IMG/VR virus record: IMGVR_UViG_3300002461_001191
Direction: 5' to 3' (one strand)
DNA: 64,000 bases
Origin: a virus
Taxonomy: Duplodnaviria > Heunggongvirae > Uroviricota > Caudoviricetes
The notes beneath the pieces are model-generated. The model was given only the letters and a program-made list of their open reading frames with translations. It was not told where the DNA came from and ran no database searches. A program made the translations under genes and the position numbers. Shown here piece after piece: positions 1 through 64,000 of this stretch (positions are counted from its first letter, which is position 1; each line of letters begins with the position of its first letter).

Positions 1-634
1 GTTGAAGATTCTCTTCTCCTGAGCACATCAATGACTCTTGACGATAATTCTCCTGAGTATCTATTTGTGCATGGAGAGCCTCACTGTTTTTGTCATAAAA
101 TCTGGTGATTTCTTCAACTGCTTTTTGATTTAGATTGTTAAGATAGTTTTTGCCATCTGTCTCAGAATAAAAGTTAAACGTACTTCTATACTTTGTTCTG
201 ATGATATTTTCCAAAAACGCTTGTGATTGTACTTGTGAGCGTATCTCAAAGTTATGGTGAGTCATTTCATGCTCTTGAACTCTTTTGAGTGTGCAGGGAA
301 ATTGTTGAGCTTCTCTTGATATGTATATGACTGGCTCCAGTATGATGCTAAGTTTAAGACTATCCACTACCCCACACCACATGTTTGAATTATTTGTCTT
401 ACTGGCTTTGAGCATGGGCTGAATCATGAATCTTCTCTTAGCCACATACAGGCCAAGTAAGTGCTCGTTATTGCTTATGCTGCGAATTTGATTGCTTGTC
501 TTGCTATAATCAAAAACGACTGGATTTGTAATAAGCTCAATGGTTGCAAAATTAGCAGGTTGGGCCGGACAAGATTGAGCAGAAGCTGAGTTCGCAAGTA
601 GCAGAAAAACAACAGTACTGAGAAATTTTTTCAA
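1..634 (-). CDS. secreted hypothetical protein, N-terminal part only (runs off window start); probable TTG start at 634; contains HEMTH (HExxH-like) motif
   Basis: Own translation of minus strand: LKKFLSTVVFLLLANSASAQS signal-peptide-like N-term, open frame to position 1, AGGT 9 nt upstream of TTG; in-frame TAG just upstream excludes an ATG start. Confidence 0.35.
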   Translation of the reverse strand, partial: MKKFLSTVVFLLLANSASAQSCPAQPANFATIELITNPVVFDYSKTSNQIRSISNNEHLLGLYVAKRRFMIQPMLKASKTNNSNMWCGVVDSLKLSIILEPVIYISREAQQFPCTLKRVQEHEMTHHNFEIRSQVQSQAFLENIIRTKYRSTFNFYSETDGKNYLNNLNQKAVEEITRFYDKNSEALHAQIDTQENYRQESLMCSGEENLQ

Positions 635-662
635 TTGTATAATAACCTAAAAGAACCTGGTT

Positions 663-890
663 TTATTTGGACAATACAAACATATCCACTAAAACAAATA
701 CAATTGCTATACCAACTCCAAATGCTATACCCTTTACAGTATCATTTGAGCCACCAGAACTTGCTTTTGTTGCACTTTTTGCTGCTTTCTGATCATTCTT
801 TGTAACTGCTTCATTGGCTTTGGCGTCAGCCTCATCATCAGAGTAGATCTGGAAGGTCTGCATTTCTATATTATCGTTGTTGTTAGACAT
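663..890 (-). CDS. small protein with C-terminal transmembrane anchor
   Basis: 75 aa ORF; C-term GIAFGVGIAIVFVLVDMFVL hydrophobic helix. Confidence 0.3.
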   Translation of the reverse strand: MSNNNDNIEMQTFQIYSDDEADAKANEAVTKNDQKAAKSATKASSGGSNDTVKGIAFGVGIAIVFVLVDMFVLSK

Positions 891-985
891 AATTATCTTC
901 CTGTTTAGACATAATTATCTTCCTGTTGTGTGATATAATCTTATGAAGATAAAATGAAAAATCAAGAGGTTTAAAAAATAATTGC

Positions 986-1012
986 TACTTAGTTGACTTT
1001 TACAACTAAGTA
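986..1012. promoter_or_regulatory. palindromic operator TACTTAGTTGA-N5-ACAACTAAGTA overlapping the -35 box of the pncB promoter (TTGACT 993-998, N17, TATAAT 1016-1021)
   Basis: Perfect 10-bp inverted repeat; identical 27-mer recurs at 21900-21926 (upstream of pncA) and near-identical at 32502-32527 (upstream of nadE, minus strand). Confidence 0.65.
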
Positions 1013-1051
1013 AGATATAATTCAATCACTGTAACAAAAAAGGAATGCAAA

Positions 1052-2242
1052 ATGCAACTCACTCAAGTTAGTCGAATTATCAAAAGCCTGCTGGACACTG
1101 ATCTGTACAAGTTCACCATGCAACAAACTGTTTATCACCAATTCCCTCATGCTCAAGATGTTGAGCTTCACTTCAAGTGCAGAACAGCAGGTGTTGATTT
1201 GGTTTCATACATGAAAAGAATCAATGAAGAAATTGATCATCTGTGTACTATGAAACTCTCAGAGGATGAGCTTCAGTACCTTGCTTCACAGCGCTATATG
1301 AAAGCTGATTACATCAACTTTCTGTCACTTTTCCAACTCCAGAGGAAGTATATCAATGTTGTTGCTTTGAACGACAAAGAGATTGATATTGTGGTGAAGG
1401 GGCCTTGGCTTTATGTCATCTTGTTTGAGGTTTTTGTTCTGTCTATTGTCAACGAAGTTTACTTCGAGATGTATTGGTCTGAAGAAACAAAGGCTGAAGG
1501 TGAGAAAAGACTCTTTGATAAAGTTGCATATGTAAAATCAATGGGTCAAGAGGATTTTAAATTCTCAGACTTTGGAACACGTCGCCGCTTTAGTTTTGCT
1601 TGGCAAGAGTTTGTTGTGAAAACTCTCAAGGAAGAGTTGCCTATGAACTTCACTGGCACCAGCAACGTCTACCTTGCCAAGAAGTACGGCTTGACTCCCA
1701 TTGGAACAATGGCACACGAATATCTGCAAGCCTGTCAGGCTCTGGGTCCACGCCTGCGTGACAGTCAGAAGTTTGCCCTTGAGAAGTGGGTTCAAGAGTA
1801 CCGTGGAGACTTGGGTATTGCTCTGACTGATGTGGTTGGAATTGACGCTTTCTTGGAAGATTTTGATCTGTACTTTTGCAAACTTTTTGATGGTGTGCGT
1901 CATGACAGTGGAGATCCATTTGATTGGGCAAAAAAGGTGATTGGTCACTACAAGAAAATGAAGATTGATCCCAAGACAAAGAGTCTGGTGTTCTCTGATG
2001 GACTTGATTTCAAGAAGTCATTTGAGCTTTTTGAAATGTTCAAAGGTGAGGCAAAGATGTTCTTTGGTATTGGAACCAACCTGACCAACGATTTGGGTCC
2101 AAAGGCAATCAACATTGTGCTTAAGATGACTTCTTGCAATGGTTCTCCTGTGGCAAAAATCAGTGATTCATCAGGTAAAACCATGTGTGAGAACGAAGAG
2201 TATCTTGCTTACCTCAAGCAAGTGTTTAAAATCAAAAACTGA
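1052..2242 (+). CDS. pncB: nicotinate phosphoribosyltransferase
   Basis: Collinear similarity to E. coli PncB throughout (LLDTDLYKFTM, FGTRRRFS, GIALTD, HDSGDP, GIGTNLT, CNGSPVAKISDS). Confidence 0.9.
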   Translation: MQLTQVSRIIKSLLDTDLYKFTMQQTVYHQFPHAQDVELHFKCRTAGVDLVSYMKRINEEIDHLCTMKLSEDELQYLASQRYMKADYINFLSLFQLQRKYINVVALNDKEIDIVVKGPWLYVILFEVFVLSIVNEVYFEMYWSEETKAEGEKRLFDKVAYVKSMGQEDFKFSDFGTRRRFSFAWQEFVVKTLKEELPMNFTGTSNVYLAKKYGLTPIGTMAHEYLQACQALGPRLRDSQKFALEKWVQEYRGDLGIALTDVVGIDAFLEDFDLYFCKLFDGVRHDSGDPFDWAKKVIGHYKKMKIDPKTKSLVFSDGLDFKKSFELFEMFKGEAKMFFGIGTNLTNDLGPKAINIVLKMTSCNGSPVAKISDSSGKTMCENEEYLAYLKQVFKIKN

Positions 2243-2258
2243 TATTTAATAAAATATA

Positions 2259-2287
2259 AGGGGAGTAGTTTTCTACTCCCCTTTTCT
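2259..2287. terminator. bidirectional rho-independent terminator between pncB and convergent gene
   Basis: AGGGGAGTAG-ttttc-TACTCCCCT hairpin followed by T-run. Confidence 0.6.
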
Positions 2288-2301
2288 ATTTTAAAAAAAA
2301 T

Positions 2302-3384
2302 TCAATAAACTTTAGGTAAGAAAACAATCTCATTGTTGATGAGTTGAATCTGTGATGTATCTATATAGACAGGAATGGAGTCTACTTTTTCAATTTTAGT
2401 TTTCTTAGTATCCAGCTTAACTCTTAAATCATCGGTACTTTGGTTGCTTATATAGTGAGCCAAATCAAGGTATTTCTCAACTCTGATACAACCAGAAGAA
2501 TAAAGTCTCATGTTTCTTTGAAAAAGGTTTCTCTCATTGGTGTCATGAAGATATATGTTCTGTGTTGAATCTGTTTCAAATTTCAATTCACCTAGAGCAT
2601 TATCATTGCCTGATGGCTGAACGAATCTCAATGAGTTTCTGTCATAATTCTCAATATCTGACAAACTCACACGTGACCCATTGCTGTACACTGATATGTT
2701 ATGGCTTCTAATCCACTCTTTATCAATTGATCCACCCTTATACACACTTCTATTGAGTATGTTCCTGGTAGGTGTCCAATCAGGATTGTATTTCAATGCA
2801 GTAATATTGAAGTCTTTTATGGGTGTTTTTGTAGAGGTTTTCCCTACAACAACATTGGATGACATGATAGCCTTGTATGTTCTATCCTCTTGTATTTCAT
2901 AAAGGGTGAGTGTCATGGATGGAATATTGACAACAATCATCTTGGAATTAACGGAAGATTGGTCTTTCAATAAGATATTGTTCCAGCTTTCTTTTGCTTT
3001 TTGAATTTCTTGCAATTGCCATGCAACAGGTTGTTCATATACAAAGTGCCAAGTTTTGGCGTCAATAATACCGTTAGGGTTGAGATTAAATCTTTGTTGT
3101 TGTTCTTTGATGAATGATTCTAGCTGTAAATCGTAAACATTGTTTTCTTCAAATTGGTATTGACCACTTGAATTGAGTTGTTTTTTTAAGAGAAGTATGT
3201 TCTCTGATTTTTCATTAAGTTTTAGGTTTCGCTTAAGATTTGTATATTTTTGATCTTCTGAAGTAAGTTCAGTTTCTTTATTTGAGTAAATAAATTCTAA
3301 ATCTTCTACTCTTTTGATATTCTCTGTAAGAGCAAATGCTGTTGTTTGTGTGAGTAAACCAAAAATCAATAATATTTTATTCAT
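2302..3384 (-). CDS. L,D-transpeptidase (YkuD-domain) family protein, exported
   Basis: N-terminal signal peptide; catalytic motif HDTNE...SSGCIRV (H-x(n)-S-x-G-C-I-R) near C-terminus. Confidence 0.55.
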   Translation of the reverse strand: MNKILLIFGLLTQTTAFALTENIKRVEDLEFIYSNKETELTSEDQKYTNLKRNLKLNEKSENILLLKKQLNSSGQYQFEENNVYDLQLESFIKEQQQRFNLNPNGIIDAKTWHFVYEQPVAWQLQEIQKAKESWNNILLKDQSSVNSKMIVVNIPSMTLTLYEIQEDRTYKAIMSSNVVVGKTSTKTPIKDFNITALKYNPDWTPTRNILNRSVYKGGSIDKEWIRSHNISVYSNGSRVSLSDIENYDRNSLRFVQPSGNDNALGELKFETDSTQNIYLHDTNERNLFQRNMRLYSSGCIRVEKYLDLAHYISNQSTDDLRVKLDTKKTKIEKVDSIPVYIDTSQIQLINNEIVFLPKVY

Positions 3385-3514
3385 TTCTTACTTTTTGTTA
3401 CATACACATATCATGGGGGTTTAATTTTTAAAAGCAAATAAATTTAAGATAAGTGGTGAGGTTGTAAACGATCTCTTATTTTGTTATTATTATTTAATAA
3501 ATATTAGGAAATAT

Positions 3515-4711
3515 ATGGCTAAAAAAACAAAACCTTTAGGTAAAAGACACATCGTATTAGAAGATGAAAAAGAAAGAATGGTAGATTATGTTTTGCAAAC
3601 TTGGGATGGAGAAAAAGAAGATTTAAGAAAAGTAGTTGAAAGAGGCTTTGAAGATGGCATAAAAGCTGCTCAACTTTGGTACGGGGATGTTATTTGTGAA
3701 GAGTTGAATGAACTCAGAGAAAGCTGGAATAATGAAAGAAATAATTATCTGAAAAATTCTGGAGAGATAAACAACATAGGAATGTTCAATGATGATATTC
3801 TAATCATACCAAGAAATATATTGTTCAATGATATCTCATATAAAAAATCAGTTCTTGGAGAGAACTGGGATTTTGAAACAATCACAAATAAAGGTGCAGC
3901 CCAACTATTTAAAGAGGTTAAAGTAGGAAGCTTATTTCCTAAGGGCTGGTCTGATGTGAAAAAATCTGGAAAATCTGCATTTGAATATTTTGATACTTTT
4001 ACATTAGACAGTGAGTCTCTATTTACAGGACATGATTCTTCTACTGCTGGTGTAGGAGGGTTCAATCATAGGGTAAATTTACCATCTACATACTATTCTG
4101 TTCAAGAGCAGGGACAGAAAGTTAAAAATTACCTTTATGCTTGCTCTTTTGCGCACGGACTCATGGTGCAAGAGAACAACAATACAATTGAGGTATTGCA
4201 TGAGTTGGAGAGATTAAAGGGCATATATAACAATAAAGATTACCCTGGTGTGACTTATTTGGGTGATTTGACTCTTATTTCAGAAAATCCAATTATAAAG
4301 GGATTGATGGTTAATAAATACAATATGAATAAGAATTATTCTTCTCAAGAAGATCTTGATGAATTTTTGAAAAAATCTCTTTATGATTCTTTTAGATACG
4401 GACTTGTTGGAATTAAAAATGAGGATGGCAGTTATGCTGCTTTGAGAGTTACCAGAATATACAACTCTGAACATTTCAATGAGTTTATTGTTTCAAAAAA
4501 TGTTGAAGAAAAAATTCTTAAAGTTCTGGAGATAAGAGAGCTTGATAAAAATGATTATTTAAAAATGAAGGATGAATTGGGTGCAAAAGATGACATAATC
4601 ATAGGTGATGTAAGCGCATATGATATAATGTCATATCAATACCCAGAACAAGAAGAGATAGTCAGTTTTAATGCAAAAAGAATTAAAAGAACTTTGATGA
4701 AGTTGAAATAA
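3515..4711 (+). CDS. hypothetical protein
   Basis: 398 aa ORF, no recognisable motif. Confidence 0.4.
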   Translation: MAKKTKPLGKRHIVLEDEKERMVDYVLQTWDGEKEDLRKVVERGFEDGIKAAQLWYGDVICEELNELRESWNNERNNYLKNSGEINNIGMFNDDILIIPRNILFNDISYKKSVLGENWDFETITNKGAAQLFKEVKVGSLFPKGWSDVKKSGKSAFEYFDTFTLDSESLFTGHDSSTAGVGGFNHRVNLPSTYYSVQEQGQKVKNYLYACSFAHGLMVQENNNTIEVLHELERLKGIYNNKDYPGVTYLGDLTLISENPIIKGLMVNKYNMNKNYSSQEDLDEFLKKSLYDSFRYGLVGIKNEDGSYAALRVTRIYNSEHFNEFIVSKNVEEKILKVLEIRELDKNDYLKMKDELGAKDDIIIGDVSAYDIMSYQYPEQEEIVSFNAKRIKRTLMKLK

Positions 4712-4738
4712 ATTGTTTAGACAAAAAAGGAGTTTTAA

Positions 4739-5122
4739 ATGCAAGTAAAGTTACCTACAGAATATACCGCAAGTGATTATCATGAGTTCAATTTAACTCG
4801 TTTTATTTTGAATAAAGTGTTGGATAATGGAGCGGGTCTCAAAAAGATGTCTGTTGATTTTGTTGAGACAGGAGTTTGGGATAGAGATTATCATGCATTC
4901 TTTTATGATACAAGCAAAAAACCTACCAATAGAGATGTACTTGAGTTCTATATGGAATCACAAAAAGGACAATTTAAAACTACACAAGAATTGAAAAGTC
5001 ACTTTGAGTCAGGCTGGCTTAATCAAGAGTTCTTAACTGATTTAGATGATGTAATAAATCAATTCTCTGTTCAAGAGGGGTTTTTGAAAACATCAAAAAA
5101 ATCTCTTAAGATGAAAAAATAA
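4739..5122 (+). CDS. hypothetical protein
   Basis: 127 aa ORF with GGAG-like RBS, follows previous gene closely. Confidence 0.4.
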   Translation: MQVKLPTEYTASDYHEFNLTRFILNKVLDNGAGLKKMSVDFVETGVWDRDYHAFFYDTSKKPTNRDVLEFYMESQKGQFKTTQELKSHFESGWLNQEFLTDLDDVINQFSVQEGFLKTSKKSLKMKK

Positions 5123-5131
5123 GATTCAGTC

Positions 5132-5383
5132 TTAATCTAGAACTTCTACAGTAACACGAATTTTTTTACCAATAATACTTTTGATGGATTCGTGTTGTTC
5201 CCCAGCAAGGAGTTCTTGCATGCTTCTTCCATTGGATTTTTCTGTCCAACTTTGAATTCTGACAAAAACACTGTTATCACCTTCTACAGTTTTGAATTGA
5301 GGTTCTGCAATAACTGCTCGACCACCATCCTCGATGTTGATATCATCTTGATTGACGATTGCTTCCAAAATAATAACTGACAT
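5132..5383 (-). CDS. hypothetical small protein
   Basis: 83 aa ORF; no confident family assignment. Confidence 0.3.
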   Translation of the reverse strand: MSVIILEAIVNQDDINIEDGGRAVIAEPQFKTVEGDNSVFVRIQSWTEKSNGRSMQELLAGEQHESIKSIIGKKIRVTVEVLD

Positions 5384-5432
5384 GTTTTTCTCCTAAATAT
5401 ATAGGTTGATATTATATCTCTTTTTTTGTTAT

Positions 5433-5864
5433 TTAGTGATTTGTTTGCTCTGGATACCCAAATATACTTTCATATGAAAGTGCCCTATGATGACTTTTAT
5501 ATCTGTATTGATCAAAATAAGATTTAAACTCATCTTCATTCATGGTTTTAAATCTTAAGTCTTCATTGACTTGTATAAATGCTCCCAAACCATAATGTAT
5601 AATAAAAACATTACCAGGTTTTAGTGCAATTTTAGGCACAAAATAAGAATAATTTTCATATGTAAATTCATGATGATTTTCTAAAAGTGTTTGCTTTGCT
5701 TGTTCTAGAATTGGTGCGTCTTCTGGATGAACTCTAATCTTGGTTCTTGAACTTAAAATCATATGTTCAATTTTAGTCCAATCATTTTCATGAAATGCTT
5801 CAACTCTGGCTCCAAGAAAATAAGCTATTCTGTAAATAGTTGGTAGTTGATTTATGCTGTTCAT
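5433..5864 (-). CDS. hypothetical protein
   Basis: 143 aa ORF. Confidence 0.4.
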   Translation of the reverse strand: MNSINQLPTIYRIAYFLGARVEAFHENDWTKIEHMILSSRTKIRVHPEDAPILEQAKQTLLENHHEFTYENYSYFVPKIALKPGNVFIIHYGLGAFIQVNEDLRFKTMNEDEFKSYFDQYRYKSHHRALSYESIFGYPEQTNH

Positions 5865-5952
5865 GATTCATCCTGGGATTTTCTTGATTTATATTTTAAC
5901 ATGATTTGAATTAGAGAAGCTAGAAATATTTAAAATATTTTTCAATTAAGTA

Positions 5953-5982
5953 TTGACAACTCTACAATTGATATGCAATAAT
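5953..5982 (+). promoter_or_regulatory. candidate sigma70 promoter (TTGACA-N18-AATAAT) driving leader/tRNA array
   Basis: Consensus -35 TTGACA at 5953-5958; AT-rich -10 at 5977-5982. Confidence 0.4.
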
Positions 5983-6016
5983 ACAAGCATTGAGATTTAA
6001 TTTAAGGAATAATTCA

Positions 6017-6091
6017 ATGTCTTCACGTTCACAACAATTTGGTTTTTTTCAGTTTGGTCAGTTTGACCAAGCGGGGTGCCATTTTGTTTGA
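6017..6091 (+). CDS. leader peptide 1 (24 aa, MSSRSQQFGFFQFGQFDQAGCHFV), 6 Phe and 5 Gln codons
   Basis: AAGGA RBS 8 nt upstream; ORF ends 24 nt before terminator hairpin; leader 3' end (GGTGC, 6075-6079) is a copy of terminator 3' arm, so it can pair with the 5' arm as an antiterminator. Confidence 0.5.
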   Translation: MSSRSQQFGFFQFGQFDQAGCHFV

Positions 6092-6114
6092 TTAAGTAAG
6101 TATTTCAACAAAAA

Positions 6115-6141
6115 AGCACCTCTAAACAAGGTGCTTTTTTT
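6115..6141 (+). terminator. attenuator/intrinsic terminator copy 1 (AGCACC-tctaaacaa-GGTGCT + T7)
   Basis: 6-bp GC-rich stem, 9-nt loop, 7 T; same sequence at 6270-6297 and a variant at 14653-14679. Confidence 0.6.
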
Positions 6142-6172
6142 ATTGTTAGTTTTAATTTTATTAAGGATTTTT

Positions 6173-6247
6173 ATGATGTTAGTTTTGAATGTTTTTAGCC
6201 AGCAATTTTTTCAGTTCCAGTTTGGAGCTAGGTGTCCTATTGTGTAA
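6173..6247 (+). CDS. leader peptide 2 (24 aa, MMLVLNVFSQQFFQFQFGARCPIV), 6 Phe and 4 Gln codons
   Basis: AAGGA RBS 5 nt upstream; tandem duplicate of leader 1 module; AGGTG at 6230-6238 complementary to terminator 5' arm. Confidence 0.5.
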   Translation: MMLVLNVFSQQFFQFQFGARCPIV

Positions 6248-6269
6248 AAGTTTCGCAACATACTCAATA

Positions 6270-6297
6270 AGGCACCTCTAAACAAGGTGCTTTTTTT
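6270..6297 (+). terminator. attenuator/intrinsic terminator copy 2 (AGGCACC-tctaaacaa-GGTGCT + T7), 12 nt upstream of first tRNA
   Basis: Identical hairpin and loop to copy 1. Confidence 0.6.
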
Positions 6298-6309
6298 ATG
6301 GTTTTTTGC

Positions 6310-6382
6310 AGGGGATTAGTGTAATTGGTTAGCACATCGTCCTTTGAAGTCGAGAGTCTAGGTTCAAGTCCTGGGTCCCCCG
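6310..6382 (+). tRNA. tRNA-Gln(UUG), type a (no encoded CCA; A1.C72 and one U.U in anticodon stem)
   Basis: Acceptor AGGGGAT/GTCCCCC; U8A9; D-stem GTGT/GCAC; anticodon loop CTTTGAA; T-arm CTAGG-TTCAAGT-CCTGG. Confidence 0.55.
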
Positions 6383-6415
6383 CAAAAAATAATGAAAGGA
6401 AATTTAAAAGTTTAT

Positions 6416-6490
6416 TGGGGATAAATCGATTGGAGCAGATACTTGGCTTTGAACCAAGGTGAGTGGGTTCGATTCCCACATCCCCTGCCA
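6416..6490 (+). tRNA. tRNA-Gln(UUG), type b copy 1 (CCA encoded; U1.U72)
   Basis: Acceptor TGGGGAT/ATCCCCT; anticodon stem CTTGG/CCAAG; loop CTTTGAA; T-arm GTGGG-TTCGATT-CCCAC; 75 nt. Confidence 0.7.
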
Positions 6491-6496
6491 AAAAAT

Positions 6497-6572
6497 GGAC
6501 TTGTAGCTCAGTTGGTAGAGCAGCAGACTGAAAATCTGTGTGTCGGCAGTTCGATTCTGCCCAAGTCCACCA
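6497..6572 (+). tRNA. tRNA-Phe(GAA), type a (canonical, CCA encoded)
   Basis: GGACTTG-TA-GCTC-AGTTGGTA-GAGC; anticodon loop CTGAAAA; GGCAG-TTCGATT-CTGCC; CAAGTCC-A-CCA; close to E. coli tRNA-Phe. Confidence 0.9.
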
Positions 6573-6606
6573 GTTAGTTTTAGTTGTTTAATAGGATAGG
6601 TTTAAT

Positions 6607-6684
6607 GCCGCCTTGGTGTAAATTGGTAGAGCACAAAAGACTGAAAATCTTTGGGTCTCGGTTCGATTCCGAGGGGCGGCACCA
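6607..6684 (+). tRNA. tRNA-Phe(GAA), type b (divergent body, CCA encoded)
   Basis: Acceptor GCCGCCT/GGGCGGC; anticodon stem AAAGA/TCTTT; loop CTGAAAA; T-arm CTCGG-TTCGATT-CCGAG. Confidence 0.75.
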
Positions 6685-6718
6685 GGTTGTTTTGTTGAAA
6701 TTATATATGTGTTTTTAT

Positions 6719-6793
6719 TGGGGGTAAATCGATTGGAGCAGATACTTGGCTTTGAACCAAGGTGAGTGGGTTCGATTCCCACACCCCCTGCCA
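6719..6793 (+). tRNA. tRNA-Gln(UUG), type b copy 2 (CCA encoded; U1.U72)
   Basis: Near-identical to 6416-6490; acceptor pair 6:67 changed A-T to G-C on both strands (compensatory), which confirms the register. Confidence 0.7.
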
Positions 6794-6840
6794 ATCTTAA
6801 AATTAAGTATACAGGTAAGTATATTTAATTTTAAGATTAT
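6794..6840. repeat. 18-bp inverted repeat (ATCTTAAAATTAAGTATA / TATATTTAATTTTAAGAT) with 8-nt loop, filling the whole spacer between two tRNAs
   Basis: Reverse-complement arms with one G.U position; begins 1 nt after the CCA of the upstream tRNA and ends 1 nt before the next tRNA. Confidence 0.6.
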
Positions 6841-6916
6841 GCTGTTTTAGCTGATGTGGTCATAGCGCGTGGTTGAAGCCCATGAGAAGTTGGTTCGATT
6901 CCAACAGGCAGCACCA
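6841..6916 (+). tRNA. tRNA-Phe(GAA)-like, type c (G37, two G.U in acceptor stem; CCA encoded)
   Basis: Acceptor GCTGTTT/AGGCAGC; D-stem GCTG/TAGC; anticodon stem CGTGG/CCATG; loop TTGAAGC; T-arm GTTGG-TTCGATT-CCAAC; 76 nt. Confidence 0.5.
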
Positions 6917-6923
6917 GATTATT

Positions 6924-6978
6924 GGGTCGGTTTGTGGTAAACCTAGGAATGCGAGTTCGAGTCTCGTCCGATCCACCA
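6924..6978 (+). other. tRNA-like minihelix: acceptor stem + T-arm + CCA but only 20 nt where D and anticodon arms should be (truncated tRNA or remnant)
   Basis: GGGTCGG ... GCGAG-TTCGAGT-CTCGT-CCGATCC-A-CCA; 55 nt. Confidence 0.35.
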
Positions 6979-7000
6979 GTTGTTTTTTTAAGGGGTTAAT

Positions 7001-7168
7001 ATGAGCAAGCTAGAGAAAAAGAAAGAAAAATTAAAACAAAGAATTGCTGATCTTGAGTTTGAAATGAGGAATATACTTCAGAAGAAATCTCAAGGTGCAG
7101 CTATTAATATTCAAAACTATAACTCAAAGATTATGGATTTGAAAAAAGAGTTGAGTTCCATGAATTAA
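7001..7168 (+). CDS. small coiled-coil protein (55 aa) embedded in the tRNA array
   Basis: ATG 7001 preceded by AAGGGG; MSKLEKKKEKLKQRIADLEFEMRNILQKKSQGAAINIQNYNSKIMDLKKELSSMN; below the length cutoff of the ORF track. Confidence 0.3.
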   Translation: MSKLEKKKEKLKQRIADLEFEMRNILQKKSQGAAINIQNYNSKIMDLKKELSSMN

Positions 7169-7178
7169 TTTTTACAGT

Positions 7179-7253
7179 TGGCGCATAGTGTAATGGTCAG
7201 CACAATTGACTTTGAATCAGTTGGTTCCAGTTCGAATCTGGATGCTCCTGCCA
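7179..7253 (+). tRNA. tRNA-Gln(UUG), type a copy 2 (CCA encoded; U1.U72 and C4.U69 mismatches)
   Basis: TGGCGCA-TA-GTGT-AATGGTCA-GCAC; anticodon stem ATTGA/TCAGT; loop CTTTGAA; TCCAG-TTCGAAT-CTGGA; TGCTCCT-G-CCA. Confidence 0.55.
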
Positions 7254-7340
7254 AAAAACTTTGAAATACATAAATTGCTTGAACTTATTAGTTTAAGTTT
7301 GAACTATTGATTATTATAAATTTCAAGTTAAAATGTCTTT

Positions 7341-8216
7341 ATGGACAATATTTATTTAGATAATGAATCTTATTTGAAAAAATCTATAGAGAATAAATTT
7401 TTAGATAGTTATATCATCAATATATGTTCTGATGAAAACAGCTTGCTCCAAATCAATCAAGAGGATTGTGATTTTATAAAGAGTAACTGGGAAAATATCA
7501 AAGATTTTAACTCTGTTAGTTCTTGGTCTGAAAACAAGTACCTTATTCCATCATGGTTTTTATTGTTATCTCATGAAGAGCTTGCTTACAAGCTTATAGA
7601 ATCTAAAATTTTCCCTGAATTATTTAAAACCACAAAGGAAAAGTACCATCAACATATAGATGCAAGTCATTTTTTAAAGACAAGTCCTTTAAACGTAATC
7701 AATGATGAGTCTTTATTGAATGTTTTAAACATGCCTTGGATGTTTAGGGATGATGTGAAAATTTTTGATAGAATATTGGACAGACAAGATATGTTCAGTC
7801 CAAAAGAGTTTGTGTGTGATTATATTTATAAGAAACATATGATTTTGACTAATCAATTTGTTAAAGATTTATTGTTTGAAAGTAAATACAGGCCTAATGT
7901 GAAAGAGTTGATAGAGATAGATCAAAATTTGTTAAATATGAAAAAAGGAATGATTTCATCAATCGTACATGGTGCAGCAGTCAATAATGATATAGAAAGT
8001 GTTTTGAATGCTGTAGATCTGGTGAATGATTTGTGCAATATTGGTTTAAAAGATGTTATTTTTGATTTAATGAAGCCAAATCAAAAATCCAATTTATCAT
8101 ATTATGTGAATACAAATGACAACATATTTACACAAATATACAAAAAGAAAAACTTCTTTACTCAACTCAATGACTCTATGGATGTAAAACAAGACAGGTC
8201 AAAAATGAAAATTTAA
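7341..8216 (+). CDS. hypothetical protein
   Basis: 291 aa ORF. Confidence 0.4.
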   Translation: MDNIYLDNESYLKKSIENKFLDSYIINICSDENSLLQINQEDCDFIKSNWENIKDFNSVSSWSENKYLIPSWFLLLSHEELAYKLIESKIFPELFKTTKEKYHQHIDASHFLKTSPLNVINDESLLNVLNMPWMFRDDVKIFDRILDRQDMFSPKEFVCDYIYKKHMILTNQFVKDLLFESKYRPNVKELIEIDQNLLNMKKGMISSIVHGAAVNNDIESVLNAVDLVNDLCNIGLKDVIFDLMKPNQKSNLSYYVNTNDNIFTQIYKKKNFFTQLNDSMDVKQDRSKMKI

Positions 8217-8312
8217 TTTTAATGTAGGATTTAAGCTACAAAAAAAGATTGGTCATTTGAAAATACAAAAAAATATGTTATGATTGACCTATTGTTCACT
8301 TAGGAGAAACAT

Positions 8313-8744
8313 ATGAAAAAATTCTATACTCTCGGTATTGTTCTTGCTGCTACCATTATGACTGGTTGTGCTACGAATCAGCCTTATGCAAATCAAGGCT
8401 ACAACAATGGTAATGGTTATGCATACGGAAATTCAAATGGCTACAATAACAATCAACCTAACATGGGTGGTGCGGTCTTAGGTGGTGCAGCCGGTGGCTT
8501 GATTGGTTCACAAGTTGGTAATGGAAGTGGATCAGTAGCTGGTGCAGCAGCAGGTGGTGCTATCGGTGCTGTAGCTGGTTCAGGTTGCAAGAGTGTCAAT
8601 GGTGGACAAGTCGCAGGTGCCTTGATTGGTGGTTTGCTTGGATCACAGATTGGCAGAGGTAGCGGTCAAAAGGCGGCTGCTGCTATTGGTGGTGCAACAG
8701 GTGCCATGGTGGGCAATGAGATGGCTGGTGGTTGTGTTCGTTAA
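8313..8744 (+). CDS. glycine-zipper outer-membrane lipoprotein (17-kDa surface antigen/SlyB-like)
   Basis: Signal peptide with lipobox MTGC; Gly-rich GxxxG zipper GGLIGSQVGNGSGSVAGAAAGGAIGAVAG; strong GGAG RBS. Confidence 0.55.
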   Translation: MKKFYTLGIVLAATIMTGCATNQPYANQGYNNGNGYAYGNSNGYNNNQPNMGGAVLGGAAGGLIGSQVGNGSGSVAGAAAGGAIGAVAGSGCKSVNGGQVAGALIGGLLGSQIGRGSGQKAAAAIGGATGAMVGNEMAGGCVR

Positions 8745-8760
8745 TTAGTCAATTCAATAA

Positions 8761-8955
8761 TTGGACACCATTATGTTAATTTTTGTTATCCTATATGTAA
8801 TTGTAGGATATGTATTCTACAGGGCTGTACTTGCTTCAAAAGGCAATAACCCTGTTTTGTGTGGAGTTTTTTGGATTTTTTGGATTATGTGCTTGCCTTT
8901 AATCCTATTATATAGTGAAGTAATTAAACCTTATCTGAAGAATAAGAAACAATAA
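8761..8955 (+). CDS. small membrane protein (2 TM)
   Basis: 64 aa, two hydrophobic helices. Confidence 0.25.
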   Translation: MDTIMLIFVILYVIVGYVFYRAVLASKGNNPVLCGVFWIFWIMCLPLILLYSEVIKPYLKNKKQ

Positions 8956-8989
8956 GTTATCAAATTTTAATTTTTAAAGGAGTATAGTT

Positions 8990-9187
8990 ATGCTTTGTAC
9001 ATATTGTGGAGTAAATGTTAGAGGAACACCATGCCAATCTGCTAAAAATGCAGCAAATTGTGCAAATAATCGTGGTCGTGAAACTGATGATTGGGGCGAT
9101 GACAGGATTAGCTCATTTGCAACACAAAATCAATTACATCAAAACTATAATCAGTTTAGTGAAGTTCTAATGAAAGAAATTAAATAA
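8990..9187 (+). CDS. small Cys-rich hypothetical protein
   Basis: 65 aa ORF with AAGGAG RBS. Confidence 0.3.
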   Translation: MLCTYCGVNVRGTPCQSAKNAANCANNRGRETDDWGDDRISSFATQNQLHQNYNQFSEVLMKEIK

Positions 9188-9203
9188 TAATTTAAATTTT
9201 ATT

Positions 9204-9234
9204 AAAAAAAGCTGTTTTTAAAACAGCTTTTTTA
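9204..9234. terminator. bidirectional rho-independent terminator
   Basis: AAAAAGCTGTTTT-taaa-AACAGCTTTTTT. Confidence 0.55.
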
Positions 9235-9235
9235 T

Positions 9236-9619
9236 TTAACGATTTGGTTTAGGTTTATCATCTTCATTGTTGATATTACTGCCTCTTCTGAGTCTATCAT
9301 TCATCTGTCCAATTGAAGCTGCTGTACTTTTAACCTTTTTGATGACATTGTTGTAGTCTTCATGGCTACCTATCCAAAACCATAGATATCCATGTTCACC
9401 TTCTGGTGTTGTTATTTTCTTCGCAAGTGCTCTATGTTTTCTACCTACTTGTGCACTGTATACCTCGTTATCTGCAATATTAAGAGGTTTAAACTCAACA
9501 GTATGCGGGTCTTTTTTCCATTTTTCAAAGCTATTTACTGCTGTATCTTGTATTTCTGGATTGAGTTTATGAAACAGTTTATCAAAGCTTTCAGTTTTTT
9601 TACTTATCGTCTTTTTCAT
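9236..9619 (-). CDS. RelE/ParE-superfamily type II toxin-like protein (with C-terminal extension)
   Basis: Family-typical layout: N-term helical region then beta core ...KPLNIADNEVYSAQVGRKHRALAKKI...YLWFWIGSHEDY. Confidence 0.45.
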   Translation of the reverse strand: MKKTISKKTESFDKLFHKLNPEIQDTAVNSFEKWKKDPHTVEFKPLNIADNEVYSAQVGRKHRALAKKITTPEGEHGYLWFWIGSHEDYNNVIKKVKSTAASIGQMNDRLRRGSNINNEDDKPKPNR

Positions 9620-9648
9620 TTATTTATTCATTAATAATTTTTATCTTT

Positions 9649-9828
9649 TTATCTTTTAATCTTTTTAGGGCTATCTGTATTAAAATCAGTTGTCTTACCT
9701 GTAGCAGCTTCAAAATCTGCATTTTTAAGTAAATGTTCAAGAGCTAATTTACCATCTTCTGATTCAAGCATGTCATCCCAAATTTGATTATCATTTTTTT
9801 CTTGTTTTTGATTGTTTTCTTTATTCAT
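9649..9828 (-). CDS. putative antitoxin partner (59 aa acidic protein upstream of toxin, same strand)
   Basis: Own translation: MNKENNQKQEKNDNQIWDDMLESEDGKLALEHLLKNADFEAATGKTTDFNTDSPKKIKR; 29-nt gap to toxin start. Confidence 0.3.
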   Translation of the reverse strand: MNKENNQKQEKNDNQIWDDMLESEDGKLALEHLLKNADFEAATGKTTDFNTDSPKKIKR

Positions 9829-9929
9829 AATTTAATTCCTTTGTATTATTTTCTCAAAATCAAAAGCTATTGTCAAAACTTGTTTTTTATATTATTTTTA
9901 ATATGTTGTTAAAAATGGAGTAAATAATT

Positions 9930-10355
9930 ATGGTTAGAAATCAAGAATTTGATGTTGTTTATAAAAATTGGATTAAATGGAATATTATTATTCCTTTTGT
10001 ATCTGCCATATTATTAATTGTTGTAGCATTTATAAGTGTATTTGCTTTAATGGCGTCTCAAATTAACAACATAGATTTCTTTTTTTATGAACATCTTCAT
10101 TATGCAGTTCTTTTGATTGTTGTGATGTTCTTAATTTTCGTCGGATCATTGTTTTTGCTTTATAAATACTTTAGAACAACTTGGGTTTTATTGAAATATA
10201 TGGATGATTTAGGAATTAAACCAATATTTGGCAAGAGCTTAGGATTGGTGGGGAATTTCGTTCTTTATTGTATAACTTCATTGTTTTTATTCATTATTCA
10301 TATTATATATATAATTGCTATATTTTTATCAGTAAGAAAATTTAATAAATTTTAA
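9930..10355 (+). CDS. hypothetical membrane protein
   Basis: 141 aa, multiple hydrophobic helices. Confidence 0.4.
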   Translation: MVRNQEFDVVYKNWIKWNIIIPFVSAILLIVVAFISVFALMASQINNIDFFFYEHLHYAVLLIVVMFLIFVGSLFLLYKYFRTTWVLLKYMDDLGIKPIFGKSLGLVGNFVLYCITSLFLFIIHIIYIIAIFLSVRKFNKF

Positions 10356-10406
10356 TAAACTTAGTGCTTTCGTGATACAATATTAAAGAAATTTCTAAAG
10401 GCTTTT

Positions 10407-12686
10407 ATGACAATTGCTCGTACTTGGGATGGGATTAATCTAATGAACTTTAAATTAGTTAATAAGAATAATATATTTAAAGAGGGTACTTTTGAAAATA
10501 TACTTGTGGAACAAGTAATCAAATTCTTCGAGCATGATTGTTACAATAGAGATACAGTAAAAGCTCCATTTTATGCTTCAGAGCATTATTTTTATGAAAA
10601 TATTCTTGCTTCAAGAATTCTAAAATATTTAAGTCAACATAAAATTGATATACCTATGGATATTACATTCAAGTCTCTTCTTGGACAAAAGGCTTGTTGG
10701 TATGCAAGATTGTCTGGTTGTATTGAAGCTAAAAAAATCACTGATGGAGTTTATCACGGATACAAACCTAATGTTCCAGTTTTCGGATTATATCTTGAGT
10801 CTGGTATCATTGATTTGCTCAAAGATTCTGATTTTATCAATAAATTAATTAAAACAAGTCCTACAAAAGATGGATTAAAACATTTAATTGAAGTAGCAAA
10901 GCTATCTTCTGCATTTAGACAACTATTGAGAATGCCAACAATTGAGTTTGATCCTAAAAATGAAAGTTCAATTTATCATAAAAGTAAATATAAAAATTTA
11001 AAAGTTAACAATATAAATATAAAAAATTATCAATCTTTTAATTTTCAAACATGGCCAGAAATAGAAAACATAGAGGTTGCAGCAACAACTAGAGGTATAT
11101 ATCATCATTTGGGAGATGATGTTGCTTTTATGTTAAGTGCAATGGAGTATGGTGATTTTTGTATATTGGGATCAGATGAGTTTGGTGATATTATACCTAT
11201 GTATTATTATTCTTATAATCTAATGAATACTGTTAGCTTTGATGACAATAGAATTTTTAGTTGGGAAGATTTTGATTATATTTATGGTGTACCAAGAATT
11301 AATGCTCTTTATCCATCTGCTAATAATGTTATATTTAAATATGCAAGTGAAGATAAAGATCAGTGCCTTATTAATAAAAAAGAAAATTCTGCTTTAGCTG
11401 GTGCTTTTTGGAATAATTCTGTATTTAATCAGTTATCAGGAAGAAATATAGCAACTAAAAGTTTGAAGGAATTATCTTTAGAGCTTAAACAATGTGTTGA
11501 AAAAGCAATTGAAAATAGTCAATTTGTAAAAAATAATGAAAATTTAGAAAAGTTTTTTTTAGAAAAATATTTTCATAACAAGTGCTTAGATCTCAATAAT
11601 CAGGATGAAGTAGATTTTTTAAACATTGCTAATTCTTTTATTAGAAAAAATTACTCTTTCTTTATAAAAACTGTTGCACAAAAAGTTAACTGTATGGTTA
11701 TTAATCCTGAAGAAAAAACACAGCTTGCTTTCTTTAAAAAATCAGGTGAAAGCAAAGCACCAGCGTACCTTGATTTGCTATATTTATTAAAGTTTTTTAT
11801 GACTCAATCAAAAGAAAATAAAGAGTTGGGATTGACTGTTGAGTTTTATCAAAAAGCTTTAATCAATTTTTTGTTAGGAGATAATCCTAAAGGATTTTGG
11901 GAGAGAGAATATATTCACTTATATAATTATTGGTTAAATTTAGATAAAAAATCATTTGTTGTATCTGATTTAGTTGAGATGAATAATGAGTATAGAATAT
12001 TTATTGTTAATGGTAAGATTGCTACAGGAACGCCATGCTACAGAAATACAACTCCATTTAATGCTTGGACAAAAGGAAGATTAGACCCAAGGTTATGTGA
12101 TGGACATAATGCAACAGAAATTAAATTGGATAATAGTACAAGAAATATTGCAGCAAAATATGGTCGTTTTGCTCGTAAGTTTTTGTCTTTAATGAACAAG
12201 GAATATCCAGAAATAAAAAGTTATGTTTTGGATGTTTGTATAAGTTATGATAAAGATAATAATATGGTAGTGATGCCAATAGAAGTTAATTCTATTAATA
12301 TGTCTGGAGCATATCAGGCTGATATGAGAAAAATATGTGCTGTGGTTGCTGGAAAGAAGTCAAACATATCAAGTTTAAATAATGTTTTTAATTTAGATTC
12401 GTTAATGTCTAATCCTATAGATTTTATTATCAATAAAAGTATATATTATGGTGCTGGAGATGATTCAATTAAAGGTGTTATAGAAGATGTATATGAAATA
12501 CAATCTGATATCATACAGGAAAAAATTAATCAAATAGATCAGAGAAATCCAGATAATTTAACAGATTCAGATGAGAATTATGATGATACTGAAACTAATG
12601 AGTTCCTTGATTTTATTGATAGTGTCAATAAACCAACAATTATTGATTTAGATGTAGATACTACAAATAAAAATGAAAAAATGTGA
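10407..12686 (+). CDS. large protein with C-terminal ATP-grasp-like domain
   Basis: EYRIFIVNGKIATGT ... VLDVCISYDKDNNMVVMPIEVNSINMSGAY resembles ATP-grasp strand motifs; paralogous to 29007-29918. Confidence 0.5.
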   Translation: MTIARTWDGINLMNFKLVNKNNIFKEGTFENILVEQVIKFFEHDCYNRDTVKAPFYASEHYFYENILASRILKYLSQHKIDIPMDITFKSLLGQKACWYARLSGCIEAKKITDGVYHGYKPNVPVFGLYLESGIIDLLKDSDFINKLIKTSPTKDGLKHLIEVAKLSSAFRQLLRMPTIEFDPKNESSIYHKSKYKNLKVNNINIKNYQSFNFQTWPEIENIEVAATTRGIYHHLGDDVAFMLSAMEYGDFCILGSDEFGDIIPMYYYSYNLMNTVSFDDNRIFSWEDFDYIYGVPRINALYPSANNVIFKYASEDKDQCLINKKENSALAGAFWNNSVFNQLSGRNIATKSLKELSLELKQCVEKAIENSQFVKNNENLEKFFLEKYFHNKCLDLNNQDEVDFLNIANSFIRKNYSFFIKTVAQKVNCMVINPEEKTQLAFFKKSGESKAPAYLDLLYLLKFFMTQSKENKELGLTVEFYQKALINFLLGDNPKGFWEREYIHLYNYWLNLDKKSFVVSDLVEMNNEYRIFIVNGKIATGTPCYRNTTPFNAWTKGRLDPRLCDGHNATEIKLDNSTRNIAAKYGRFARKFLSLMNKEYPEIKSYVLDVCISYDKDNNMVVMPIEVNSINMSGAYQADMRKICAVVAGKKSNISSLNNVFNLDSLMSNPIDFIINKSIYYGAGDDSIKGVIEDVYEIQSDIIQEKINQIDQRNPDNLTDSDENYDDTETNEFLDFIDSVNKPTIIDLDVDTTNKNEKM

Positions 12687-12835
12687 TATAATCCTTTATT
12701 AATTTAAAATGAAGGGCTATTATGGCTGGATCTAAATTTTTTATGTTGTTTGATGACTTGGCAACAATCCTTGATGATGTTGCTGCAATGAGCAAGTTGG
12801 CAACAAAAAAGACTGCTGGTATTGTAGGAGATGAT

Positions 12836-13348
12836 TTAGCATTGAATGCAAATCAGGTTGTTGGTGTATCTGCAAATCGTGGCTGCAATTTTGTTGTTAT
12901 TGAGTATTTTTGTAATTGATTTAGCATAATCTATGGATACCTGTAGATTGCTTGATGATCTTTTATTGTCAAAACTCAACTCAATCATAGGTGCAAGGTT
13001 AACATCAAGACACAGCCTTTTTAGTTCATTTGCAACAAAGTCAGCTTTATCCTGAGTGTATTTATCTTTCCAGTTTTGTTTGTGGTTGGGCAGTTTAAAG
13101 TGTTTAATTCTATAGACAACATCGTTTTCCTGATCTGTCATCATAAGTGCACTGGGGTAGAGTTTTTTAAGTTCACACATGGCACTTTCGGTTTTATCAA
13201 AATCTCTTTTGAAAAATATATAGCCACCAGACTTTTGATATTGGTGTTGCTCTGCTGTTGTAATGAAAAATTGTTCAAAATTGATGGCAGATTGAGCAAC
13301 TGGTGAGAATAAGCATATGCAGGATAAAAAAAAGTTTTTTTTGAACAT
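12836..13348 (-). CDS. secreted hypothetical protein
   Basis: 170 aa; signal peptide [21 protein letters not shown]. Confidence 0.4.
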
Positions 13349-13422
13349 GATGTTTTTTATTGAAAAAAAGAGAAAAAATCAAGATGCTTCTATTTATGAT
13401 GATTTTTTGCTAAAATTGAGGT

Positions 13423-14481
13423 ATGAATACTATTATGACAAATACAGATAAGGTTAAACAATTTGAAAAAAATTTTTATTCAGTGGTTAAAGAAAACAAT
13501 TTAGAGTTGCTGGAGTTTTTCTTGCTAAATTCTGATTTCCCTAAATATTCTCAATCATACAAACAAAGTGTGATGGACTATCTGGTATACAATGGTCACA
13601 AGTTCCCTAATTTTGATTTACCTTTGTGGTCTTTGACAAATGACTATATGGGTGTCAATGGTAATATACATGAGAATGCAGATAGACCTTTGAGACTTGC
13701 AGCTTCATTGAATGTGCCTTATGCAAAGTTTTTGTTGACATCAAATAAACTTAAAGAGCATGCCAATATAAATGAAACCAATGATGGCTCTAGTGCTATT
13801 TTAAATGCTATTCAAAGTGAAAATTTGGATTTTGTTAAGTTCTTACTGACAAGTAAAGAGTTAAAAATTCATGCAAAGCTCAATATATCAGATAAGCCAT
13901 TTAATGATCCGTTGTGTAAAGCATGTGAGGGTAAGAATAACGATATTTTAGAGTATTTGTTGAGTGAAGAGGCGTATGTCAATCAAGATGGATTTAGTCC
14001 TGTTGAGAATTTGCAAAGATTTCAAAATGAAACTTTTAAGAAATTAATTCGTCAAGATAACAAAGATATGATTCAGAAGATTTTACAATCTGACATTTTG
14101 GACATAAAAGAAAATGGTTATGATTTTTTATGTCAAGCAATTACTATAGACGCAAGAAAAACAACTGATTATCTATCTGATTTTTTAAATATACCTGTTG
14201 ATTTAATGAACATGAGATATAAGGATAAAAGTATCTTCTTCCACATTGCTCACACCGCCCACAATTCCAGAATACCGAAACATTCTTTTTTGCATGAGAT
14301 ATTGGAAAATCCCAACTTTTCAATTTCCTATGAAGAAATAGATGATATAGATAGCCTATACCATTATGGTGAAATTCAGACTGAAAAACTAATGGCTTAC
14401 ATAGAGAGGTTTGAAAAGATTCACAATATGGACAAGGTTTTACAATCAAAAGAACAATTACATAAAAAGCTTAAATTATAA
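13423..14481 (+). CDS. ankyrin-repeat-like protein
   Basis: Repeated ~33-aa units with ..PL.LAAS.N...KFLLTS / SAILNAIQS.NLDFVKFLLTS pattern. Confidence 0.35.
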   Translation: MNTIMTNTDKVKQFEKNFYSVVKENNLELLEFFLLNSDFPKYSQSYKQSVMDYLVYNGHKFPNFDLPLWSLTNDYMGVNGNIHENADRPLRLAASLNVPYAKFLLTSNKLKEHANINETNDGSSAILNAIQSENLDFVKFLLTSKELKIHAKLNISDKPFNDPLCKACEGKNNDILEYLLSEEAYVNQDGFSPVENLQRFQNETFKKLIRQDNKDMIQKILQSDILDIKENGYDFLCQAITIDARKTTDYLSDFLNIPVDLMNMRYKDKSIFFHIAHTAHNSRIPKHSFLHEILENPNFSISYEEIDDIDSLYHYGEIQTEKLMAYIERFEKIHNMDKVLQSKEQLHKKLKL

Positions 14482-14497
14482 GATTTTTTTTATCTGC

Positions 14498-14527
14498 TTG
14501 ACTTTTAAAATAAATTCAAGTTATAAT
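14498..14527 (+). promoter_or_regulatory. candidate sigma70 promoter TTGACT-N18-TATAAT upstream of aspS leader
   Basis: Consensus hexamers at 14498-14503 and 14522-14527. Confidence 0.45.
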
Positions 14528-14550
14528 GAAATTATATTAAGCTTTTAAAA

Positions 14551-14628
14551 ATGTTTATTCAAATTTTCTTCAACGATAATAACAATAATGATGCTGCACA
14601 GAGTGCTGGCAGATTGTTGTTTGTCTAA
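14551..14628 (+). CDS. leader peptide (25 aa, MFIQIFFNDNNNNDAAQSAGRLLFV) with 5 Asn + 2 Asp codons in a row
   Basis: ORF ends 25 nt before terminator; its 3' part CAGAGTGCT (14599-14607) is an exact copy of the terminator 3' arm, so AGAGTGCT can pair with the 5' arm AGCACTCT as an antiterminator. Confidence 0.5.
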   Translation: MFIQIFFNDNNNNDAAQSAGRLLFV

Positions 14629-14652
14629 AAGAAAAGAATCAACAAACTCAAA

Positions 14653-14679
14653 AGCACTCTAAAACAGAGTGCTTTTTTT
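14653..14679 (+). terminator. attenuator/intrinsic terminator (AGCACTC-taaaaca-GAGTGCT + T7) 30 nt upstream of aspS start
   Basis: Same family as 6115-6141 and 6270-6297 (AAAAGCAC.CTAAA.CA..GTGCTTTTTTTAT). Confidence 0.6.
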
Positions 14680-14708
14680 ATTGTCAAAAATTTTTAAGGA
14701 GATATCAA

Positions 14709-15983
14709 ATGAGAACATTAGTCAAAGAGTTGAAAGAGAAAATTGGTCAAGAGGTTAAGTTGTATTTAACTTTAGATGTTATGCGTAACCAGAAACATTT
14801 GCAGTTCATTCTAGCTCATGACAAGTCTGGTGCCATTCAGTTGGTTCTCTCCAAATCAAAAGTTCAAAACAATGAGGAAGTTGGACAGTTATTGCAAGGT
14901 TCAACTTTAATTGCTATAGGGGAAGTTGTCTCTGCAACCCAAAGTAAAACATTTGGGTTGGAAATACAGGTCAGCAGTATTGAGATAATGTCAAAAGCTG
15001 AAGCTTTTCCCATTACAGAAGAATCAAGTATTGACTTGAGGTTTGACTACCGTGCTGTTGATTTGAAATTCCCCAAACAACAGTTAATGTTAAAGCTTCG
15101 TAGTGCATTTGAGCAAGGGTGTCGTGAATATCTTTTATCAAAAGAGTTTACAGAAATTCATACTGCTAAATTAATGTCTAGAGCCTCAGAGAGTGGTAGC
15201 CAGGTATTCAAAGTGGATTATTTTGATAAAAAAGCTTTTTTGAGTCAGAGTCCTCAGGAAGGAAAAGAATTACATGTATCTAGCGGATTAGAGGGTGTTT
15301 TTGAAGTTGGTAGTGTATTCAGAGCAGAAGAGTCAAGATCATCTCGCCACTTAACTGAATTTATCGGTATAGATGTGGAGTTTGCTTGGTGTTTTGAAGT
15401 AGAAGAAGTCATGAAGATAGAAGAAGAGATGTTGTGCTATGCTTTTGCAAAGTTAGAACCATTTAAAGAAGAAGTGAAATCACTTTACAATCTTGAGTTA
15501 ACTACGAAGCCTACTGTAAAATACATGACTTTAGAACAAGCCAAGGTTATATTAAAAGAAAAATCTGGTATGTCTTTAGGAAGAGATCAGGATTTGCCAG
15601 ATGAAGGTGAAAGAATGCTATATGAAATTTTAGGTTTTGATTTGATTTTTGTATCAAACTATCCGATTGCAAAAAGGCCATTCTACCATATGTGGGAAAA
15701 AGAAAAGGGAACTACAAAAAGTTTTGACTTGATTTTCAAAGGTATAGAAATCACAAGTGGTGCTATCAGAGAGCATAGGCATGATATTTTTGCACAACAA
15801 GTAGTTCAAAAGGGTGTAAGTCTTGATTCAGTAGATAACTATTTGAAGGTGTTCAAATACGGATGTCCTCCACATGGTGGATTTGGATTAGGTGTAGAAA
15901 GGGTCATTGCCAAACTACTTGGATTGAGCAGTGTCAAGGAAGCTTCTGCTATGCCAAGAGACCCTGATAGGTTAATGCCGTGA
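14709..15983 (+). CDS. aspS: aspartate--tRNA ligase, archaeal/eukaryal-type (short, no GAD insertion)
   Basis: Class IIb: N-terminal OB fold; QSPQ flipping-loop motif; motif 2 FRAEESRSSRHLTEF; motif 3 GGFGLGVERV; C-terminal PRDPDRLMP; 424 aa. Confidence 0.8.
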   Translation: MRTLVKELKEKIGQEVKLYLTLDVMRNQKHLQFILAHDKSGAIQLVLSKSKVQNNEEVGQLLQGSTLIAIGEVVSATQSKTFGLEIQVSSIEIMSKAEAFPITEESSIDLRFDYRAVDLKFPKQQLMLKLRSAFEQGCREYLLSKEFTEIHTAKLMSRASESGSQVFKVDYFDKKAFLSQSPQEGKELHVSSGLEGVFEVGSVFRAEESRSSRHLTEFIGIDVEFAWCFEVEEVMKIEEEMLCYAFAKLEPFKEEVKSLYNLELTTKPTVKYMTLEQAKVILKEKSGMSLGRDQDLPDEGERMLYEILGFDLIFVSNYPIAKRPFYHMWEKEKGTTKSFDLIFKGIEITSGAIREHRHDIFAQQVVQKGVSLDSVDNYLKVFKYGCPPHGGFGLGVERVIAKLLGLSSVKEASAMPRDPDRLMP

Positions 15984-15996
15984 AAACTAAAATTAA

Positions 15997-17973
15997 TTAA
16001 ATGAGGTAAAGAAATTTGTGAATATTTTCACTTATTTCTTTAGTTCTTGAGTTTATGTCATCAATAGTAAAAAAATCTTGTTTTTGACATATTAATTCTA
16101 TTTGTTTTAATTGGTGTTTTTGTTTTTCATAAACATATTGTTTTTTCTTGATAAAAGTATTATTTTTTGCCTCTTCATTTGAAGTATCATCAAGTAAAAT
16201 AAAGTTTCCAAGTTGATTTAATTCACTTTTATTTAATTCTTTATATTTAGGATTAATTTGTATTAATTTTTTCTGCACTAATGGAATAATATGTTCAATT
16301 TGAATATTTTCTTTAATAGTTTGTTTAAAAATTGCTTGTTTTAATTGGTTAAAATCAACTTGAGATAGTGATAATTCATATAAATATAGAATTCCTTTTC
16401 TAACTTGTAAAAAATTATACTCTTTCCATTTTTCGTATATTTTGGTTTCATCTATTGGATTAAAAAATAGTTTTGTGCTAATAAATTTGATTATATCGTT
16501 ATTGGTTTTAACCTCTTGTAATAAGTCTGGGAAAACAGATATATTCATAATATTGTTGTTTATATAGTTGTTGTTTGCTCCATTGTAAACACCCATAAAA
16601 TAAATTTTAATAATATCTTGTAGTAGTTTTATAAATTTATTTTTTTCTATTTGTTCATTATTTTTAGGGTATAGTTCTAATAAAACAGGAGTGTAAAGAT
16701 CTAATAAGTCTAAGTGATCTAATATATATAAATAGATAGATGCCTCATGAAAGGGATCAGTAAAACCTTTAATTTGTTTATATATTATTTCAAATTGCTC
16801 TAATTGTTTGTAGAAATTTAATGTTTCGTTATTACTCCAAACGGTAGGATTGAGAACTGAATTGTTAAGGAAAGAAGTAAGTTTTTCTATGCTTACTATT
16901 TTCTCGTTTTTGAAAATGCTTGTATTTGTTATTTTAAAAACAGACATAACATATCTATCAAGATTGTCTTCACCAAGATTTGTTTTCAATTGTTTAAAAA
17001 AATCATTAACTTTTTGACCATTATCTGTTCCGTCTTCTGCTAATATAAAGGTATTTTTAATTAAATCGATAGGCTTTAGTGTTTTCCCTGTATTATTTTT
17101 ATTTTGAAATATAATTGATGGATTAATTTTTGAACTAAATACTTCTATAGTAATAAGAGTATTAAAAAAACTATCTATAACGTTACTAAAATCTTTTAAA
17201 GATTCCTTTGAAATGTACAATTTATGGTTGTAATCATATACTATGTTTAATTTTTTATGAAAAAAATGAAATATACAAACTAAAGCTTCTAGTGTATGTT
17301 TAAAAGATTGTATATCTTTTTTAATATCCTTATTTTTATAATATAATATATTTAGTATTTCTGTATATGTTTGTTTCTTGTTTTTATTTTGACATAATAT
17401 ATTAAATATGTTTTCTCTGTTTTTTATGAGAGAGCAATAAAATTCATTATATTGAGTTGAGTTTATAAATTTAAGCTTTGATACTTCTTCACCGTTTTTG
17501 TTGTTAACTAAAACATTATTTAAAGAGTTTAGTTTTATGTGTTCTTGTTTAAATTTAGAGTAAATCTCTTTTTTCCTTTTATCAATTGATAATGTTAAGG
17601 TCTTCTCAAAATTTTCTTCATTTAAAGATATTGTTTTTTGAAATAGAACCTCTAAAAATAGTGCTATCAAGCTCAATGTTGTTGTTCTTTGTTGTCCATC
17701 CATTATAGAAACTAAATTTTCTTTAACTGGTTGTAAGATTAGACTGCCAATTTCTGCATTAATGTATTCATTAGAAAAGTCATTTGATAAGTTCACATTA
17801 AAAATAGTGTCTAAAAGTTTATGAACATGCTTATGTTCCCATTCATACTCTCTTTGGTAGTACTGCATAACAAATTCTGGATTTTCTAAAGAAAATGCTT
17901 CTCCTGTCATGTAGTCTTTAATTTTCCTGACTTCAGCTTGTTTAATGTTTTTTTCATCTGTTAAAGATAGCAT
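15997..17973 (-). CDS. GmrSD-family type IV restriction endonuclease (DUF262 + DUF1524)
   Basis: N-terminal DUF262 with DGQQRTTTL motif; C-terminal His-Me finger IEHIIPL ... GNFILLDDTSNEEAKN. Confidence 0.75.
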   Translation of the reverse strand: MLSLTDEKNIKQAEVRKIKDYMTGEAFSLENPEFVMQYYQREYEWEHKHVHKLLDTIFNVNLSNDFSNEYINAEIGSLILQPVKENLVSIMDGQQRTTTLSLIALFLEVLFQKTISLNEENFEKTLTLSIDKRKKEIYSKFKQEHIKLNSLNNVLVNNKNGEEVSKLKFINSTQYNEFYCSLIKNRENIFNILCQNKNKKQTYTEILNILYYKNKDIKKDIQSFKHTLEALVCIFHFFHKKLNIVYDYNHKLYISKESLKDFSNVIDSFFNTLITIEVFSSKINPSIIFQNKNNTGKTLKPIDLIKNTFILAEDGTDNGQKVNDFFKQLKTNLGEDNLDRYVMSVFKITNTSIFKNEKIVSIEKLTSFLNNSVLNPTVWSNNETLNFYKQLEQFEIIYKQIKGFTDPFHEASIYLYILDHLDLLDLYTPVLLELYPKNNEQIEKNKFIKLLQDIIKIYFMGVYNGANNNYINNNIMNISVFPDLLQEVKTNNDIIKFISTKLFFNPIDETKIYEKWKEYNFLQVRKGILYLYELSLSQVDFNQLKQAIFKQTIKENIQIEHIIPLVQKKLIQINPKYKELNKSELNQLGNFILLDDTSNEEAKNNTFIKKKQYVYEKQKHQLKQIELICQKQDFFTIDDINSRTKEISENIHKFLYLI

Positions 17974-18153
17974 TTTTCACCTTATATTTTTTTATTAATA
18001 TAAAAAATAAATTAAAAATCAATATAAAGTTAAATTATTCTATTTTCTCCAATCACAGATGGAAATACATCATATTAGTGATCAATTGAAAAAAGTCCAT
18101 TAAATCATTTAAAAAAATCTTTTTTTAAATTTTTCTTTTGGTAAGATAAATAG

Positions 18154-19005
18154 ATGAAATTATTTAAAGATAAATTGGAGTTTATGCAGTTTTGTATTCA
18201 ACTAAACAGCAGTGAAGTATTTGATTTTTATTTAAGTAAAAAATCTGATTTTCTATCAATAGAAAACGAAGAGTTTTTAGAAATGGTAGCAACAAAAATA
18301 AAGGGGCTTTCATTAGATAAAGATTATGCTAAATTTTGTGCAGACGTTTTAGATCAAAAGCCAAGGTTTTCAGAAAAAATTTATGAAAAAATCCTAGATA
18401 AAAACCAAAAACAAGCAAAAAAATTTTTTCTATCTCTTCTAAATTCCAGAGAATATGATTTTTTATTTAATTTATTAAGCAAGAAAGATTATTTATTTTT
18501 AGAAATATTAGAGCCTGAAATTTTCAAGAGTATACCAGACAATTATATAGTAAACCATTTTTGCTCTAAAAATGAAAATAAAGTATTGCATGAAACACAT
18601 TTTAATTTAATTGGTAAAATAATTGATAAATATACTGAAAACAGGTTAGATATTGCAAATGAAAAAGCAATGAGTTTAATTTTAAATCTTCAAGAAAAGG
18701 GAGTATCTATTAAAGGTGTTAACTTATTGCAATTATTTATGTTGTCTAAAACAAGAGATTATTTGCTACAAAACGAAGAAATGTTAAAAGATTTGTATGA
18801 AAATAGAGAATGGAAGAAAAATCACAATCTTTTTCAAACCTATAGGTATTATGATGACTGGGTCAATAGAGATAATCAGTTTTATATATCTATGATAGAG
18901 CAAAAAATAGAAAAAACTGTGGCTTGTCAATATCTTGATATAAGTATGAAAAAAGGTTCAGTTGATGATTTTGTGTTGGTTAATAAGAGTAGAGTAAAGA
19001 TTTAA
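18154..19005 (+). CDS. hypothetical protein
   Basis: 283 aa ORF, divergent from GmrSD gene. Confidence 0.4.
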   Translation: MKLFKDKLEFMQFCIQLNSSEVFDFYLSKKSDFLSIENEEFLEMVATKIKGLSLDKDYAKFCADVLDQKPRFSEKIYEKILDKNQKQAKKFFLSLLNSREYDFLFNLLSKKDYLFLEILEPEIFKSIPDNYIVNHFCSKNENKVLHETHFNLIGKIIDKYTENRLDIANEKAMSLILNLQEKGVSIKGVNLLQLFMLSKTRDYLLQNEEMLKDLYENREWKKNHNLFQTYRYYDDWVNRDNQFYISMIEQKIEKTVACQYLDISMKKGSVDDFVLVNKSRVKI

Positions 19006-19014
19006 GAAGAGGTT

Positions 19015-20139
19015 TTGATGAGTAAAGTATTGGTAAGAGTTCAAAATAGTTTTATAGGAATTTCTAAAAAAAATGATCAGTTGTGTATTAAGCGAGTTGG
19101 TGATACAACGAGAAACACAATACATTTTTCAGTCAATGGTGCAGTTTCTTCCCATGAGATGGGTAGTTGGGATGATTGTGGAGTTGTCATTATTTGTAGG
19201 CCAGATGAAATGGAGGCACCAGTCTCTGGTGTAAGACTAGAAGATACTTGGCTTCATTGTGGAAATAATGGATTGATTTTAGGTAAGTCAGCGATTATTT
19301 TAGCCCCCTCTAATATGGATATACCAACAGAATTAAGAGATAAAGTTATTCCCTATGATTCTTCAGATGATATTTTAGCTTCAAGAGCAAAAGCAATTGA
19401 TAAAGCTTTAGATGACTTCAAGGTAGATCAAAAATATAAAATAGGTAGAAATGGTGTGGTTGGTATGGAAATGACTCAATACTTAAAAGAAGCTGAGAGT
19501 TTAAAGTATTTGTTTAATTCAAGAACATCTAATGTAACTACAAATATACATATGAATAGTTTGGATAATGCAGTGGAAGACTGTCTAAAAGCTATAAAAT
19601 CAAGAATAACATCCATAAAAACTGAAGGTGATTTACAAATAATTGATGGGATAACTGTATCTCAAAGTCAAAAAACCATGGAGTTTATAGATGAGTCATT
19701 AAGGAATATTGATATTTCACAGAATAGTCTTAATGGTTATGCAAGTGATTATTTTGAAAATTTAAGATCATTGGTCAATAATGAAAAAAATGCTCTTAAA
19801 GAAATAATGGTTGAATTAGAAGAAGAAAATAAAAAACCATTTAAAATTAAATTTTCTGAAAATAATTTATCTGAAAATATGAGTTATGAATCTGTTGTTG
19901 AGTTTATTAATCAAAATGTAAAAATGAATAAACCATTAGATGAAATAGATGTCATTGATATCAGGCTAAATGAAGGGGAAAAGGACAGAAATTTAGGCTC
20001 TTTTTCAGATGTATTTAGTGACGAAATTAGATCTGCAAAAAGACTGATTACAAAAGACATAAGCAGTGTTGTGAAAAATATAGAAAACATACGAAATTCA
20101 AATTCTGACCAAACTAACGAATTCAAAAATAAAGTTTAA
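19015..20139 (+). CDS. hypothetical protein
   Basis: 374 aa ORF, 9-nt gap after previous gene (operon). Confidence 0.4.
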   Translation: MMSKVLVRVQNSFIGISKKNDQLCIKRVGDTTRNTIHFSVNGAVSSHEMGSWDDCGVVIICRPDEMEAPVSGVRLEDTWLHCGNNGLILGKSAIILAPSNMDIPTELRDKVIPYDSSDDILASRAKAIDKALDDFKVDQKYKIGRNGVVGMEMTQYLKEAESLKYLFNSRTSNVTTNIHMNSLDNAVEDCLKAIKSRITSIKTEGDLQIIDGITVSQSQKTMEFIDESLRNIDISQNSLNGYASDYFENLRSLVNNEKNALKEIMVELEEENKKPFKIKFSENNLSENMSYESVVEFINQNVKMNKPLDEIDVIDIRLNEGEKDRNLGSFSDVFSDEIRSAKRLITKDISSVVKNIENIRNSNSDQTNEFKNKV

Positions 20140-20147
20140 GTTTAAAT

Positions 20148-20687
20148 TTAAATTTTCATTTTTATTTTTGCAGGTTCTTGGATTTTTAGTTTGTTTTCCA
20201 TCTTAGCAACTTTTAACATAGGTTTTATTTCTTCTATATTAAAAAACCAAGTCCTTGCTGTACTATAAAGTTTGGGTTTTTTAATGATTTTTTGTAAAAA
20301 TAGAATGGCTAATTCTTGATTGATTTTATGTTTAGCCCAAAAATTGGAGAAGTCTTTGTGTGTGATATCAAATAAATATTTCGCTCTGTCTGTTGCATCA
20401 TGACTCTCTAAAGCTTTGTGATATTTGTTTAGTTTGTATTCAAGTTTTTCACACAAAAATTTGTTGTCATCTTTATATACATCTTCAATGAAGTTAATTG
20501 CTTCTTGTCTCCATGAATATTCTTTTTTTCGTTCATTTTTTCTAGCCAATCTGTTTGCTATCGAAAATTCGCTGGGCATATCTGTTAATGAGTTCTTCAT
20601 ATTTAATTCTATGAGCTTTTGCTCAAGAGAGGAAAGCGATATGCTCAGTCTATCTGCTAGTGTTTCATTTGTCATGGAGATTTTCAT
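20148..20687 (-). CDS. hypothetical protein (possible N-terminal HTH)
   Basis: 179 aa ORF. Confidence 0.35.
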   Translation of the reverse strand: MKISMTNETLADRLSISLSSLEQKLIELNMKNSLTDMPSEFSIANRLARKNERKKEYSWRQEAINFIEDVYKDDNKFLCEKLEYKLNKYHKALESHDATDRAKYLFDITHKDFSNFWAKHKINQELAILFLQKIIKKPKLYSTARTWFFNIEEIKPMLKVAKMENKLKIQEPAKIKMKI

Positions 20688-20778
20688 GTTCTCATTTTAG
20701 TTGAATCTTTGTTCAAGTCAATTTATGATTTTTTTCTTCTATATTTGATTTTCATTTTTTTTCATTCAAACTATCAAA

Positions 20779-21099
20779 ATGACACTTATCTACAATATTT
20801 TATTTTGGATTTTCTCTATTCTAGGATTTTTATCTTTGGGTCCACTTATTATGTCTCCTATGATGATGGTATCCATAGACAAAAAAACGAAGAGTCCTAT
20901 GAGGTATTTTTTCTGGATTATCATCACATTCCCATTCCTGTGTTTAGGATCTATAATTTTAGGTAGATATTTGTTCAATGAAATAAATCAGTTATATGGA
21001 ATTATTGTCATGTTAATTCCAACTGTTCATATTGTGTTTGCTGTGTTGATTCTCAATAAAGAAACTGAATCAGCAAACAAGATAAAAAATAATCAATAA
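20779..21099 (+). CDS. hypothetical membrane protein
   Basis: 106 aa, 3 hydrophobic helices. Confidence 0.35.
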   Translation: MTLIYNILFWIFSILGFLSLGPLIMSPMMMVSIDKKTKSPMRYFFWIIITFPFLCLGSIILGRYLFNEINQLYGIIVMLIPTVHIVFAVLILNKETESANKIKNNQ

Positions 21100-21149
21100 T
21101 TTAGACTTTTATTTGTATTTTTGTTAGAATATTTAAATCTTCTAAAGGA

Positions 21150-21872
21150 GTGGTTATGTCAAACTCAGTTAAATTGCCGTTGAAAAAAGATATCACATTA
21201 GATAGTTTTCAAGTTTCACCTATTGTATTTAATAGGAATAAATTAGATAGTGTAGCTGCCTTTTACGACATAAGTCATGAAGCAGAAAAATCATTGAAAA
21301 ATTTTCAGGATAAATTAGACCATTTAAGTGAACAATTTAAAAACAATCAGATTGATATGTCTCAATATGTTAAGGAGCTTGAGTCAATCAATAACGATTC
21401 ATCAAAAACTGATATCAAAATAAGTATGAATAGAAGTGGTAAATTTATAGTCTCAGTTGAGGCTGAATTAAAGTTGGAGTATCAAACAGATAAGCAAATT
21501 GCAGCAAGTGTAAAGGCGGGCAAGTTTGTTGAGAAAAAAGTAAATCAAAAACAATACTTGTATGTTGTTGTTTGGGAAGAGTCTGAGCGCGGTTGGGACG
21601 TCAGACCTGATGGTTGCTCAGCACACTTATCAGAGAAAGCTGCTATGGATTTTATAAAGAAACAGCAAGACTCTTTACCTAAAGGCTATGTACCAGATGA
21701 GTATTCAAGACCATCAGGAAAACCTCATTTGGTAGAGGTTTCAAAAAGTCTATATGACTATGTTGTTTCAAAAGGTGAAGCTAAAGCTGATACTTGGTTG
21801 AATGTGAACAACCCTAAAGACTTGGTTAATTTTGACGCTTCAAGTCTAGGTAAGAAGATACCTTCCATTTAA
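21150..21872 (+). CDS. hypothetical protein
   Basis: 240 aa ORF with AAAGGAG RBS. Confidence 0.45.
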   Translation: MVMSNSVKLPLKKDITLDSFQVSPIVFNRNKLDSVAAFYDISHEAEKSLKNFQDKLDHLSEQFKNNQIDMSQYVKELESINNDSSKTDIKISMNRSGKFIVSVEAELKLEYQTDKQIAASVKAGKFVEKKVNQKQYLYVVVWEESERGWDVRPDGCSAHLSEKAAMDFIKKQQDSLPKGYVPDEYSRPSGKPHLVEVSKSLYDYVVSKGEAKADTWLNVNNPKDLVNFDASSLGKKIPSI

Positions 21873-21899
21873 TAATGAAATTTTTATAAAATACTTGAA

Positions 21900-21926
21900 T
21901 ACTTAGTTGACTTTTACAACTAAGTA
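21900..21926. promoter_or_regulatory. NAD-gene operator copy 2, inside pncA promoter (TTGACT 21907-21912)
   Basis: 27-mer identical to 986-1012. Confidence 0.65.
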
Positions 21927-21959
21927 TGGCATAATTAAATCATATTAAAGGAGAACACT

Positions 21960-22757
21960 ATGAAAAACGCTTTACTACTTATTGACTTCCAAAACGACTT
22001 TATTGACGCACCATCTTTTCGAGGTGCATTGGCTGTGAGTGGTGCTTATCAGGATGTGTTGAGAACTGTGCAATACATCAAGAGCAATCAAATTGATGAT
22101 ATTTTTGTCACTGTAGATACTCACAGTGTCATGGATATTGCTCATGCTTCATGGTGGGTTGATAAAGAGGGTAAGCACCCAAGTCCATTTACTCTTATCA
22201 CTGTGGATGATGTTGTGAGTGGTAAGTGGATGACAGCAGATCCTAAAGAGCAGGAGTGGAGTTTGTTTTATGTCAAAGAATTGGCAAAGAACAACAAATA
22301 TACTTTGTGTGTTTGGCCAGATCATTGCATTAAGGGGTCTTATGGTTGGGATATTGCTCCAGAAATTAAAGAAGCATTGAAAGATTGGGAGTTGAGTACT
22401 GGAAAGTCTGTCAACTATGTGTACAAGGGCATGAACCCAAGGACTGAGCACTACTCTGGTTTTAAGGCTGAAGTCTTGGTTGAGTCAGACGCTGGAACTG
22501 AATTGAACATGGATTTGATCAAGTCTTTAATGAAGTATGATAGGGTCAGTGTTGCAGGAGAGGCTTTGTCTCATTGTGTTGCGTCTTCAGTGACTGATTT
22601 GCTGGAAAATATTTCTGACAAATCAAAAGTCACAATCTTGAAAGATTGCATGAGCAGTGTTACAGGCTTTGAAGCTAACGGAGAGAAGTTCTTGGATTGG
22701 GCAAAGTCTCAAGGTGCAGTTCTTGAAACTGTAGGTAAAATGAAATTAAAAATGTAA
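21960..22757 (+). CDS. pncA: nicotinamidase (isochorismatase family, Pnc1/PncA type)
   Basis: LLLIDFQNDFI, metal/active-site region VDTHS, WPDHCIKGSYG, C-terminal Cys region SHCVASS. Confidence 0.7.
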   Translation: MKNALLLIDFQNDFIDAPSFRGALAVSGAYQDVLRTVQYIKSNQIDDIFVTVDTHSVMDIAHASWWVDKEGKHPSPFTLITVDDVVSGKWMTADPKEQEWSLFYVKELAKNNKYTLCVWPDHCIKGSYGWDIAPEIKEALKDWELSTGKSVNYVYKGMNPRTEHYSGFKAEVLVESDAGTELNMDLIKSLMKYDRVSVAGEALSHCVASSVTDLLENISDKSKVTILKDCMSSVTGFEANGEKFLDWAKSQGAVLETVGKMKLKM

Positions 22758-22862
22758 TTCTATATTTCATGAAATATAAGAGATCCCTGTGGATGAAAAT
22801 TCATGGGGATTTTTGTTTTATTTTTTCGTTTTGATATAATAAGTAATAAAGGAATTTTAAAA

Positions 22863-23441
22863 ATGGAAAACTTCATACTTCAAGAGCATAAAAGTGATAA
22901 ATACGGTCCCAGAACATATCATAATGCCAACTCTGCGGATTTGACTGTTGCCTTTGCTGTTGATTTGCATACTGCGGGTGAGGTTTTGACACACAAAGCA
23001 GCAGGAGATAGATATATAGGTTTTCAGTTGACAGATGAGACAACTTCTCTTGAATTGGCTAGACAACTTTATAGAAAAATGAAGTCCATGAATGCAAAAA
23101 GTTTGAACATAGCAGGCAATGGGATATACACACTATCAAAACACAATTGCTCTCAACAATTTATCAACGAATTTGTTTATGATGTTTTATCCAGAGTTCA
23201 TGAGCATTTACCTATAGAGAAAATTGTCTCTGGGGGTCAAACAGGTGTAGATATAGCAGGTGCTGTAGCAGCAAAGAAGCTCAATATTCCTGCTGTAATT
23301 ACATTTCCTAAAGGTTTTATGCAAAGATTTGAAGATAAAAGAGATATATTTCAAACAAAAGAAGCAGTAGAAGAACAAATAAATTATTGGGTGAATGCTC
23401 TTGTGCCTAGTAATGAAAGAAAAGCTAAAAATACAATTTAA
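22863..23441 (+). CDS. SLOG-superfamily protein (YpsA / molybdenum-cofactor-carrier-like)
   Basis: SGGQTGVDIAGAVAAKKLNIPAVITFPKGF matches GGQTGxD ... CPKG signature of MoCo-carrier/YpsA clade; start re-set to Met 21 of the ORF-track ORF. Confidence 0.45.
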   Translation: MENFILQEHKSDKYGPRTYHNANSADLTVAFAVDLHTAGEVLTHKAAGDRYIGFQLTDETTSLELARQLYRKMKSMNAKSLNIAGNGIYTLSKHNCSQQFINEFVYDVLSRVHEHLPIEKIVSGGQTGVDIAGAVAAKKLNIPAVITFPKGFMQRFEDKRDIFQTKEAVEEQINYWVNALVPSNERKAKNTI

Positions 23442-23686
23442 TCTTGACATTTAAGAAAAATACCTTAATTTTTTTATATAACTATTAGGGGTTAAAAAAT
23501 GTTAAATAAAGATTTAGATGAAATGTGTGTAAATTTAGCTCAGGCAGTTGCAAAACATTCCTTAGAAAGATCAGGGCAGATTAATGATTATGATATAGGG
23601 TGCTGGATTAAAGATGAAAATGGCAATAATAAAAGAGTAAGAATTATGTTCTATTTTCTAGAGGCAAAGTCAAATAATCAATCTAC

Positions 23687-24007
23687 TTAACTAGAGTATT
23701 CCACAAAATCTCTTGTGCCAATTTTGCCAACACTAATAAATGCTTGATGTTTAACCTTACCAAAAGGTATGAGGTTGAAGTACGGGACTATGTTTTTCAC
23801 ATAATTGATTCTTTTTAAGCATTCTACTTGTATTTCATTGGAGTAGATAATCAAAAATCCATTGATAATGTCTATTTCTGTGACATCAATACCTAACTTA
23901 TCAAAATAATGTGCCCATACAACAGAGTCATCAGCACTGCTGTTGAATGTAACTATATATCTAGATCCTCTTTTGAGTTGATGTTTTTGCAAATCATTGG
24001 TCATCAT
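23687..24007 (-). CDS. hypothetical protein
   Basis: 106 aa ORF. Confidence 0.3.
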   Translation of the reverse strand: MMTNDLQKHQLKRGSRYIVTFNSSADDSVVWAHYFDKLGIDVTEIDIINGFLIIYSNEIQVECLKRINYVKNIVPYFNLIPFGKVKHQAFISVGKIGTRDFVEYSS

Positions 24008-24035
24008 ATTGATTTATATGAAAAAGTTTGAAAAA

Positions 24036-25133
24036 TCAAATTTTAATTTTTGTTTTTTTATCAGTTAGAAAATTCTCGCTTAATTGTAATTCTAAAAGTC
24101 TACTTTTAAGACATGTTTTCATCTGTTCACATTTTGTGATAATTTTAGGATCTGTTTTCTTTGTGTTTTCAGTTTTCAAGTCTAACAGATCCATAATGAG
24201 GTTAATTTGCCATTGATGTCTTAATTCCTCAGAAAAGTATTGATTTATATTTTTCTTTTGTCCGTAAACATTAAAATATTCATCATCTGTGCTTTTAATT
24301 ACCTTGTTGTAAATCGTTTTAGAAAAATGAGTAAGAGGCAATATGTCTTTAAGGGTCAGTGGTGTTGGGTCATCCAAAGAGATCATCAGTGTTGGATCAT
24401 TATCCCTGACTTTATATCTTTTTTTATCAAGAATGATTTTATCAAAATCAACTATATTGAGAATTTTAAACAATGACTCATCTGGTGGTCTTAGTTTATT
24501 TGGTAGTATATGTTGAGCTATATAAGCATAGTCATATTGATGATTTTTATGTGTTTCAAGAATTTCAGGAATACTTGAGTTTTCTCTTGAATCAAGGTGA
24601 AGTTCATAAAGAAAAATATCTTCTATTTTAACTTCAATGAGTTTGTCCTTTTCTTCCAAATACCTGTTATATGCATAAATACCTTGCTTTTGGAATGCTT
24701 TAAGTATTTGTGCTTTCTGATATTCAGCTTTGGTATGGATTCCACTAGCGAAAAATTCTTTAGCTGTTTCTTGATCTGAACATAAATAAAGAGATAGGTT
24801 TTTTTCTGTAAAAAAATCTTCACAAGTTTTAATGGGTTTGCCTCTTAGGCAATCTACATAATTAGAAAATGATTCTTGATAGGTTGAAACATCACTGGGT
24901 TTGTTTTCAGCGATTGAGATTAAATCATCAAGTACACTTTGATGAAATGCAAAGTTACCATTTTTACCTTTATGATCTGCTCCAAAAGTTGTGATTGAGT
25001 TGGGTATTTTTCTAAAATAAGATTGATTATCGATGTGGACATTCAAATCCTCAAACAACTGTTCAAGCGATACCACTCCCTTTTTTGAGGGAAGGAGTGA
25101 TTTTCTCTTTCTTATAATATTTGTAGAACTCAT
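24036..25133 (-). CDS. hypothetical protein (last gene of mnmG operon)
   Basis: 365 aa; start overlaps stop of upstream gene by 4 nt. Confidence 0.45.
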   Translation of the reverse strand: MSSTNIIRKRKSLLPSKKGVVSLEQLFEDLNVHIDNQSYFRKIPNSITTFGADHKGKNGNFAFHQSVLDDLISIAENKPSDVSTYQESFSNYVDCLRGKPIKTCEDFFTEKNLSLYLCSDQETAKEFFASGIHTKAEYQKAQILKAFQKQGIYAYNRYLEEKDKLIEVKIEDIFLYELHLDSRENSSIPEILETHKNHQYDYAYIAQHILPNKLRPPDESLFKILNIVDFDKIILDKKRYKVRDNDPTLMISLDDPTPLTLKDILPLTHFSKTIYNKVIKSTDDEYFNVYGQKKNINQYFSEELRHQWQINLIMDLLDLKTENTKKTDPKIITKCEQMKTCLKSRLLELQLSENFLTDKKTKIKI

Positions 25134-26212
25134 ATTTTAGCTTTCATATATGAACTATTTGTTTTATCTATTACTTTTAATGCAAGAAGCTCAGAATTGA
25201 TAAATGGTGTTATTAAAGTATCTATTTTCATGGTTTTGCTAGACTCTTCATTGAGGATAAAATCAATTGATTTTTTCATCAATGTATTTAGTTTTTCTAT
25301 TTCTTCGTCTTTTTTAGATATATCCTCTAAATTAAATTTAAACAATATCTTTTGACTGTCATGAGTAATTAGGTTTAAACTCTTGAATGGATTATTCGTG
25401 TTGTTCAATATTGCTTCAACTGTGTCAATCAATATCATATTGCTAGAGAGTGTTAACTGATTTTTCACTGCTCTATGACTAAAGTATTTTTCAAACTTTT
25501 CTCTATCCCACGATACAAGAGCAAAATCCTGAGTTTTATCAATGAATTCTATATTTTCTAAATCAATATAGTCTTTAATGTATGGAAATTTATCTGCAAA
25601 TTCCAGCGCCTGCTTATGCTCTTTTGCTACAATCAATATGAATTTAACTTTTTCTTCTTCTGACATTAAATTGTTAGGATTGTTCAGTAGAGAGTCTGCA
25701 ATAGTAATTCTGTGAGCATTATCCATTTTTTTCATTTTGTTTTTAATGCTTGATAGGTATTTGTAGTTTTTATTATGTGTCAGAACATTATTGATAACAT
25801 AGTTGTTCATGGTTTTATCTTTTTCTAAAAATTCAAGATCAAGTTTCAAATCATTATTTAAAACGACTTTGTTTAATGTTGCGATAGCATTCTCTCTATT
25901 GGTTGTAGAGTTGTCTAAGTATATTCTATTGAATATATACCCAAGTGATTCGTAATCATTCTGATTTTTTGTATCTATCATTTTCAATTTTAATTCTTTA
26001 ACAAATATGTTAAGGGTTTTTTCATTGTTGAATTGAATGCATAATTTCTCAATATCTTTAGGGTTTAAAAAGTTAGGATGAAGATCTTCTGCATGCTTGT
26101 TGTCTTCAACAATCCATGCGTCAGTCAGTGAAGATATGAACAGCTTAGATTTTAATGTACTGTTAAGAAAAAAATCTTCTAAATGTTTTAAGTTTTTAAC
26201 TAAATTCTGCAT
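25130..26212 (-). CDS. hypothetical protein (second gene of mnmG operon)
   Basis: 360 aa; its ATG overlaps the mnmG stop. Confidence 0.45.
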   Translation of the reverse strand: MQNLVKNLKHLEDFFLNSTLKSKLFISSLTDAWIVEDNKHAEDLHPNFLNPKDIEKLCIQFNNEKTLNIFVKELKLKMIDTKNQNDYESLGYIFNRIYLDNSTTNRENAIATLNKVVLNNDLKLDLEFLEKDKTMNNYVINNVLTHNKNYKYLSSIKNKMKKMDNAHRITIADSLLNNPNNLMSEEEKVKFILIVAKEHKQALEFADKFPYIKDYIDLENIEFIDKTQDFALVSWDREKFEKYFSHRAVKNQLTLSSNMILIDTVEAILNNTNNPFKSLNLITHDSQKILFKFNLEDISKKDEEIEKLNTLMKKSIDFILNEESSKTMKIDTLITPFINSELLALKVIDKTNSSYMKAKI

Positions 26213-26213
26213 T

Positions 26214-28211
26214 TCAAGGTCTCATTTTAGGCTTATTCTCAAGAGTTTCATGGGGTTCTGTCTCTCTTTGATGAACTAAATCTTTATTTTTCTTTAAATA
26301 AACAAGTAAAATTCCAAGAGCAGAGGGTGTCACTCCAGCAATTCTAGATGCTTGTCCAATGGTCTCAGGCTTGAACTGATTGAGCTTTTGTTTGGTCTCT
26401 GTACTCAATGAAGTAATTTCATTGTAATCAAAGTTTTGTGGTAATTTTGTATTTTCAGATTTACTCATCCTTTGAACTTCATCTGCTTGTCTATCAATAT
26501 AGCCAGCATATTTAAATCCAATTTGAACTTGATCAGTAATCTGTTGTGCAAGCTCAGCACCATACTTTTCAGAAATGGATTGATAAGATACTTCTTGTAG
26601 AACATCTTTTTTAGAGTGCTCTAAAACTTTTTCTATGGTTGAATAATCTACTCCAGGTCTTTTGATGAGATCTGCCAAATTAACTTCTTTAAGAAGTGGT
26701 GATCCGAGTATGCCAATAGCTGCCTCATCTTTAAAAATATTGGGATTAACCCAAGTATCTTTCATTTTTTGTTTATAGATTTCAACTGCTTCTTGTTTTT
26801 CGTTAAATAGTTTCCATCTTTCATCACTGACAAGCCCCAATTCTCTACCAATTGGTGTGAGTCTTTGGTCTGCATTGTCTTCTCTGAGAGAGAGTCTATA
26901 CTCTGATCTACTTGTAAACATTCTATAAGGCTCATTGAGTTCTTTTGTGGTCAAATCATCAACCATAACTCCAATATAAGAGTTGCTTCTTTGGAATATG
27001 AAAGGCTCTAGTCCTTTTGCTCTGAGTGCAGCATTGATACCAGCACAAAGACCTTGACCTTGTGCTTCTTCATATCCTGTAGAACCAAGAATTTGTGAAG
27101 CACAGAAAAGATTTTGGATAACCTTGCTCTCTAATGATCGGCTAAAAGATGATGGCAAGTAGTAGTCATACTCAATGGCATAACCTGGTCTTAATATATA
27201 GGCGTTTTCAAGTCCCTTTATACTTCTGACTGCTTTGAGTTGAACATCAAAAGGCAAAGAAGTTGAAATTCCGTTTGGATAATACTCATTGGTTGTAAGA
27301 CCTTCAGGCTCAAGATAGACTTGATGACTGTCTCTGTCTGCAAAGCGAGTGATTTTATCTTCAATGCTTGGGCAATATCTGGGTCCGGGGCCGTCAAATT
27401 TATTCAAAATAAATCCAGAGCGGTCAAATCCAGATCTAAAGATTTCATGAGTTGTCTCATTTGTCTTTGTAATCCAGCATGGAACTTGTGATGGGTGCAT
27501 TGATTTGCTACCCATGAAACTCATGACAGGCAAATTGCCATCAAGTGCTCCATCACCGTCTTGTCTTTCCATTTTGCTGAAATCAATGGTTCTGCCATCA
27601 ATTCTAGGTGGTGTACCAGTTTTAAGTCTACCTGTAGGAACAAGCTCTTTCATTCTTTGAGCAAGACTTATTGAAGCTGGGTCTCCTGCTCTGCCTGCTG
27701 TATGTGTCTCAAGACCAATATGAACTTTACCATTTTGAAAAGTGCCAGTAGTCAAAACTACAGTTTTTGATTTGAAACGAATACCTGATTGTGTCACAAC
27801 ACCGCAAACGCTATCACCATTCATGATGACATCATCAACTGCTTGCTGAAAAACTTGTAGATTTTCTTGATTTTCCACTTGTTTTCTAATGGAAGCTTTA
27901 TACAGGATTCTATCAACTTGTGCTCTTGTTGCTTGAACGGCTGGGCCTTTGGAAGCGTTGAGTATTCTGAATTGTATGCCAGATTCATCAGTTGCGATTG
28001 CTGAAGCACCACCAAGAGCGTCAACCTCTTTCATCAGGTGCCCTTTACCAATACCACCCATAGATGGGTTACAGCTTAGTTGTCCAATGGTTTCTATATT
28101 GTGTGTAACAAGAAGTGTTTTGCAGCCCATTCTAGCTGCTGCCAATGCTGCTTCAGTACCACCATGTCCACCGCCTACAACGATCACATCATAAAATTCT
28201 GGATAGTCCAT
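26214..28211 (-). CDS. mnmG: tRNA uridine-5-carboxymethylaminomethyl synthesis enzyme MnmG (GidA)
   Basis: FAD motif [14 protein letters not shown]; collinear MnmG signature throughout; C-terminal extension (665 aa). Confidence 0.9.
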
Positions 28212-28359
28212 TTTTTTCCTTTGATAACTTTTTGTTATTTTAGCAAAATAAACACCAAACTCAAAGGAGTTAATTGTTTTTTAATCTTTTAATTCAAAAT
28301 CAGTAAAAATACTCATGATATTTGATTTTACTTCAAACTATTTTTTGTGATACAATTAG

Positions 28360-29010
28360 ATGATGATAATACAGTCATTTCAACCTCAATCTGTGCTAGA
28401 TGATATCAATAAAAACGGTTTGGCATTTTCAAAACCAGATTTTTCTATTTGGGATGGTGAAATCATTAACCCAGATTTAATTTGGGGGTTTAGGCATTCA
28501 TATGAGTGGATGGTTCAACAGATGAATAGAAGTGTAGAGAATAACACATTTGCTAAATTTCCATTCTGGGGTTGGGCTTGGTCTGGAGACAACGATCAAA
28601 AATATATAGATTTATCATTACATAAAGAGTATTCGGGAGAATACTTAATAACAATGGAGTTGGATGAAAAAGATTTATTTTTTAGTGATTTTCAATTATG
28701 GCACTATGTTTTGAACTATTGGCCAATAGTGTCTTCAGAAGAAGAAAGAATTTTCTTTGAGGCATTGGAGAAAGACAAAAAAAACAATTATTATGATAAT
28801 AAACCGTTGAAAGATATTGTTTATGATTTAAAGATAAGAAACACTTGGAATAAGATTTTTTCTTTAAGGAAAAGTGGTGATTTTTTTATCAGTTCTTTAA
28901 GTGAAAAAGAGATTGAGTACTTAGAAATGAGTCCTGAAGAAAAAATAGTGACTCAATCTTGTTTTTGGAATATTGAGAAAAAAAATATATTAAAGGTTGA
29001 AAAAATATGA
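28360..29010 (+). CDS. hypothetical protein, translationally coupled to ATP-grasp gene
   Basis: 216 aa; stop overlaps next start (ATGA). Confidence 0.4.
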   Translation: MMIIQSFQPQSVLDDINKNGLAFSKPDFSIWDGEIINPDLIWGFRHSYEWMVQQMNRSVENNTFAKFPFWGWAWSGDNDQKYIDLSLHKEYSGEYLITMELDEKDLFFSDFQLWHYVLNYWPIVSSEEERIFFEALEKDKKNNYYDNKPLKDIVYDLKIRNTWNKIFSLRKSGDFFISSLSEKEIEYLEMSPEEKIVTQSCFWNIEKKNILKVEKI

Positions 29011-29918
29011 GAGTAAAGTGGTTAATTCAGTCTAATGGAGTTACTAGAAAACCTTTGGAAGAAGAGTTTTTTGCAAAAAATCTTCAAATGTTTGATTTTG
29101 CAATGATTCCATTCACACATAAAATCATTAATCTGGACACTATTTTTTTAGATTTTTTAACAAATAAAGATGTCTCCTATGTTCTAAAGGGTGGTACAAG
29201 AATATTGGATATTTTAAAAGATGACGGGTTTGTAGAAGAAAATAAAAAAATCTTATTGGAACATGCTTCTGAGGAATATGTTGATTTATTTTTTAATAGA
29301 TTTAAAGCTGGGTTGTTTTATGATTTAGACAAGTTTGATCAAGCACATTATTCCTCTATTGGATTGCCTATGCTCAATCAAAGTCCATTTGTTGGGTATT
29401 TTCACGATGTAAAAGCCATTGTTTTTGAAAAAGACATGTTTGTGAAGCCCACATCTGATGGAAAGAGTTTTGCTGGTAAGATTCTACCCAAAGGGCAAAG
29501 TTTGGAAGATTTGCTAAAAACCATCATGTATCAAGAAAAGGTTAGTAAAGAGACTATCATGTTCTCTGAGATTAAAAATGTTCTTCATGAGTTCAGGTTT
29601 TTCATTATCAATGATGAGGTTGTCACTGGTAGTCAATACATGCAAGATCATAGGGTTGTTGTAAGAAATTTGTCAGATTCAGAGTTGGATAAAAAAGCAC
29701 TTGAGGTGGCTCAAGATTATGCTTTGCTGTATAAGCCAAGTGATGTGTTTACTCTAGATATATGTCTTGAGAGTAGTGGAAGATGGAGTATTGTGGAGTA
29801 TAACTGTTTTAATTGTTCAGGTCTTTATGCTGCTGACTTGATGAAGCTGACTCAATCAATGGAGAATTTTTTAATCAAAAAAACAACAAATTTAAAAATT
29901 AAATCATCCTTTACTTAA
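29007..29918 (+). CDS. ATP-grasp-like protein (paralog of C-terminal domain of 10407-12686)
   Basis: EFRFFIINDEVVTGS ... FTLDICLESSGRWSIVEYNCFNCSGLY. Confidence 0.5.
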   Translation: MRVKWLIQSNGVTRKPLEEEFFAKNLQMFDFAMIPFTHKIINLDTIFLDFLTNKDVSYVLKGGTRILDILKDDGFVEENKKILLEHASEEYVDLFFNRFKAGLFYDLDKFDQAHYSSIGLPMLNQSPFVGYFHDVKAIVFEKDMFVKPTSDGKSFAGKILPKGQSLEDLLKTIMYQEKVSKETIMFSEIKNVLHEFRFFIINDEVVTGSQYMQDHRVVVRNLSDSELDKKALEVAQDYALLYKPSDVFTLDICLESSGRWSIVEYNCFNCSGLYAADLMKLTQSMENFLIKKTTNLKIKSSFT

Positions 29919-29959
29919 AAAATGTTAAAATCAATTATTATTATGGAGTTTTTATTTTC

Positions 29960-30292
29960 ATGAATACAGAAAAAATTGTTTCCTTCTTGCGTGGTATTTC
30001 TCACTTGAGTGAGATTAATGTAAAACCCAATAAAGACTTTAAACACAAGTTTGTTGATTTGACTGGTCAAATGAACTGGGTTGTTGTGGATGATAGTAAG
30101 GTTGCTATTGATTCTCATGCAAGAATTATTTTTGATTTGTCTGAAAAAGAAGACAGATTGGAATTACTCAGCGCTCTTGCATATCAGAAATATAAATCAG
30201 ACCAATATGACTTGATTGTAGCAGAAAACGAAAAGTTTGTGCTTGAACATTTTAAAGGTGATGATATCAGTGGTTATTTCTTTGACGCCTGA
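29960..30292 (+). CDS. hypothetical protein
   Basis: 110 aa ORF. Confidence 0.35.
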   Translation: MNTEKIVSFLRGISHLSEINVKPNKDFKHKFVDLTGQMNWVVVDDSKVAIDSHARIIFDLSEKEDRLELLSALAYQKYKSDQYDLIVAENEKFVLEHFKGDDISGYFFDA

Positions 30293-30831
30293 TATTTTGT
30301 TTTTTGCTCAATGATTGCTGTGATTGTTTTCTTCTTCAGTAGAAGGTCAATCAACAAAGATCCTGAAATGAATACAATATTTTGATGTTCTTTTACAATG
30401 TTTTTTGATCGCTCACCAGTTTTGCCAGTGTGGGCAAAAACTCCGTAATAGTATTTGCCATCTTTTACCTTTTGTGCCAAATCTAAAACATCTTTATTGT
30501 TGATGTAGTTCTTATATCTTTTGCATTGAATCAACACTTTGCCTTGTTTTATTTTGAATTTTCCGTCTATACCTCCGTCATTGGAGTATGATTTGTTCCT
30601 TATAATATGGACATTGGTATCTTGTATAACATTGAGGATGAGTTCTTCAAAAACAAAAGGATTTATTTTTTTTAAGTAGTTTATGCTCTTGGGATAGCCA
30701 TATTCTTGAGAACTTATTTCAACTATTTTTTTCAAAACTTCTTTGGCTTTTCTGATTCTATACAAATGAACCCATTTGCCCAAGAGTCTGAACCTGTTGA
30801 TTATAATTGACCAAATTTTTATCCAATTCAT
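30274..30831 (-). CDS. restriction-endonuclease-like protein (Mrr_cat domain only)
   Basis: SNDGGIDGKFKIKQGKVLIQCKRYKNY matches Mrr catalytic core D-x-GIDG ... QCK. Confidence 0.55.
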   Translation of the reverse strand: MNWIKIWSIIINRFRLLGKWVHLYRIRKAKEVLKKIVEISSQEYGYPKSINYLKKINPFVFEELILNVIQDTNVHIIRNKSYSNDGGIDGKFKIKQGKVLIQCKRYKNYINNKDVLDLAQKVKDGKYYYGVFAHTGKTGERSKNIVKEHQNIVFISGSLLIDLLLKKKTITAIIEQKTKYQASKK

Positions 30832-30973
30832 ATTTGTATTCTTTTATTTTTAATGTATTTGAAAAAAATTGAATTGTAAAATCAAAATATTTTTTCTTTA
30901 AACCAGAGAAAGTGATTGACAAAAATAGGGATTGGATTTAAAATTCACACACTTAACTTAAAGGAGTTCTCTA

Positions 30974-31177
30974 ATGGCAAAAAAACCTCAAGTCACCGAA
31001 GCAAAAGCTGCAAAGTCAGTGACTAAGAAAATCAATCGTACCCGTAGAAATGCAATGGAGCGCAAGTGCCTTCCAAAAGCACTCAAGTGGCTATTCGCAG
31101 GTTCTACTCGTTCACAATTTCGTGAGATTTTGAGGTCATGGGAAGATAGTAGAAAAAAGGTTCGTGTAGAAGCCTAA
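30974..31177 (+). CDS. small basic protein
   Basis: 67 aa, GGAG RBS, followed by strong terminator. Confidence 0.4.
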   Translation: MAKKPQVTEAKAAKSVTKKINRTRRNAMERKCLPKALKWLFAGSTRSQFREILRSWEDSRKKVRVEA

Positions 31178-31189
31178 ATGCTAAGAAAC

Positions 31190-31216
31190 AAAAAGCCCCC
31201 AATTGGGGGCTTTTTA
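31190..31216 (+). terminator. rho-independent terminator
   Basis: AAAGCCCCC-aatt-GGGGGCTTTTT. Confidence 0.7.
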
Positions 31217-31235
31217 GTTTGAGTGTAATTTAACT

Positions 31236-31571
31236 ATGTTTTTTGAAAATAAACCTTGGGCAGCACAAATGAAAAGCTTGGAAAAACTTCTTGGTTGTGA
31301 AGTGACTTCCTATGCTGTGCATACGAAGGTTAATAATCGCTATATGCTCATATATTGTGAGTATGAAGAAGAAATGTATCCTGATGAAAACTTAATGGAA
31401 GAAGTTATAAAGTTTCATCTTGAGAAAATCCATCATATTTTGTGTGCTCAGATTGAAGGCTTGGATTATATTCGTCTAATGCCATACTACAATTACTATA
31501 GTCATGATACCAAAAGAAAAGAGTCTGCATTGTTTACACCTACAGACTCTTCTTACTTGGTTAAAAACTAA
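31236..31571 (+). CDS. hypothetical protein
   Basis: 111 aa ORF. Confidence 0.35.
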   Translation: MFFENKPWAAQMKSLEKLLGCEVTSYAVHTKVNNRYMLIYCEYEEEMYPDENLMEEVIKFHLEKIHHILCAQIEGLDYIRLMPYYNYYSHDTKRKESALFTPTDSSYLVKN

Positions 31572-31578
31572 ATTTTGA

Positions 31579-32448
31579 TTAACTCTCTTTGAAACCAGGA
31601 ATTGGTGATCTTTTGAATCTTGTTACATCAAAGTGGTTGATGATTTTCTCTTCAACTTCCTCTGGAATGGCAATACCTTCTAGGAAGTCATCCATGTAGT
31701 CGTAGTTGAAGCCAAAGCCTTCATCATCAAGTTTTCCAGGGTTGAGTTCTTCTAAGTCTGCTGTAGGTGGTTTTTTCCACAAAGCTTCTGAAGCACCCAA
31801 TTCTTTGGCAACCAGTCTAATTTGTCTTTTGCTCAAACCGTTAAGCACTGTCACATCACATGCTTCATCGCCAAATCTTGTGTAGAAAGCCATCACATAT
31901 TCTGCATTGTGGTCTGTTCCAACAACAACACCTTCAAACATCGCAGCAATTTGGTATTGTACAAGCATGCGGATTCTGGCTTTCATATTGCCTTTGTTGA
32001 AATCAACTTGGGACTCTGTAATTTCACCTCCCACACGTCTGAACTCCATCACACCTTGAATGCTGAGGTTGTTGGCTGCTTCACCAATATTGACTGTCAT
32101 TGACTTGTCAGGTTGAATAAATTTCAGTGCTTCTTGTGCAGATGATTCATCTAGTTGAACACCTGCTGGAAGTCTAACAGCAACGAATTGTGCAAAATAA
32201 CCTTCTGCTCTGAGTTCTTCACAGGCAATCTGACACAATTTGCCTGTAGTACTTGAATCAACTCCACCACTGATCCCAAGAACAAAAGCTTTTCTACCAG
32301 AATTTTTCAAAAATCTCTTCAAGTGATCAACGCGTTTCCTGATAGCTTCCTTGGGGTTGAAAAGTGCTGTTGATACAACTGCATTGCCTGCCAAAATTTC
32401 TGCTTTGATTTCTTGATATCTGCTGCTTGATTTTGTGATTCTGGTCAT
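31579..32448 (-). CDS. nadE: NH3-dependent NAD+ synthetase
   Basis: PP-loop GISGGVDSS; collinear NadE similarity. Confidence 0.9.
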   Translation of the reverse strand: MTRITKSSSRYQEIKAEILAGNAVVSTALFNPKEAIRKRVDHLKRFLKNSGRKAFVLGISGGVDSSTTGKLCQIACEELRAEGYFAQFVAVRLPAGVQLDESSAQEALKFIQPDKSMTVNIGEAANNLSIQGVMEFRRVGGEITESQVDFNKGNMKARIRMLVQYQIAAMFEGVVVGTDHNAEYVMAFYTRFGDEACDVTVLNGLSKRQIRLVAKELGASEALWKKPPTADLEELNPGKLDDEGFGFNYDYMDDFLEGIAIPEEVEEKIINHFDVTRFKRSPIPGFKES

Positions 32449-32501
32449 AATTTTCTCCGTTGGTTAATTGACTTAAATGTTTAAGTGGAAGTATTATTGC
32501 A

Positions 32502-32527
32502 TACTTAGTTGAAAAAGTCAACTAAGT
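32502..32527. promoter_or_regulatory. NAD-gene operator copy 3 (ACTTAGTTGA-aaaag-TCAACTAAGT) in nadE promoter on minus strand
   Basis: On minus strand reads ACTTAGTTGACTTTTTCAACTAAGT with TTGACT -35 and ATAATA -10; 54 nt upstream of nadE ATG. Confidence 0.65.
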
Positions 32528-32600
32528 TGGTTGAATATTTTGAAATAAAATTAATTATGAAAAAAATATGATAAAAATGTGAAAATACTCTGTTTTCCTA

Positions 32601-32951
32601 TTGCCTAAAATTGATTGTTTTATTATACTTTTCATTATGCAAAAAAATATCATTTATTCATTCATAGATTTTTTACAATATGTAGAAGATGAGATGAATT
32701 TGAGTGTACAAAAATTCTCTTTTGAACCCAAAGATATGAAAATTTGGGTGATTAATAAGTTTGAAGCCAAAGATGGTTTTGTTTTAAGAACACCAGATAG
32801 GGAATATTTTTACATAGATTTCACCAAGGACAGTTTGATTTTATCTGGATTGGGAGAAAGCGATATTGTAAAGTTAGCAGACTTCAATTTATTTGATAAT
32901 ACTTTATTTGATGATTTGAAAAAAGAGATTTCCAAGTTTTTACCTAATTGA
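32601..32951 (+). CDS. hypothetical protein
   Basis: 116 aa ORF. Confidence 0.35.
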   Translation: MPKIDCFIILFIMQKNIIYSFIDFLQYVEDEMNLSVQKFSFEPKDMKIWVINKFEAKDGFVLRTPDREYFYIDFTKDSLILSGLGESDIVKLADFNLFDNTLFDDLKKEISKFLPN

Positions 32952-32964
32952 AGATAAGTTATCA

Positions 32965-33264
32965 ATGAATAAAAAAGAAAAAAATCAAGAAGATGAGCTA
33001 ATTGTCAAAAAGTGGAAGATAAAGTCATTTATGTCACTACTTTTTTTTGTGATATTCAGTTGTGTTTTTATGCTGGATGTTGTGGTTTATAAAAATAGTT
33101 CGCTGGCTGGTTTATGTATCATAGGACTTTTTATATCTTGGTTTGCTTTTTCTCACTATCATACAAGAGTTGCTATTTATAAAATAAAGAAGATTACAGA
33201 TGAATATTTAATCAGTGCAGAATTGCGTAAAATGGAAATAAGAGACATGAATTCTGGATCTTGA
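32965..33264 (+). CDS. hypothetical membrane protein
   Basis: 99 aa, 2 TM helices. Confidence 0.35.
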   Translation: MNKKEKNQEDELIVKKWKIKSFMSLLFFVIFSCVFMLDVVVYKNSSLAGLCIIGLFISWFAFSHYHTRVAIYKIKKITDEYLISAELRKMEIRDMNSGS

Positions 33265-33302
33265 AAAATTTTAATGTAGAATGTTAGTAGGAGACAATTT
33301 CT

Positions 33303-34202
33303 ATGAACAAAAATGTAACATTCACAATTGAAGGCGATTATATTACAGATATATCCAGACAAAGACTTCAAGAGGGTTCATGGAAGAGTGCTTTAAAGAT
33401 TCTTGATTGCATTGATGGTCTCAATACAGACCAAAAGTTTGATATATTAACTGGTAAAATGTATCTCAGTGGTAGCAATGATTTGTCACTTGAAGAAGAT
33501 ACAAGGCAAGAGTCTAAGGAATATAAAGATTGGATTGCTAAGAAGTGTTCTGGTGTTTTCTTATATGATGGTAAACAGTATGAGCCTTATGCTGTAGTTG
33601 ATTCATGGTGTGATCAGGATTTGAACCATAATATTCAATTTAATTCAATTTCAAGAAAAGTTTGTAGAGAATTTGAAACCAAATTATATGACGATTATGA
33701 GCTAGGGAATAAAAATTATGGTGATGGTCATCCACATGGAAGAAGCTTACACTATGCAGATAATCCTGAAGAAGACTTGGCTTTTATTGTTCCTCTGGAG
33801 TCCAGTAGTAAATATAAAGCAAAAGTTGTTTTATTTAAGCGCATGAAGGAGGAAATTCCATTTTTTATGGAAGATAAAATGAGTAAATCACCTCTAGAAG
33901 CAATTGAGACTTATCAAGAACATCTTGATTCAAGAGGTGCAAAATATGAGTATCAAGATGAAGACCCAGATGTAAATCTGGAAAATATACTTTTATCAAA
34001 AGATGATTTTTTAGATGAATCTTATATAAGGGAACAGAAAAAATTTGAAGATGAGATAGAAAATTACAAGAAAAAAATCATAGAGTTTGCTGATAATGAT
34101 AAGGTTTATGGCTGGAAGGTGTTAGAAGATGATGAGGGAAGACAATTAAGAGTACCAGGCAGAGCATTCCTACATTATTCAATAAAGGCGTATGCGATAT
34201 GA
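33303..34202 (+). CDS. hypothetical protein, coupled to downstream swivel-domain gene
   Basis: 299 aa; stop overlaps next start. Confidence 0.4.
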   Translation: MNKNVTFTIEGDYITDISRQRLQEGSWKSALKILDCIDGLNTDQKFDILTGKMYLSGSNDLSLEEDTRQESKEYKDWIAKKCSGVFLYDGKQYEPYAVVDSWCDQDLNHNIQFNSISRKVCREFETKLYDDYELGNKNYGDGHPHGRSLHYADNPEEDLAFIVPLESSSKYKAKVVLFKRMKEEIPFFMEDKMSKSPLEAIETYQEHLDSRGAKYEYQDEDPDVNLENILLSKDDFLDESYIREQKKFEDEIENYKKKIIEFADNDKVYGWKVLEDDEGRQLRVPGRAFLHYSIKAYAI

Positions 34203-34723
34203 TAGGAGAATACAAGCCTATTTGTCCAATGGGCTTGAAGATGTCTGTGGACAATCCAATACATACAGACGCTTGGTTAGGTGCTGGCTTAAGTCTTGAC
34301 TCTGCCTATGACCAGTCTTGGCAACAGCAGTTGTTCTTTTCTTATGCATACAAACATCAGTCAGATTTTTTTGGCTATGATTTCCATGTCATTACAAGGG
34401 CAGGCCAAAAGGAGTTCACTGGTACAATTTGCTCACCTAACAATATAGATAAAGTTGATGGTAAGAAAATTCTTGTTTTGCCTCACTTGGGAGTTGAGTT
34501 TGAGCATGTGGCTCTCAAAGCTGATATGATTATCTGTGAACAAGGTGGTGCATTGGCACACTTGGTGACTGTGACAAAAGAAGGCAGCAAGCCTATTCCT
34601 ATCATAAGAATAGATGACGCTGTAATCAGGTTCCTATCCAACATCAATGTAAAAGTAGATTTAATAGAAGGCAAAATAAAAAATTTGGATGAAAAATCTG
34701 ATAAGAAACCCAAACATAAATGA
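34199..34723 (+). CDS. stand-alone PEP-utilising-enzyme mobile (phosphohistidine swivel) domain protein
   Basis: KKILVLPHLGVEFEHVALKADMIICEQGGALAHLVTVTKEGSKPIPII resembles PEP-utilizers domain core (E-GG-x-x-H ... GIP). Confidence 0.45.
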   Translation: MIGEYKPICPMGLKMSVDNPIHTDAWLGAGLSLDSAYDQSWQQQLFFSYAYKHQSDFFGYDFHVITRAGQKEFTGTICSPNNIDKVDGKKILVLPHLGVEFEHVALKADMIICEQGGALAHLVTVTKEGSKPIPIIRIDDAVIRFLSNINVKVDLIEGKIKNLDEKSDKKPKHK

Positions 34724-34776
34724 TTGACTAATTTGGCATTTGTGATATCTTAAATTCAACTTCAAAGGAGTGTAAG

Positions 34777-35643
34777 ATGGAACTGTTATTTATGTTGTTT
34801 GTTTTCTTGTTGGTGTGGGGCTTGATGGGAATTAAAATTGTAAGACAACAAAATGTTGCCATTGTTGAGAGATTTGGTAAATTCTCAGGTGTATTGACTC
34901 CAGGTCTTAATTGGATACTTCCTCCACCGATATCTAGAATAGCACATACAGCAGATTTGAGAATTATAGAGATCAAATCTATGGTTGAAATTAAAACATC
35001 TGACAATGCTTTCGTTGTTATGCCAACATCATTGATGATAAGAGTAGCTCCAGATAAGGTGACAGACTCTTACTACAGACTTGACTCACCAAATGAGCAA
35101 ATCAACAGATGGGTTTTGAATTCTGTTCGTTCAATTGCAGCAAAAATGAAGTTGATAGAGCTTTTTGAAGACAGACAACTTATTATCAATTCTGTCACTG
35201 AAGATTTAGAGAAAAAGTCCAGAGAGTTTGGTTTCATCATTGAAGCTGTTTTGATTGAGCAACCAACAGTATCAGATGAAGTTCAAACTGCTTCTAATAG
35301 AGTTGTTGCTTCACAAAGAGAGTTGGAAGCTGCTCAACAAGAAGCACAAGCTCACAGAGTTAAAATTGTGGCAGCAGCAAAGGCTGAGGCTGAAGGTCAA
35401 ATTGAAAGAGCCAAGGGTCTTTCAGAGTCTCGTGCTATATTAGCTGATTCATTCAAGCAAAATATTGACGCCATATCAAAGACTGGTGCTGATGTTGAGT
35501 CTGCAATGAGTTTACTTTTGACAGTCAACAGACTTGATGCAATGAGAGATATTGGTGCTCATGGTAACTTGATTATCATGGACACACAAAACCCTAATGT
35601 TGCACTACAATCTGCAATGCTTAAAGAGACTCAAAAGCCGTAA
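34777..35643 (+). CDS. SPFH/band-7 (stomatin/prohibitin-like) membrane protein
   Basis: N-terminal TM helix; IVRQQNVAIVERFGKF ... band-7 core; coiled-coil EA-rich C-term. Confidence 0.75.
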   Translation: MELLFMLFVFLLVWGLMGIKIVRQQNVAIVERFGKFSGVLTPGLNWILPPPISRIAHTADLRIIEIKSMVEIKTSDNAFVVMPTSLMIRVAPDKVTDSYYRLDSPNEQINRWVLNSVRSIAAKMKLIELFEDRQLIINSVTEDLEKKSREFGFIIEAVLIEQPTVSDEVQTASNRVVASQRELEAAQQEAQAHRVKIVAAAKAEAEGQIERAKGLSESRAILADSFKQNIDAISKTGADVESAMSLLLTVNRLDAMRDIGAHGNLIIMDTQNPNVALQSAMLKETQKP

Positions 35644-36089
35644 GTTTTGTTTTGAGTGGGTTTCATTTCTAAGAAGAGCTTGAGTAATTCAAGCTCTTTT
35701 TTTGTGATACCCTCTTTGGGATTTGTAAAAATAACTTTAGAATGATTGTTGAAGAGGATTTTCATATCATCAATGGCTATCCAGTCATGATCATCTATAT
35801 CATGAGTTTCACAAAAAGCCTTGATTTCTAATTCTCTTGAGCCTTGATCTAGGTTTGATTTGATGTTGGGTGTGACACCAATAACAATATCAGCAATATC
35901 ATCATGGAAAAAGTCTAGAAGATTCTTGAACTTATATGACTCTTTCCATGAACTTGATATGACGATTCTTACTGTGTCCTTATAATCTCTGATGAAGTCA
36001 CAGAAAAGATCCATATGTTCAAACACAGGATTGCTTTTCGCCCCTGACCTATGCAGAACACCATCAAAATCAAGAAATATATGCTTCAT
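35631..36089 (-). CDS. small HAD-superfamily phosphatase-like protein
   Basis: Motif I IFLDFDGVLH at N-terminus; 152 aa. Confidence 0.45.
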   Translation of the reverse strand: MKHIFLDFDGVLHRSGAKSNPVFEHMDLFCDFIRDYKDTVRIVISSSWKESYKFKNLLDFFHDDIADIVIGVTPNIKSNLDQGSRELEIKAFCETHDIDDHDWIAIDDMKILFNNHSKVIFTNPKEGITKKELELLKLFLEMKPTQNKTYGF

Positions 36090-36091
36090 GT

Positions 36092-36343
36092 TTAACTAAG
36101 AGATTTGACATAGAATTGTGACTTCTTCATAACATTGTCATGAATGTAGTCACTTACAGCCACATGACCTACAACACAATAGATATGTCCAGAAGACATT
36201 CCTTTGATGTTACTGACAAAATCAATAAATGATTCACCTTTAGCTTGTGTTGGGAAGAGCAAATATCCACTGTGATGACCATTTTGATCTCTTGATTCAA
36301 GTGCAAATACTTCTTTATTTTTTTCTTGTGTTGCTTGGTTCAT
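36092..36343 (-). CDS. hypothetical protein
   Basis: 83 aa ORF between alkB and HAD gene, 2-nt gaps (operon). Confidence 0.35.
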   Translation of the reverse strand: MNQATQEKNKEVFALESRDQNGHHSGYLLFPTQAKGESFIDFVSNIKGMSSGHIYCVVGHVAVSDYIHDNVMKKSQFYVKSLS

Positions 36344-36361
36344 ATTTTTTCCTTTTTAAAT

Positions 36362-36955
36362 TTAATTAGCAATGACTTTTCTGAATGTCAAATTGATTCT
36401 TGGAGCATTTAATGATTTATTTTGAAGCAAAGAATGTTCAAAGTATTTTTGAGTTGTACCTCTCATAACAAGGACGCTTCCGTTGGTGAGTCTGAGTTGC
36501 AACAGTTTTGCAGGATTTTTTTGATTAACAACATCTTTCCTGTATCTGAATGCAAAATCTCTTTCTTGACCAAGAGAGACAGAAACAATCGTTGGCTCAT
36601 CGCCCAGTTCTCTTTCCTTATCTGAGTGCCAACCCATGCCTGCTTCACCATTTTCGTAATAGTTGCAAAGCACTGCATTAAATTCTTCACCAAGTTTTTC
36701 TTCGATCATTTTCTTCATGAGTAAAAGAGTGGGTGTCCAAGGCTTGCCAGAATAAGACTGATTTGCATAGTTGTACTGGTGTTCACTGTGATAACTCACT
36801 TTTCTTTTGGTAAGAATTTCTTGACCATTGAAAGTGTATGACTCAGATTTGAATTCAACTTCAGACAAAAGTTTTTCCATGAAAGACTGTGCTTCTTCTG
36901 CTGAAAAAAGATCTGTATGAAATGAGATATCTGGTGTAGATGGTAAGTTTTGCAT
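36362..36955 (-). CDS. alkB: AlkB-family 2OG-Fe(II) dioxygenase (alkylation damage repair)
   Basis: WHSDKE (H-x-D), IVSVSLG, second His region, C-terminal RINLTFRK, as in E. coli AlkB. Confidence 0.75.
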   Translation of the reverse strand: MQNLPSTPDISFHTDLFSAEEAQSFMEKLLSEVEFKSESYTFNGQEILTKRKVSYHSEHQYNYANQSYSGKPWTPTLLLMKKMIEEKLGEEFNAVLCNYYENGEAGMGWHSDKERELGDEPTIVSVSLGQERDFAFRYRKDVVNQKNPAKLLQLRLTNGSVLVMRGTTQKYFEHSLLQNKSLNAPRINLTFRKVIAN

Positions 36956-37027
36956 GTCTGATATTAACTTGATTAAAAACTTATTATATCATAATATGAT
37001 TCTATAATAAATATAAAACTAAAAAAA

Positions 37028-37546
37028 ATGATAAAAAAAGCAAGTGAATATGCAAATAAGAGACACTCAGGACAACTCTATTCTGAATCAAAACCCTATT
37101 ATTTTCATTTGGAAGAAGTGGTGTCCTTGGTCAAAAGTTTTAGCTTAAATGAAGATTTGATTGTAAGTGCTTACTTACATGATGTGATTGAAGATTGCTT
37201 TGGAAATCCAGAAGAGGGATTTGAGGATATTAAAAAAGAATTTGGAATCAAGGTTGCCAATATTGTGTGGAACGTGTCTGGATTCGGAAACAACAGATTA
37301 GAAAAAGCTAATAACATTATAGAGAAAATTGCTACTGATGAAGACAGTATCAATATAAAAATATGTGATAGAATATGCAACTTAAAAAATTTATTAGGTA
37401 ATGAAAAGAAGACGAAGATGTATTTGAAAGAGGTTCCTCTTTATGAGGAAGTTTTCTCAAAAGCTCATCCAGATCTATTCAGTTTATACAAAGAAACCAT
37501 ACAATCTCTTCATGACTACAAATCAAAAAAGAAACTTAACATTTAA
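37028..37546 (+). CDS. small alarmone hydrolase (RelA/SpoT-type HD domain, Mesh1-like)
   Basis: HSGQLYSESKPYYFHLEEV ... AYLHDVIEDC. Confidence 0.6.
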   Translation: MIKKASEYANKRHSGQLYSESKPYYFHLEEVVSLVKSFSLNEDLIVSAYLHDVIEDCFGNPEEGFEDIKKEFGIKVANIVWNVSGFGNNRLEKANNIIEKIATDEDSINIKICDRICNLKNLLGNEKKTKMYLKEVPLYEEVFSKAHPDLFSLYKETIQSLHDYKSKKKLNI

Positions 37547-38024
37547 ACCTCTTTGTCATTTTGATGCAAAAAATATTTTCTTTGGATATGCTTCTATTGA
37601 AGAGTGTGTTCAATGGATGAATTGGGATATTCACAAAGAAATAGTAGATACCATCAACTATATAGACAGTTGTATTCAAAAAAAATACAGAATCTATTCT
37701 GTGTATGAAAATCAAGATTTCATAGGTGCCGTGGACTTGAGGTTTCTTGAGAATAATACTCTGGAAGTTGGCTATGTTGTTGCAAAATCAAAATGGAATC
37801 AGGGTTATGCCACTGATATGCTGAAATCATTCATACAGGATTTATTTAAAAATCATACAGTTGAAAAAATTATTGCACATTGTGCAGTAGCCAATTTACA
37901 ATCAAAAAAAGTTTTAGAGAAAAATGGTTTTCAGGTTAAAATGTTGAAAAAAGATTACTATGTTTTGAATAATCAAGGTCGTAGATTAACAGACGCTTAT
38001 ATGCTTGAGCTTAGGACCACTTGA
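37512..38024 (+). CDS. GNAT-family N-acetyltransferase (RimJ/RimL-like); start uncertain (37443/37512/37617)
   Basis: QGYATDMLKSFIQDLF ... acetyl-CoA binding region, C-terminal NGF. Confidence 0.55.
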   Translation: MTTNQKRNLTFKPLCHFDAKNIFFGYASIEECVQWMNWDIHKEIVDTINYIDSCIQKKYRIYSVYENQDFIGAVDLRFLENNTLEVGYVVAKSKWNQGYATDMLKSFIQDLFKNHTVEKIIAHCAVANLQSKKVLEKNGFQVKMLKKDYYVLNNQGRRLTDAYMLELRTT

Positions 38025-38078
38025 TTTTTGTTTTTTTAAAATTTCATGCTAAAATGAAAAAAGACAAAAGGAAAAAAT

Positions 38079-38432
38079 GTGGTTATATCTGATACAAAAC
38101 ACTTGATGTTCATAGAGCCTACTGCTAAAAAAATGGAAGCAGATGTTGAAGATGAAATAACAGAATTTGCAAAATTATTACAAGAGAAAATGAAGCCCAA
38201 CAGTGATATGACCAAAGGTTTTCATGTGTGCAGTTGTAAAAAAGCTCATAGCGACAGCAGGACATACTCTGTATCTGTTGGTGGAAAAAGATATAAGACA
38301 AACAATCTGCTTCTACATTATGTTAAAAACCACAGATCAGAAGTCCCAGAGGACGAATTGAATAAGTTAAGAATGGGAATTGATTATATGTCAAGCATGA
38401 ATCCAACTAAACCTAAAAAAATGAAAATATAA
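38079..38432 (+). CDS. hypothetical protein
   Basis: 117 aa ORF. Confidence 0.35.
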   Translation: MVISDTKHLMFIEPTAKKMEADVEDEITEFAKLLQEKMKPNSDMTKGFHVCSCKKAHSDSRTYSVSVGGKRYKTNNLLLHYVKNHRSEVPEDELNKLRMGIDYMSSMNPTKPKKMKI

Positions 38433-38442
38433 AAGGAATAAT

Positions 38443-39081
38443 ATGAAAAAAGAACTCAAAGAAATTGTAGAAAATTCAGACGTTGCTGGGTTGAAAAAAT
38501 ATATAACGGATGATAAGAGTCTTGACTATTTATTTCCAACAAAGTTGGGAGACTATAGTGTTTCTCTAAATGCTCTTGTATATTGCTTGCATAAAAACAA
38601 AGATGATTTAACCAAAATAATACTTAAAGAAGCAAATCCATTGTTTTTGAAAGACGCCATCAATTCTGGTCAAACTGAATCTGTATCCAGAGATATAGTA
38701 GTGAGTAAGTGTATTGAAAAAAATGAGTTTCAAAATAGAATTTATGATTTGATGGATTCAAATCTAAAGAAAAAAACAGCAAAAAAAGTCATGGAAATGT
38801 TAAATAATCCGACTTATTATAAAGATATTCAGCCAGAAAATTATTATAAGTTTTTAGAGCCAGCAGACAGATTAAATCTTATTTTAAAAGAAGATGATGC
38901 AACATCTCTTCTTGGCTTTATTGAAAAGCACCCAAAGTTTTTCAATGAGACAAAAGAAAACTATCTATTGAAGACTATTAATAACCAGGCTGTTTTTTGT
39001 TTTGATGTATTAAAGGATCACTTGAAAACAATAAAATTGCAAAACAATGTACAAAATACAAGCAGGCCCAAAGTATTTTAA
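38443..39081 (+). CDS. hypothetical protein
   Basis: 212 aa ORF. Confidence 0.4.
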   Translation: MKKELKEIVENSDVAGLKKYITDDKSLDYLFPTKLGDYSVSLNALVYCLHKNKDDLTKIILKEANPLFLKDAINSGQTESVSRDIVVSKCIEKNEFQNRIYDLMDSNLKKKTAKKVMEMLNNPTYYKDIQPENYYKFLEPADRLNLILKEDDATSLLGFIEKHPKFFNETKENYLLKTINNQAVFCFDVLKDHLKTIKLQNNVQNTSRPKVF

Positions 39082-39104
39082 TCTGTTGACATTTTTAAAT
39101 ATTG
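39076..39104 (+). promoter_or_regulatory. candidate sigma70 promoter TTGACA-N17-TACAAT upstream of proS leader region
   Basis: Consensus hexamers. Confidence 0.4.
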
Positions 39105-39121
39105 AGAATACAATCAAGGTT

Positions 39122-39169
39122 ATGAAAAAATTATTCAATAAATCATTTCGACCTCTATTGCCATCTTAA
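39122..39169 (+). CDS. possible leader peptide (15 aa, MKKLFNKSFRPLLPS) upstream of proS
   Basis: Short ORF; its last codons lie in hairpin CCATC-ttaaaa-GGTGG, a near-copy of the downstream terminator hairpin; only 2 Pro codons and a poorly spaced RBS. Confidence 0.25.
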   Translation: MKKLFNKSFRPLLPS

Positions 39170-39211
39170 AAGGTGGTGAGTATTTTCTTTTTCTAAAAAT
39201 TATTAAGAAAA

Positions 39212-39240
39212 TTTAAGCCATCTTTCAAAGGTGGCTTTTT
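39212..39240 (+). terminator. intrinsic terminator/attenuator 44 nt upstream of proS (AGCCATC-tttcaaa-GGTGGCT + T6)
   Basis: Hairpin followed by TTTTTTATTTT. Confidence 0.5.
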
Positions 39241-39283
39241 TATTTTCGCTTCAATAATCAATTTTTAATTTAAAGGAAATATC

Positions 39284-40402
39284 ATGAAATGGTCTAATTT
39301 ATTTTTTTATAACAATCACTTCGAGAAAAACAATCAAACGTTTGATTTGGTTCAACTCATGGAAAAATCTTGTATGTTTTCTCAAGAGTCAGCAGGAATT
39401 TATTCATCTATGTCTTTAGGTGTTATTTTAGAGGAAAAACTTCAAAAAATCATTGACAAACATATGGGGAAAGCCGGATTTTCAAAAGTCAGGTTAAGTA
39501 TATTGCAAGATGGTGATCTTTGGGAGAAAACAGGTAGAATGGATTTGTATGGAGAAGAACTTTTTAAGGTTAGAAACAGAAAAAATAAGGTTTTTTGCTT
39601 AAGTGCAACTGCTGAAGAGTCTGTTACAAACTTATACATGAAGTTCTATCACAGACAAAAAGCAAATTGTAATATATATCAAATCAATACAAAGTTCAGA
39701 GATGAAATGAGAGCCAGAAGCGGTTTAATCAGAGCAAAAGAATTCATCATGAAAGACGCCTATTCTTTTGGTTCTGAAGAAAGTATTAATAATGTTTATC
39801 AACTCATGATGGACACATATAAGAATATTTTAGATGAGTTAGGTTTAATATATTATATAAAGCAAGCGGATACTGGAGAAATAGGTGGGTCAATCTCACA
39901 TGAATTTTGTGTCAGCAGTGACTTGTGTGAAAACAATGAGTTGGAAGTTGCACATATATTCAATTTAGGAACCAAGTACAGTGAAAAGTTTGGTCTGTTA
40001 GATGATTCTGGAAAAAATGTTCATATGGCTTGTTTCGGTATAGGTGTATCAAGATTACTGATGGCTCTTTTGTCAAGCAAGAGGGACAACTTAGGATTCT
40101 GGGGGGATAGTGTATTTAATACATTTGATTATGTAATAACTGCCGTTGATTATGAGAAAAACAATGAAGTAAAAACAAGATCAGATAACTTATACAATCA
40201 TTTATCCTCAAGAGGTTACAGTGTCTTATTGGATGATAGAAGTTGTAATGCTGGGAAAAAGCTTCATGACTCTGAGTTGATATGTATTCAAAATAGGATA
40301 GTTGTGAGCACAAGTGCACTAAAACAATCCAAATATGAATTGTTAAGAAGAAAGAGCATGGAGAAAGAGTTTTTAACATATGACAATCTTCTTGAGTTGT
40401 AA
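39284..40402 (+). CDS. proS: proline--tRNA ligase, minimal form (no editing insertion, 372 aa)
   Basis: Class IIa: motif 2 FRDEMRARSGLIRAKEFIMKDAYSF; motif 3 GCFGIGVSRLLMALL; C-terminal anticodon-binding domain. Confidence 0.6.
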   Translation: MKWSNLFFYNNHFEKNNQTFDLVQLMEKSCMFSQESAGIYSSMSLGVILEEKLQKIIDKHMGKAGFSKVRLSILQDGDLWEKTGRMDLYGEELFKVRNRKNKVFCLSATAEESVTNLYMKFYHRQKANCNIYQINTKFRDEMRARSGLIRAKEFIMKDAYSFGSEESINNVYQLMMDTYKNILDELGLIYYIKQADTGEIGGSISHEFCVSSDLCENNELEVAHIFNLGTKYSEKFGLLDDSGKNVHMACFGIGVSRLLMALLSSKRDNLGFWGDSVFNTFDYVITAVDYEKNNEVKTRSDNLYNHLSSRGYSVLLDDRSCNAGKKLHDSELICIQNRIVVSTSALKQSKYELLRRKSMEKEFLTYDNLLEL

Positions 40403-40511
40403 AATTTTTAAAGCCTATTGAAAAATAGGCTTTAAACTACAGATAAGAATATTTACAAGACATCTTTATCATATATAATATTTATGTAATGACAAAAATA
40501 AGGGGTTTTAC

Positions 40512-41057
40512 ATGCATAGAGAATACAGTGTTAATTTCAGTTACGATAACATACAAAAAAATACAAAGGGAGCTTACAGAACCATTGAGAAAAAAATGGA
40601 AGCAATTGGAGCCAAGACAACATATAAAAGTGAAGAAGGTGATGATTGGACTGATTTGACTTTTTCTGTTGTAAATTCTTTGGAAAAAATCAATGCTGTC
40701 ATTGATGATGTATTCAATACATTCAGATCAAGAGATGTGAATATCAGTTCAACTGCAAAAATTTACACACCAAAAATTAATTTGACAATAAGTGAGTTTG
40801 GAGATGAAAACCAATTGATGGTAATGGTTGAGAAATCAGATAATGAGATGGTAAAATCTATGAAAAAATTTCCAACTGATAACAACATTATGTCTCTGTC
40901 TTTTGAAAAAACTGCTGATAAGGATACTTTTGTACAGACACTTTTAGAAAATACTCGTTCCAATGGTTTGAATATAAATGTTGAGAAAGACTGGGAAGAG
41001 GTTCCAGTCATTGATAGAAACAATTATGTTGAAAACAAAAAGAAAGTCACATACTGA
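40512..41057 (+). CDS. hypothetical protein
   Basis: 181 aa ORF. Confidence 0.4.
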   Translation: MHREYSVNFSYDNIQKNTKGAYRTIEKKMEAIGAKTTYKSEEGDDWTDLTFSVVNSLEKINAVIDDVFNTFRSRDVNISSTAKIYTPKINLTISEFGDENQLMVMVEKSDNEMVKSMKKFPTDNNIMSLSFEKTADKDTFVQTLLENTRSNGLNINVEKDWEEVPVIDRNNYVENKKKVTY

Positions 41058-41938
41058 TGAAAAATCTTGTATATTTAGCCACAATTTTCTTCTTATCCAG
41101 TACATATGTGTCTGGTGTTTCTGCACAAGGCATTAACCAAGCTGAAGTTTGTTTGGATCACTATCCGACAGGAAGACCAGAGGTTGTGAGTCAAGAAAAG
41201 GCAAAGCTGGATAGGCGTGGCTTTTGGTTATGTGAAGATAATTATGCAGTATTGTTCGACCCAGCTACAAAAACTCCTTTGTGGGTTGCTGAGTCTTTGA
41301 ATGGTCAGGAGCAAGCAAACACATTCATAGATCGTGCAGACTCTTTCAAGAAAAATCCTAGAGTCGCATCAGGTGCTCAAGCAAGTCTTGATGACTACAG
41401 GGGAAGTGGTATGGATAGAGGGCACATGGCACCTGCTGCCAATATGCTCACAGAAAGGGCAATGGAGCAATCATTTTTCTTAACTAACATAGTGCCTCAA
41501 GTAGGGCAAAATATGAACAGAACCATTTGGGCTGATTTAGAAGGTCTTGCTAGAAAGTGGTCAACCAAAAGGGGACAGATTGTGGTGTTCACAGGTCCTA
41601 TATTTTCTCCAGACAGTCCAACTGTAGGCAAGTCAAAAGTTTTGGTGCCTTCACATTTGTATAAAATTGCTTTTGACATGAGGACATCTGAGGCAATTGC
41701 TTTTATCGTTCCTAATCAGCAAATTGTCACAAGAAAAACAAAGACACTAGACGCAGGAAATCCCAATCTGCCCCAGTCTTTACCTGAATATGCAATTAAC
41801 TGTTCAAAGCTGTGTGTGCTTGATGATTTTATAGTATCTGTTCAAGATATTGAAAATAAAACTGGAATAAGTTTTTTTCCTAAAATAACAAATAGATCCA
41901 GTTTGGCAACTAAATCAAGAATGTGGCCAGCACGTTGA
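41057..41938 (+). CDS. secreted DNA/RNA non-specific endonuclease (Serratia NucA family)
   Basis: Signal peptide; active-site DRGHMAPAAN motif. Confidence 0.8.
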   Translation: MKNLVYLATIFFLSSTYVSGVSAQGINQAEVCLDHYPTGRPEVVSQEKAKLDRRGFWLCEDNYAVLFDPATKTPLWVAESLNGQEQANTFIDRADSFKKNPRVASGAQASLDDYRGSGMDRGHMAPAANMLTERAMEQSFFLTNIVPQVGQNMNRTIWADLEGLARKWSTKRGQIVVFTGPIFSPDSPTVGKSKVLVPSHLYKIAFDMRTSEAIAFIVPNQQIVTRKTKTLDAGNPNLPQSLPEYAINCSKLCVLDDFIVSVQDIENKTGISFFPKITNRSSLATKSRMWPAR

Positions 41939-42529
41939 TTACTGTTTGTTTTTCTTGATATTTTCTATTCTCTCACTCAATACTTTCTCAAGTTGCATTC
42001 TCTTAACAATGGACTTGATATGTGAGTTGATTTTTACTTGAGAAATTCTGTCTGACTTATTGATGACCATGGAGAAGTAAAGGTCTATGTGTTTTTCTCC
42101 TGCTTTTGAGATAAGTATTTTGGTGTCATTTTCATAGTTGTAGAGTTTAATATCTACAAGGAGTTCAATTTTAAAATCGTTATATTGAATTCCATTTTCA
42201 TTATTACTGGATGGATCATCAAAAAGATAAGATAGGTTGAGAATATCATTGGACATGAGCAACATGTTCTGAAACTTACCCGTTGAGGATATGCCTACCT
42301 TGAAGTTACTTGTTGTATAAAAGGCTATTAAAAAGTTTTTAAATTTGAATAAATTATAGTTGTGGTATTTATCTCCATCATATGTGTAGAAAAAACCATA
42401 TCCCACGAGTTTAGCTGTTTTATGTACTCCAAACTCATCTAAAAACTCTTGGTATGAGAATCTTCTTTGAATATACTTTTCTATATCAAATTTTACATCA
42501 TCATCTTCATCAAAGCTTCTAAATAACAT
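41939..42529 (-). CDS. hypothetical protein
   Basis: 196 aa ORF. Confidence 0.4.
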   Translation of the reverse strand: MLFRSFDEDDDVKFDIEKYIQRRFSYQEFLDEFGVHKTAKLVGYGFFYTYDGDKYHNYNLFKFKNFLIAFYTTSNFKVGISSTGKFQNMLLMSNDILNLSYLFDDPSSNNENGIQYNDFKIELLVDIKLYNYENDTKILISKAGEKHIDLYFSMVINKSDRISQVKINSHIKSIVKRMQLEKVLSERIENIKKNKQ

Positions 42530-42533
42530 AGTT

Positions 42534-42977
42534 TTATTCTTCTCTAATTTCGTTCACCATGGATTTGGAGTATTCTATTTCTCTTTTCTTAATCCAAAAA
42601 TCACTCTCTTGATTGACTGTTCTGAGTTTATTAAGAAATTCATTTCTCATAAGATTAGGACTAATATACATGATGATTTGTGGATTTTCTTCCACACAAT
42701 CCAGAATCATAACTTCATTATTTTGCAAGTTATTGGGTACAAAGAACATGTTACTGGGTTTCAAGGTTAATGCAAATTTTGTAACAAGTGGATTATTTTT
42801 CAATATTTCTGGTACAAATTGATAGTTATCTGGCTCCAACTCTATGGCCAAAAGTGCAAGATGCATCTCAGATTTTAGATCTGGACTGATTTTATTGTAT
42901 ATTTTAGGATTTTTAAGAATATGCTCATATGCAATATTCCATATCCTTATAAATTCTTGCTCTGTACGTTTATCCAT
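42534..42977 (-). CDS. hypothetical protein
   Basis: 147 aa ORF, 4-nt gap to downstream gene. Confidence 0.4.
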   Translation of the reverse strand: MDKRTEQEFIRIWNIAYEHILKNPKIYNKISPDLKSEMHLALLAIELEPDNYQFVPEILKNNPLVTKFALTLKPSNMFFVPNNLQNNEVMILDCVEENPQIIMYISPNLMRNEFLNKLRTVNQESDFWIKKREIEYSKSMVNEIREE

Positions 42978-43111
42978 TTATAATGAATAACAAGAATTTT
43001 TCAATTTTGCAAGGTTTAAAATGGGTTAAGTTTTGGATTTAGAACGAAAAATGAATTGATATTTATATTTTTTTCATGTAACTTAATAATCACTTAAAAA
43101 ACAAGGTTAAC

Positions 43112-44071
43112 ATGGAAACTACAATTATAAAATTTATTACATTTTTTTTCGTATTCTTCTCAGTCGCAAGACTGCTGATACAGCTAAAAGGGTTACAACA
43201 AATATATTCAGATATTGAAAAATCAAAAAACATATCTCTGTTTGATATAGCTGTTTATACAATGGTCAATGTAACAACTTCAGTTTATGCTTATGTGGTT
43301 GCAAAATCTATTTTGATGTGTGTGGTATTTCTTGGTTTCTCTGTTGTTTCTGCAATCATTGGTTTAATGGCTCTGATCTATCAGTTAAAAACAAAAGGTG
43401 CTGAAGCCATTATTGAGGAAAATAGCTTTTCTCAAGAGCAAAGTAATGATGATGTAGCGCAAAGTCCTATTGTTGATTCAGTTGATAATGAAAATTTTAT
43501 CAAAACCAATCAAGATTACTTGGACGGTATTGATTTTTCACAGAATGGAAGCTCAAAAATTGAAGGGTTTGATTGGAAGAACTTCAAAGAAAACAATAAA
43601 AACTCAAACGATATTGTTGTTGAAGAAAATCCTGTTAAGTCTAATCTTGTAACAGAAGAAGCTGCTGTAAATATTGGCAATTCAGAGGTGCAAGGTGATA
43701 TAAGTGTTTCTCAGGCAGAGTCAGTAACAACACAAGTGATTGAGGAAAATTCCACAAACAAGGTTGATTCTCCAGAGTTACAAACAGAAGATACAAAAAG
43801 TACTGTGACTGTTGAGGTTGAGGATATCCAAGAACAATCTCCATTGGATAGAAAGCTCAATGATTTTGATCCTGATAAGCATGGTGGTGAAGTCATGGCA
43901 ACAGGTTTGGTAGGTGCTGAAGTTTTTGAGCCTAGAGAAGATGTAAAAACTACAAATCAAGAGACTGAGCAGGTTTCTGTTGTAGATAAAAATTTAGAAA
44001 ATTCTGAAAAACCTGATACAATAGTGAAGAAAAAATCAGGAAGAAAGAAAAAACCTAAAAATGGACAATAA
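43112..44071 (+). CDS. membrane-anchored acidic low-complexity protein
   Basis: 3 N-terminal TM helices, then E/V/T/Q-rich acidic region, basic C-terminus. Confidence 0.4.
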   Translation: METTIIKFITFFFVFFSVARLLIQLKGLQQIYSDIEKSKNISLFDIAVYTMVNVTTSVYAYVVAKSILMCVVFLGFSVVSAIIGLMALIYQLKTKGAEAIIEENSFSQEQSNDDVAQSPIVDSVDNENFIKTNQDYLDGIDFSQNGSSKIEGFDWKNFKENNKNSNDIVVEENPVKSNLVTEEAAVNIGNSEVQGDISVSQAESVTTQVIEENSTNKVDSPELQTEDTKSTVTVEVEDIQEQSPLDRKLNDFDPDKHGGEVMATGLVGAEVFEPREDVKTTNQETEQVSVVDKNLENSEKPDTIVKKKSGRKKKPKNGQ

Positions 44072-44819
44072 TTTAAATCAGATATACATCAAGTTTCTAA
44101 GCACCCCTGCTCCAGATTTTCATGGCAGGGTTGTAAATCCAATTGCTTCTGCAACATTGAAGGCAATGATTGAGCACAATGATCAGTTCAATCAAGCTGA
44201 TTTAGCTAGGTCTTTGGTATCAAAGCACATAGCTTCTGATAAAAAAGTAAAATACTGGTCAGACCCTCACTTTTTCCATAAGAATATCATCAAGTATTGC
44301 GATAGACCATTTAAGTCTGAACAACACATGAATATGATGATGATTGACTACTATTCAAAAGAGGTTTCAGATGATGATTTGGTGATTTGGGGTGGTGATA
44401 TTTCATTTGGAAAAAAAGAAGATACAAGAGCACTACTGAGAAATCTTCCAGGTAAAAAGATATTGATTATGGGAAATCACGATTTTCTTAAGAAAAAGAA
44501 TTTCATAGATTTAGGAATTTTTGACGCTACTGTAATGTCTCTTGATTTCAATCAAGAAATAGCAGGTGAAATATGGAATATATGGGTGACACACTATCCC
44601 ATAAATACCACATGGGTTCCCAAAAACACAATCAACGTACATGGTCATATTCACTCTTATACAGCAGGCTTGAAAAACCTAAATATATCTGTGGAGCACA
44701 CCAACTACAGGCCACAAATCATTGATGATAGAATGCTTGAGTTAAGAAAGATTATCTTGAGTGGTGCACCTAATGTTGATAACTCAAATACAAACCAAAA
44801 AATGAGAATGGATATTTAA
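44061..44819 (+). CDS. calcineurin-like metallophosphoesterase
   Basis: SDPHFFH (D-x-H), GGDISFG, GNHD motifs. Confidence 0.6.
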   Translation: MDNNLNQIYIKFLSTPAPDFHGRVVNPIASATLKAMIEHNDQFNQADLARSLVSKHIASDKKVKYWSDPHFFHKNIIKYCDRPFKSEQHMNMMMIDYYSKEVSDDDLVIWGGDISFGKKEDTRALLRNLPGKKILIMGNHDFLKKKNFIDLGIFDATVMSLDFNQEIAGEIWNIWVTHYPINTTWVPKNTINVHGHIHSYTAGLKNLNISVEHTNYRPQIIDDRMLELRKIILSGAPNVDNSNTNQKMRMDI

Positions 44820-44820
44820 A

Positions 44821-45576
44821 ATGAATAATTTAAGAATGGTGACTTTTACAGGGGTTGATGTTCATACAAATTTGGATGAGTTAAAAAATGTTGCTATTTT
44901 AGGTCTTAATTATTTGACTGAATGGGGCATTTTACTCTCTACTTCAGAGAACAAGATGTTTGATGATTCAAGGTATTCATCACTGGAAGATATTAAAAGA
45001 ATAGCTTCTTCATTACAAGAGTATAAGAACAAAGGAATACTCAATTTGAGCCTGCATGTTTGTGGCAAAGAGTCTAAATTGTTGCTTGAGCAAAGTGAAC
45101 AATCAAAGGCTCTTGATTTTATGGACTTATTCAATAGGGTACAAATCAATACGGTTTTTGATAACGAATCCATCAAAAAGTATGAGGTTTTGTCTCAAAA
45201 ATACAACAACACACATTTTATTACACAAAATAATAGAAAAAATCAAAAGTTTTTAAAACAAATTAACGACTGGGCACATCCCAATACACATGTTTTGGTA
45301 GATAGCTCTGGTGGTAGGGGTATTTTGGGTGAATGGGAGAAAATCAATTTCAATGGTTTGGTCGGTTATGCTGGTGGTCTGGGTCCAGACAATATTGTGC
45401 AGGAATATGAGAAAATCAATGATGTTGCTGATAAGATCTATTGGATTGATATGGAAGGTAAGATTAGAACAAATGGTAATTTAGACCTTTCAAAAATTAA
45501 GCAAGTTGTTGAAAATTTGAATACTGCAATAGATTCTCATAACAAAGTATTAAATTCAAAGCAAAACAAGATTTAA
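44821..45576 (+). CDS. TIM-barrel protein, distant TrpF (phosphoribosylanthranilate isomerase)-like
   Basis: VLVDSSGGRGILGEW ... GYAGGLGPDNI resembles PRAI C-terminal phosphate-binding motifs; weak. Confidence 0.3.
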   Translation: MNNLRMVTFTGVDVHTNLDELKNVAILGLNYLTEWGILLSTSENKMFDDSRYSSLEDIKRIASSLQEYKNKGILNLSLHVCGKESKLLLEQSEQSKALDFMDLFNRVQINTVFDNESIKKYEVLSQKYNNTHFITQNNRKNQKFLKQINDWAHPNTHVLVDSSGGRGILGEWEKINFNGLVGYAGGLGPDNIVQEYEKINDVADKIYWIDMEGKIRTNGNLDLSKIKQVVENLNTAIDSHNKVLNSKQNKI

Positions 45577-45666
45577 TGCTCCATTTTAGTGAAAATTAAC
45601 GCTGATATTCTTGACATTTTTCATTCTTACTTTTAAGTTTAATATATATATAAACTTCAGGGTAAA

Positions 45667-46503
45667 ATGAGTATAAGCTTCGTTCAAGGAATAGATAAAA
45701 TAAGACAATCCAATAAACCCATATCAACTGCTTGGGGTTTGTCTTGTCAGCACCTGAACTTAGATAATAAGATCAATAAAATCATTGAAATTATTGGCGA
45801 TCATGAAAATCTTTTCGTCAATAGAAATCCATACCATAATCAATATCATTTAGCTGAGGTTATTTGGGCGAGTTCTTGGCTTTGCTTCAATGAGTTTGAG
45901 GCAGAAGTATTAGAAGAGCATGCAATTGTTCTATTCTTGGCAGCAACTTTCCATGACGCTGAGCACCCTGGAAGGGGCAACAGAGTTCCTTTTGAGATAG
46001 AGAAGGTTTCATGTAATTTCTTTCAACAGTGGTGGAAAAACAATTCATTGTTTATTGAAAATATAATGGATTTGAGTCCTTCCCAAATTGAGTCAGCCGT
46101 AATTGAATTGATTTTATTTACTGATATGTTTGATGGAAATCAAAAGGTCAATGTGGATTATATAACAAGAAAAAATCAGGAAAATTTTGGTTTAAGAATT
46201 GTAAAGTTAAAAAAGGTATTGAATGAGGCAGATTTTTTGATGGGTGTTCTTCCACAATATGCGATTGATAAGACAGGTCTTTTACTGAAAGAGTCTGGTC
46301 TGATTATGACAGATAGAGAGATAACCAATATGTTAACCAATTATCTGGAGTCTGTTTTACAAAATGAATTTTCTGATGGCTCAAAGAAGTTAAAAATACC
46401 CCAAATGGTAGATTGTTTTGTAAAAGAGGTTAAAGATTGTGTTAAAAATGGGTTAAATCTAACACAAACACAAGAGCATTTATACTCTGTTTTTGGAAAA
46501 TAA
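45667..46503 (+). CDS. class I (eukaryote-type) 3',5'-cyclic-nucleotide phosphodiesterase catalytic-domain protein
   Basis: YHNQYHLAEVIWAS and AATFHDAEHPGRGN match PDEase_I signature (YHN..HA.DV / HD.dHpG.nN). Confidence 0.6.
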   Translation: MSISFVQGIDKIRQSNKPISTAWGLSCQHLNLDNKINKIIEIIGDHENLFVNRNPYHNQYHLAEVIWASSWLCFNEFEAEVLEEHAIVLFLAATFHDAEHPGRGNRVPFEIEKVSCNFFQQWWKNNSLFIENIMDLSPSQIESAVIELILFTDMFDGNQKVNVDYITRKNQENFGLRIVKLKKVLNEADFLMGVLPQYAIDKTGLLLKESGLIMTDREITNMLTNYLESVLQNEFSDGSKKLKIPQMVDCFVKEVKDCVKNGLNLTQTQEHLYSVFGK

Positions 46504-46523
46504 GCCTTTCAAAAAAGATAAAA

Positions 46524-47036
46524 ATGTATTATAATCTCCAAATCAATGGAGTTTTTATGTTTAAAGTAGCACTTATTTCTTTTTTATCACTATTTTTAAT
46601 GGCTTGTGGACCTAAAAAGGTGGAAAATCTATCCAATACAGTTCCTCTGGGAAAATGGAATTCATTCAATGTCAGCTTTGTCATTGATGAAGACAATAGA
46701 GATGGATCAGGATTTTACAGGTTTGATCACAATTTGGACAAAGACGCTGTAATCAGTGCAGAATTTGAAAAGCCCAAGTATGTCGGCAAAATCAACAACT
46801 TCAATGTGTATTTTATATCAGAAACTTCCAGGAAAACAAAAGCTAAGGGTTTTTATGTAAAAGAGGTTGCCGGAAATTTGGTGCCTATTGGTGGAATACA
46901 GGTTGAAGATGACACATCACATACATCAATTGATACAGTTGTGTTGGATACAAAAAATGTTGATGTGAGTACTTTAAGCAAAAATGAACTCATCTCATTG
47001 GGTCAAGAAATTCTTGAATTAGCAAAGCAAAGATAA
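46524..47036 (+). CDS. lipoprotein
   Basis: Signal peptide with lipobox LMAC. Confidence 0.5.
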   Translation: MYYNLQINGVFMFKVALISFLSLFLMACGPKKVENLSNTVPLGKWNSFNVSFVIDEDNRDGSGFYRFDHNLDKDAVISAEFEKPKYVGKINNFNVYFISETSRKTKAKGFYVKEVAGNLVPIGGIQVEDDTSHTSIDTVVLDTKNVDVSTLSKNELISLGQEILELAKQR

Positions 47037-47065
47037 TCTCAATAGCCACTAATTTAATTAATAAA

Positions 47066-47098
47066 AACGGACTATACTTTGAGTTTAGTCCGTTTTTA
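47066..47098. terminator. bidirectional rho-independent terminator between convergent genes
   Basis: AACGGACT-(13 nt loop)-AGTCCGTT + TTTTT. Confidence 0.55.
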
Positions 47099-47114
47099 TT
47101 TGTAGTATCAATTA

Positions 47115-49595
47115 TTAATTGAATAAGTTAACTTGTCTTTTCATAAACTCAACGCTGTCAGAGATAAGGTTTCTTGATGAGAACTTCTCTACTGCACCGA
47201 TAGGTTTCAAGTGACCTGTATTGTACTGGCTCCATACTTTTGATTTCTCAAACTTATAAACTTTTTTGTTTATAGGGTTGTTGAACAAGAATATTGAATT
47301 TTGTGGGCTAATCCAAACCAATCTTACCTTGGTCTTCTCGGGACCGAACTCAAACCATCTGCCCTTGGAGAACTCTGTGTAGAATTCGTTTTGTGACATT
47401 TCAATTTCTTTGGTTGCATTCTTGTTTTGATTGATGATTTCAAGGTTCTTATCAAACAGTTTAAGAATTTTCTCTTCATTCTTCTCAGAAAGTTTCAATA
47501 TTCTCTCCAAGTCAGTTCCTTTTTGTGACTTCAAGAATGCAAGGTTTCTTTGTGCCAACAAGAACAAGAAGTTGTCTCTGTCTACAGTGCTGATATTCAA
47601 ACCATCGCAAAGCTCATTGAAGCCTTGAGAGATTTTTGGAATATAGTTTCTAAGCTTTTCAGCAGACTCAACAGTATTCTCAGTCAAGTTGGTTGCCCAT
47701 ATGATCATATCAAAGACAAGCAATGATTGATTCAAGCTAACTTTAGCCTCAAGGCTGAGTGTTTTCATGAAGTCTTCTTCAATTTTTTGACTTGATGAAG
47801 CCCACTTTTTACTAAAGCCTTTTGCCCATGATGTTTCTATGAACTTTCTCAAGGGAGCATAGGTTGCTCTGCTGATGGTTTTGCTCACACCATTTAAAAC
47901 ATGGTCAAGGAATATATGAGATTTTTCTTCAATTTCAAATTCTTCACTGACTTTATTGATGAATGTATTTTCTTTATTCTCATAGTCTTGAAGCATGACT
48001 TGAATACTTTTGAGTGCTTCATCAAAAACTTGATTATTGATTTTCTCTTTTTGAAGAATGGTGTTGATGATTTCTTCAAATCTATTTTGATATTCTATGT
48101 TGTATAGAGTGTTGCTGGTAGCTAAGCAATCAAGGAACAATCTAATTGGGTTCTCTTCATTGGAGAAGAACTCTTTGTCAACCAAACATACTTTAAGAAT
48201 AGGTATTTGTAGTTTACCAATCATGTATTTGATATGCTCTGGAAGATTTTCATGCTCAAAGACTCTATCAAACATGATAGATAGAAGATCTATAATCAAC
48301 TGATCTTTATGAGCTTGCTCAACTTCTTCTTCAGTAGTGTCTTTCTTAGCCAAGGTGTCATCGCGCAATGTTGCCAAGTCATGCATGACATTCTTATGAT
48401 CAATATGCATGCCACCCATGATATCATTAGCACTTACATTACTTGCTTGATTGCTGATGAGAACTGAATGCTCAAGACTCAATTGCAAGAATTGTTTTTG
48501 AAGTGCATTGATGGAATTAAGTATGGCGTCATTGTTCAACACTGAAGCCTTAGGAGCTTCTGTAGGAGTTGGACTGACTTTTGACTCTCTTACATGTGCA
48601 GGAATCAAAGACTGAACCTGACTTAGTTTTTCTTCAAACTCAGACATCAAGTTTTGAAAGTAAGAGGCTTTTTTGTTGAGATCTAATTCTTCCTTTGAGT
48701 TGATTGGAGCCGCTTTGTTCAATACTGAAGGAAGTGGAGGTAAGTCTAAGTTGAACAATGTGTCAAGGTTACTTTTTGTTTCAAAAAAGTTGCTTGCCAT
48801 TTGGTTTGTAATGGGAGCTTTAGGTGCAGAAACTTGATTGTTGTTCTTGCTGTAAGAGTGAATCATGGATGAATCATCTGAGTACTCATCTTTTGTTGGC
48901 TCTTTTCTTTTTATACCGTGCTGAATTCTGAATGTCTCTATATCTGGTATGACATCATTAGCAATCAAATAGCTGTTGATACCTTGGAATGTGCTCATGA
49001 CTTGGGTAGGCCAAGCTGAAGCTATCATGTTAAGTGCTTTGGTTTGTTGTGCTCTATTTGTTAATATCTTATTAATAGAAGCAGATAGTGCGCTGGATAA
49101 AACTTCAGGTGAGAATGGATTTCTTTCTTCACCAATGAGCATTTCAACTCTGATAGCAAGGTTTTGTAACTCATCGCCAAGTAGTGATTCTATTTTCTTC
49201 TCCAACTTCATTTTAGAGATAAGTGCGTCTTCCTCTTCATTGGTCATGATGGAGAGATTGGATTTTTTCTCTGGAGTTTTCTTATTTAAGTTATTTAATG
49301 AGTCTTTAAAGTTCTTTCTTAAAGACTGTTGAAAGTCACTGACAAGCTCTGAACGCTTTTGTTTAACATTTATATAGAGTTCTTGTAGTTCAGTTCTTTC
49401 CTCATAGCTCTTTGAGCTTTGCATATTCTTCTTAATCTCAAGCAGCACATTTTCAAGGTTTGAGTCAAAACCATTACTGATTTGTTCCAAGAAGGATCTT
49501 TCACAGTAAGCTAATACTTGCTGTGATTTTACCTTATTGGGTCTGTAGTTCTCAAATTTTAGTTGTGCTGACATTTTTAATTTAACCTCTTGCAA
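47115..49595 (-). CDS. large coiled-coil hypothetical protein (826 aa)
   Basis: Long ORF, heptad-rich K/E/L/Q composition, no enzymatic motif recognised. Confidence 0.45.
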   Translation of the reverse strand: MQEVKLKMSAQLKFENYRPNKVKSQQVLAYCERSFLEQISNGFDSNLENVLLEIKKNMQSSKSYEERTELQELYINVKQKRSELVSDFQQSLRKNFKDSLNNLNKKTPEKKSNLSIMTNEEEDALISKMKLEKKIESLLGDELQNLAIRVEMLIGEERNPFSPEVLSSALSASINKILTNRAQQTKALNMIASAWPTQVMSTFQGINSYLIANDVIPDIETFRIQHGIKRKEPTKDEYSDDSSMIHSYSKNNNQVSAPKAPITNQMASNFFETKSNLDTLFNLDLPPLPSVLNKAAPINSKEELDLNKKASYFQNLMSEFEEKLSQVQSLIPAHVRESKVSPTPTEAPKASVLNNDAILNSINALQKQFLQLSLEHSVLISNQASNVSANDIMGGMHIDHKNVMHDLATLRDDTLAKKDTTEEEVEQAHKDQLIIDLLSIMFDRVFEHENLPEHIKYMIGKLQIPILKVCLVDKEFFSNEENPIRLFLDCLATSNTLYNIEYQNRFEEIINTILQKEKINNQVFDEALKSIQVMLQDYENKENTFINKVSEEFEIEEKSHIFLDHVLNGVSKTISRATYAPLRKFIETSWAKGFSKKWASSSQKIEEDFMKTLSLEAKVSLNQSLLVFDMIIWATNLTENTVESAEKLRNYIPKISQGFNELCDGLNISTVDRDNFLFLLAQRNLAFLKSQKGTDLERILKLSEKNEEKILKLFDKNLEIINQNKNATKEIEMSQNEFYTEFSKGRWFEFGPEKTKVRLVWISPQNSIFLFNNPINKKVYKFEKSKVWSQYNTGHLKPIGAVEKFSSRNLISDSVEFMKRQVNLFN

Positions 49596-49747
49596 TAGCT
49601 ATAGCAAAATATTTTAAATAAAGCAAGAATAAAAATTGCCTTTGAGCTTAAAAATAGTCCGTTCAAGGATTCATTTTTTGTTCATTGGGGTATTGTTTTG
49701 TTAATTTTTTTTGTTAATTCTTAAATCATGGAGAATATGAGTCAAAA

Positions 49748-50629
49748 ATGAACTTAGAAGAAAAAAATATTAGCTCAGAAGATGCCCTTAACTTTTTAAT
49801 TGAACACTATAGAGAAAATAAGAATGTCACTACACATTCAAAAGACTGGTCTATGGTTAAAAAATATAAAAACATCAACAACGAAACATGTAGAGATTTT
49901 ACTTACATAGGTAAGTCAAAATTAGTGGGACTTGAATGTGTTGTTATTTATGACGCTGTTCAAGATCAGATGACTTTGGTAGAGGGGGTTTCATACCCAT
50001 TTTTTGCAAGACAGTCTCCTAACTGGATAGTTTTTGATTATTTTGTTGTAAAGAAAGACTTACAATTTCAGTTCTATTTTAAAAACAGAAAAAACTTTCA
50101 TTTATCTGAAGAGGAACAAAATAACTTCTTGAGTGAAAGGTTTAATGATTTATTCAGATTTTATAAGAGAATTGAAACTGATGATAAAAATATTCATGGA
50201 TTTTTGATTACATTTAAAAATATTGCTGACCCAATAGAAATTTTAGAGAGAGACAGGTTTAAACTTAACAACAAGTTATACAATTCAATGAGCAGTGATT
50301 TTCAAAATCAATACGAGTTGGCTAAATTTGATGTGAACTATTTTTATTACAATTCAAAACCCTTTGAGTCTTTTACTTATCAGCAAGCAATAGATAAGGT
50401 TTTAAACATAACATCTACAAATAAAAATATTGATAAAAGAGATTTAGGTTTGATCAGAAAACTCTTGTTGACTGCTCCAGCATTTGAGGTAGAGATACTG
50501 GAGAAAATAATAGATGGATTTGAAATCAAACAAAAGGAAAAAATAAGAGAAATATTCAAAAACAAGATAAACAATGTTATGGATGGTTCTGAATTCTTAT
50601 TGGATTCAAGAGATTCATACGAATCTTGA
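49748..50629 (+). CDS. hypothetical protein
   Basis: 293 aa ORF. Confidence 0.4.
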   Translation: MNLEEKNISSEDALNFLIEHYRENKNVTTHSKDWSMVKKYKNINNETCRDFTYIGKSKLVGLECVVIYDAVQDQMTLVEGVSYPFFARQSPNWIVFDYFVVKKDLQFQFYFKNRKNFHLSEEEQNNFLSERFNDLFRFYKRIETDDKNIHGFLITFKNIADPIEILERDRFKLNNKLYNSMSSDFQNQYELAKFDVNYFYYNSKPFESFTYQQAIDKVLNITSTNKNIDKRDLGLIRKLLLTAPAFEVEILEKIIDGFEIKQKEKIREIFKNKINNVMDGSEFLLDSRDSYES

Positions 50630-50689
50630 TGGAATGTTTGACAAAATTCGTGTTAATCAATATGATGTGTTAAGTTTTAAAGGAATAAA

Positions 50690-51118
50690 ATGTCAGAAAA
50701 CAAAGCTAAAATCAAAGGTGGTTTAAACTTAGAGCCAAATGAAATTGTCGGATACAGGATAAGTCCTGACGCTTGGAACTGGACTGTTGTAGTTGTCAAA
50801 AGACATGGAAAGGACTCTAAGAATGCTGGGATGGAGTACAAAGAGACATTATCTTATCCTAAGAACTTAAGCAGTGCAGTTTCATGGATTTTCAATCATG
50901 TCAGTGCCATAGAGGGTCGCAAGATTCAAGATTTAGAAGAGCAAAAGACTGGAAACTGTGCAGATCTAAAGTCTCTTGAAAAAGCATTTACCAAAGCAAG
51001 ACAAGAAGCACTCAATGCTGTGGAAGATTTAGAAAAAAGACTTCAAGCAATGGGCATTGACGCTAGTACAAAGGGCTTGAATAAGCTCATGGGAAGTGTT
51101 GCTGAAGAGTCAAAATAA
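50690..51118 (+). CDS. hypothetical protein
   Basis: 142 aa ORF, 9 nt upstream of methyltransferase gene. Confidence 0.4.
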   Translation: MSENKAKIKGGLNLEPNEIVGYRISPDAWNWTVVVVKRHGKDSKNAGMEYKETLSYPKNLSSAVSWIFNHVSAIEGRKIQDLEEQKTGNCADLKSLEKAFTKARQEALNAVEDLEKRLQAMGIDASTKGLNKLMGSVAEESK

Positions 51119-51127
51119 AGAATAATA

Positions 51128-52084
51128 ATGAGTAAGTCCTCTCTAATACTTGGAGATAGTCTTGACCATTATCATACTGCACCTGCACCTGTTGCCATCA
51201 TTTCTGATGGCCCATATGGTGTAGATGGTTTTGAAGGTGATGAAAAAAGCTATAAAAAATTGGCTGAATTTTATTTGCCACATATACTCAACTGGTCGAA
51301 ATATTCTACTGCACAAACTACACTATGGTTTTGGTGTACTGAGATTGGTTGGGCCAGTGTAAACTCTGTATTGCTTGACAATGGTTGGATTTATAAATCA
51401 TGTAATATTTGGGACAAAGGAATTAGGCATATATCTGGTAACTGCAACGGCAAGACTATGAGAAAGTTTCCTGTTGTCACTGAGGTTTGTGCTCAATATG
51501 TTAGAAAAGAAGAGTTCTTTGATGTGGCTGATGAGAGTTTTAGCATACAAAAATGGATGAGAAGTGAATGGGATAGAACAGGCCTTGGTTTGCAAGCTGC
51601 CAATACGGCTTGTGGACTGAAAAGTGCAGCTTCTAGGAAGTATCTAACCAAGGATCATCTTTGGTACTTCCCACCTGAAGAAGAATTTATGAAGTTGGTA
51701 AGTTTTGCCAACGAGTTTGGTGCCTCAGAAGGAAAACCTTATTTTGCAATCAAAGGTGAAAAACCCATTACAAAAAATGATTGGAAAAGGCTTCGTCATA
51801 AATTCAATTTTGAATACAATGTTACCAATGTCTGGAGTGTGCCTACTGTCACAAAATCTCAAAGATATAAGGGAGAAGATTTTGTCTATCATCCAAATCA
51901 AAAACCTATTGAGTTGATGGATAGAATAATCAATGCAAGCACAGATGAGGGTGATATGATTTGGGAGCCTTTTGCCGGGTCTGCTTCTGCCAGTGTTTCT
52001 GCAAAAAAACTACAAAGAGAGTTCTGGGCGGTTGAAAAAAACAAAAAATACTATAATTTAGCCCTCAAAAGATTAGGTTTGTGA
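51128..52084 (+). CDS. DNA methyltransferase, beta-class (N6-adenine or N4-cytosine)
   Basis: Motif IV (DPPY-like) SDGPYG near N-terminus; motif I EPFAGSAS near C-terminus in permuted order. Confidence 0.6.
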   Translation: MSKSSLILGDSLDHYHTAPAPVAIISDGPYGVDGFEGDEKSYKKLAEFYLPHILNWSKYSTAQTTLWFWCTEIGWASVNSVLLDNGWIYKSCNIWDKGIRHISGNCNGKTMRKFPVVTEVCAQYVRKEEFFDVADESFSIQKWMRSEWDRTGLGLQAANTACGLKSAASRKYLTKDHLWYFPPEEEFMKLVSFANEFGASEGKPYFAIKGEKPITKNDWKRLRHKFNFEYNVTNVWSVPTVTKSQRYKGEDFVYHPNQKPIELMDRIINASTDEGDMIWEPFAGSASASVSAKKLQREFWAVEKNKKYYNLALKRLGL

Positions 52085-52120
52085 TACAATATTTTAATAC
52101 TAATATAGGAAAATCAATTA

Positions 52121-53329
52121 ATGAGTAAAGTTATTACCTGTTCATTCTGCGGAAAAAGAGAAAACGAAGTCAAACAAATTATTTCCAATTCTCAAGATTT
52201 GAATCCAGTCTTTATTTGTAACGAGTGTATTGACGGAGCCAAGAACTTGTTGTCAGAAGAGTCAGGAACAACAAAAGTTCTTGAGCATGCTGATGGCATT
52301 CCAACTCCAAAAGAGATTGTAGATTTTCTTGATCAATATGTAGTAGGTCAGGACAAGGCAAAAAAGACATTGGCAATTGCTGTTCACAATCATTATAAAA
52401 GAATCAAGTATGGGCTGTCCAATGAGGTAGAGCTTGGAAAAAGCAATATTTTGATGATTGGTGCAACTGGAACAGGTAAAACATTTTTGGCTCAAAGTAT
52501 TGCAAAGATGTTGAATGTGCCGTTTGCAATTTGTGACGCTACTTCACTCACTCAAGCAGGTTATGTTGGTGATGACGTGGAGACAATTCTACAAAAACTT
52601 CTCTTGAGTGCCAATGGTGATGTTGAGAAGGCACAGCAAGGTATTATTTTCATTGATGAAATTGACAAAATTGCAAAGAAAGACGCTGGCACTTCCATTA
52701 CCAGAGATGTGGGTGGTGAAGGTGTACAGCAATCCTTGCTTAAAATTCTTGAGGGAACACAATCCAGAATTCCATTGACTGGCAGTAGAAAGCACCCAGG
52801 AACCAATATTGAATATATTGATACAACCAATATTTTGTTCATTTGTGGTGGTGCATTTGTGGGACTTGATAAGTTGATGGAGAAAAGCAAAACTGATACC
52901 AGTATTGGTTTTGTGAAATACAATACAAAGTCAGTCAACCCTGAAGAGATTGCATTTGCTGAGAAGTTCAAGCAAAAAATCAATCCTGAGCATTTGTCTC
53001 AGTTTGGTCTTATTCCAGAGTTCATTGGTCGCTTACCTGTTATCTGTGAACTATCAGAACTTGATGTGCCTGCATTAGAAAAAATCTTGGTAGATCCCAA
53101 GAACTCTTTGGTCAAGCAATATCAATATCTTTTCTCTTTGGAAGAAGTTGATTTGGTATTCTCACCAAGTGCAGTAAGGCAAATTGCAAATGTTGCTTTT
53201 ATGCAAAAAACAGGTGCTAGAGGACTCAAGAGTATCATGGAAGAAATTCTCTCAGATTTGATGTTCAATCTGCCTGGATTGAAAGGTCAAAAAGTTGAAA
53301 TTTCTGACATATACAATATCAAGGTTTAA
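52121..53329 (+). CDS. clpX: ATP-dependent Clp protease ATP-binding subunit ClpX
   Basis: C4 zinc finger CSFCGK ... CNEC; Walker A GATGTGKT; collinear ClpX similarity. Confidence 0.92.
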
Positions 53330-53394
53330 AAATTTACTAAATTTTTGAATGTTAAACTATCGACAAATCTATTATTAAATGCTAAATATATTGA

Positions 53395-54519
53395 ATGCAT
53401 AATATTTGTCTACGTTTAAATAACCAAGAAGATTATCTTGAGATTCAATCTAAGGAAGACTCTGATATTGAGTCAACCATAAGTACAATAAAAAGAGAAG
53501 ATTTTTATTGGTCTGATGTGACTGATGTTTTTTTATCTGATCTAGAAGAGTCAAGGTATAGTTTTGAAAATGTATTGATATGGTATAAAAATCTTAAAAA
53601 TTTTATTGCTGTCAATAAATATTTTCCATCTATAGAGGCAACTGCTGCTTTGCAATGTATGCAGTCATTAAATGGTTATAGACCAATGCCATACTACAAT
53701 GATGACACCAAGTATTTGCTGGAATACTGGGGCTATAACAATCCATCATGTATTGGCTTGTTGAATAAATCTGGAGGATGGAGATTTACGGGGGTTAAAA
53801 AAGTTTCATATACTGAGCCTAAGCCATTAGATTTTCATGAGTTCAAAATTGTTAGAATTGGATTGAAAGAAAACAATGAAATGTCTTGCACAAATTTTAT
53901 AGATTTGAAAGTCAGACAATTTGATTTGGATGAATTTGTCAAAATTATTTTGACACTTCCAGAATTTTGGAGAAATCTACACCTCACAACAAGAAAGAAT
54001 GAGCCAAAGAAAAGTTGTGATTTATTTAACCGAATCAATGCCACTTTATCAAGGTTTTACAATTCCGATAAGTTTTATCAACGTGAAGAAGTAAAACTTG
54101 AAAAAGACGAAATCGTTAAAAACATTACTGCTGGCAATCATTTCAGTGTTTATATCAACAACTTTGCAAGCCAACTTATGTTTAGGCTTCCAGGACTTGT
54201 ATTGCCTTTGACTTATAGAGAGCAAGAATTCACAGCAAAGATGGAGCCAGATTTAAACATTTATATTAAGAGAACTGGTGATGTAGATAAAACACATTTT
54301 GTATCTGTTGCGGTCCCTCCCAATTTATTAAAATCCATATTTGAAGATTTCTCTGCTGGTTTTTCAAAGAGAGAAATGGATTTCTCTAGCTACTTCAATA
54401 TGGAGAAATACAATGCAGGGCAATATGTTGCTACTAAAGACTCACAAATCATATTCAATTATGAAAAAAACATGGTTCAATTGTTTGAGTCTTTAACATT
54501 ACTTGATAAGTATGTATGA
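53395..54519 (+). CDS. hypothetical protein
   Basis: 374 aa ORF. Confidence 0.4.
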   Translation: MHNICLRLNNQEDYLEIQSKEDSDIESTISTIKREDFYWSDVTDVFLSDLEESRYSFENVLIWYKNLKNFIAVNKYFPSIEATAALQCMQSLNGYRPMPYYNDDTKYLLEYWGYNNPSCIGLLNKSGGWRFTGVKKVSYTEPKPLDFHEFKIVRIGLKENNEMSCTNFIDLKVRQFDLDEFVKIILTLPEFWRNLHLTTRKNEPKKSCDLFNRINATLSRFYNSDKFYQREEVKLEKDEIVKNITAGNHFSVYINNFASQLMFRLPGLVLPLTYREQEFTAKMEPDLNIYIKRTGDVDKTHFVSVAVPPNLLKSIFEDFSAGFSKREMDFSSYFNMEKYNAGQYVATKDSQIIFNYEKNMVQLFESLTLLDKYV

Positions 54520-54570
54520 TTTACCAAATTTATGATATAATTTGTTTTTAAATTCAAATTAGGTCTAAAA

Positions 54571-55026
54571 ATGGAAGCAATTGTTAATAAAAAAGCGAGA
54601 TTCAATTATGCTATCATCGACAAGATGGAAGCGGGTATTGTATTGGAAGGCTGGGAAATTAAGCCAATTCTTAACAGAAATATGAATCTGGATTTATCTT
54701 ATGTCATTGTTAAAGATGGAGAGCTATTTTTGCTCAACAGTATTGTGATTCCAGAGATTACTGCCTCTACTCATGTGGTTGCAAATCAATCCAGGACAAG
54801 AAAGCTCTTGATGAAAAAAGCAGAAATCATGAAGCTTATTGGTAAAATCAACGAAAAGGGTCTTACTCTTGTTCCTACAAGAGTTTATAGAAAAGGCAGA
54901 AACATCAAGGTTGAAATTGCTTTGGTAAAAGGCAAGAATGAATTTGATAAACGTCAAACAATCAAAGACCGTGATGTAAAGCTTAATCTGGCTTCAATCA
55001 TGAAAAACAGCACAAAAAATAAGTAA
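54571..55026 (+). CDS. smpB: SsrA-binding protein SmpB
   Basis: NKKARFNY ... GWEIK ... GKNEFDKRQTIKDRD typical SmpB. Confidence 0.85.
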   Translation: MEAIVNKKARFNYAIIDKMEAGIVLEGWEIKPILNRNMNLDLSYVIVKDGELFLLNSIVIPEITASTHVVANQSRTRKLLMKKAEIMKLIGKINEKGLTLVPTRVYRKGRNIKVEIALVKGKNEFDKRQTIKDRDVKLNLASIMKNSTKNK

Positions 55027-55047
55027 TAAATAAGGTAAGGGAATTTT

Positions 55048-55656
55048 TTAGAATTCTCTTACCTGTGTTGTACCATTGGGAGATGGTATTGAAAATCCTA
55101 TATTAATCACCTTCTCCCCATTAATAAGCTTAGTACCGCATTTGATACATGAGTACTGCTTTTTACCAGATTTAATATTATTGTGAATTCTCGGCCCCAC
55201 CAATATGGGTGAGGATGGGCACTTGCATAAGTATTCAAATTGAGATGTTCTCCTTTTAAGATCTTCAACATCAATTTCATGTGTTCTCTTAGGTGTTGCA
55301 CCTATTTCTCTCATCATGAAGTTCCATCTTGCTCCATGAGGGTCTGGAAGCTTTTTGCCATTAAATTTACACCATTGGAATACGGCAAGGTGAGCCACTT
55401 CATGTGCAACAGTGTTATTGATGAATTCTTTCCAGTCTTTACCTGCAATTTTCGGATTGAAGTGTAAAGAGTATGCTCCTTGAGGGGACATTCTTGCCAC
55501 ACCTGCTTTAGTGCCTTTGATATCATAAAAGATATTTGGCATGGGCATATTGAAGTTATATATGGAGTTGAATTTATCAATATAGAATACAACCTTTTGC
55601 TTGGTAGCTTCAAAGTGTTCTTGAGTCAATCTTATTTCTTTATCTTTATTTTCCAT
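55048..55656 (-). CDS. SprT-like zinc metalloprotease with C-terminal zinc ribbon
   Basis: HEVAHLAVF (HExxH) ... HGARW; C-terminal CKC ... CIKCGTKL. Confidence 0.6.
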   Translation of the reverse strand: MENKDKEIRLTQEHFEATKQKVVFYIDKFNSIYNFNMPMPNIFYDIKGTKAGVARMSPQGAYSLHFNPKIAGKDWKEFINNTVAHEVAHLAVFQWCKFNGKKLPDPHGARWNFMMREIGATPKRTHEIDVEDLKRRTSQFEYLCKCPSSPILVGPRIHNNIKSGKKQYSCIKCGTKLINGEKVINIGFSIPSPNGTTQVREF

Positions 55657-56722
55657 TTAACTTCTCTCTCAAAATAGATGGTAAGATTGTGCTGAACAGA
55701 CTCATGATAATTAGATATAAGTACATATTGTTGTTAATGATGTTGTATTGCATGAGAATATTCAAAAATATAATTTCTGTCAGTCCTCTTGTATTTAATA
55801 AAATAGAGTTTGTATAATCAAGTTTCTTATCTAAAAACAATTTAACTCCCAACATTTTTGATATGATGGGCACTAAAAAAAGAATTAAAAATTCTTGATA
55901 ATTCCAAGATGAAGTAATTGCATTCCAATCAACCTTAAGCAAAGAAAATCCAAATACAATTGGCAAACATATGTACTGAGCAAATTGCTCTATTTTCTGC
56001 TCATGCAAAATATCAATGCTAATGTTGTTTTTTTTAGAAAGAATAATCCCAAGTATAAGAAATATGAGATAGAGGCCAGAATTCATATAGAGTAGAAAAT
56101 AAATCAAGGCTAACCATATAAAACCGAAGCCCAATGTTTTACTCAATATATAAAAACAGAAGAGTGATAAGACAAGATAAGATAGTTTTTCTAAAGTAAT
56201 TGAATCTACAACCATACCAAATGACAACCAACATATGATATCAATCAAAATTGCTATGGAGAGTATTTCTTTTGTTTTTTCGGCAGAAAATTGCATTTCT
56301 TTCAGATAGAAAAAAAGTACAGGTACTGCACTAATTGAAAACACACATGCAAGACCTACCAGAAAACTTGGACTTGTATTGCCATAGTAAAGAATAGCAA
56401 CCAACAATGCACAAGCAACTGGCAAAATAAGACTCAATGTTGATTTTACAACAATAGATTTCTCTAGTTTCATATCTTTTATCTCTATCAGTACATAAAA
56501 CAATATGAATGCGGATATGAATTTATAAAATGAATTGAATCCAAGATTTTCAGTGTTTACAGAAACACCCATTTGAAAGAACACGAGTGAAAAAATAACT
56601 GATATGATGGTCAGTATGAGAATTTTTTGATTTTTTAAAAACCTCAAGGGAGCTTTTTCTGATATTGAAATTGCCCCCTTGAAGAATAAAATATAGAGAA
56701 ATGATAAGATGTATGACATCAA
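55646..56722 (-). CDS. polytopic membrane protein (transporter-like)
   Basis: 358 aa, ~10 hydrophobic helices. Confidence 0.45.
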   Translation of the reverse strand: MMSYILSFLYILFFKGAISISEKAPLRFLKNQKILILTIISVIFSLVFFQMGVSVNTENLGFNSFYKFISAFILFYVLIEIKDMKLEKSIVVKSTLSLILPVACALLVAILYYGNTSPSFLVGLACVFSISAVPVLFFYLKEMQFSAEKTKEILSIAILIDIICWLSFGMVVDSITLEKLSYLVLSLFCFYILSKTLGFGFIWLALIYFLLYMNSGLYLIFLILGIILSKKNNISIDILHEQKIEQFAQYICLPIVFGFSLLKVDWNAITSSWNYQEFLILFLVPIISKMLGVKLFLDKKLDYTNSILLNTRGLTEIIFLNILMQYNIINNNMYLYLIIMSLFSTILPSILREKLNGK

Positions 56723-58104
56723 ATTATATAGAATATGTATTTGCTCAAATCATTGAATATAGCAAGACCAAACAAGCCACCCATAGCACCAAAACCAACA
56801 TATTGACCATACTTGAGTTGTTCATCTGTAAAGTCTTTTCTGCGAATTGCTTCTATGGCATATTGAGCCAAGTGACCACCATCAAAAAGTGGTATAGGTA
56901 CAAGGTTAAATATACCTACAGCAATGGAGATAGCTGCCATCATCATGAGGTATGCATATAAACCAATTTTTGCTGATCTGCCTGAGTAGTCTGCAATGGT
57001 CAGTGGTCCAGATATCGCTTTAGTAGATATTTCACCTGTGATAATCTTCTTCAAAGATATAATGGTGGTCATAGATGAGTCTACAACTTTTTGACCAGAT
57101 ATAGCAGCAGATTGGAAGATATTATAATGTTTTTCCTTGTATCCTTTATCTTCTGATACCAAGAATTCAACACCAATTTTACCGACTTGCTCACCTCTTT
57201 CTTTGACTGATACTGGATTGATAGATAACTCTTCAACCGTATTGGTTTCACGCTTTAAGTATGAAATGAGAACAGGCTTATCTGGACTGTTTCTGATAAT
57301 TCTCAAAACTCTATTCAAATCATCTGTTTTTTCATTATTGACAGATATGATTTTATCTCCTGGCATTAAGCCTGCTGTTTTTGCTGGCATATTGTCACTA
57401 AGTGCTCTAATTTCAATATCTCCAGATAAACCTTTGAAGTACATGCCAATGAGTTTAGCAAAGTTATCATCAAGAGGTCTGAGATCAAGTTCAGAGAACT
57501 TAACTGGTATTTCAACTTCCTTCCCATCACGAACCACTAAAATGGTTGTATCTTTATGTCCTATAGCAGCATTGACTATTTCTGTGTGAGCGTCACTGAC
57601 AAAATCAACGCTTTTATTGCCAACTTTTTTGATCTCATCACCTACCATAAAGCCACTTTGAGCAATAATTTTGTTGTCTTCAATTTCACCAATGACTGGT
57701 GTAATACCTCTGTTGCCATATATGGCTGTTGCAAATAAGAAAATAACAAAAGCCAAAACAAAGTTGGAGGCAGGACCTCCAGCAACCATCAGTGCTTTTT
57801 TCCACTTCTTTGCTCTTGCAAAACTTCTATTTTTTTCATCTTCAGACAAAGCAGCCCATTCCTCTGGTTTAAGTGCTTTTTCATCTAGTGGTTTTACATA
57901 GCCACCAAGAGGAAGTGCTCTTAAGGTAAACTTAATTTTATCTTTACCGATTTCTTTGTGAAAAATTTTAGGGCCAAAACCAAGGGAAAATTCTAAAACC
58001 CTCATTTTGCATGCCAATGCTGTAAAGAAGTGTCCTCCTTCATGTATAGTGATAACAACTCCTATGAGAAGCAAGAAAGCGAAAATTGTAAACAGTAAAT
58101 CCAT
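56719..58104 (-). CDS. rseP: RIP metalloprotease RseP (site-2 protease, M50 with PDZ)
   Basis: HEGGHFFTA (HExxH) in TM1; PDZ segments; C-terminal LDG region. Confidence 0.85.
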   Translation of the reverse strand: MDLLFTIFAFLLLIGVVITIHEGGHFFTALACKMRVLEFSLGFGPKIFHKEIGKDKIKFTLRALPLGGYVKPLDEKALKPEEWAALSEDEKNRSFARAKKWKKALMVAGGPASNFVLAFVIFLFATAIYGNRGITPVIGEIEDNKIIAQSGFMVGDEIKKVGNKSVDFVSDAHTEIVNAAIGHKDTTILVVRDGKEVEIPVKFSELDLRPLDDNFAKLIGMYFKGLSGDIEIRALSDNMPAKTAGLMPGDKIISVNNEKTDDLNRVLRIIRNSPDKPVLISYLKRETNTVEELSINPVSVKERGEQVGKIGVEFLVSEDKGYKEKHYNIFQSAAISGQKVVDSSMTTIISLKKIITGEISTKAISGPLTIADYSGRSAKIGLYAYLMMMAAISIAVGIFNLVPIPLFDGGHLAQYAIEAIRRKDFTDEQLKYGQYVGFGAMGGLFGLAIFNDLSKYIFYII

Positions 58105-58180
58105 ATTATCTCCAAATATTTTTATCAGTTATATGATAAATGATGTTTTTTGTCAAAACTTTTTCAAAAAATTTTAATGA

Positions 58181-59032
58181 TTAGGGCATTTGATTGCCAT
58201 TGATATCAAATCTTAACCAAGGATCAAAACCAGTATTTTCATTGGTATATCCTCTTGGATTGGCTATAATTCTTGTTTTGCCAATTTTATAGTTTTGATA
58301 TCTGTGAGAGTGTCCATGAACCCACACATTGATGTCTGGTCTTTGCTCTATAAAAGAGTCCATGTGTGATGCATATAGGGCGTTTTCATTTTCCATGCCC
58401 TCCTGTGAAAATTCAAAAGGAAGAGAGGAATGACTGGGGAGATGATGTGTGATAACCCAGATTTTTTGTTCTGGATAGTCTTTTTTCGCAAATTCATCTA
58501 TATATTTTTTAGTTTTCAAGTGTTCTTGAAGAATAGTTTTTGGTGCTATTTTGCTATGAAGGAATCCACTGGTTATGTAAGAGTAGTCTTTCATAAATCC
58601 AAGTTTTGCAACGGTCATACACTTATAGTCAGCATTGTTGTAATCTGTCCAAAGTGTACCCCCTACTAATTTAAGATCTCCGAACTTTATAGTTCTGTTT
58701 TGTAGTAAAAACACATTTTTCATGTCATAAGTCTTAATGGCTTTATTAAAGTCATCGTATTCTTTATGTATATTCCCACCCCAAAAGTCGTGATTGCCCA
58801 ATACAACAATAACTGCATAGAAATTTTTTGAGATTTCTTTGAGCCAATTCTTATTTTGATAATCGTAGTATTTCTTTGAGTGCCAAATGTCTCCTGCTAT
58901 GATGAGCAGTGTTTTTTTGTCTTCTTTGAGTGGCTCAGGCTTCCAAAGCATTTCAAAAAGGAAGTTTTTAGGATTTTGAGGCAAATCAAAATCCAAGTGT
59001 ACATCACTGACAACTCTTATATATTCAAACAT
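58181..59032 (-). CDS. calcineurin-like metallophosphoesterase
   Basis: IIAGDIWH, GNHDFWG, VHGHSHR motifs. Confidence 0.6.
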   Translation of the reverse strand: MFEYIRVVSDVHLDFDLPQNPKNFLFEMLWKPEPLKEDKKTLLIIAGDIWHSKKYYDYQNKNWLKEISKNFYAVIVVLGNHDFWGGNIHKEYDDFNKAIKTYDMKNVFLLQNRTIKFGDLKLVGGTLWTDYNNADYKCMTVAKLGFMKDYSYITSGFLHSKIAPKTILQEHLKTKKYIDEFAKKDYPEQKIWVITHHLPSHSSLPFEFSQEGMENENALYASHMDSFIEQRPDINVWVHGHSHRYQNYKIGKTRIIANPRGYTNENTGFDPWLRFDINGNQMP

Positions 59033-59099
59033 CTATTGAATTTAATTTAAATTATAAAAAAAGGCAAGTTTTACCTTGCCTTTTGGACTTTTACCTATT

Positions 59100-59681
59100 T
59101 TACTTTTTTGCTTCTGGATGAAGAACTCTGTCAATGAGTCCATAATCCATTGCTTCTTGAGCAGACATGAAGTAGTCTCTCTCAGTATCTGCAACAATTT
59201 TTTCTAATGGCTGCTTTGTGTTTTTAGACAAAATCTGGTTGAGGTTGTCTTTCATTCTCAAAATTTCTTTGGCTTGAATGGCAATGTCTGTAGCCTGTCC
59301 TTGTGCTCCACCCAGAGGCTGGTGAATCATGATTCTTGCATTGGGAAGCGCACTACGTGTTGAACCAGCAGATAAAAGGAATGCACCCATACTTGCTGCT
59401 TGACCAATACACATGGTGTTAACAGGTGCTTTAATGAAGTTCATAGTATCATAAATAGCCATACCTGCTGTGACAACCCCGCCAGGTGAATTGATATATA
59501 AGTCAATTGGTTTTTCAGAAGAGTCTGCTTCAAGAAATAGCAACTGTGATACAACCAAATTAGCCATGTGGTCTTCAACTTGTCCTACCAAAAAAACAAT
59601 CCTCTCTTTGAGCAATCTGCTGTAAATATCATATGCTCTCTCACCTCTGCCTGTTTGCTCAATAACCACTGGAACCATCAT
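59100..59681 (-). CDS. clpP: ATP-dependent Clp protease proteolytic subunit ClpP
   Basis: Collinear ClpP similarity incl. catalytic Ser (GQAASMGA) and His region. Confidence 0.92.
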
Positions 59682-59795
59682 GTAGTATCTCCTATAAAGA
59701 CTGGTAATATATAGCTTATTTTTAAATGCGTCAAATTTTAATTTTGATCGTTTTAGATCTTGAATTTTATAAAACCTGCGTTATGATAGGGTCTT

Positions 59796-60572
59796 TTGGT
59801 AAATATTATGATAATCAAATACATTAAAATAAGACTTCTTGAAATTTGGAAATTTAACAAAGTCATCCATGCAATGAATGACTTGTTTAGCGATTCTGTT
59901 AACTTCTGTGGTAAGAAAGATGAGGTTAATTTATCCAAAAGAATTAATTTAATGGAAGAAAAGGTTGATAATTTTAACTACTACTGTGAGTCAAACAATA
60001 TCTCAAGTTCAAAATTTTTCACCACAATACCTTATCTGTTGATGTGGTCTAATATATCCAAGTCCATATTGTTTATCAACAATAATCAGATGGAAAATGC
60101 TTTATTTTTTATAGGTAAAAATCTTGAGTCAAAAAATACAGGCGCATTCCCCTACATTGTTAGCTCTATATTTCATTTTGTATTAAATTTCAGAAATAAT
60201 GGGTATCAGAATCATGAAGACATCGTTAAATATACTGACAGATATAAGGAAATAACAGAAAAAATAAATTTAAGTGATATGAATCCCTTCCTAAAAAATA
60301 TTTGTAACGATTATCTAGACTATGAAATGTCTTATATATATGATTGTTTCAGATTTGAAAAAGAAAGAGATAGTTTATTGAATAAGATTGCTAATTTTGA
60401 ATTGGGTACACATATGAATGGTGAAACATTAACAATTAAAGATGCATTTTTGAAGAATATTTATAAAAATAATTATCTTGATTTTACAAAGTCAATCTTA
60501 CCAGAAAAAAGATGTATAAAGTTTAATGAGGATTCATTTAAGGTAGATAAAAACATAGAAAATCACAGATAA
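59796..60572 (+). CDS. hypothetical protein
   Basis: 258 aa ORF. Confidence 0.35.
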   Translation: MVNIMIIKYIKIRLLEIWKFNKVIHAMNDLFSDSVNFCGKKDEVNLSKRINLMEEKVDNFNYYCESNNISSSKFFTTIPYLLMWSNISKSILFINNNQMENALFFIGKNLESKNTGAFPYIVSSIFHFVLNFRNNGYQNHEDIVKYTDRYKEITEKINLSDMNPFLKNICNDYLDYEMSYIYDCFRFEKERDSLLNKIANFELGTHMNGETLTIKDAFLKNIYKNNYLDFTKSILPEKRCIKFNEDSFKVDKNIENHR

Positions 60573-60585
60573 AAAATATTGTTAT

Positions 60586-61338
60586 TTATTTTGCTATCTT
60601 TTTGTTTTGCTTTTCTCTGTCTTTTTCATAACTTTTTAGCCATATTTTTATTTGGTCGTAATCTTCACCAAACATTGGCTTACAATATTTGATGTGAAGT
60701 TTATCCCTTCCTATCCATTTTACCAAATATTCTTCCATTGTATTTGTTCTTGGATATGCAAAAAACTTAGGAAGCCAATCAGACCAGTCATCTTTTATAA
60801 GTTGTTTTTGTATTAAATCTCCAAGTCCACTCATAATGGATTGTTTCTTTAAAAACATCAATTGAAGTTTTGGTGTTCTCATTTGTGCCAAACATTCTAG
60901 GGCAAGTCTTGGTGATTTTCTAACAATATTTGACATTGTTTCGTGATACAACTCTACAAAACTATATATAAAATCATCCCTACTTTCTTTATCAGAATCC
61001 TTAAGTTCAATCATTTTTTCATTATAGTAAGAAAGTATTTCTTTTATAGCAACTTTTGAGAACGCATCTTCTCCATCTTTATATCTGTTGACTTCTTTCC
61101 TTACTGCATCATGGTATCTTTCCAATACATATGGTAGATAATGTTCAACTCTTTCAGATTTTTCTTCTTGAAGTCTTCTTGCAATTTCAGGAACAATAAA
61201 ATTAGTTAAAGGCTCAAGATAGTATGTGCACTCATGAGCAAAAACTGCACTTGGATCAGTTTTATAAGGAAAGTCTTTAAACTCTTCCTCGTAAGTAAAC
61301 ATTCTGTCTTGTAGTGATTTTATTATTCTTTTATCCAT
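60586..61338 (-). CDS. hypothetical protein
   Basis: 250 aa ORF. Confidence 0.4.
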   Translation of the reverse strand: MDKRIIKSLQDRMFTYEEEFKDFPYKTDPSAVFAHECTYYLEPLTNFIVPEIARRLQEEKSERVEHYLPYVLERYHDAVRKEVNRYKDGEDAFSKVAIKEILSYYNEKMIELKDSDKESRDDFIYSFVELYHETMSNIVRKSPRLALECLAQMRTPKLQLMFLKKQSIMSGLGDLIQKQLIKDDWSDWLPKFFAYPRTNTMEEYLVKWIGRDKLHIKYCKPMFGEDYDQIKIWLKSYEKDREKQNKKIAK

Positions 61339-61489
61339 AATTATAAAAATATTGTTTTAAAATCAAAAGTCAATTTTTTGAGAAATTTATCACATTTTTT
61401 TGTTATTTGTTTTTTTAATTTCAATTTACTTATTTATTTTGTTGATTTTACTTATCGTTAGCTTATAATAATTAATATAGGAAAAAATT

Positions 61490-64000
61490 ATGAGCCAAAA
61501 AATAACACAAAAAGATTTAGACAAAGTAACTCAAAACAATCTTGATGAATTCAAGAAATTAGTTAGAAGGGCTATTTTTATATCTTCTGAAGAAGAAGAG
61601 ACTTTTAAATTGATACCTGATTCTACTTGGAAAAAGATTTTTATTAAAAATTTTGATGGTAATTTTGAATTTTCAAGAAGAGTACTTTTAGGTAGTTTTA
61701 AAGAAATTGAGAAGATAGATAATAAAGTAACAGAGAAAGAAAAAAACAAAATATTCAATTTGAATAAGGCTGTTTCCTTTGTTACAGATAGTATAGAGAA
61801 GAAAATACCTATTGTATATATCACAGACTTTGATAATGATGGTTCTTTAGCACAATCTATCATCAATGAGTATTTAGAGATTGATAAGGAAGCTGCTAAA
61901 AACATGAGAGTTGAGTATGCACAAACTGTGAATGGTAATTCTTCTAGAGGTTTTACTGTTGATCATGTGGATTTAATTGTATCTGCTTCAGATAATATAA
62001 AAAATAATTCATCTGAATTTTTAATTATTACTGCTGATAATGGTATTAATTCAAAAGATGAACAGATGAAGATACTTAAAAAATATCCTAAAGCAAAAAT
62101 AGTTATTACAGATCACCATAATCCAGATCCAATAATGGTTGCTGAAGATAATGAAAGAACTGTAATTTTTAATCCTCATTATAAACCTACAGAATTCTTT
62201 AAAAAATTTAACATATCAGGCGCGAATACTGTTGGTGTTCTTTTGTTGAATGTTCTATCAAAGAGATTTACTGAAATAGAATTAATGACATATCAGAAGA
62301 GTTTTGAAAAAATAACAAACCTTTGCAAGATTTCAAATCTTTTGGATTATGTAGATACACATCCAGCAGATAAACCAGAAAAAGATTATATTATTACAAA
62401 GTTTTTGAGGCTACAGCCTTTAATGAATATTAATAACTCTATAAGTAAAATTATTACTGGAGAAATATCAGAAAGTGCTATTGCTGCATTAGATAAAAAG
62501 ATACCTAAATTGAATGTTTCTCTAATACATGAAGAGGCAAAAAATATACATGTGCAAAATCATGTGGCAAAAGTTTTGTTGCATTTATATAAAACATATA
62601 AAAATGATCCTGAAACAAATAAAATGGAATTCAACTCTGTATTCTTAAAAGAGCTTATATCAAAAACTCATTATGAAGATCATAGCAATATAAATCCTAA
62701 TTATATTGAACAATTAAGACCTTTAATTTTTGGACTAAATGCAGATAACGAAAAAAATAAGTTTATGGATTTACTTGCAAATAAGATGGAAGATATTTAT
62801 GAGAGTATAAAGTCCAGTGAAAAGAAAATGGCGCAAGAGCTTAGAAGAGGTGAAGTTATTACTAAACAAAAGCTTCCTAACAGTATTTTTGCGTATGCAG
62901 ATCCTAATATATTAACTGTATTTAATAGAAAATTTTTAAATAAAGTTTATAACGATGAAAACCCAGGATTCTCAGTTACATTGGACAGTATAGGTAAAGA
63001 AAAAGTATCTGGCTCTTTCAGATCTTTATACGATATAAGTGATATTTTGAAAAATAAGAAGAAACTAGAAAAGTCTTTAGGGATCACTATTGAGACTCCA
63101 GGTCATGAAAGAGCAGCAGGATTTATTATTAGAAGTAAAGATCCTAAGAAAAATCCGATTACAGAAGATATTATTGGTGCGATTAATGAGCACATCAATT
63201 TATCAATACAAAATATTAAAGAGCAAGAAATCAAAAATGATACAACTTATTTATTAAGTGATTTCAACAGTATAAAATTGATAGATAAGATAAACTTTAC
63301 AATAAGAGGTAACGTATCTAATTTTGAGAAGGTAAATACTTTAATCAAGTTAACAAAAGATACTGTATGGACTGATAGCTATACAACAGAGCAGTATACA
63401 ATGGAAGATATATCAAAGAAGAAAAGCTATGGTTATATCACTGTTAATATGGATTTCCACGGTGGAACAGTGATTGTGCCTGTAGAATTAGTGAAAAGAA
63501 TTGTAGATTCTGAGTATAAAGATTATTTGAGTTTAGGATATATGGACGGTGGTGTCTTCATGGTTGATAGAGTCATGAAAAATGAAGATGTTAAAAGTGT
63601 CATAGATTTAAGAAAAGACAATAAGAAAACTGAATCTTTGAGAAAAGCATTTGAATTGGATTTTAAAGATAAAAGCATGGTTTCACTCAATAGAAGTCAA
63701 ATTCAAGATAATCCATTTTTTAAATACAATGATTATGGTAAATTAAACTTTGACTTGTTTGAAAGAATGGTCATTGGAATAATAGACTCTAACAAAGTAG
63801 ATATATTGAGTGTTTTTGACGTTGAAGCAAATGGTTTTGCCAATGCAAAAATAATGAATATCGGTGCAACCAACTATTCTATTAACCCTAAAAGTGGTCA
63901 AAAGATGGATGCCGAATATTTCTTTGATAGATACTATATAACTCAAAGGGGTGAAGAGTATATCCTGACATCTGATCAGGTAAGTGGATTAAGACAAATC
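61490..64000 (+). CDS. RecJ-like DHH/DHHA1 phosphoesterase with large insertions/extension (5' part; continues beyond window)
   Basis: Own translation; no stop to window end (so absent from the ORF track); motifs ITDFDNDGSLAQSII (DxD), ITADNG, KIVITDHHNPDP (DHH), GHERAAGF (DHHA1 GGH-AAG); supersedes antisense ORF 61531-61905. Confidence 0.55.
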   Translation, partial: MSQKITQKDLDKVTQNNLDEFKKLVRRAIFISSEEEETFKLIPDSTWKKIFIKNFDGNFEFSRRVLLGSFKEIEKIDNKVTEKEKNKIFNLNKAVSFVTDSIEKKIPIVYITDFDNDGSLAQSIINEYLEIDKEAAKNMRVEYAQTVNGNSSRGFTVDHVDLIVSASDNIKNNSSEFLIITADNGINSKDEQMKILKKYPKAKIVITDHHNPDPIMVAEDNERTVIFNPHYKPTEFFKKFNISGANTVGVLLLNVLSKRFTEIELMTYQKSFEKITNLCKISNLLDYVDTHPADKPEKDYIITKFLRLQPLMNINNSISKIITGEISESAIAALDKKIPKLNVSLIHEEAKNIHVQNHVAKVLLHLYKTYKNDPETNKMEFNSVFLKELISKTHYEDHSNINPNYIEQLRPLIFGLNADNEKNKFMDLLANKMEDIYESIKSSEKKMAQELRRGEVITKQKLPNSIFAYADPNILTVFNRKFLNKVYNDENPGFSVTLDSIGKEKVSGSFRSLYDISDILKNKKKLEKSLGITIETPGHERAAGFIIRSKDPKKNPITEDIIGAINEHINLSIQNIKEQEIKNDTTYLLSDFNSIKLIDKINFTIRGNVSNFEKVNTLIKLTKDTVWTDSYTTEQYTMEDISKKKSYGYITVNMDFHGGTVIVPVELVKRIVDSEYKDYLSLGYMDGGVFMVDRVMKNEDVKSVIDLRKDNKKTESLRKAFELDFKDKSMVSLNRSQIQDNPFFKYNDYGKLNFDLFERMVIGIIDSNKVDILSVFDVEANGFANAKIMNIGATNYSINPKSGQKMDAEYFFDRYYITQRGEEYILTSDQVSGLRQI

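Follow-up and report, generated by a model that had tools for sequence, protein, structure and literature searches.

Bacterial tRNA genes are usually described as being under growth-rate control at the promoter. For 50 years, attenuation by leader peptides has been known as a control of amino-acid biosynthesis and of a small number of synthetase genes. In the pheL–pheA (Rfam RF01859), pheM–pheST, trp, his, and thr leaders of Gammaproteobacteria, a short ORF with a ribosome-binding site contains a succession of regulatory codons. The 3′ end of this ORF supplies the 5′ arm of an antiterminator that forms to the exclusion of an intrinsic terminator, and the position of the ribosome is thereby read out. 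We found no description of leader-peptide attenuation of tRNA genes in the literature searched, in which few papers came from subscription journals. The best-studied exception that we found to promoter growth-rate control of tRNA genes is the L-array (trn operon) of Anabaena sp. PCC 7120, an inducible supernumerary tRNA operon (PMC8421152) repressed by TrcR (PMC10272220). This array contains 23–26 tRNAs of many isotypes, and its protein repressor acts at the promoter in response to general translational stress; the two papers make no mention of a leader peptide or of attenuation (PMC8421152, PMC10272220). Two further systems are relevant. Specifically, Tran et al. 2016 (PMC4758250) defined a tRNA array unit as 20 or more tRNA genes with 2 or more per kb, and phage tRNAs are able to evade tRNA-targeting defences (PMC10264068, PMC11555353).

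Here, we analyze a tRNA array in a 64-kb stretch of DNA, called the window. We consider it likely, from sequence and folding models, that its functional tRNAs lie in one operon behind two tandem leader-peptide attenuators that sense stalling at Gln and Phe codons. The two attenuator units share the architecture of the gammaproteobacterial leaders. However, those leaders control biosynthetic enzymes or a synthetase, whereas the window units would control tRNAs. Also unlike pheL-type leaders, the window units are arranged as a tandem pair, and each peptide appears to sense two amino acids, matching the two downstream isotypes. Analogous to the Anabaena L-array, the proposed model has a silent tRNA array that is induced when translation is impaired, and both arrays suggest a division between housekeeping and inducible tRNAs. 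The Anabaena array relies on a protein repressor, while the control proposed here is cis-acting, RNA-based, and specific to the encoded isotypes. With the array units of Tran et al., the locus shares high tRNA density (7 genes in 0.95 kb, within the density definition), signs of horizontal transfer, and a connection to phages. It has 7 genes rather than 20, only two isotypes, and attenuator control.

Seven Gln and Phe tRNA Genes

Positions 6310–7253 of the window hold, on the plus strand, four tRNA-Gln(UUG) and three tRNA-Phe(GAA) genes, on which ARAGORN and Rfam RF00005 agree (Table 1). All seven exceed the RF00005 gathering cut-off of 29 bits (48.0–73.2 bits, model positions 1–71). The Gln genes uniformly carry G73, G2–C71, and G3–C70, and the Phe genes A73 and an encoded CCA. 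The earlier note on this DNA had described the genes correctly and overlooked the region upstream of them (6017–6297), which contains two Gln/Phe-rich leader peptides with terminators.

Table 1. Features of the leader region and tRNA array (window coordinates; tRNA scores from Rfam RF00005)
Feature	Positions	Strand	Score or energy	Characteristics
Putative sigma-70-type promoter	5953–5982	+		TTGACA, 18-nt spacer, AATAAT; TG before the -10 hexamer
Leader ORF 1	6017–6091	+		24 codons, MSSRSQQFGFFQFGQFDQAGCHFV; 5 Gln, 6 Phe; Shine-Dalgarno AAGGA at 6004–6008
Predicted antiterminator 1	6073–6122	+	-13 to -17 kcal/mol	6073–6091 (GGGGUGC..UUUUGUU, end of leader ORF 1) pairs with 6105–6122
Predicted intrinsic terminator 1	6110–6141	+	-14.0 kcal/mol	12-bp stem, 7-nt loop, U-run
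Leader ORF 2	6173–6247	+		24 codons, MMLVLNVFSQQFFQFQFGARCPIV; 4 Gln, 5 Phe; Shine-Dalgarno AAGGA at 6163–6167
Predicted antiterminator 2	6231–6276	+	-15 to -17 kcal/mol	GGUGUCCUAUUG (6231–6242, end of leader ORF 2) pairs with CAAUAAGGCACC (6265–6276)
Predicted intrinsic terminator 2	6269–6297	+		28-nt hairpin core same as in terminator 1
tRNA-Gln(UUG) type a1	6310–6383	+	50.4 bits	A1.C72, U30.U40, G73; CCA not encoded
tRNA-Gln(UUG) type b, copy 1	6416–6490	+	48.3 bits	U1.U72, A8, A10; CCA encoded; phage-type body
tRNA-Phe(GAA) Phe-1	6497–6572	+	73.2 bits	Canonical-looking body
tRNA-Phe(GAA) Phe-2	6607–6684	+	57.3 bits	Long D-loop
tRNA-Gln(UUG) type b, copy 2	6719–6793	+	48.0 bits	U1.U72, G6–C67
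tRNA-Phe(GAA) Phe-3	6841–6916	+	55.7 bits	G37; phage-type D-arm TAGCTGATGTGGTCATAGC
55-aa helical ORF	7001–7168	+		MSKLEKKKEKLKQRIADLEFEM..., inside the operon
tRNA-Gln(UUG) type a2	7179–7253	+	56.8 bits	U1.U72, C4.U69, G73; CCA encoded

The sequences fall into three Gln bodies (a1, a2, and b) and three Phe bodies. The earlier note had recognized two Gln types. Type b stands, its copies differing solely by the compensatory change that the note reported (A6–U67 at 6416, G6–C67 at 6719), but the genes at 6310 and 7179, placed together as type a, are 68% identical and constitute two bodies. The three Phe bodies are indeed different (pairwise identity 52–66%); the two b copies excepted, bodies sharing an anticodon are 52–68% identical. 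The additional type a defects that had been noted are present: U30.U40 and a G73-C-A-A end at 6310, and C4.U69 at 7179. A truncated tRNA-like fragment at 6924–6978, called by neither Rfam nor ARAGORN, fits the description of a tRNA pseudogene.

At least five related uncultured bacteria carry this array too, with many compensatory changes in the tRNA stems. Across 11 type b sequences, 10 of 21 pairs have changed on both sides, 90% of cells pair, and 1:72 never does; the observed covariation score was reached by none of 500 shuffles. Shifting the 3′ partner by one column lowers type b pairing from 90% to 52–54%, so the folding register proposed earlier is correct. Four distinct a1 orthologues, with 6 of 21 pairs changed on both sides, support the register likewise. 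By inspection, Phe-1, Phe-3, and a2 also show compensatory changes relative to relatives L146 and L158. Specifically, Phe-1 orthologues in L146, L158, L154, and L149 have them in the acceptor stem, and the L146 orthologue of Phe-3 has two in the anticodon stem. Phe-2 has a partial orthologue at the end of contig L010. The a1 orthologues in L010, L012, L146, L154, and L156 retain U30.U40 and the unencoded CCA; in this family, 1:72 is A–U in three lineages and A.C in the window genome and L012. The a2 orthologues have U.U at 1:72 with G–C at 4:69 (L146), or C.U at 1:72 with A–U at 4:69 (L158). Thus, the a2 1:72 mismatch is conserved and C4.U69 is private to the window genome.

Pseudogenisation had been raised as a possible explanation for the odd copies. 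It does not fit genes that all score above the cut-off and whose orthologues in other bacteria keep their stems by compensatory change; the sole unconserved defect is C4.U69 at 7179. The seven Gln and Phe genes look like working tRNA genes, not pseudogenes.

Two Proposed Tandem Attenuators

The promoter at 5953–5982 matches 11 of 12 positions and is the best promoter-like site within 5800–7400. It is invariant in L010, L011, and L012; L146 has TTGACA and AATAAT without the TG before the -10 hexamer. In leader ORF 1, Gln and Phe make up 11 of 24 codons against a background of 9.3% (P = 3.6e-6), ranking first among 636 small ORFs in the window. Its 24-codon length and Q/F run are kept in L010, L012, and L146, with changes that are synonymous or conservative. 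Leader ORF 2 ranks third (9 of 24, P = 1.9e-4), and its core, SQQFFQFQFGARC, is invariant across four taxa. Another small Q/F-rich ORF, at 61131, lacks a terminator and sits within a long ORF on the antisense strand; we attribute it to chance. The Rfam Phe_leader model matches the two units weakly (6027–6143, 27.4 bits; 6172–6299, 30.1 bits). The units are not RF01859 members because both scores fall far short of the 55-bit gathering score.

Folding with a modelled ribosome predicts that each unit is a switch. The 3′ partner of antiterminator 1 contains the 5′ arm of terminator 1. With a ribosome halted in the Q/F run so that codon 11, 13, or 16 is in the A site, antiterminator 1 reaches its tabulated energy; with a ribosome at the stop codon, it cannot form. 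Likewise, the partner of antiterminator 2 overlaps the 5′ arm of terminator 2, and the structure is predicted when codon 13 or 16 occupies the A site. A C-to-U change in L012 converts the single C.A mismatch of antiterminator 2 into a U–A pair. Over eight leader copies from four taxa, stalling in the Q/F run (A-site codons 11–16) yields an antiterminator of -12 to -24 kcal/mol that holds the terminator 5′ arm, and a ribosome at the stop leaves the terminator only. This support comes from folding each sequence individually, as MAFFT misaligned L146 among the eight attenuator 3′ halves. Both units therefore have translatable short ORFs with a Q/F cluster, a terminator, and a mutually exclusive, ribosome-dependent antiterminator, the structures being thermodynamic predictions; folding predicts the same logic in six further units of different sequence. 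The leader 2 unit may be leaky, or may depend on translation for termination, because the minimum-energy fold of its untranslated RNA already includes the antiterminator. The segment from the promoter to a1 is 95.8% identical to that of L010, compared with 71% for the adjacent protein gene, and the differences fall in the antiterminator loop.

The notion is as follows. Transcription would start at the 5953–5982 promoter and pass both attenuators before reaching the first tRNA. The leader codons, Gln CAA/CAG and Phe UUU/UUC, are those read by the downstream UUG and GAA anticodons. With ample charged tRNA-Gln and tRNA-Phe, the ribosome would reach the stop codon and cover the 3′ end of the ORF, the terminator would form, and transcription would stop. 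When either charged tRNA is scarce, the ribosome would stall in the Q/F run and leave the end of the ORF free to pair with the terminator 5′ arm, and RNA polymerase would read into the array. Given leader codons that match the isotypes and stall-dependent read-through, the operon would constitute a codon-specific feedback loop in which slow Gln or Phe decoding yields more Gln and Phe tRNA. The tRNAs would thus probably be made only when ribosomes stall at Gln or Phe codons. The sequences show the genes with their structures and covariation, the promoter, ORFs, terminators, and competing antiterminators, their conservation in relatives, and the correspondence of leader codons to tRNA isotypes; we infer the action of the switch in vivo, the co-transcription of all seven genes, aminoacylation, and the physiological trigger. 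Co-transcription of the whole array is assumed, because we found no terminator after the last tRNA and weak internal promoter-like sites exist. Additional tRNA is of no help if the amino acid itself is short, so any benefit would depend on a trigger that lowers the tRNA.

Cognate Leaders Recur before Other Arrays

Further modules pair a leader with the tRNAs that read its codons. In L154, leader MYTLMQQQFGFQQFGQF... precedes eight Gln/Phe tRNAs. L149 has three adjoining modules, with leader codons matching the downstream isotypes in each: ...AQQFQQFQFNQF... precedes 12 Gln/Phe tRNAs; ...MDMDMRRDHHDDRR... (ATG, GAT, CGC/CGT, CAT) precedes tRNA-Asp(GUC), tRNA-Arg(ACG), and tRNA-Met; and ...HHMHMHH... 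precedes tRNA-His(GUG) and tRNA-Met. All of these L154 and L149 modules contain a terminator of their own, with a matching antiterminator located within the leader ORF's 3′ end. In the window genome, the device also stands before synthetase genes: a non-discriminating AspRS-like gene follows an NDNNNND leader, and a ProRS-like gene follows another leader. We count this use as support for the tRNA attenuators. A metagenome search with the degenerate pattern QQFFQFQFG returned one true relative, L146; the five other matches lie within long coding regions, lack tRNAs, and appear to be chance. A free-loop terminator pattern returned more than 120 unrelated terminators in IMG/VR and was uninformative.

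The 55-aa ORF is found at the equivalent position in all related arrays (L146, L149, L154, L158, and L159; 61–80% identity), and a homology search returned generic coiled-coil matches only. We reject the idea that it is a detached N-terminal coiled coil of PheS, for which hhalign gave a probability of 0.2% with an approximate E. coli PheS query. The window contains no PheRS-like gene, and the 291-aa ORF after the array has no homology to the 427-aa ORF that follows PheRS in L149.

These modules bear on the possibility that the array genes are the lineage's sole housekeeping genes, the normal tRNAs being organized in isotype arrays behind cognate attenuators under homeostatic control. If so, the supply of each tRNA would track its decoding demand, and the odd 1:72 pair would belong to the lineage's normal tRNA-Gln. 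Arrays for at least six amino acids lie side by side in relatives; in L149, the Gln/Phe, Asp/Arg/Met, and His/Met arrays adjoin, and some arrays are followed by a cognate synthetase gene (PheRS-like or HisRS-like). Consistent with such a role are the fully canonical Phe-1 (73 bits), the near-consensus promoter, and the use of the same device for synthetase genes in the window. The L149 small-ORF protein P0007 also occurs on a 1.33-Mb contig, a weak hint of a small genome. On the other hand, several bodies are common to phages, and two terminators in series would be an expensive arrangement for abundant essential RNAs. Furthermore, array content and order differ among close relatives, and one copy in L010 has a disrupted anticodon loop, which points to turnover typical of accessory genes. 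On balance, we find this explanation possible but doubtful.

Phage-Type tRNAs in a Chromosomal Array

Phage-like acquisition, another suggestion of the earlier note, is supported for two of the six bodies, type b and Phe-3, and not for a1 and a2, which have no matches in the IMG/VR viral search. The type b D-arm occurs in ten IMG/VR viral contigs, each match lying inside a tRNA-Gln(UUG) with U1.U72; all 11 viral tRNA-Gln genes in these contigs have U1.U72. More than 120 IMG/VR viral contigs contain the Phe-3 D-arm motif, and Phe-3 is 83% identical to tRNA-Phe of cultured T4-like Enterobacter phages. GenBank phages provide no match to type b. The viral contigs that share these bodies carry 3–25 tRNA genes in the retrieved segments, and the likeness extends to U1.U72, A8, and G37. 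We conclude from these comparisons that the array is a mosaic of lineage-specific bodies (Gln a1, Gln a2, Phe-1, and Phe-2) and phage-type bodies (both Gln b copies and Phe-3).

Unlike phage tRNA arrays, the window array is chromosomal, is restricted to two isotypes, and has cognate attenuators in front. The neighboring genes are not phage genes. Ten neighboring proteins show no defence or phage signature in PADLOC and PHROGs beyond marginal matches. A BLAST search of GenBank phages and PLSDB plasmids with the entire region as query identified no related locus, only generic tRNA-Phe/Gln matches at 72–82% identity, and the QF-leader has no match in IMG/VR. A single protein, pncB, is 58–60% identical to Legionellales MAGs (53–60% in the GTDB synteny search), and the host lineage is on this basis probably Legionellales-like. 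The array is absent from the five pncB loci examined in GTDB genomes.

Could the locus be the decaying remnant of a prophage or of horizontally acquired tRNAs, its mismatches products of decay, its small ORFs chance, and its hairpins the end of a small upstream transcript? The phage-type bodies, the private C4.U69 mismatch in a2, the truncated piece at 6924–6978, and the degenerate b-like copy in L010 are what such a history would leave. We nonetheless disfavour this account and judge it very improbable. All seven genes score 48–73 bits, compensatory changes keep their stems across taxa, and the 1:72 and 30:40 mismatches are themselves conserved. Moreover, conservation is far higher in the leader region than in the flanking genes, four further modules of unrelated sequence repeat the correspondence of leader codons to isotypes, and the context is chromosomal.

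A Weak or Open First Acceptor Pair in tRNA-Gln

The E. coli GlnRS identity set comprises a weak U1–A72 pair, G73, G2–C71, G3–C70, G10, and the anticodon loop, and GlnRS opens the first pair. As previously noted for the window, the first acceptor pair is mismatched in all four Gln genes, A.C at 6310 and U.U at 6416, 6719, and 7179. Among 26 tRNA-Gln genes from host-type arrays, 1:72 is U.U in 9, A.C in 5, C.U in 1, and A–U in 11, and is never G–C, C–G, or U–A. Thus, all 26 array genes have a weak or open pair, as do all 11 viral tRNA-Gln genes from the type b contigs. Position 73 is G in 22 of the 26 and A in 4, and G2–C71 and G3–C70 are retained in nearly all listed array Gln genes, with G.U at 2:71 in two a1 orthologues. 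Other isotypes pair normally at 1:72, the exceptions being initiator-like tRNA-Met and one tRNA-Leu.

The weak or open pair is, on this comparative evidence, a conserved trait of these tRNA-Gln families rather than decay, and it most probably serves recognition by GlnRS. This link had been drawn before from the window genes; the anomaly proves real, specific, conserved, and in keeping with the E. coli set. All four window genes match that set in G73, G2–C71, and G3–C70 and have an unpaired first pair, and a1 and a2 also have G10. However, where E. coli has a weak U1–A72 pair, the window genes have a true mismatch. E. coli tRNA-Gln also has G10 and U38, whereas type b has A10 together with A8, and all four window genes have A38 (loop CUUUGAA). 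The 64-kb window contains no glnS, gltX, or gatCAB.

A 1:72 mismatch in initiator tRNA weakens EF-Tu binding. A further reading is that the array tRNAs do not decode, and instead serve as decoys that soak up a tRNA-targeting enzyme or as regulators. A8 and A10 in type b, the 1:72 mismatch, and the unencoded CCA of a1 could all impair normal function. Yet conservation extends to the anticodon loops, T-loops, G18G19, and synthetase identity nucleotides, and relatives couple the array to a PheRS-like gene. In addition, an attenuator sensing stalls at cognate codons makes sense only if its products relieve the stall. We regard a non-translating role as highly unlikely.

A Reserve of Divergent tRNAs?

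A more specific version of the attenuator-operon explanation is that the operon is an inducible reserve. Ordinary tRNA-Gln and tRNA-Phe genes would lie elsewhere, and the operon would supply an emergency set, heterologous and partly phage-derived. The set would be switched on when the housekeeping species run low, for instance through tRNA-cleaving toxins or defence nucleases, and its differing acceptor, D, and anticodon arms would escape the attack. A pair of tight terminators, one after the other, suggests that basal output is low, several divergent bodies exist per anticodon (52–68% identity, barring the two b copies), and type b and Phe-3 are members of tRNA families found in phages. Precedents exist for both elements, namely phage tRNAs that evade tRNA-targeting defences (PMC10264068, PMC11555353) and the inducible supernumerary operon of Anabaena (PMC8421152). 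Against this, the housekeeping copies are presumed, and PADLOC and PHROGs reveal no tRNA-Gln- or tRNA-Phe-specific nuclease or toxin among the neighboring genes. The relatives' arrays for at least six amino acids also look more like general tRNA gene organization than a targeted countermeasure. We consider a reserve a serious contender, at somewhat below even chances.

More broadly, and with less confidence, we speculate that uncultured, probably host-associated Legionellales-like bacteria run self-contained, codon-gated decoding modules as inducible rescue units. Each module would combine a leader for one or two amino acids with divergent, often phage-derived tRNAs for those codons, and in some cases a dedicated synthetase (such as a monomeric, mitochondrial-type PheRS or a HisRS-like enzyme). 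Rescue would be called for when a toxin, defence nuclease, or host factor destroys or sequesters an isoacceptor, and diverse bodies with an open 1:72 pair would enable the tRNAs to evade the attacker. We offer this generalization tentatively.

Implications

If the attenuator-operon explanation is true, codon stalling gates transcription of the cognate tRNA, forming a closed, isoacceptor-specific loop between decoding demand and tRNA supply. Such a loop would be a simple solution to the long-standing question of how individual tRNA species are balanced. It would also offer a rationale for the retention of phage-type tRNAs in bacterial chromosomes. The analysis identifies a phage-associated family of tRNA-Gln in which the U1.U72 mismatch is conserved, a finding that bears on recognition by GlnRS, EF-Tu, and RNase P. 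Finally, the arrangement of a cognate leader, a terminator, and then a tRNA array provides a signature that can be searched for in other genomes.

The best-supported reading of the array is that it is a tRNA operon gated by ribosome stalling at cognate codons. The key elements lie upstream of the tRNA genes, in a region absent from the earlier note's account of the array, the tRNA details of which stand. Specifically, a promoter-like site is followed by two tandem units, each comprising a short leader ORF and the same GC-rich hairpin with a U-run, and the first tRNA begins 13 nt downstream of the second U-run. Gln and Phe codons together account for 11 of the 24 codons of leader 1 (P = 3.6e-6) and 9 of the 24 codons of leader 2 (P = 1.9e-4), relative to a background of 9.3% from the long ORFs of the window. 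The two leaders are first and third among the 636 small ATG ORFs in the window, and the Rfam Phe_leader model, aligned along its whole length, matches both units weakly (27.4 and 30.1 bits; threshold 55). Genes, structures, promoter, ORFs, terminators, antiterminators, conservation, and the match of leader codons to tRNA isotypes can all be read from sequence.

Features of the array, its leader region, and related loci (window coordinates unless a contig is named)
Feature	Location	Strand	Details
Promoter-like site	5953-5982	+	TTGACA, 18 nt, TG-n-AATAAT; 11/12 positions; best in region
Leader ORF 1, 24 codons	6017-6091	+	MSSRSQQFGFFQFGQFDQAGCHFV; AAGGA upstream
Antiterminator 1 (predicted)	6073-6091 with 6105-6122		GGGGUGC..UUUUGUU with AACAAAA..GCACCU
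Terminator 1	6110-6141	+	GC-rich hairpin and U-run
Leader ORF 2, 24 codons	6173-6247	+	MMLVLNVFSQQFFQFQFGARCPIV; AAGGA upstream
Antiterminator 2 (predicted)	6231-6242 with 6265-6276		GGUGUCCUAUUG with CAAUAAGGCACC
Terminator 2	6269-6297	+	GC-rich hairpin and U-run
tRNA-Gln(UUG)	6310, 6416, 6719, 7179	+	ARAGORN, Rfam tRNA model
tRNA-Phe(GAA)	6497 (Phe-1), 6607 (Phe-2), 6841 (Phe-3)	+	ARAGORN, Rfam tRNA model
AT-rich hairpin	6794-6838	+	Perfect, 19 bp, -18.3 kcal/mol
tRNA-like piece, 55 nt	6924-6978	+	Directly 3' of Phe-3
55-aa ORF	7001-7168	+	Lysine-rich helical protein
Downstream ORFs	9236-9619, 12836-13348	-	2-6 kb downstream of array
Third attenuator, 25-codon ORF	14551-14628		MFIQIFFNDNNNNDAAQSAGRLLFV; terminator 14650-14679
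Predicted aspartate--tRNA(Asn) ligase ORF	14709-15983
Fourth attenuator-like unit, 15-codon ORF	39122-39241		MKKLFNKSFRPLLPS; terminator 39215-39241
ProRS-like ORF	39284-40402		372 aa
Asp/Arg/Met and His/Met modules	L149 7884-9963		HisRS-like gene starts at 9963, after His/Met tRNAs
PheRS-like gene	L149 5275-6378; L154 5463-6566; L159 490-1593
Disrupted type-b tRNA-Gln	L010 45-119	-	CTTGGCGATGTTCAAGG

Predicted Switch and Its Conservation

In both units, the last ORF codons can base-pair with the terminator's 5' arm. We modeled a ribosome at several positions and predicted the fold of the RNA that it leaves exposed, using eight sequences (two leaders from each of four taxa). With the modeled A site in the Gln/Phe run (codons 11-16), the minimum-energy fold always contains the antiterminator (-12 to -24 kcal/mol). 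Placing the modeled ribosome at the stop codon masks the antiterminator's 5' arm, and the terminator alone forms (-11 to -16 kcal/mol). The full-length fold of leader 1 also has the classic pairing of the Gln/Phe run with the antiterminator arm (z = -5.3). The notion is that ribosomes stalling at cognate codons would gate transcription of the array, which would function as an operon of functional tRNAs. We infer in vivo operation of the switch, co-transcription of all seven genes, charging of the tRNAs, and the trigger.

The distal antiterminator stem differs on both strands between the units (UUUUGUU/AACAAAA versus CUAUUG/CAAUAAG). Related uncultured bacteria were reached via the flanking 143-aa protein, a degenerate leader pattern in metagenomes, and the 55-aa ORF of the array. 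The 143-aa protein has two homologs (67% identity), leading to contigs L010/L011 and L012, in which the promoter, both leaders, both terminators, and the first tRNA are nearly identical to those of the window. Between the window and L010, the promoter-to-first-tRNA segment is 95.8% identical and the flanking gene 71%; substitutions relative to these relatives concentrate in the antiterminator loop, and a C-to-U change in unit 2 of L012 turns a single C.A mismatch into U-A. The leader pattern identified L146, a 1.27-kb contig from a more distant relative (77.7% identity) that carries the whole module: both leaders plus six tRNAs, arranged as 6310 type, type b, Phe-3, Phe-1, type b, small ORF, and 7179 type. 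Homologs of the 55-aa ORF (61-80% identity) led to L149, L154-L157, L158, and L159.

A codon/anticodon-level match that recurs with unrelated sequences argues most strongly that the leaders sense the tRNAs downstream of them. L154 has one 30-codon leader (MYTLMQQQFGFQQFGQFMTQADGAILVKKA), then a terminator, then eight Gln/Phe tRNAs. L149 has three modules within 6 kb. In the first, leader MNSIVVMAQQFQQFQFNQFMVQ... precedes twelve tRNAs, Gln and Phe only. In the second, leader MFATQINKMDMDMRRDHHDDRRIS... (also given as MDMDMRRDHHDDRR), with codons ATG, GAT, CGC/CGT, and CAT, precedes tRNA-Asp(GUC), tRNA-Arg(ACG), and tRNA-Met. In the third, leader MNKNFSHHMHMHHTK... (HHMHMHH) precedes five tRNA-His(GUG) genes and one tRNA-Met. 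Each L154 and L149 module possesses its own promoter-like site, ribosome-binding site, and terminator of different sequence, and toward the 3' end of its leader ORF it repeats the core of the terminator 3' arm (CAGUGCC, UGCCUUUU, UGGUGGG, and AUGGUGCC). Folding with the ribosome at successive positions yields the same two states as for the window units.

Synthetase genes are connected to this theme. In the more distant relatives L149, L154, and L159, the Gln/Phe array, which includes AT-rich tRNA-Phe bodies that the window lacks, is followed by a gene for a 367-aa single-chain protein with PheRS catalytic (tRNA-synt_2d) and FDX-ACB domains, whose best solved relatives are monomeric mitochondrial PheRS enzymes (E = 1.5e-19). 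Neither the window nor its closest relative, L158, has this gene. Within the window, a third leader, containing an Asn/Asp run and a predicted antiterminator (-19.7 kcal/mol), precedes a gene that scores above the NCBIfam cut-off for non-discriminating aspartate--tRNA(Asn) ligase; the amino acids that it would sense correspond to the two tRNAs charged by the downstream enzyme. A short ProRS-like gene is preceded by a fourth attenuator-like unit, which has two Pro codons close to the end of its ORF and contains GCCAUCUU/AAGGUGG twice, so that 1:2, 2:3, and 3:4 pairings are available. On these models, the window genome appears to apply leader attenuation to synthetase genes too.

The tRNAs and the 1:72 Pair

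Across the 64-kb window, ARAGORN calls exactly seven tRNA genes; they lie on the plus strand between 6310 and 7253, with no Gln or Phe tRNA genes in the window outside the array. Infernal alignments and our own parsing reproduce the particulars reported earlier: 1:72 is A.C in 6310 and U.U in 6416, 6719, and 7179; the b copies (6416 and 6719) are distinguished by A6-U67 versus G6-C67; 6310 has U30.U40 and encodes G73-C-A-A instead of CCA; and 7179 has a C4.U69 mismatch. The two genes previously grouped as type a, 6310 and 7179, are only 68% identical, and thus the array contains three Gln bodies and three Phe bodies.

Pseudogenization, one of the earlier proposals, is contradicted by two lines of evidence. 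First, all seven genes match the Rfam tRNA model end to end at 48.0-73.2 bits, above its gathering score of 29. Second, compensatory changes maintain the stems. In an ungapped alignment of 11 type-b sequences (two from the window, two from L146, seven from viral contigs), both-sided changes occur in 10 of 21 cloverleaf pairs and 90% of cells pair, a covariation matched by none of 500 shuffles. No other register restores 1:72; a one-column slide of the 3' strand drops pairing to 52-54%. Position 1:72 is unpaired in 11/11, and G2-C71 and G3-C70 are invariant. The 6310 type shows both-sided changes in 6 of 21 pairs among four distinct orthologous sequences, all four of which have U30.U40; at 1:72, three lineages have A-U, and the window genome and L012 have A.C. 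Phe-1, Phe-3, and 7179 have compensatory changes relative to L146 and L158, and the C.U at 4:69 of 7179 is private to the window genome (G-C in L146, A-U in L158). As judged from these comparisons, the seven genes are not pseudogenes and the cloverleaf register is right. Neither outcome named in the earlier note as refuting the observation, sub-threshold scores or another register with normal 1:72 pairs, is borne out. Separately, L010 harbors a type-b tRNA-Gln with a disrupted anticodon arm and no ARAGORN call. It is a real decayed copy and shows turnover within arrays.

A census of every tRNA in eight host-type and ten viral loci places the odd pair in tRNA-Gln. Among 26 host-array tRNA-Gln genes, 1:72 is U.U (9), A.C (5), C.U (1), or A-U (11), and never G-C, C-G, or U-A. 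In the ten viral loci, each of the 11 tRNA-Gln genes (10 of type b, one with another body) carries U.U. Normal pairing is the rule in other isotypes, the exceptions being initiator-like tRNA-Met and one tRNA-Leu. E. coli GlnRS opens U1-A72 in its complex with the tRNA, for which G73, G2-C71, and G3-C70 serve as identity elements. By analogy, the weak or open pair would be best explained by GlnRS recognition, although window type b departs from the E. coli identity set at positions 8, 10, and 38.

Three further features occupy the array. The AT-rich hairpin fills the spacer between the second type-b gene and Phe-3, lacks a following U-run, and could be a processing site. The tRNA-like piece has a 7-bp acceptor stem with G3.U70, A73, an encoded CCA, and a normal T-arm, with only 18 nt in place of the D and anticodon arms; ARAGORN and Rfam make no call, and L146 lacks it. 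G3.U70 with A73 is the AlaRS identity signature. The piece represents a deletion remnant or else an acceptor/T minihelix. Finally, all related arrays found encode the 55-aa protein at this position, and its motif LQKKSxGxAIN is invariant; its family and structural matches are generic coiled coils only.

Origin and Possible Role

The proposal of phage-like acquisition is supported for part of the array. Ten IMG/VR viral contigs contain the type-b D-arm (A8-A9-A10, TAAATCGATTGGARCAGATAC), in all ten within a tRNA-Gln(UUG) and at an unchanged position, and the segments retrieved from them have 1-25 tRNA genes each; type b is unmatched in cultured-phage GenBank records. The Phe-3 D-arm (TAGCTGATGTGGTCATAGC) is found in >120 viral contigs among the matches listed, and Phe-3 is 83% identical to tRNA-Phe of T4-like Enterobacter phages. 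The a-type Gln body patterns have no viral matches. Thus, the array is a mosaic of phage-type and lineage-specific bodies. Its context is chromosomal. Genes in the window include mnmG, clpX, rseP, pncB, and synthetase genes, and the array neighbors show no phage or defense signature. The organism is taken to be an uncultured Legionellales-like gammaproteobacterium on the basis of one protein, pncB (53-60% identity to Legionellales and gammaproteobacterial MAGs).

We note two observations on the surroundings. Of the two downstream minus-strand ORFs, that at 9236-9619 is ParE toxin-like by a weak precomputed Pfam hit, and that at 12836-13348 has a marginal similarity to DUF4263/SduA (E = 9e-4). 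Contigs from three short-read assemblies of the window organism (L002-L004) end at ~6451, inside the repeated type-b tRNA, and metagenome-assembled genomes will therefore often lack such arrays or contain them in pieces. The organism or its relatives are present in the samples SRR2905836/ERZ922819, SRR28154521-29, SRR12901047, and ERZ28598454.

Attenuation by leader peptides is textbook knowledge. The full text searched holds no report of attenuators before tRNA genes; most subscription-journal papers lie outside its coverage, and a prior description is possible. Inducible supernumerary tRNA operons are known in Anabaena (PMC8421152, PMC10272220), and those papers make no mention of leader peptides or attenuation. 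For the present organism, the array may be an inducible reserve of heterologous tRNAs, a view supported by its phage-type bodies, by differences between relatives in what their arrays contain, which point to turnover, and by the two terminators in series. Alternatively, these may be the organism's only Gln and Phe tRNA genes, under homeostatic control, a possibility favored by the L149 arrays for six amino acids side by side, the canonical Phe-1, and the linked synthetases.

Follow-up and report, generated by a model that had tools for sequence, protein, structure and literature searches.

A predicted ribosome-mediated attenuator with asparagine and aspartate codons upstream of an archaeal-type aspartyl-tRNA synthetase gene

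Introduction

How is a gene for an archaeal-type aspartyl-tRNA synthetase (AspRS2) controlled when the DNA in front of it combines a promoter, a very short open reading frame rich in Asn and Asp codons, and an intrinsic terminator? This question is raised by positions 14498-14708 of a stretch of 64,000 nt (IMG/VR record IMGVR_UViG_3300002461_001191; the whole stretch is hereafter named the window) and the aspS2 gene downstream. Leader-peptide attenuation is textbook knowledge for Trp, His, Leu, Thr, Ile/Val and Phe and, among the genes of aminoacyl-tRNA synthetases (aaRSs), essentially for pheST. An earlier note, made from the letters of the window, had proposed that the same logic applies to aspS. 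Based on the analysis described here, we consider it very probable that the locus is a classical ribosome-mediated transcription attenuator, specific for Asn (and also for Asp in a low-GC clade that includes the window), which controls a monocistronic aspS2 gene.

Results

Promoter, leader ORF and codon run

Unless stated otherwise, all features lie on the plus strand. The consensus promoter claimed in the earlier note is present at 14498-14527: a sigma-70-type element consisting of TTGACT (14498-14503), an 18-nt spacer and TATAAT (14522-14527), which matches 11 of the 12 consensus positions and is the joint best in the 15 kb scanned. As a class, promoter-like sites are not enriched in these 15 kb (82 found versus 85 expected). 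By eye, the low-GC relatives contain TTGAC(A/T) at the equivalent place, followed ~17-18 nt further on by a TATAAT-like hexamer. Transcription would start near 14534, ~7 nt past TATAAT.

The leader ORF (14551-14628) has 25 codons and would encode MFIQIFFNDNNNNDAAQSAGRLLFV. Its codons 8-14 (14572-14592; AAC GAT AAT AAC AAT AAT GAT, i.e. N D N N N N D) constitute the reported series of seven consecutive Asn/Asp codons, which is the only Asn/Asp run of at least six codons in the six frames of the 64-kb window; none was found in 30 shuffles. No Shine-Dalgarno (SD) sequence was detected for the window leader ORF (anti-SD pairing of -0.6 kcal/mol), and pairing as poor as this is seen in 8 of 24 real genes of the window. 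An SD of -3.4 kcal/mol or stronger precedes 11 of the 18 leaders scored, for two of which (L081 and L082) the scoring was off by one base; L057, the closest relative of the window leader, has AAAGG (-3.4 kcal/mol), and others go down to -5.8 kcal/mol. The 5' UTR in the window is A/U-rich and without structure in the minimum-energy fold, and the leader ORF is presumably translated. Taken jointly, the promoter, the ORF with its run, the terminator and an internal copy of the terminator 3' arm are beyond chance.

Terminator, antiterminator and anti-antiterminator

The whole leader has a length of ~145 nt, and its fold beats all 200 shuffles (z = -4.1). A terminator, an antiterminator and a 1:2 helix are predicted in it.

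The intrinsic terminator (3:4) spans 14650-14679, with a stem at 14650-14676 according to the scan or 14651-14675 according to ViennaRNA, a loop AAAAC, seven U residues (14673-14679) and an energy of -12.6 kcal/mol. Its proposed kinship with the terminators ahead of the tRNA array is borne out, those at 6110-6140 and 6269-6293 being closely related to it in sequence. The terminator was found in all relatives, where 97% of the alignment cells pair and 6 of 11 pairs show a compensatory change, a result equalled by none of 500 shuffles.

Region 3 (UCAACAAACUCAAAAGCACUCU; 14639-14660), composed of a spacer and the terminator 5' arm, has two alternative partners: the terminator 3' arm, and region 2 (CAGAGUGCUGGCAGAUUGUUGU; 14599-14620), the putative antiterminator 5' strand. 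Region 2 includes the copy of the terminator 3' arm that had been noticed before, CAGAGTGCT being present at 14599-14607 and again at 14665-14673, where it corresponds to the last loop base plus the 3' arm. The suggested sequestering of the 5' arm by this copy turns out to be part of a longer antiterminator with compensatory changes: the duplex between 14599-14620 and 14639-14660 has an energy of -18.8 kcal/mol (z = -4.9 versus shuffled region 2). Such a duplex is predicted in every relative (-11.5 to -30.8 kcal/mol), and always starts between -2 and +12 nt from the end of the codon run. Each leader's own strands beat those swapped between leaders, both for the whole duplex (0 of 20000 permutations) and for the helices outside the terminator (p = 2e-4). 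In a covariance-model alignment of 22 sequences, which was fitted to the antiterminator structure itself and with which the alignment-free tests agree, 85.5% of the cells pair, with compensatory change in 9 of 13 pairs; none of 500 shuffles equals this, and slid partners give 28-42% pairing. These two approaches were used because the clades are 1-3 nt out of register in region 2; RNAalifold on a plain MAFFT alignment of 21 leaders recovered the terminator only. Relative L034 reads region 2 in a different frame (GUGCUGGCAGGUU), and region 2 therefore appears to be conserved as RNA and not as peptide.

The candidate anti-antiterminator (1:2; 14552-14644) is a long imperfect hairpin with its apex at 14592-14611 that is present in the minimum-energy folds and in which ACAAUAAU (14582-14589) pairs with AUUGUUGU (14613-14620). 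In a subclade of eight sequences, 82.7% of the cells of this helix pair, compared with 34-52% when the partner is slid; these eight sequences vary too little for column covariation of the helix to rise above that of shuffles. In none of 50000 permutations did strands exchanged among leaders pair as well as each leader's own. The equilibrium model predicts a weak 1:2 helix for the GC-rich clade.

The earlier note had named a T-box or other riboswitch among the findings that would speak against attenuation. No Rfam family, T-box included, reached its gathering score in the window and 16 related loci, and for the T-box there was no match in 14450-14760 even at E <= 10. The best sub-threshold match is Phe_leader (RF01859; 35 bits versus a gathering score of 55), and it aligns end to end, but with its central part unaligned, and the codons here are Asn/Asp, not Phe. 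The leader has the same architecture as Phe_leader, yet is no member of that family. A T-box, riboswitch or known sRNA was rejected as an explanation, since no Rfam family fits and ~145 nt is too short for a T-box.

Conservation in related loci

We compared 23 related loci for which upstream sequence is available and whose AspRS2 proteins are 63-91% identical; one of them is that of the cultured Pandoraea communis (assembly GCA_902459745.1, contig CABPSJ010000001.1), whose leader lies ~160 nt ahead of the gene for WP_150689639.1. Complete contigs with the element include Ga0495683_0000001 (2.23 Mb), Ga0247725_1000001 (1.54 Mb) and Ga0308158_10000001 (1.86 Mb). All 23 contain a leader ORF of 23-26 codons with an Asn run, followed by a terminator, an SD and aspS2. 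The run is located at about codons 6-15, and the stop codon of the ORF lies 35-45 nt ahead of the U-run. The ATG, the open frame and the in-frame Asn run are kept in 23/23 although the GC content shifts from ~32% to 64%, and the run stays in frame where flanking codons diverge. Leader-peptide attenuation of aspS, as put forward in the earlier note, is thereby supported.

The runs vary in composition (NDNNNND, DDNNNNN, NNNNND, NNVDNNND, NDNNN, DNNNNN, DDNNN, NNNDNN, DNNDNN, NDNNDN, DNNDN, NNN and NLNN). Asn codons are present in every leader, and only the low-GC clade, to which the window belongs, maintains Asp codons; in Pandoraea-type leaders the run is a bare NNN (N.NN in the case of L054), and some have an Asp codon near it. 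Residues other than Asn within the runs are nearly always Asp, at positions that change from one lineage to the next. Thus, the mixed Asn and Asp signal that had been proposed holds for the low-GC clade but not elsewhere, Asn being the universal signal. As to codon choice, the GC-rich clade keeps AAT AAT AAT, and all 19 of its leader Asn codons are AAT, whereas AAC outnumbers AAT by 30 to 12 in nearby Pandoraea genes. The low-GC leaders contain 51 AAT and 14 AAC, an AAT share equal to genome usage (76% versus 78%).

Two trivial explanations were rejected. The terminator is not part of an upstream gene, because the flanking genes differ between the loci, three of which (L033, L035 and L036) have a divergent upstream gene. 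A chance low-complexity repeat of AAT is at odds with a run that is in frame in all loci, including those of 64% GC. Sequence and comparison together establish how the leader is built, that this build is conserved with compensatory changes, and where the codon run is placed. The identical AspRS2 protein and locus occur on 18 contigs. Among other genes, IcmW is present at the locus of one relative, and MnmG shows 62-64% identity to that of named Burkholderiales.

Modelled effect of a stalled ribosome

We modelled how a ribosome that masks part of the leader would affect its folding. The calculated probability (P) that region 2 pairs with the terminator 5' arm is 0.00 without a ribosome, ~0.6-1.0 (mostly 0.8-1.0) when the A-site is within the codon run, and 0 for roughly the next ten codons once the ribosome has passed the run. 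In this masking model, the antiterminator is freed only by stalls before or within the run, and the end of the run coincides with the last position at which a stalled ribosome leaves the antiterminator strand free. The outcome is stable for mask extents from A+7 to A+13.

In the model, a ribosome that has reached the stop codon, or the sense codon just before it, leaves the core of region 2 uncovered, and P rises again; termination after normal translation would therefore depend on fast ribosome release and refolding. For the full transcript at equilibrium, the terminator is still preferred even with a stalled ribosome, so that read-through has to depend on kinetics, as it does in classical attenuators. 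In the GC-rich clade, the equilibrium mask model does not discriminate between ribosome positions (P of 0.3-0.7 throughout) because the antiterminator is very stable there (-21 to -31 kcal/mol). The effect of ribosome stalling on the folding of the leader is a prediction of this model.

The aspS2 gene and its product

The ribosome binding site reported after the terminator is AAGGAG at 14696-14701; its anti-SD pairing (-9.2 kcal/mol) is the strongest of 24 genes in the window. The putatively regulated gene, aspS2 (14709-15983, starting with ATG at 14709), encodes a predicted archaeal-type AspRS of 424 aa. A GmrSD gene is located next to it on the minus strand, and because this gene converges on aspS2, the latter is monocistronic.

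The assignment as an archaeal-type AspRS2, already made in the earlier note, agrees with the profile and structure matches. The protein scores 401.6 bits with NCBIfam NF003483 (aspartate--tRNA(Asn) ligase; cutoff 353) and far under the cutoffs of the AsnRS and bacterial AspRS models. Among solved structures, the closest is that of Thermus thermophilus AspRS2 (1N9W, 3KFU; E = 5e-83, full length). The features by which an archaeal-type enzyme was recognized are a class IIb core, the Asp-specific QSPQ (present as AFLSQSPQ), an N-terminal OB anticodon-binding domain, absence of the bacterial GAD insertion and a size of ~420-440 aa.

Non-discriminating specificity is suggested by the family membership together with the leader. 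The score with TIGR00458 (aspS_nondisc) is 329.8, below the cutoff of 368.4. Non-discriminating enzymes have a His and a loop Pro as their signature; the candidate His and Pro of the Thermus enzyme are not conserved here, being aligned with Asp and Thr/Phe, respectively. The Asn-codon leader and the co-occurrence of GatB argue in favor of a use of tRNA(Asn) by the enzyme. A GatB gene and a partial GatA gene are located 3-6 kb upstream in L082, and GatB homologues are also present on contigs equal in length to three AspRS2-bearing contigs. The Pandoraea enzyme is probably an extra AspRS, and the logic may therefore be to provide more Asp-tRNA(Asn) for amidation rather than to be the sole supplier of both aminoacyl-tRNAs. 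With the window AspRS2 as query, the genome contigs gave only distant relatives (26-42% identity).

Alternative explanations

The strong structure of the leader (z = -4.1), the conservation of region 2 at the RNA level and the missing SD in the window would also fit a switch that is independent of the ORF, in which a protein or an uncharged tRNA binds the leader and the short ORF is incidental. The ligand could then be AspRS2 itself, in the way that ThrRS acts on thrS mRNA, or a tRNA recognized in a T-box-like manner. Autoregulation or T-box control is indeed frequent for aaRS genes (PMC2965389; PMC4574755). We nevertheless regard such a switch as improbable, since it does not explain why an ATG and an open frame of 23-26 codons that includes an Asn run persist in 23/23 divergent loci, nor why the run ends exactly at the boundary up to which a stall would be of benefit. 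Moreover, no loop resembling a GUU or GUC anticodon is seen in the leader, and the lack of a T-box or other Rfam match even at E <= 10 and the short length speak against a T-box in particular. That the ORF encodes a functional peptide, with a terminator merely dividing two genes, is scarcely credible to us. Its C-terminal part looks conserved (SAGRLLFV, SVRLSFV, GDRRLFVC), but the different frame of L034 places this conservation at the RNA level, the N-terminal part is not conserved, and a terminator with a covarying antiterminator ahead of the sole downstream gene is unexpected for a simple two-gene layout.

Another view would be that the leader senses slow decoding of AAU and GAU, for example as a result of the queuosine state of, or damage to, tRNA(Asn) and tRNA(Asp), with AspRS2 as a stress back-up. 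These two tRNAs share the G/Q34 wobble base and are two of the four Q-modified tRNAs. The run codons mostly end in U, even exclusively (19/19 AAT) in the GC-rich clade whose genomes prefer AAC, and the sister leaders ahead of extra tRNA genes in the window (see below) suggest a theme of decoding rescue. However, the AAT share in the low-GC clade simply follows genome usage, and the choice of U-ending codons is explained by the 1:2 helix, in which AAUAAU is required as the partner of AUUAUU/AUUGUU. His and Tyr codons, which are likewise Q-decoded, show no enrichment, and the simplest link is with the substrate and product of the regulated enzyme, so that we deem decoding sensing very unlikely. 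It is likewise with little conviction that we entertain the possibility of a family of real attenuators of which the window copy is a decayed or constitutively leaky relic that, being untranslated after loss of its SD, would end most transcripts early (super-attenuation) or serve as a fixed brake. Anti-SD pairing is much weaker in the window than in L057 and other leaders, and the model without a ribosome never pairs region 2 with the terminator 5' arm (P = 0.00). Against decay, the window copy retains an intact ORF with its seven-codon run and stop codon as well as three intact helices, the same protein and locus recur on 18 contigs, and one third of the bona fide genes of the window have an equally weak SD, with the 5' UTR being A/U-rich and unstructured.

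Discussion

A functional Asn-responsive attenuator, the reading that we favor, would work as follows. Transcription from the promoter would yield a nascent RNA with the 25-codon ORF, and the behavior of the ribosome would decide the outcome. If the ORF is untranslated, or translated without delay, region 1 (the Asn/Asp codons and the following GAUGCUGCAC) would pair with region 2 (GUGCUGGCAGAUUGUUGU), enabling the terminator at 14650-14679 to form and stop transcription ahead of aspS2. A shortage of Asn-tRNA(Asn) or Asp-tRNA(Asp) would make the ribosome stall in codons 8-14, where it covers region 1 and leaves region 2 free to pair with 14639-14660 as this emerges, before the terminator 3' arm is made. 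RNA polymerase would then read through into aspS2. Starvation-dependent stalling and read-through are what we infer from this layout. The additional AspRS2 would generate more Asp-tRNA(Asn) for amidation by GatCAB as well as more Asp-tRNA(Asp), closing a feedback loop.

The architecture and inferred mechanism are those of trpL, hisL, leuL, thrL, ilvL and pheL, and sensing of mixed codons has precedents in thrL (Thr, Ile) and ilvL (Ile, Val, Leu). Unlike in these biosynthesis leaders, the regulated product is a tRNA-charging enzyme; if AspRS2 acts in tRNA-dependent Asn synthesis, it would also perform the first step of an Asn "biosynthetic" route. The closest parallel is the pheST leader (pheM) of enterobacteria, which is likewise a leader-peptide attenuator ahead of an aaRS gene. 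In Escherichia coli, pheST is preceded by a short ORF in which cognate codons form a run, an intrinsic terminator and mutually exclusive 1:2, 2:3 and 3:4 helices. There is no sequence relationship between the two leaders, and whereas the pheST leader contains Phe codons and controls a housekeeping PheRS operon, the leader described here contains Asn (and Asp) codons and precedes a rare, probably accessory archaeal-type AspRS gene. The statement in the earlier note that pheST is the only established aaRS case should be amended, since a His leader peptide has been predicted in bacilli upstream of hisS paralogues and hisZ (Naville & Gautheret 2010, PMC2965389). That leader, like ours, is a prediction by comparative genomics upstream of a paralogous, non-housekeeping gene of an aaRS family; it differs in having His codons and in occurring in Firmicutes, and hisZ encodes a biosynthesis regulator and not a tRNA-charging enzyme.

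With respect to the enzyme, bacteria rarely have an additional AspRS gene, and only for Thermus, Deinococcus and Clostridium is its role clear (PMC4206432). The AspRS2 enzymes of T. thermophilus and D. radiodurans are non-discriminating and make Asn on the tRNA together with GatCAB (PMC4206432). Our protein aligns over the full length with the solved AspRS2 structure (1N9W, 3KFU) and has a similar N-terminus; however, its identity to the Thermus enzyme is ~40% (by eye), and residues at the "APGG" loop and the His of "FLHWRRD" differ. We know of no report of leader-peptide control of AspRS2 genes in Thermus or Deinococcus. In Clostridium acetobutylicum, an Asn-responsive dual-specificity T-box (NT-box; Saad et al. 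2012, 2013, as cited in PMC4206432 and PMC4574755) reads two tRNA species and, as here, expression of a second AspRS is tied to tRNA charging, there together with the amidation pathway. The devices differ: the T-box RNA of the Firmicute binds uncharged tRNA directly, whereas in our proteobacterial locus a ribosome would read the codons. The NT-box operon is reported to comprise the second AspRS gene and amidation genes, and the second signal there is said to be Glu, compared with Asp here. By analogy, two lineages may have arrived at the same regulatory logic with different devices.

To date, no Asn- or Asp-specific leader is contained in Rfam 15, and none was found in the literature searched. 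An Asn-specific (Asn plus Asp) leader would thus add a new amino-acid specificity to a known type of attenuator. It would also provide independent regulatory evidence on the role of a second archaeal-type AspRS in proteobacteria: the expression of aspS2 appears to be wired to the charging of tRNA(Asn), which suggests that the enzyme serves the tRNA-dependent (GatCAB) formation of Asn-tRNA(Asn). As the cultured P. communis has the same element, the prediction is open to standard genetics.

Finally, the window contains two sister cassettes (6017-6146 and 6173-6298) with runs of Gln and Phe codons, located directly ahead of an array of four tRNA-Gln and three tRNA-Phe genes. Tentatively, and with somewhat less than even confidence, we propose that the aspS2 leader is one copy of a modular, re-targetable attenuator cassette that runs parts of the translation machinery on demand. 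If so, stalling on given codons would switch on extra tRNA genes of the same kind and, in the case of aspS2, the enzyme that charges tRNA(Asn) and tRNA(Asp). To our knowledge, leader-peptide attenuation of tRNA genes has not been described. The sister cassettes suggest that attenuators can be re-specified by swapping the codon run. A proS-like leader at 39122-39169 looked similar at first but yielded no antiterminator duplex from the ORF, making it a weak case. The sister cassettes themselves have the same length as the aspS2 leader and share with it the RNA near the 3' end of the ORF, and their terminator is a nearly exact match.

The leader in front of aspS2

Classical ribosome-mediated attenuation is the best-supported reading of the leader that precedes aspS2, the gene for a 424-aa archaeal-type aspartyl-tRNA synthetase (AspRS2), and we consider it quite probable. 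The first observation on this leader is confirmed, and its interpretation as an attenuator is supported, with corrections. All of the elements described in the earlier note are present where it places them. A promoter (TTGACT at 14498-14503, an 18-nt spacer and TATAAT at 14522-14527) is followed by a leader ORF (14551-14628; product MFIQIFFNDNNNNDAAQSAGRLLFV, then stop) whose codons 8-14 (14572-14592; AAC GAT AAT AAC AAT AAT GAT) form the regulatory run, by a terminator (stem 14650-14676, seven T at 14673-14679), and by the Shine-Dalgarno (SD) sequence AAGGAG of aspS2 (14696-14701), with the ATG at 14709; the repeat CAGAGTGCT (14599-14607) has its second copy at 14665-14673. No other run of at least six Asn/Asp codons exists in the 64-kb window, whichever frame is read, shuffled sequence contained none, and the fold of the leader RNA is better than that of 200 out of 200 dinucleotide shuffles (z = -4.1). 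A weak point of the window copy is the lack of an SD sequence ahead of the leader ATG (anti-SD pairing -0.6 kcal/mol), a pairing as poor as that of one third of the well-supported window genes.

Conservation of the leader in related loci

The DNA upstream of aspS2 relatives was taken from public assemblies, giving 23 loci with upstream sequence and 23 distinct leaders, several of which are only one or two bases apart (AspRS2 identity 63-91%). Every locus has an ATG-started ORF, 23-26 codons long, whose Asn-rich run occupies about codons 6-15, a distance of 35-45 nt from the leader stop codon to the U-run, and a G+C-rich terminator hairpin (-11.5 to -20.2 kcal/mol) followed by an SD sequence and aspS2; this order of ORF, terminator and gene recurs in all related upstream regions compared. 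Examples from the low-GC clade, to which the window belongs, are MIIQFLMNDNNNNDAAQSAGRLLLL, MFIFKSFDDNNNNNAAQSAGRLLSE, MYFTRFFNNNNNDAALSAGRLLFM, MFTQFLINNVDNNNDAHFMCWQVMC, MKIKLKINNNDNNMTSKSVRLFIV, MTTYFITDNNDNNMASMSVRLSFV and MTIRFIADNNDNFTQLSVGLSVA; MCRFSRLSLNNNLSPLGDRRLFVC and MHHFSNRNLNNMSPLADRRLLIC are from the GC-rich clade, which includes Pandoraea communis (GCA_902459745.1; leader MYCFSRFSLNNNLSPLGDRRLFVC).

The mixed Asn+Asp signal that had been proposed stands only in part. Asn codons are the invariant signal across the loci, whereas Asp within the run does not extend beyond the low-GC clade. In that clade each leader includes one or two Asp codons, within the run or beside it, at positions that shift between lineages, and Asp is nearly the only non-Asn residue tolerated in the run; the GC-rich run is NNN only (or N.NN), with an Asp codon nearby in some leaders. 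All 19 Asn codons of the GC-rich leaders (L081 5845-5919 and the leaders of L045-L048, L054, L063 and L071) are AAT, compared with 30 AAC and 12 AAT in neighbouring Pandoraea genes, which may reflect sensitisation by a rare codon or a constraint of pairing with AUUAUU. The conserved GUGCUGGCAGGUU is read in another frame in one relative (L034), and for this reason the apparent conservation of the C-terminus of the leader peptide is conservation of the RNA. An AGGA-type SD sequence (at or below -3.4 kcal/mol) precedes 11 of the 18 leaders scored; for two of the 18, L081 and L082, the register used in scoring was off by one base.

One related locus, L082, has an additional small ORF between terminator and aspS2 (5889-6005; MKNFNMNQTNRDVNGANNEFSISISTIKQFYKHRSILS, then stop; 7 Asn in 38 residues; SD AAAGGA), which was not seen at the other loci. 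Its TGA overlaps the aspS2 ATG, suggesting that the two are translationally coupled.

Three predicted helices

Alternative structures, for which the earlier note proposed a check, are predicted in the leader, namely a terminator, an antiterminator and an anti-antiterminator. In an alignment of 22 sequences, 97% of the cells of the terminator pair, 6 of its 11 pairs show compensatory change and none of 500 shuffles equals it; RNAalifold recovered the same helix. For the antiterminator, every relative has a segment, starting no more than about 12 nt from the end of the run, that can pair with the terminator 5' arm together with the preceding 12 nt or so (duplex energies -11.5 to -30.8 kcal/mol). 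The window's duplex joins 14599-14620 (region 2) to 14639-14660 (-18.8 kcal/mol), in agreement with the proposal that the repeat can sequester the terminator 5' arm. A covariance model of the antiterminator structure has exactly one match per locus in 22 of the 23 loci, and in the alignment guided by it 85.5% of cells pair, with compensatory change in 9 of 13 pairs; none of 500 shuffles reaches this value, and slid controls give 28-42%. Because that alignment was fitted to the structure, alignment-free tests were added. The duplex outdoes shuffled partners in most loci, and pairing is better between two strands of one leader than after exchange of strands among leaders, both for the whole duplex (matched in 0 of 20000 permutations) and for the helices outside the terminator (p = 2e-4), showing that complementarity is maintained in the antiterminator.

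The predicted anti-antiterminator is a long hairpin (14552-14644), present in the minimum-energy fold. Its stem joins the Asn codons ACAAUAAU to AUUGUUGU, and AGAGUGCU is sequestered in its apex. The strands of this hairpin pair in 82.7% of cells, versus 34-52% with a slid partner, and own strands beat swapped ones in 50000 of 50000 permutations. Among the three helices it is nevertheless the least certain, since its column covariation in an 8-sequence subclade shows no excess over shuffles.

Ribosome position and the proposed switch

We modelled the ribosome as an unpaired block, which began 12 nt upstream of the P site and ended 7-13 nt past the first A-site base, on a transcript folded only as far as the terminator loop. 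In the window, the probability P that region 2 pairs with the terminator 5' arm is 0.00 when the ribosome is absent, and about 0.6-1.0, mostly 0.8-1.0, when Asn/Asp codons of the run occupy the A site; it is also high at most codons before the run. One or two codons beyond the run P drops to 0 and remains so over some ten codons, as region 2 itself then lies under the ribosome. The end of the run thus coincides with the last position at which a stall could still give read-through. In the model, the core of region 2 is left uncovered by a ribosome that has reached the final sense codon or the stop. The same pattern of P was obtained for most of the low-GC relatives that were also scanned, three of which have the arm sequestered already without a ribosome (P 0.86-0.97), and in the GC-rich clade the model shows no difference between ribosome positions. 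It should be noted that the full transcript at equilibrium still prefers the terminator, so the switch must be kinetic, as in classical systems. Scarcity of Asn-tRNA(Asn), and in the clade of the window also of Asp-tRNA(Asp), would stall the ribosome on the leader, which would free region 2, allow the antiterminator to form and aspS2 to be transcribed.

Other explanations and known systems

A hairpin between two genes could simply terminate the upstream one. However, the neighbours of aspS2 vary from locus to locus (urease and oligopeptide-transporter genes in P. communis) and the upstream gene is divergent in three loci, which rules out this explanation and assigns the terminator to the aspS2 unit. 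A T-box or other riboswitch, named in the earlier note as a refuting find, was also rejected: no Rfam family reached its gathering score in the leader, either in the window or in 16 related loci, and no T-box was found in 14450-14760 even at E <= 10. The best sub-threshold match is Phe_leader, also a leader-peptide attenuator, which shares the architecture of the aspS2 leader; the two align only at the ORF start, outer stem and terminator, and 35 bits against a threshold of 55 do not make the aspS2 leader a member of that family.

The proposed mechanism matches that of the pheST leader and of amino-acid biosynthesis leaders, with thrL and ilvL as precedents for mixed codons. The regulatory logic matches that of the dual-specificity T-box of Clostridium acetobutylicum, which, going by the title of its report, governs both tRNA-dependent amidation for Asn and the synthesis of Asn-tRNA(Asn) (cited in PMC4206432 and PMC4574755). 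Among genes of the aminoacyl-tRNA synthetase family pheST is not the only precedent, as a His leader peptide has been predicted upstream of hisS paralogues in bacilli (PMC2965389). Neither an Asn/Asp leader peptide nor attenuation of an AspRS2 gene was found described in the full-text literature searched, which leaves most subscription journals uncovered, and such absence is not proof.

The enzyme and its genomic setting

The assignment of the product as an archaeal-type AspRS holds. It scores above the cutoff of the NCBIfam aspartate--tRNA(Asn) ligase model NF003483 (401.6 versus 353 bits) and far under those of the models for AsnRS and for bacterial-type AspRS, retains the Asp-specific QSPQ motif, and aligns over its full length (E = 5e-83) with its nearest solved relative, Thermus thermophilus AspRS2 (1N9W, 3KFU), a non-discriminating, archaeal-type enzyme that is part of a transamidosome. 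Its score with the aspS_nondisc model is under the cutoff, and different residues align with the loop Pro and His of the Thermus enzyme, two residues that are a signature of non-discriminating enzymes. If AspRS2 puts Asp on tRNA(Asn) for amidation by GatCAB, the link between signal and product would be direct. In one low-GC relative (L082) the DNA 3-6 kb upstream of the aspS2 unit encodes a partial GatA and a GatB that scores over the NCBIfam cutoffs, and GatB homologues occur on contigs of 1,898,720, 1,917,244 and 1,843,594 bp, which we infer from their equal sizes to be three contigs carrying AspRS2 relatives. The L082 GatB (1402-2937; 511 aa) is unusually divergent, the next-best database relative being only 53% identical, and its C-terminal Pfam domain is not recorded.

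The window DNA is from an uncultured bacterium (about 32% GC), whose MnmG is 62-64% identical to that of named Burkholderiales; the aspS2 locus was also assembled from an activated-carbon metagenome. Ankyrin proteins are encoded nearby, and IcmW at the locus of one relative. A GmrSD-like gene converges on aspS2, which is therefore monocistronic. The variable or defence-type genes around it (10407-12686, 15997-17973, 29007-29918, 30274-30831 and 51128-52084) encode two R2K-clade ATP-grasp proteins, a GmrSD-type restriction enzyme, an Mrr-like nuclease and a DNA methylase, and adjoin many ORFs without a family match; housekeeping genes (mnmG, nadE, clpX, rseP-like) lie further along.

Other possible attenuators and the tRNA array

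A short ProRS-like gene (39284-40402, 372 aa; unit 39087-40402) matches proS models at residues 1-217 only, plus an anticodon-binding domain, and thus apparently lacks the editing insert. Its leader has a promoter, a 15-codon ORF (39122-39169; MKKLFNKSFRPLLPS, then stop) in which two codons are for Pro, and a terminator (stem 39217-39235, T-run) whose sequence is duplicated at 39162-39177. It may be another attenuator, a weak case because no antiterminator duplex between ORF and terminator was found in this leader.

Two sister cassettes stand in tandem immediately upstream of a tRNA array (5953-6310). Behind a promoter at 5953-5982, the first has an ORF at 6017-6091 (MSSRSQQFGFFQFGQFDQAGCHFV, then stop) and a terminator at 6110-6140, and the second an ORF at 6173-6247 (MMLVLNVFSQQFFQFQFGARCPIV, then stop) and a terminator at 6269-6293. 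Both ORFs have good SD sequences and are rich in exactly the codons, Gln and Phe, that correspond to the tRNAs encoded by the array (6310-7253; four tRNA-Gln(UUG), three tRNA-Phe(GAA)). The cassettes can be aligned with the aspS2 leader, which upholds the kinship claimed for their terminators, and the aspS2 antiterminator model matches them weakly (E = 0.009 and 0.08 in 3 kb). With a modelled ribosome, sequestering of the terminator arm falls right after the Gln/Phe run, as in the aspS2 leader; unlike in that leader, the arm is largely sequestered already without a ribosome (P 0.71 and 0.86). From their sequence, the cassettes look like leader-peptide attenuation of tRNA genes, and they support the attenuator reading of the aspS2 leader. 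This suggests a re-targetable cassette family that reaches to tRNA genes, which, if true, would be the more surprising result.

The seven tRNA copies of the array are strongly divergent (mean column identity 65%) and are not recent duplicates. The end of 6917-6982, where ARAGORN made no call, resembles by eye the 3' half of a tRNA (GGTTCGAGTCTCGTCCGATCCACCA), and a 55-codon ORF lies within the array at 7002-7169. The link between aspS2 and a tRNA array may not be unique to the window: tRNA genes also lie near the aspS2 unit in two related loci, of which L033 has four long ones of 87-92 nt (1409-1960), encoded on the opposite strand, and L037 has two (67-222).

What the first reader, a model, noticed from the sequence alone, without database searches (positions are those of the whole stretch)
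21900..23441. SLOG/YpsA-like (MoCo-carrier-type) protein co-transcribed with pncA under the NAD operator
The gene 105 nt downstream of the pncA stop (22863-23441) carries the GGQTGVD ... FPKG signature of the YpsA/MoCo-carrier clade of the SLOG superfamily, whose members have been predicted computationally to bind or process nucleotide (ADP-ribose or NAD-derived) ligands. Its position in a pncA operon behind the NAD operator suggests a role in nicotinamide-nucleotide turnover, for example releasing nicotinamide from NMN or another nucleotide to feed PncA and then PncB. That would be an uncharacterised salvage step.
Basis: inference. Interest (0 to 1): 0.55.

Follow-up and report, generated by a model that had tools for sequence, protein, structure and literature searches.

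The report
Phage-type SLOG gene beside nicotinamidase gene
The gene after the nicotinamidase gene is a real SLOG (cpYpsA-type) protein, but it has its own promoter behind a terminator and belongs to a phage and plasmid family tied to ADP-ribose processing, so a new NAD salvage step is not supported.

Summary
The sequence observation holds. ORF 22863-23441 (192 aa) is a cpYpsA/SLOG protein, 105 nt after a nicotinamidase-like gene that sits behind a real NAD-regulon operator.

The operon reading does not hold.
- A hairpin plus U-tract terminator lies between the two genes, followed by an extended -10 promoter. The same layout, with different stem sequences, occurs in both relatives that keep the pair.
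- The operator precedes the nicotinamidase-like gene in all nine lineages examined. The SLOG gene follows it in only three, which group together in a nicotinamidase tree of six of them.
- None of about 180 other loci with a homologue has PncA, PncB or NadE nearby.

The family is mainly a mobile-element one: Vibrio phage ICP1 gp146, crAss-like phage giant proteins and Pseudomonas megaplasmids. It is repeatedly fused to NADAR and DUF4326, or sits beside an ADP-ribosyltransferase domain in giant proteins. This matches the published computational prediction that viral YpsA-like SLOG domains process ADP-ribose derivatives.

Verdict: a new member of a known but biochemically untested family. It is positionally linked to pncA through one ancestral event. 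A nicotinamide-releasing salvage role is possible but unlikely.

The parts
21901..21925 (.). NAD-regulon operator, a 25-nt palindrome ACTTAGTTGACTTTTACAACTAAGT. It overlaps the -35 hexamer and spacer of the pncA-like promoter.
   Evidence: Three copies in the window against 0.09 expected. Conserved about 60 nt upstream of the pncA-like gene in eight other lineages.
21907..21935 (+). Sigma-70-type promoter of the pncA-like gene: TTGACT, 17-nt spacer, TG-CATAAT.
   Evidence: Best promoter match in the region, 10 of 12 with the TG extension.
21960..22757 (+). Nicotinamidase-like gene (265 aa, divergent PncA clade).
   Evidence: PF00857 31.6 bits; NF008623 50 bits, below its cut-off of 174. The best solved-structure matches are all nicotinamidases and the catalytic and metal-binding motifs are kept.
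22779..22829 (+). Intrinsic-terminator-like hairpin (22779-22814) followed by a T-rich tract.
   Evidence: Terminator scan hit with 16 pairs; centroid -19.6 kcal/mol. Hairpins at the same position but with different sequence in L175 (-26.5 kcal/mol, z -4.5) and L173 (-17 kcal/mol, z -4.0).
22832..22840 (+). Extended -10 promoter element TGATATAAT for the SLOG gene.
   Evidence: Read from the sequence. L175 has TGGTATAAT at the same place. L173 has TTGACT-16-TAAAAT.
22863..23441 (+). Stand-alone cpYpsA-type SLOG protein, 192 aa.
987..1011 (.). Second copy of the operator, upstream of pncB (1052-2242).
32503..32527 (.). Third copy of the operator, upstream of nadE (31579-32448, minus strand).

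Best explanation
ORF 22863-23441 is a stand-alone member of a highly conserved, circularly permuted YpsA-type SLOG family whose main home is mobile DNA: large phages, giant polyvalent proteins and megaplasmids. In this AT-rich proteobacterium it landed once, in an ancestor of a small clade, just downstream of the NAD-operator-controlled nicotinamidase gene. It is a separate transcription unit. The pncA-like transcript ends at a hairpin plus U-tract terminator, and the SLOG gene has its own extended -10 promoter with no operator (shown from sequence; transcription itself is inferred). By inference, the protein binds an ADP-ribose-containing or other NAD-derived nucleotide in the pocket formed by the GGQTGxD loop, the NxAGNG loop, the TAGE motif and the Y-x2-RT-x2-N helix. 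It then most likely cleaves a ribosyl N-glycosidic bond in the way LOG enzymes do. In other genomes it works in the same pathway as NADAR and DUF4326, to which it is repeatedly fused. Any link to PncA would be indirect: both would handle products of NAD cleavage, nicotinamide in one case and the ADP-ribose moiety in the other. It would not be a dedicated step feeding PncA.
For: Family: Pfam and PHROG hits; a confident SLOG-like Rossmannoid model whose only strong solved match is 3imk. Conservation typical of an enzyme: 50-85% identity across bacteria and phages, with 30 invariant, mostly polar or glycine residues that fall at strand ends and helix starts. Mobile-element home: 146 relatives in IMG/VR; 84 GenBank phage records including ICP1 gp146; 111 plasmid records, 107 of them Pseudomonas; crAss-like phage giant proteins; 18 of 101 dereplicated loci carry the domain inside ORFs of 1000 aa or more. 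ADP-ribose link: 10 of 31 mid-size members are fused to DUF4326 and 8 to NADAR, in both orders and as triple fusions. Giant proteins carry it next to ART-PolyVal or DUF4326. NADAR or DUF4326 genes lie nearby in several phage loci. The published prediction is the same (PMC9503650). Separate transcription: terminator and promoter in three lineages with non-identical stems. No regulon membership: the operator precedes the pncA-like gene in nine lineages, but the SLOG gene follows it in only three. Those three group together in a nicotinamidase tree of six of the lineages.
Against: No member of this family has been tested biochemically, so both ligand and chemistry are inferred. Terminators can leak, so some read-through from the NAD-regulated promoter is not excluded. 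The pair has survived to 57-61% protein identity while its downstream flank changed (L173; its upstream flank is cut off by the contig end), which is some evidence for selection on adjacency. The window protein has no fusion partner, and no NADAR or DUF4326 gene was found in the 64-kb window. The commonest phage neighbours are DNA ligases, helicases and phosphoesterases, which also fit a nucleic-acid-directed role.
Confidence: 0.55

Rival explanations
1. The SLOG protein is an N-glycosidase that releases nicotinamide from NMN, NR or NAD (for example an NMN nucleosidase). It is expressed with PncA by read-through from the NAD-regulated promoter and feeds PncA, PncB and NadE.
For: Same-strand adjacency 77-105 nt after an operator-controlled nicotinamidase gene in three lineages, down to 57-61% identity and with a changed downstream flank. 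LOG-type SLOG enzymes hydrolyse nucleoside 5'-monophosphates to base plus ribose 5-phosphate (established knowledge, also summarised in PMC9503650). A branch of YpsA proper has been reported in scattered association with NAD salvage genes (PMC6459960).
Against: Terminator and own promoter in all three lineages. No operator at its own promoter. Absent after the pncA-like gene in six other lineages that keep the operator. No PncA, PncB or NadE within 6-8 kb at about 180 other loci. One origin for the pair. The family's fusion partners are NADAR, DUF4326 and ART domains, not salvage enzymes. No LOG-family Pfam hit and no PGGxGTxxE motif. A phage has no obvious use for an enzyme that destroys NMN or NAD.
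Confidence: 0.12
2. The protein is a non-catalytic binder of an NAD-derived signal such as a cyclic ADP-ribose isomer. It would act as a sponge or sensor, as the ThsA SLOG domain senses 3'cADPR and as Tad1 and Tad2 sequester it.
For: SLOG domains include pure sensors (PMC9503650). It is a small stand-alone protein encoded among early or replication genes in phages. It is carried inside giant phage and mobile-element proteins, including crAss-like phage ones.
Against: Invariant acidic and polar residues (E40, D130, R17, R155, N21, Q126) are more typical of catalysis. Repeated fusion to the hydrolase-type domains NADAR and DUF4326 suggests consecutive steps of one pathway. Chromosomal copies occur without an effector partner. 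No PADLOC match.
Confidence: 0.15
3. The protein acts on nucleic acids, either removing ADP-ribose or another ribosyl adduct from DNA or RNA, or binding DNA as DprA does. It would work with helicases and ligases in phage replication, repair or counter-restriction.
For: Stop/start overlap with Dda-like helicase HelA in ICP1-type phages. ATP-dependent DNA ligase is the commonest immediate neighbour. RNA ligase, PNKP phosphatase, metallophosphoesterases and dCMP deaminase also lie nearby. DprA is a SLOG relative. A DNA ligase (ORF55) and another SLOG protein (ORF83) both counter Avs3 (bioRxiv 10.1101/2025.06.06.658234).
Against: These neighbours are generic for phage replication modules, and none occurs in more than about 10% of dereplicated loci. 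No DprA-type hit. The relation to ORF83 was not tested.
Confidence: 0.12

Closest known systems
Pfam PF12694 cpYpsA (formerly 'putative molybdenum carrier'); PDB 3imk from Syntrophus aciditrophicus
   Different: The segments come in the opposite order. Profile positions 44-125 come first and 1-36 second, so this family is circularly permuted relative to the Pfam model and 3imk. 3imk itself has no known function.
Viral YpsA-like SLOG domains described by Iyer, Burroughs, Anantharaman and Aravind 2022 (PMC9503650)
   Same: Same habitat (large phages, polyvalent proteins) and same fusion partners (NADAR, DUF4326). The published prediction is that they process ADP-ribose derivatives at ribosyl N-glycosidic bonds.
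   Different: Here the gene is a chromosomal, stand-alone copy next to a nicotinamidase gene. The papers read here do not mention nicotinamidase or PncA. The prediction is computational only.
Vibrio phage ICP1 gp146 and PHROG phrog_10774
   Same: About 50% identity over 88% of the protein; same length class.
   Different: The phage copy overlaps the stop codon of the accessory helicase gene helA. No function is annotated and no paper on it was found.
Bacillus subtilis YpsA (YpsA proper, PDB 2NX2)
   Same: Same SLOG clade with a GxD/E substrate-binding signature. The literature links the clade to NAD and ADP-ribose, and one branch shows scattered NAD-salvage associations (PMC6459960).
   Different: No Pfam YpsA hit. 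Different order of structural elements. YpsA is a cell-division inhibitor of Firmicutes next to gpsB. 2NX2 did not appear among the structural matches.
LOG phosphoribohydrolases (PF03641) and related nucleotide 5'-monophosphate nucleosidases
   Same: Same superfamily.
   Different: No PF03641 hit, no PGGxGTxxE motif, and no LOG structure among the top matches.
Phage anti-Avs3 protein ORF83 (SLOG / DprA-like)
   Same: A small phage SLOG protein with demonstrated anti-defence activity. Its homologues in amoeba viruses are fused to DUF4326.
   Different: Its best structural matches are LOG proteins and DprA rather than 3imk. I did not obtain the sequence, so the relationship is untested.

Membership tests
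PF12694 cpYpsA (SLOG superfamily) | Score above the Pfam gathering threshold | tested here: met
   46.9 bits against a cut-off of 26.2, E 3e-12.
PF12694 cpYpsA (SLOG superfamily) | GGQTGxD glycine-rich loop after a beta-strand, and the LNIAG strand | tested here: met
   G124 G125 Q126 T127 G128 D130 and N82 A84 G85 N86 G87 are invariant in 38 sequences. They align to the same motifs of 3imk.
PF12694 cpYpsA (SLOG superfamily) | Rossmannoid three-layer alpha/beta fold like 3imk | tested here: met
PF12694 cpYpsA (SLOG superfamily) | Same linear order of elements as the Pfam model | tested here: not met
   Residues 3-86 match profile 42-125, and residues 116-150 match 3imk residues 7-41. Fusion proteins show the same reversed order. 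This is a further circular permutant.
PF12694 cpYpsA (SLOG superfamily) | Binding or processing of a nucleotide ligand | not testable with these tools
   No biochemical data exist for any member. The inference rests only on fusions.
pncA operon / NAD regulon of this organism | Operator ACTTAGTTG-N7-CAACTAAGT at the gene's own promoter | tested here: not met
   The only operator copies in the window are at 987, 21901 and 32503. None lies between 22758 and 22862.
pncA operon / NAD regulon of this organism | No terminator between the promoter-proximal gene and this gene | tested here: not met
   Hairpin plus U-tract in the window, L175 and L173. This is sequence prediction only; read-through was not measured.
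pncA operon / NAD regulon of this organism | Conserved synteny with NAD genes across lineages | tested here: not met
   The pair occurs in three of nine pncA-like lineages, and these three group together in a tree of six of them. No NAD salvage gene lies near any of about 180 other homologue loci.
ADP-ribose-processing set SLOG + NADAR + DUF4326 (Iyer et al. 2022) | Fusion or adjacency of the same SLOG family with NADAR, DUF4326, Macro or ART domains | tested here: met
   For the family: 18 of 31 mid-size members are fused to NADAR or DUF4326, and ART-PolyVal or DUF4326 occurs in the giant proteins. For the window copy: it stands alone, and no NADAR or DUF4326 gene was found in the window.
LOG phosphoribohydrolase (PF03641) | PF03641 match and PGGxGTxxE motif | tested here: not met
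   No PF03641 hit at E up to 0.1. The motif is absent from the alignment.
Nicotinamidase PncA (upstream gene 21960-22757) | Catalytic Asp-Lys-Cys triad plus metal-binding DxH and WPxHC motifs | tested here: met
   IDFQNDF, DTH, WPDHC, YKG and SHCV are present and align to nicotinamidases 29iv and 3pl1.
Nicotinamidase PncA (upstream gene 21960-22757) | NCBIfam equivalog NF008623 cut-off | tested here: not met
   50.1 bits against a cut-off of 174. This is a divergent 265-aa clade, so the enzyme activity is inferred.

The most novel reading that the evidence does not exclude
In this small clade a phage-derived cpYpsA N-glycosidase has been domesticated for pyridine recycling. It would cleave the nicotinamide-ribosyl bond of NMN, NR or an NAD breakdown product, supplying nicotinamide to the adjacent PncA. 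To my recollection, NMN nucleosidase is an activity that still has no assigned gene. Low-level coupling to the NAD regulon would come from terminator read-through.
Probability: 0.08. Interest if true: 0.7.

Novelty: new member of a known kind. Interest (0 to 1): 0.3.

Why it matters
The specific claim of an uncharacterised NAD salvage step in a pncA operon would have been interesting, but it is not supported. What remains is a well-conserved and widespread family with no tested biochemistry. It holds 424 clusters at 50% identity with E below 1e-30. It occurs in the model phage ICP1, in crAss-like phage giant proteins and in large Pseudomonas megaplasmids. Its repeated fusion to NADAR and DUF4326 makes it a good target for assays with ADP-ribose-derived immune signals. 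The chromosomal copy next to a nicotinamidase gene adds one modest clue: the two products of NAD cleavage may be handled side by side.

Tried and rejected
It returned only distant SLOG relatives, so it says little about close homologues in isolate genomes.
3. PADLOC gave no match for the SLOG protein, its conserved neighbours in the closest clade, or the window neighbours.
4. BLAST clustering and Pfam counts of neighbours found no dominant partner. The top families were resolvase (11 of 101 loci), DNA ligase (8) and metallophosphoesterases.
5. I looked for the regulator of the operator among ten small ORFs and with a Nudix-box regular expression, and found nothing.
6. Burroughs et al. 2015, which defined the SLOG clades, is not in the held library.
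7. The ORF83 sequence is not in the supplements, so its relation to this family is untested.
8. I considered that the pncA-like gene and the SLOG gene were acquired together from a phage, because of a weak phrog_19305 hit. I rejected this because the pncA-like gene with its operator is resident in nine lineages.
9. Organism: the best named MnmG relatives are Burkholderiales at only about 64% identity, so the taxon stays unresolved beyond an AT-rich (32% GC) proteobacterium.
Full report
**1. What is at the coordinates**

The + strand carries three features in a row.
- A sigma-70-type promoter at 21907-21935: TTGACT, a 17-nt spacer, then TG-CATAAT.
- A 265-aa ORF at 21960-22757.
- After a 105-nt gap, a 192-aa ORF at 22863-23441.

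The mechanical ORF list extends the second ORF back to 22803. That start lies inside a hairpin. All 37 aligned homologues begin within a few residues of the ATG at 22863, which has an AAGGA ribosome-binding site 8 nt upstream.

**2. Family of the 192-aa protein**

- It matches Pfam PF12694 (cpYpsA, formerly 'putative molybdenum carrier') at 46.9 bits against a gathering score of 26.2.
- It matches phage family phrog_10774 at E 4e-62.
- It has no NCBIfam model and no PADLOC match.
- An AlphaFold model built on 38 homologues is confident: pLDDT 93.8, pTM 0.90. It shows alternating strands and helices.

The family is unusually conserved. Identity is 50-85% across very different sources, and 30 positions are invariant: Y14, R17, T18, N21, A22, T28, A30, A32, T37, G39, E40, T43, N82, A84, G85, N86, G87, T90, Q98, N102, G124, G125, Q126, T127, G128, D130, G133, T147, P149 and R155. 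In the model these residues sit at strand ends and helix starts, which is where Rossmannoid folds bind their ligand (the pocket is an inference).

One structural detail stands out. Relative to the Pfam model and 3imk, the two halves are swapped. Residues 3-86 match profile positions 42-125. Residues 116-150, which hold the GGQTGxD strand and loop, match the N-terminus of 3imk. The family is therefore a further circular permutant within the YpsA clade.

**3. The upstream gene and the operator**

The 265-aa protein is a divergent isochorismatase-fold protein.
- PF00857 scores 31.6 bits. The nicotinamidase equivalog NF008623 scores only 50 bits against a cut-off of 174.
- Its only solved relatives are nicotinamidases: 29iv, Mycobacterium tuberculosis PncA 3pl1, 9u8m and yeast Pnc1 2h0r.
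- It keeps IDxQNDF, DxH, WPxHC, YKG and SHCV, which are the catalytic Asp-Lys-Cys triad and the metal ligands.

Calling it pncA is reasonable.

The palindrome ACTTAGTTG-N7-CAACTAAGT occurs three times in the window, where 0.09 matches are expected by chance. One copy overlaps the -35 hexamer of the pncA-like promoter. One lies 41 nt upstream of pncB (1052-2242; NAPRTase, 570 bits). One lies upstream of nadE (31579-32448, minus strand; 315 bits). It is also present about 60 nt upstream of the pncA-like gene in eight other low-GC lineages. So there is a genuine NAD salvage regulon. I did not find its regulator.

**4. Is the SLOG gene co-transcribed with pncA?**

The gap contains a 16-pair hairpin at 22779-22814 followed by TTTTTGTTTTATTTTTT. 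This is the only convincing terminator-like site in 3.2 kb, with a centroid energy of -19.6 kcal/mol. Just after it comes TGATATAAT at 22832-22840, a perfect extended -10 element, and then the ribosome-binding site.

Two relatives keep the gene pair.
- L174/L175 share 91% (PncA-like) and 85% (SLOG) identity with the window.
- L173 shares 57% and 61%.

Both have a hairpin plus U-tract at the same place, but with different stem sequences.
- L175: ATCCCCATG...CATGGGGAT followed by T5GT5, -26.5 kcal/mol, z -4.5.
- L173: GCCTCGAT-CAAA-ATCGGGGC followed by TTTTGACTTTT, z -4.0.

Each is followed by a promoter-like element: TGGTATAAT in L175, and TTGACT-16-TAAAAT in L173. A terminator conserved by position but not by sequence, plus a promoter with no operator, argues for two transcription units. 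Read-through cannot be excluded from sequence alone.

**5. Is the synteny conserved?**

I collected 184 loci with homologues of the SLOG protein. The sources were public assemblies, IMG/VR, JGI metagenomes and GTDB genomes.
- A PncA-like gene lies within the fetched flanks only in the window's own species, its 85% sister, and L173.
- No locus outside the window's own species and its 85% sister has PncB or NadE.

Going the other way, six further lineages carry the same pncA-like gene at 51-57% identity, each with the operator. In all six a different gene follows it. In one of them a SLOG homologue from the same sample lies on a different contig.

In a tree of six of the PncA-like proteins, the three pair-bearing lineages form one group. 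One insertion event therefore explains the adjacency. The one point in its favour is that the pair has survived to about 60% identity while the downstream flank changed; the upstream flank of L173 is cut off by the contig end.

**6. Where the family really lives**

- IMG/VR holds 146 relatives. Most are on contigs of 40-290 kb.
- GenBank phages hold 84 records. These include all ICP1 isolates, where gp146 overlaps the stop codon of the accessory helicase gene helA. They also include other Vibrio phages, where the gene sits behind a Dda-like helicase. Bacteroides, Pseudomonas and Burkholderia phages are also represented.
- PLSDB holds 111 plasmid records. Of these, 107 are Pseudomonas, most of those listed being 250-500 kb plasmids.
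- After dereplication (101 groups), 77 copies are stand-alone, 6 are mid-size, and 18 sit inside ORFs of 1000-3500 aa.
- The best viral structure matches are segments of giant proteins of crAss-like phages.
- An exhaustive profile search found 2,702 representative proteins at E up to 0.001, and 424 at E up to 1e-30. Many of these are 2,500-4,800 aa long.

**7. What the fusions say**

Of 31 mid-size members (260-700 aa), 10 carry DUF4326 and 8 carry NADAR. The architectures are NADAR-SLOG, SLOG-NADAR, SLOG-DUF4326, DUF4326-SLOG-NADAR and SLOG-DUF4326-NADAR. That spread points to independent fusions.

Giant proteins place the domain after DUF4326 (Azonexus locus L004) or after the ADP-ribosyltransferase domain ART-PolyVal (L131). 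Separate NADAR or DUF4326 genes lie nearby in several phages.

Gene neighbours are otherwise varied: resolvase, ATP-dependent DNA ligase, metallophosphoesterases, dCMP deaminase, a YfbR-like nucleotidase, RNA ligase and PNKP phosphatase. None dominates, and none is an NAD salvage enzyme.

**8. Comparison with the literature**

- Iyer et al. 2022 (PMC9503650) state that viral SLOG domains belong mainly to the YpsA-like clade. They are enriched in large phages and are fused to or next to Macro, NADAR and DUF4326. The authors predict that they counter host immunity by acting on ribosyl N-glycosidic bonds of cADPR-type molecules or other ADP-ribose derivatives.
- Brzozowski et al. 2019 (PMC6459960) note the suggested NAD/ADP-ribose link of the YpsA clade. 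They also describe a branch of YpsA proper with scattered NAD-salvage associations.
- A 2025 preprint describes another phage SLOG protein, ORF83, as an anti-Avs3 protein with DUF4326-fused homologues. It predicts phosphoribohydrolase activity for it. I could not test its relation to the present family.
- I found no experimental work on this family or on ICP1 gp146.

**9. Most likely mechanism**

Shown: family membership, fold, conservation, mobile-element distribution, fusion partners, the operator regulon, and the terminator and promoter anatomy.

Inferred: the protein binds an ADP-ribose-containing or NAD-derived nucleotide in the pocket lined by its invariant residues, and most likely hydrolyses a ribosyl N-glycosidic bond, in the same pathway as NADAR and DUF4326. 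In phages and polyvalent proteins this would serve counter-defence. The chromosomal copy here is an independently transcribed gene that arrived once, next to pncA.

If there is a functional tie, it is probably that both genes deal with the products of NAD cleavage.

I give this combined account 0.55.

**10. Verdict**

This is a new member of a known but biochemically untested kind. Interest is moderate to low (0.3). The value lies less in this locus than in the family, which is a clean target for biochemical assays.

Noticed in passing
window 987-1011, 21901-21925, 32503-32527; also L173:105, L175:1052, L256:3937, L257:3943, L259:3749, L262:2936, L264:2947, L265:2942: A conserved 25-nt palindromic operator, ACTTAGTTG-N7-CAACTAAGT, overlaps the -35 region of pncB, the pncA-like gene and nadE. 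It precedes the pncA-like gene in nine low-GC lineages. The regulator was not identified, and from memory the motif does not obviously match known NadR, NiaR or NrtR sites (not tested).
   Followed up: partly
window 22863-23441: The family is circularly permuted relative to the Pfam PF12694 model and PDB 3imk. The half carrying GGQTGxD comes last instead of first. This makes three different starting points on the same ring of elements within the YpsA clade; the comparison with YpsA proper is from memory.
   Followed up: partly
proteins P0381, P0390, P0386, P0398, P0397, P0404, P0522; loci L004:6204-12584, L131:5223-15695: Fusions of exactly this SLOG family with NADAR and DUF4326 occur in every order. 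The domain is also embedded in 1,400-4,800-aa phage and mobile-element proteins, next to ART-PolyVal or DUF4326.
   Followed up: yes
L171 (Vibrio phage ICP1, 6001-6540), L260 (vB_CoeS_P1, 5001-5540): In ICP1-type Vibrio phages the gene (gp146) overlaps by 4 nt the stop codon of the Dda-like accessory helicase gene helA, which suggests translational coupling. No published function was found.
   Followed up: partly
L261 (P. aeruginosa plasmid pR31014-IMP, 6629-7549) and 106 other Pseudomonas plasmid records: A 52%-identical copy, within a 306-aa annotated protein, is carried by a family of large Pseudomonas plasmids, most of those listed being 250-500 kb and many from clinical isolates.
   Followed up: no
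phage and metagenome loci, e.g. L250:4743-5993, L118, L119, L110: An ATP-dependent DNA ligase is the commonest gene immediately upstream of the SLOG gene. The literature reports a phage DNA ligase (ORF55) and a different SLOG protein (ORF83) as the two anti-Avs3 proteins. This may be coincidence, or it may be a lead.
   Followed up: no
L085:6570-8931, L087:6625-10205, L091:8575-11957, L188: In the closest bacterial-type clade the SLOG gene heads a conserved run of three genes (about 360, 380 and 375-430 aa) with no Pfam or PADLOC match. An RNA ligase lies a few genes further on in at least two of these loci.
   Followed up: partly
window 6310-7253: Seven tandem tRNA genes: four tRNA-Gln(ttg) and three tRNA-Phe(gaa), largely alternating, within 950 nt.
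   Followed up: no
window 15997-17973, 28360-29918, 30274-30831: Defence-like genes are scattered around the locus: GmrSD (a type IV restriction enzyme), a DUF3841 plus R2K ATP-grasp pair, and an Mrr_cat nuclease. Most ORFs from 18 to 26 kb are orphans with no family match.
   Followed up: no
window 26214-28211: The best named relatives of MnmG are Burkholderiales, at only about 64% identity. Together with 32% GC, ankyrin-repeat genes and many orphan ORFs, this suggests a deep-branching and possibly host-associated proteobacterium from drinking-water or activated-carbon metagenomes.
   Followed up: partly
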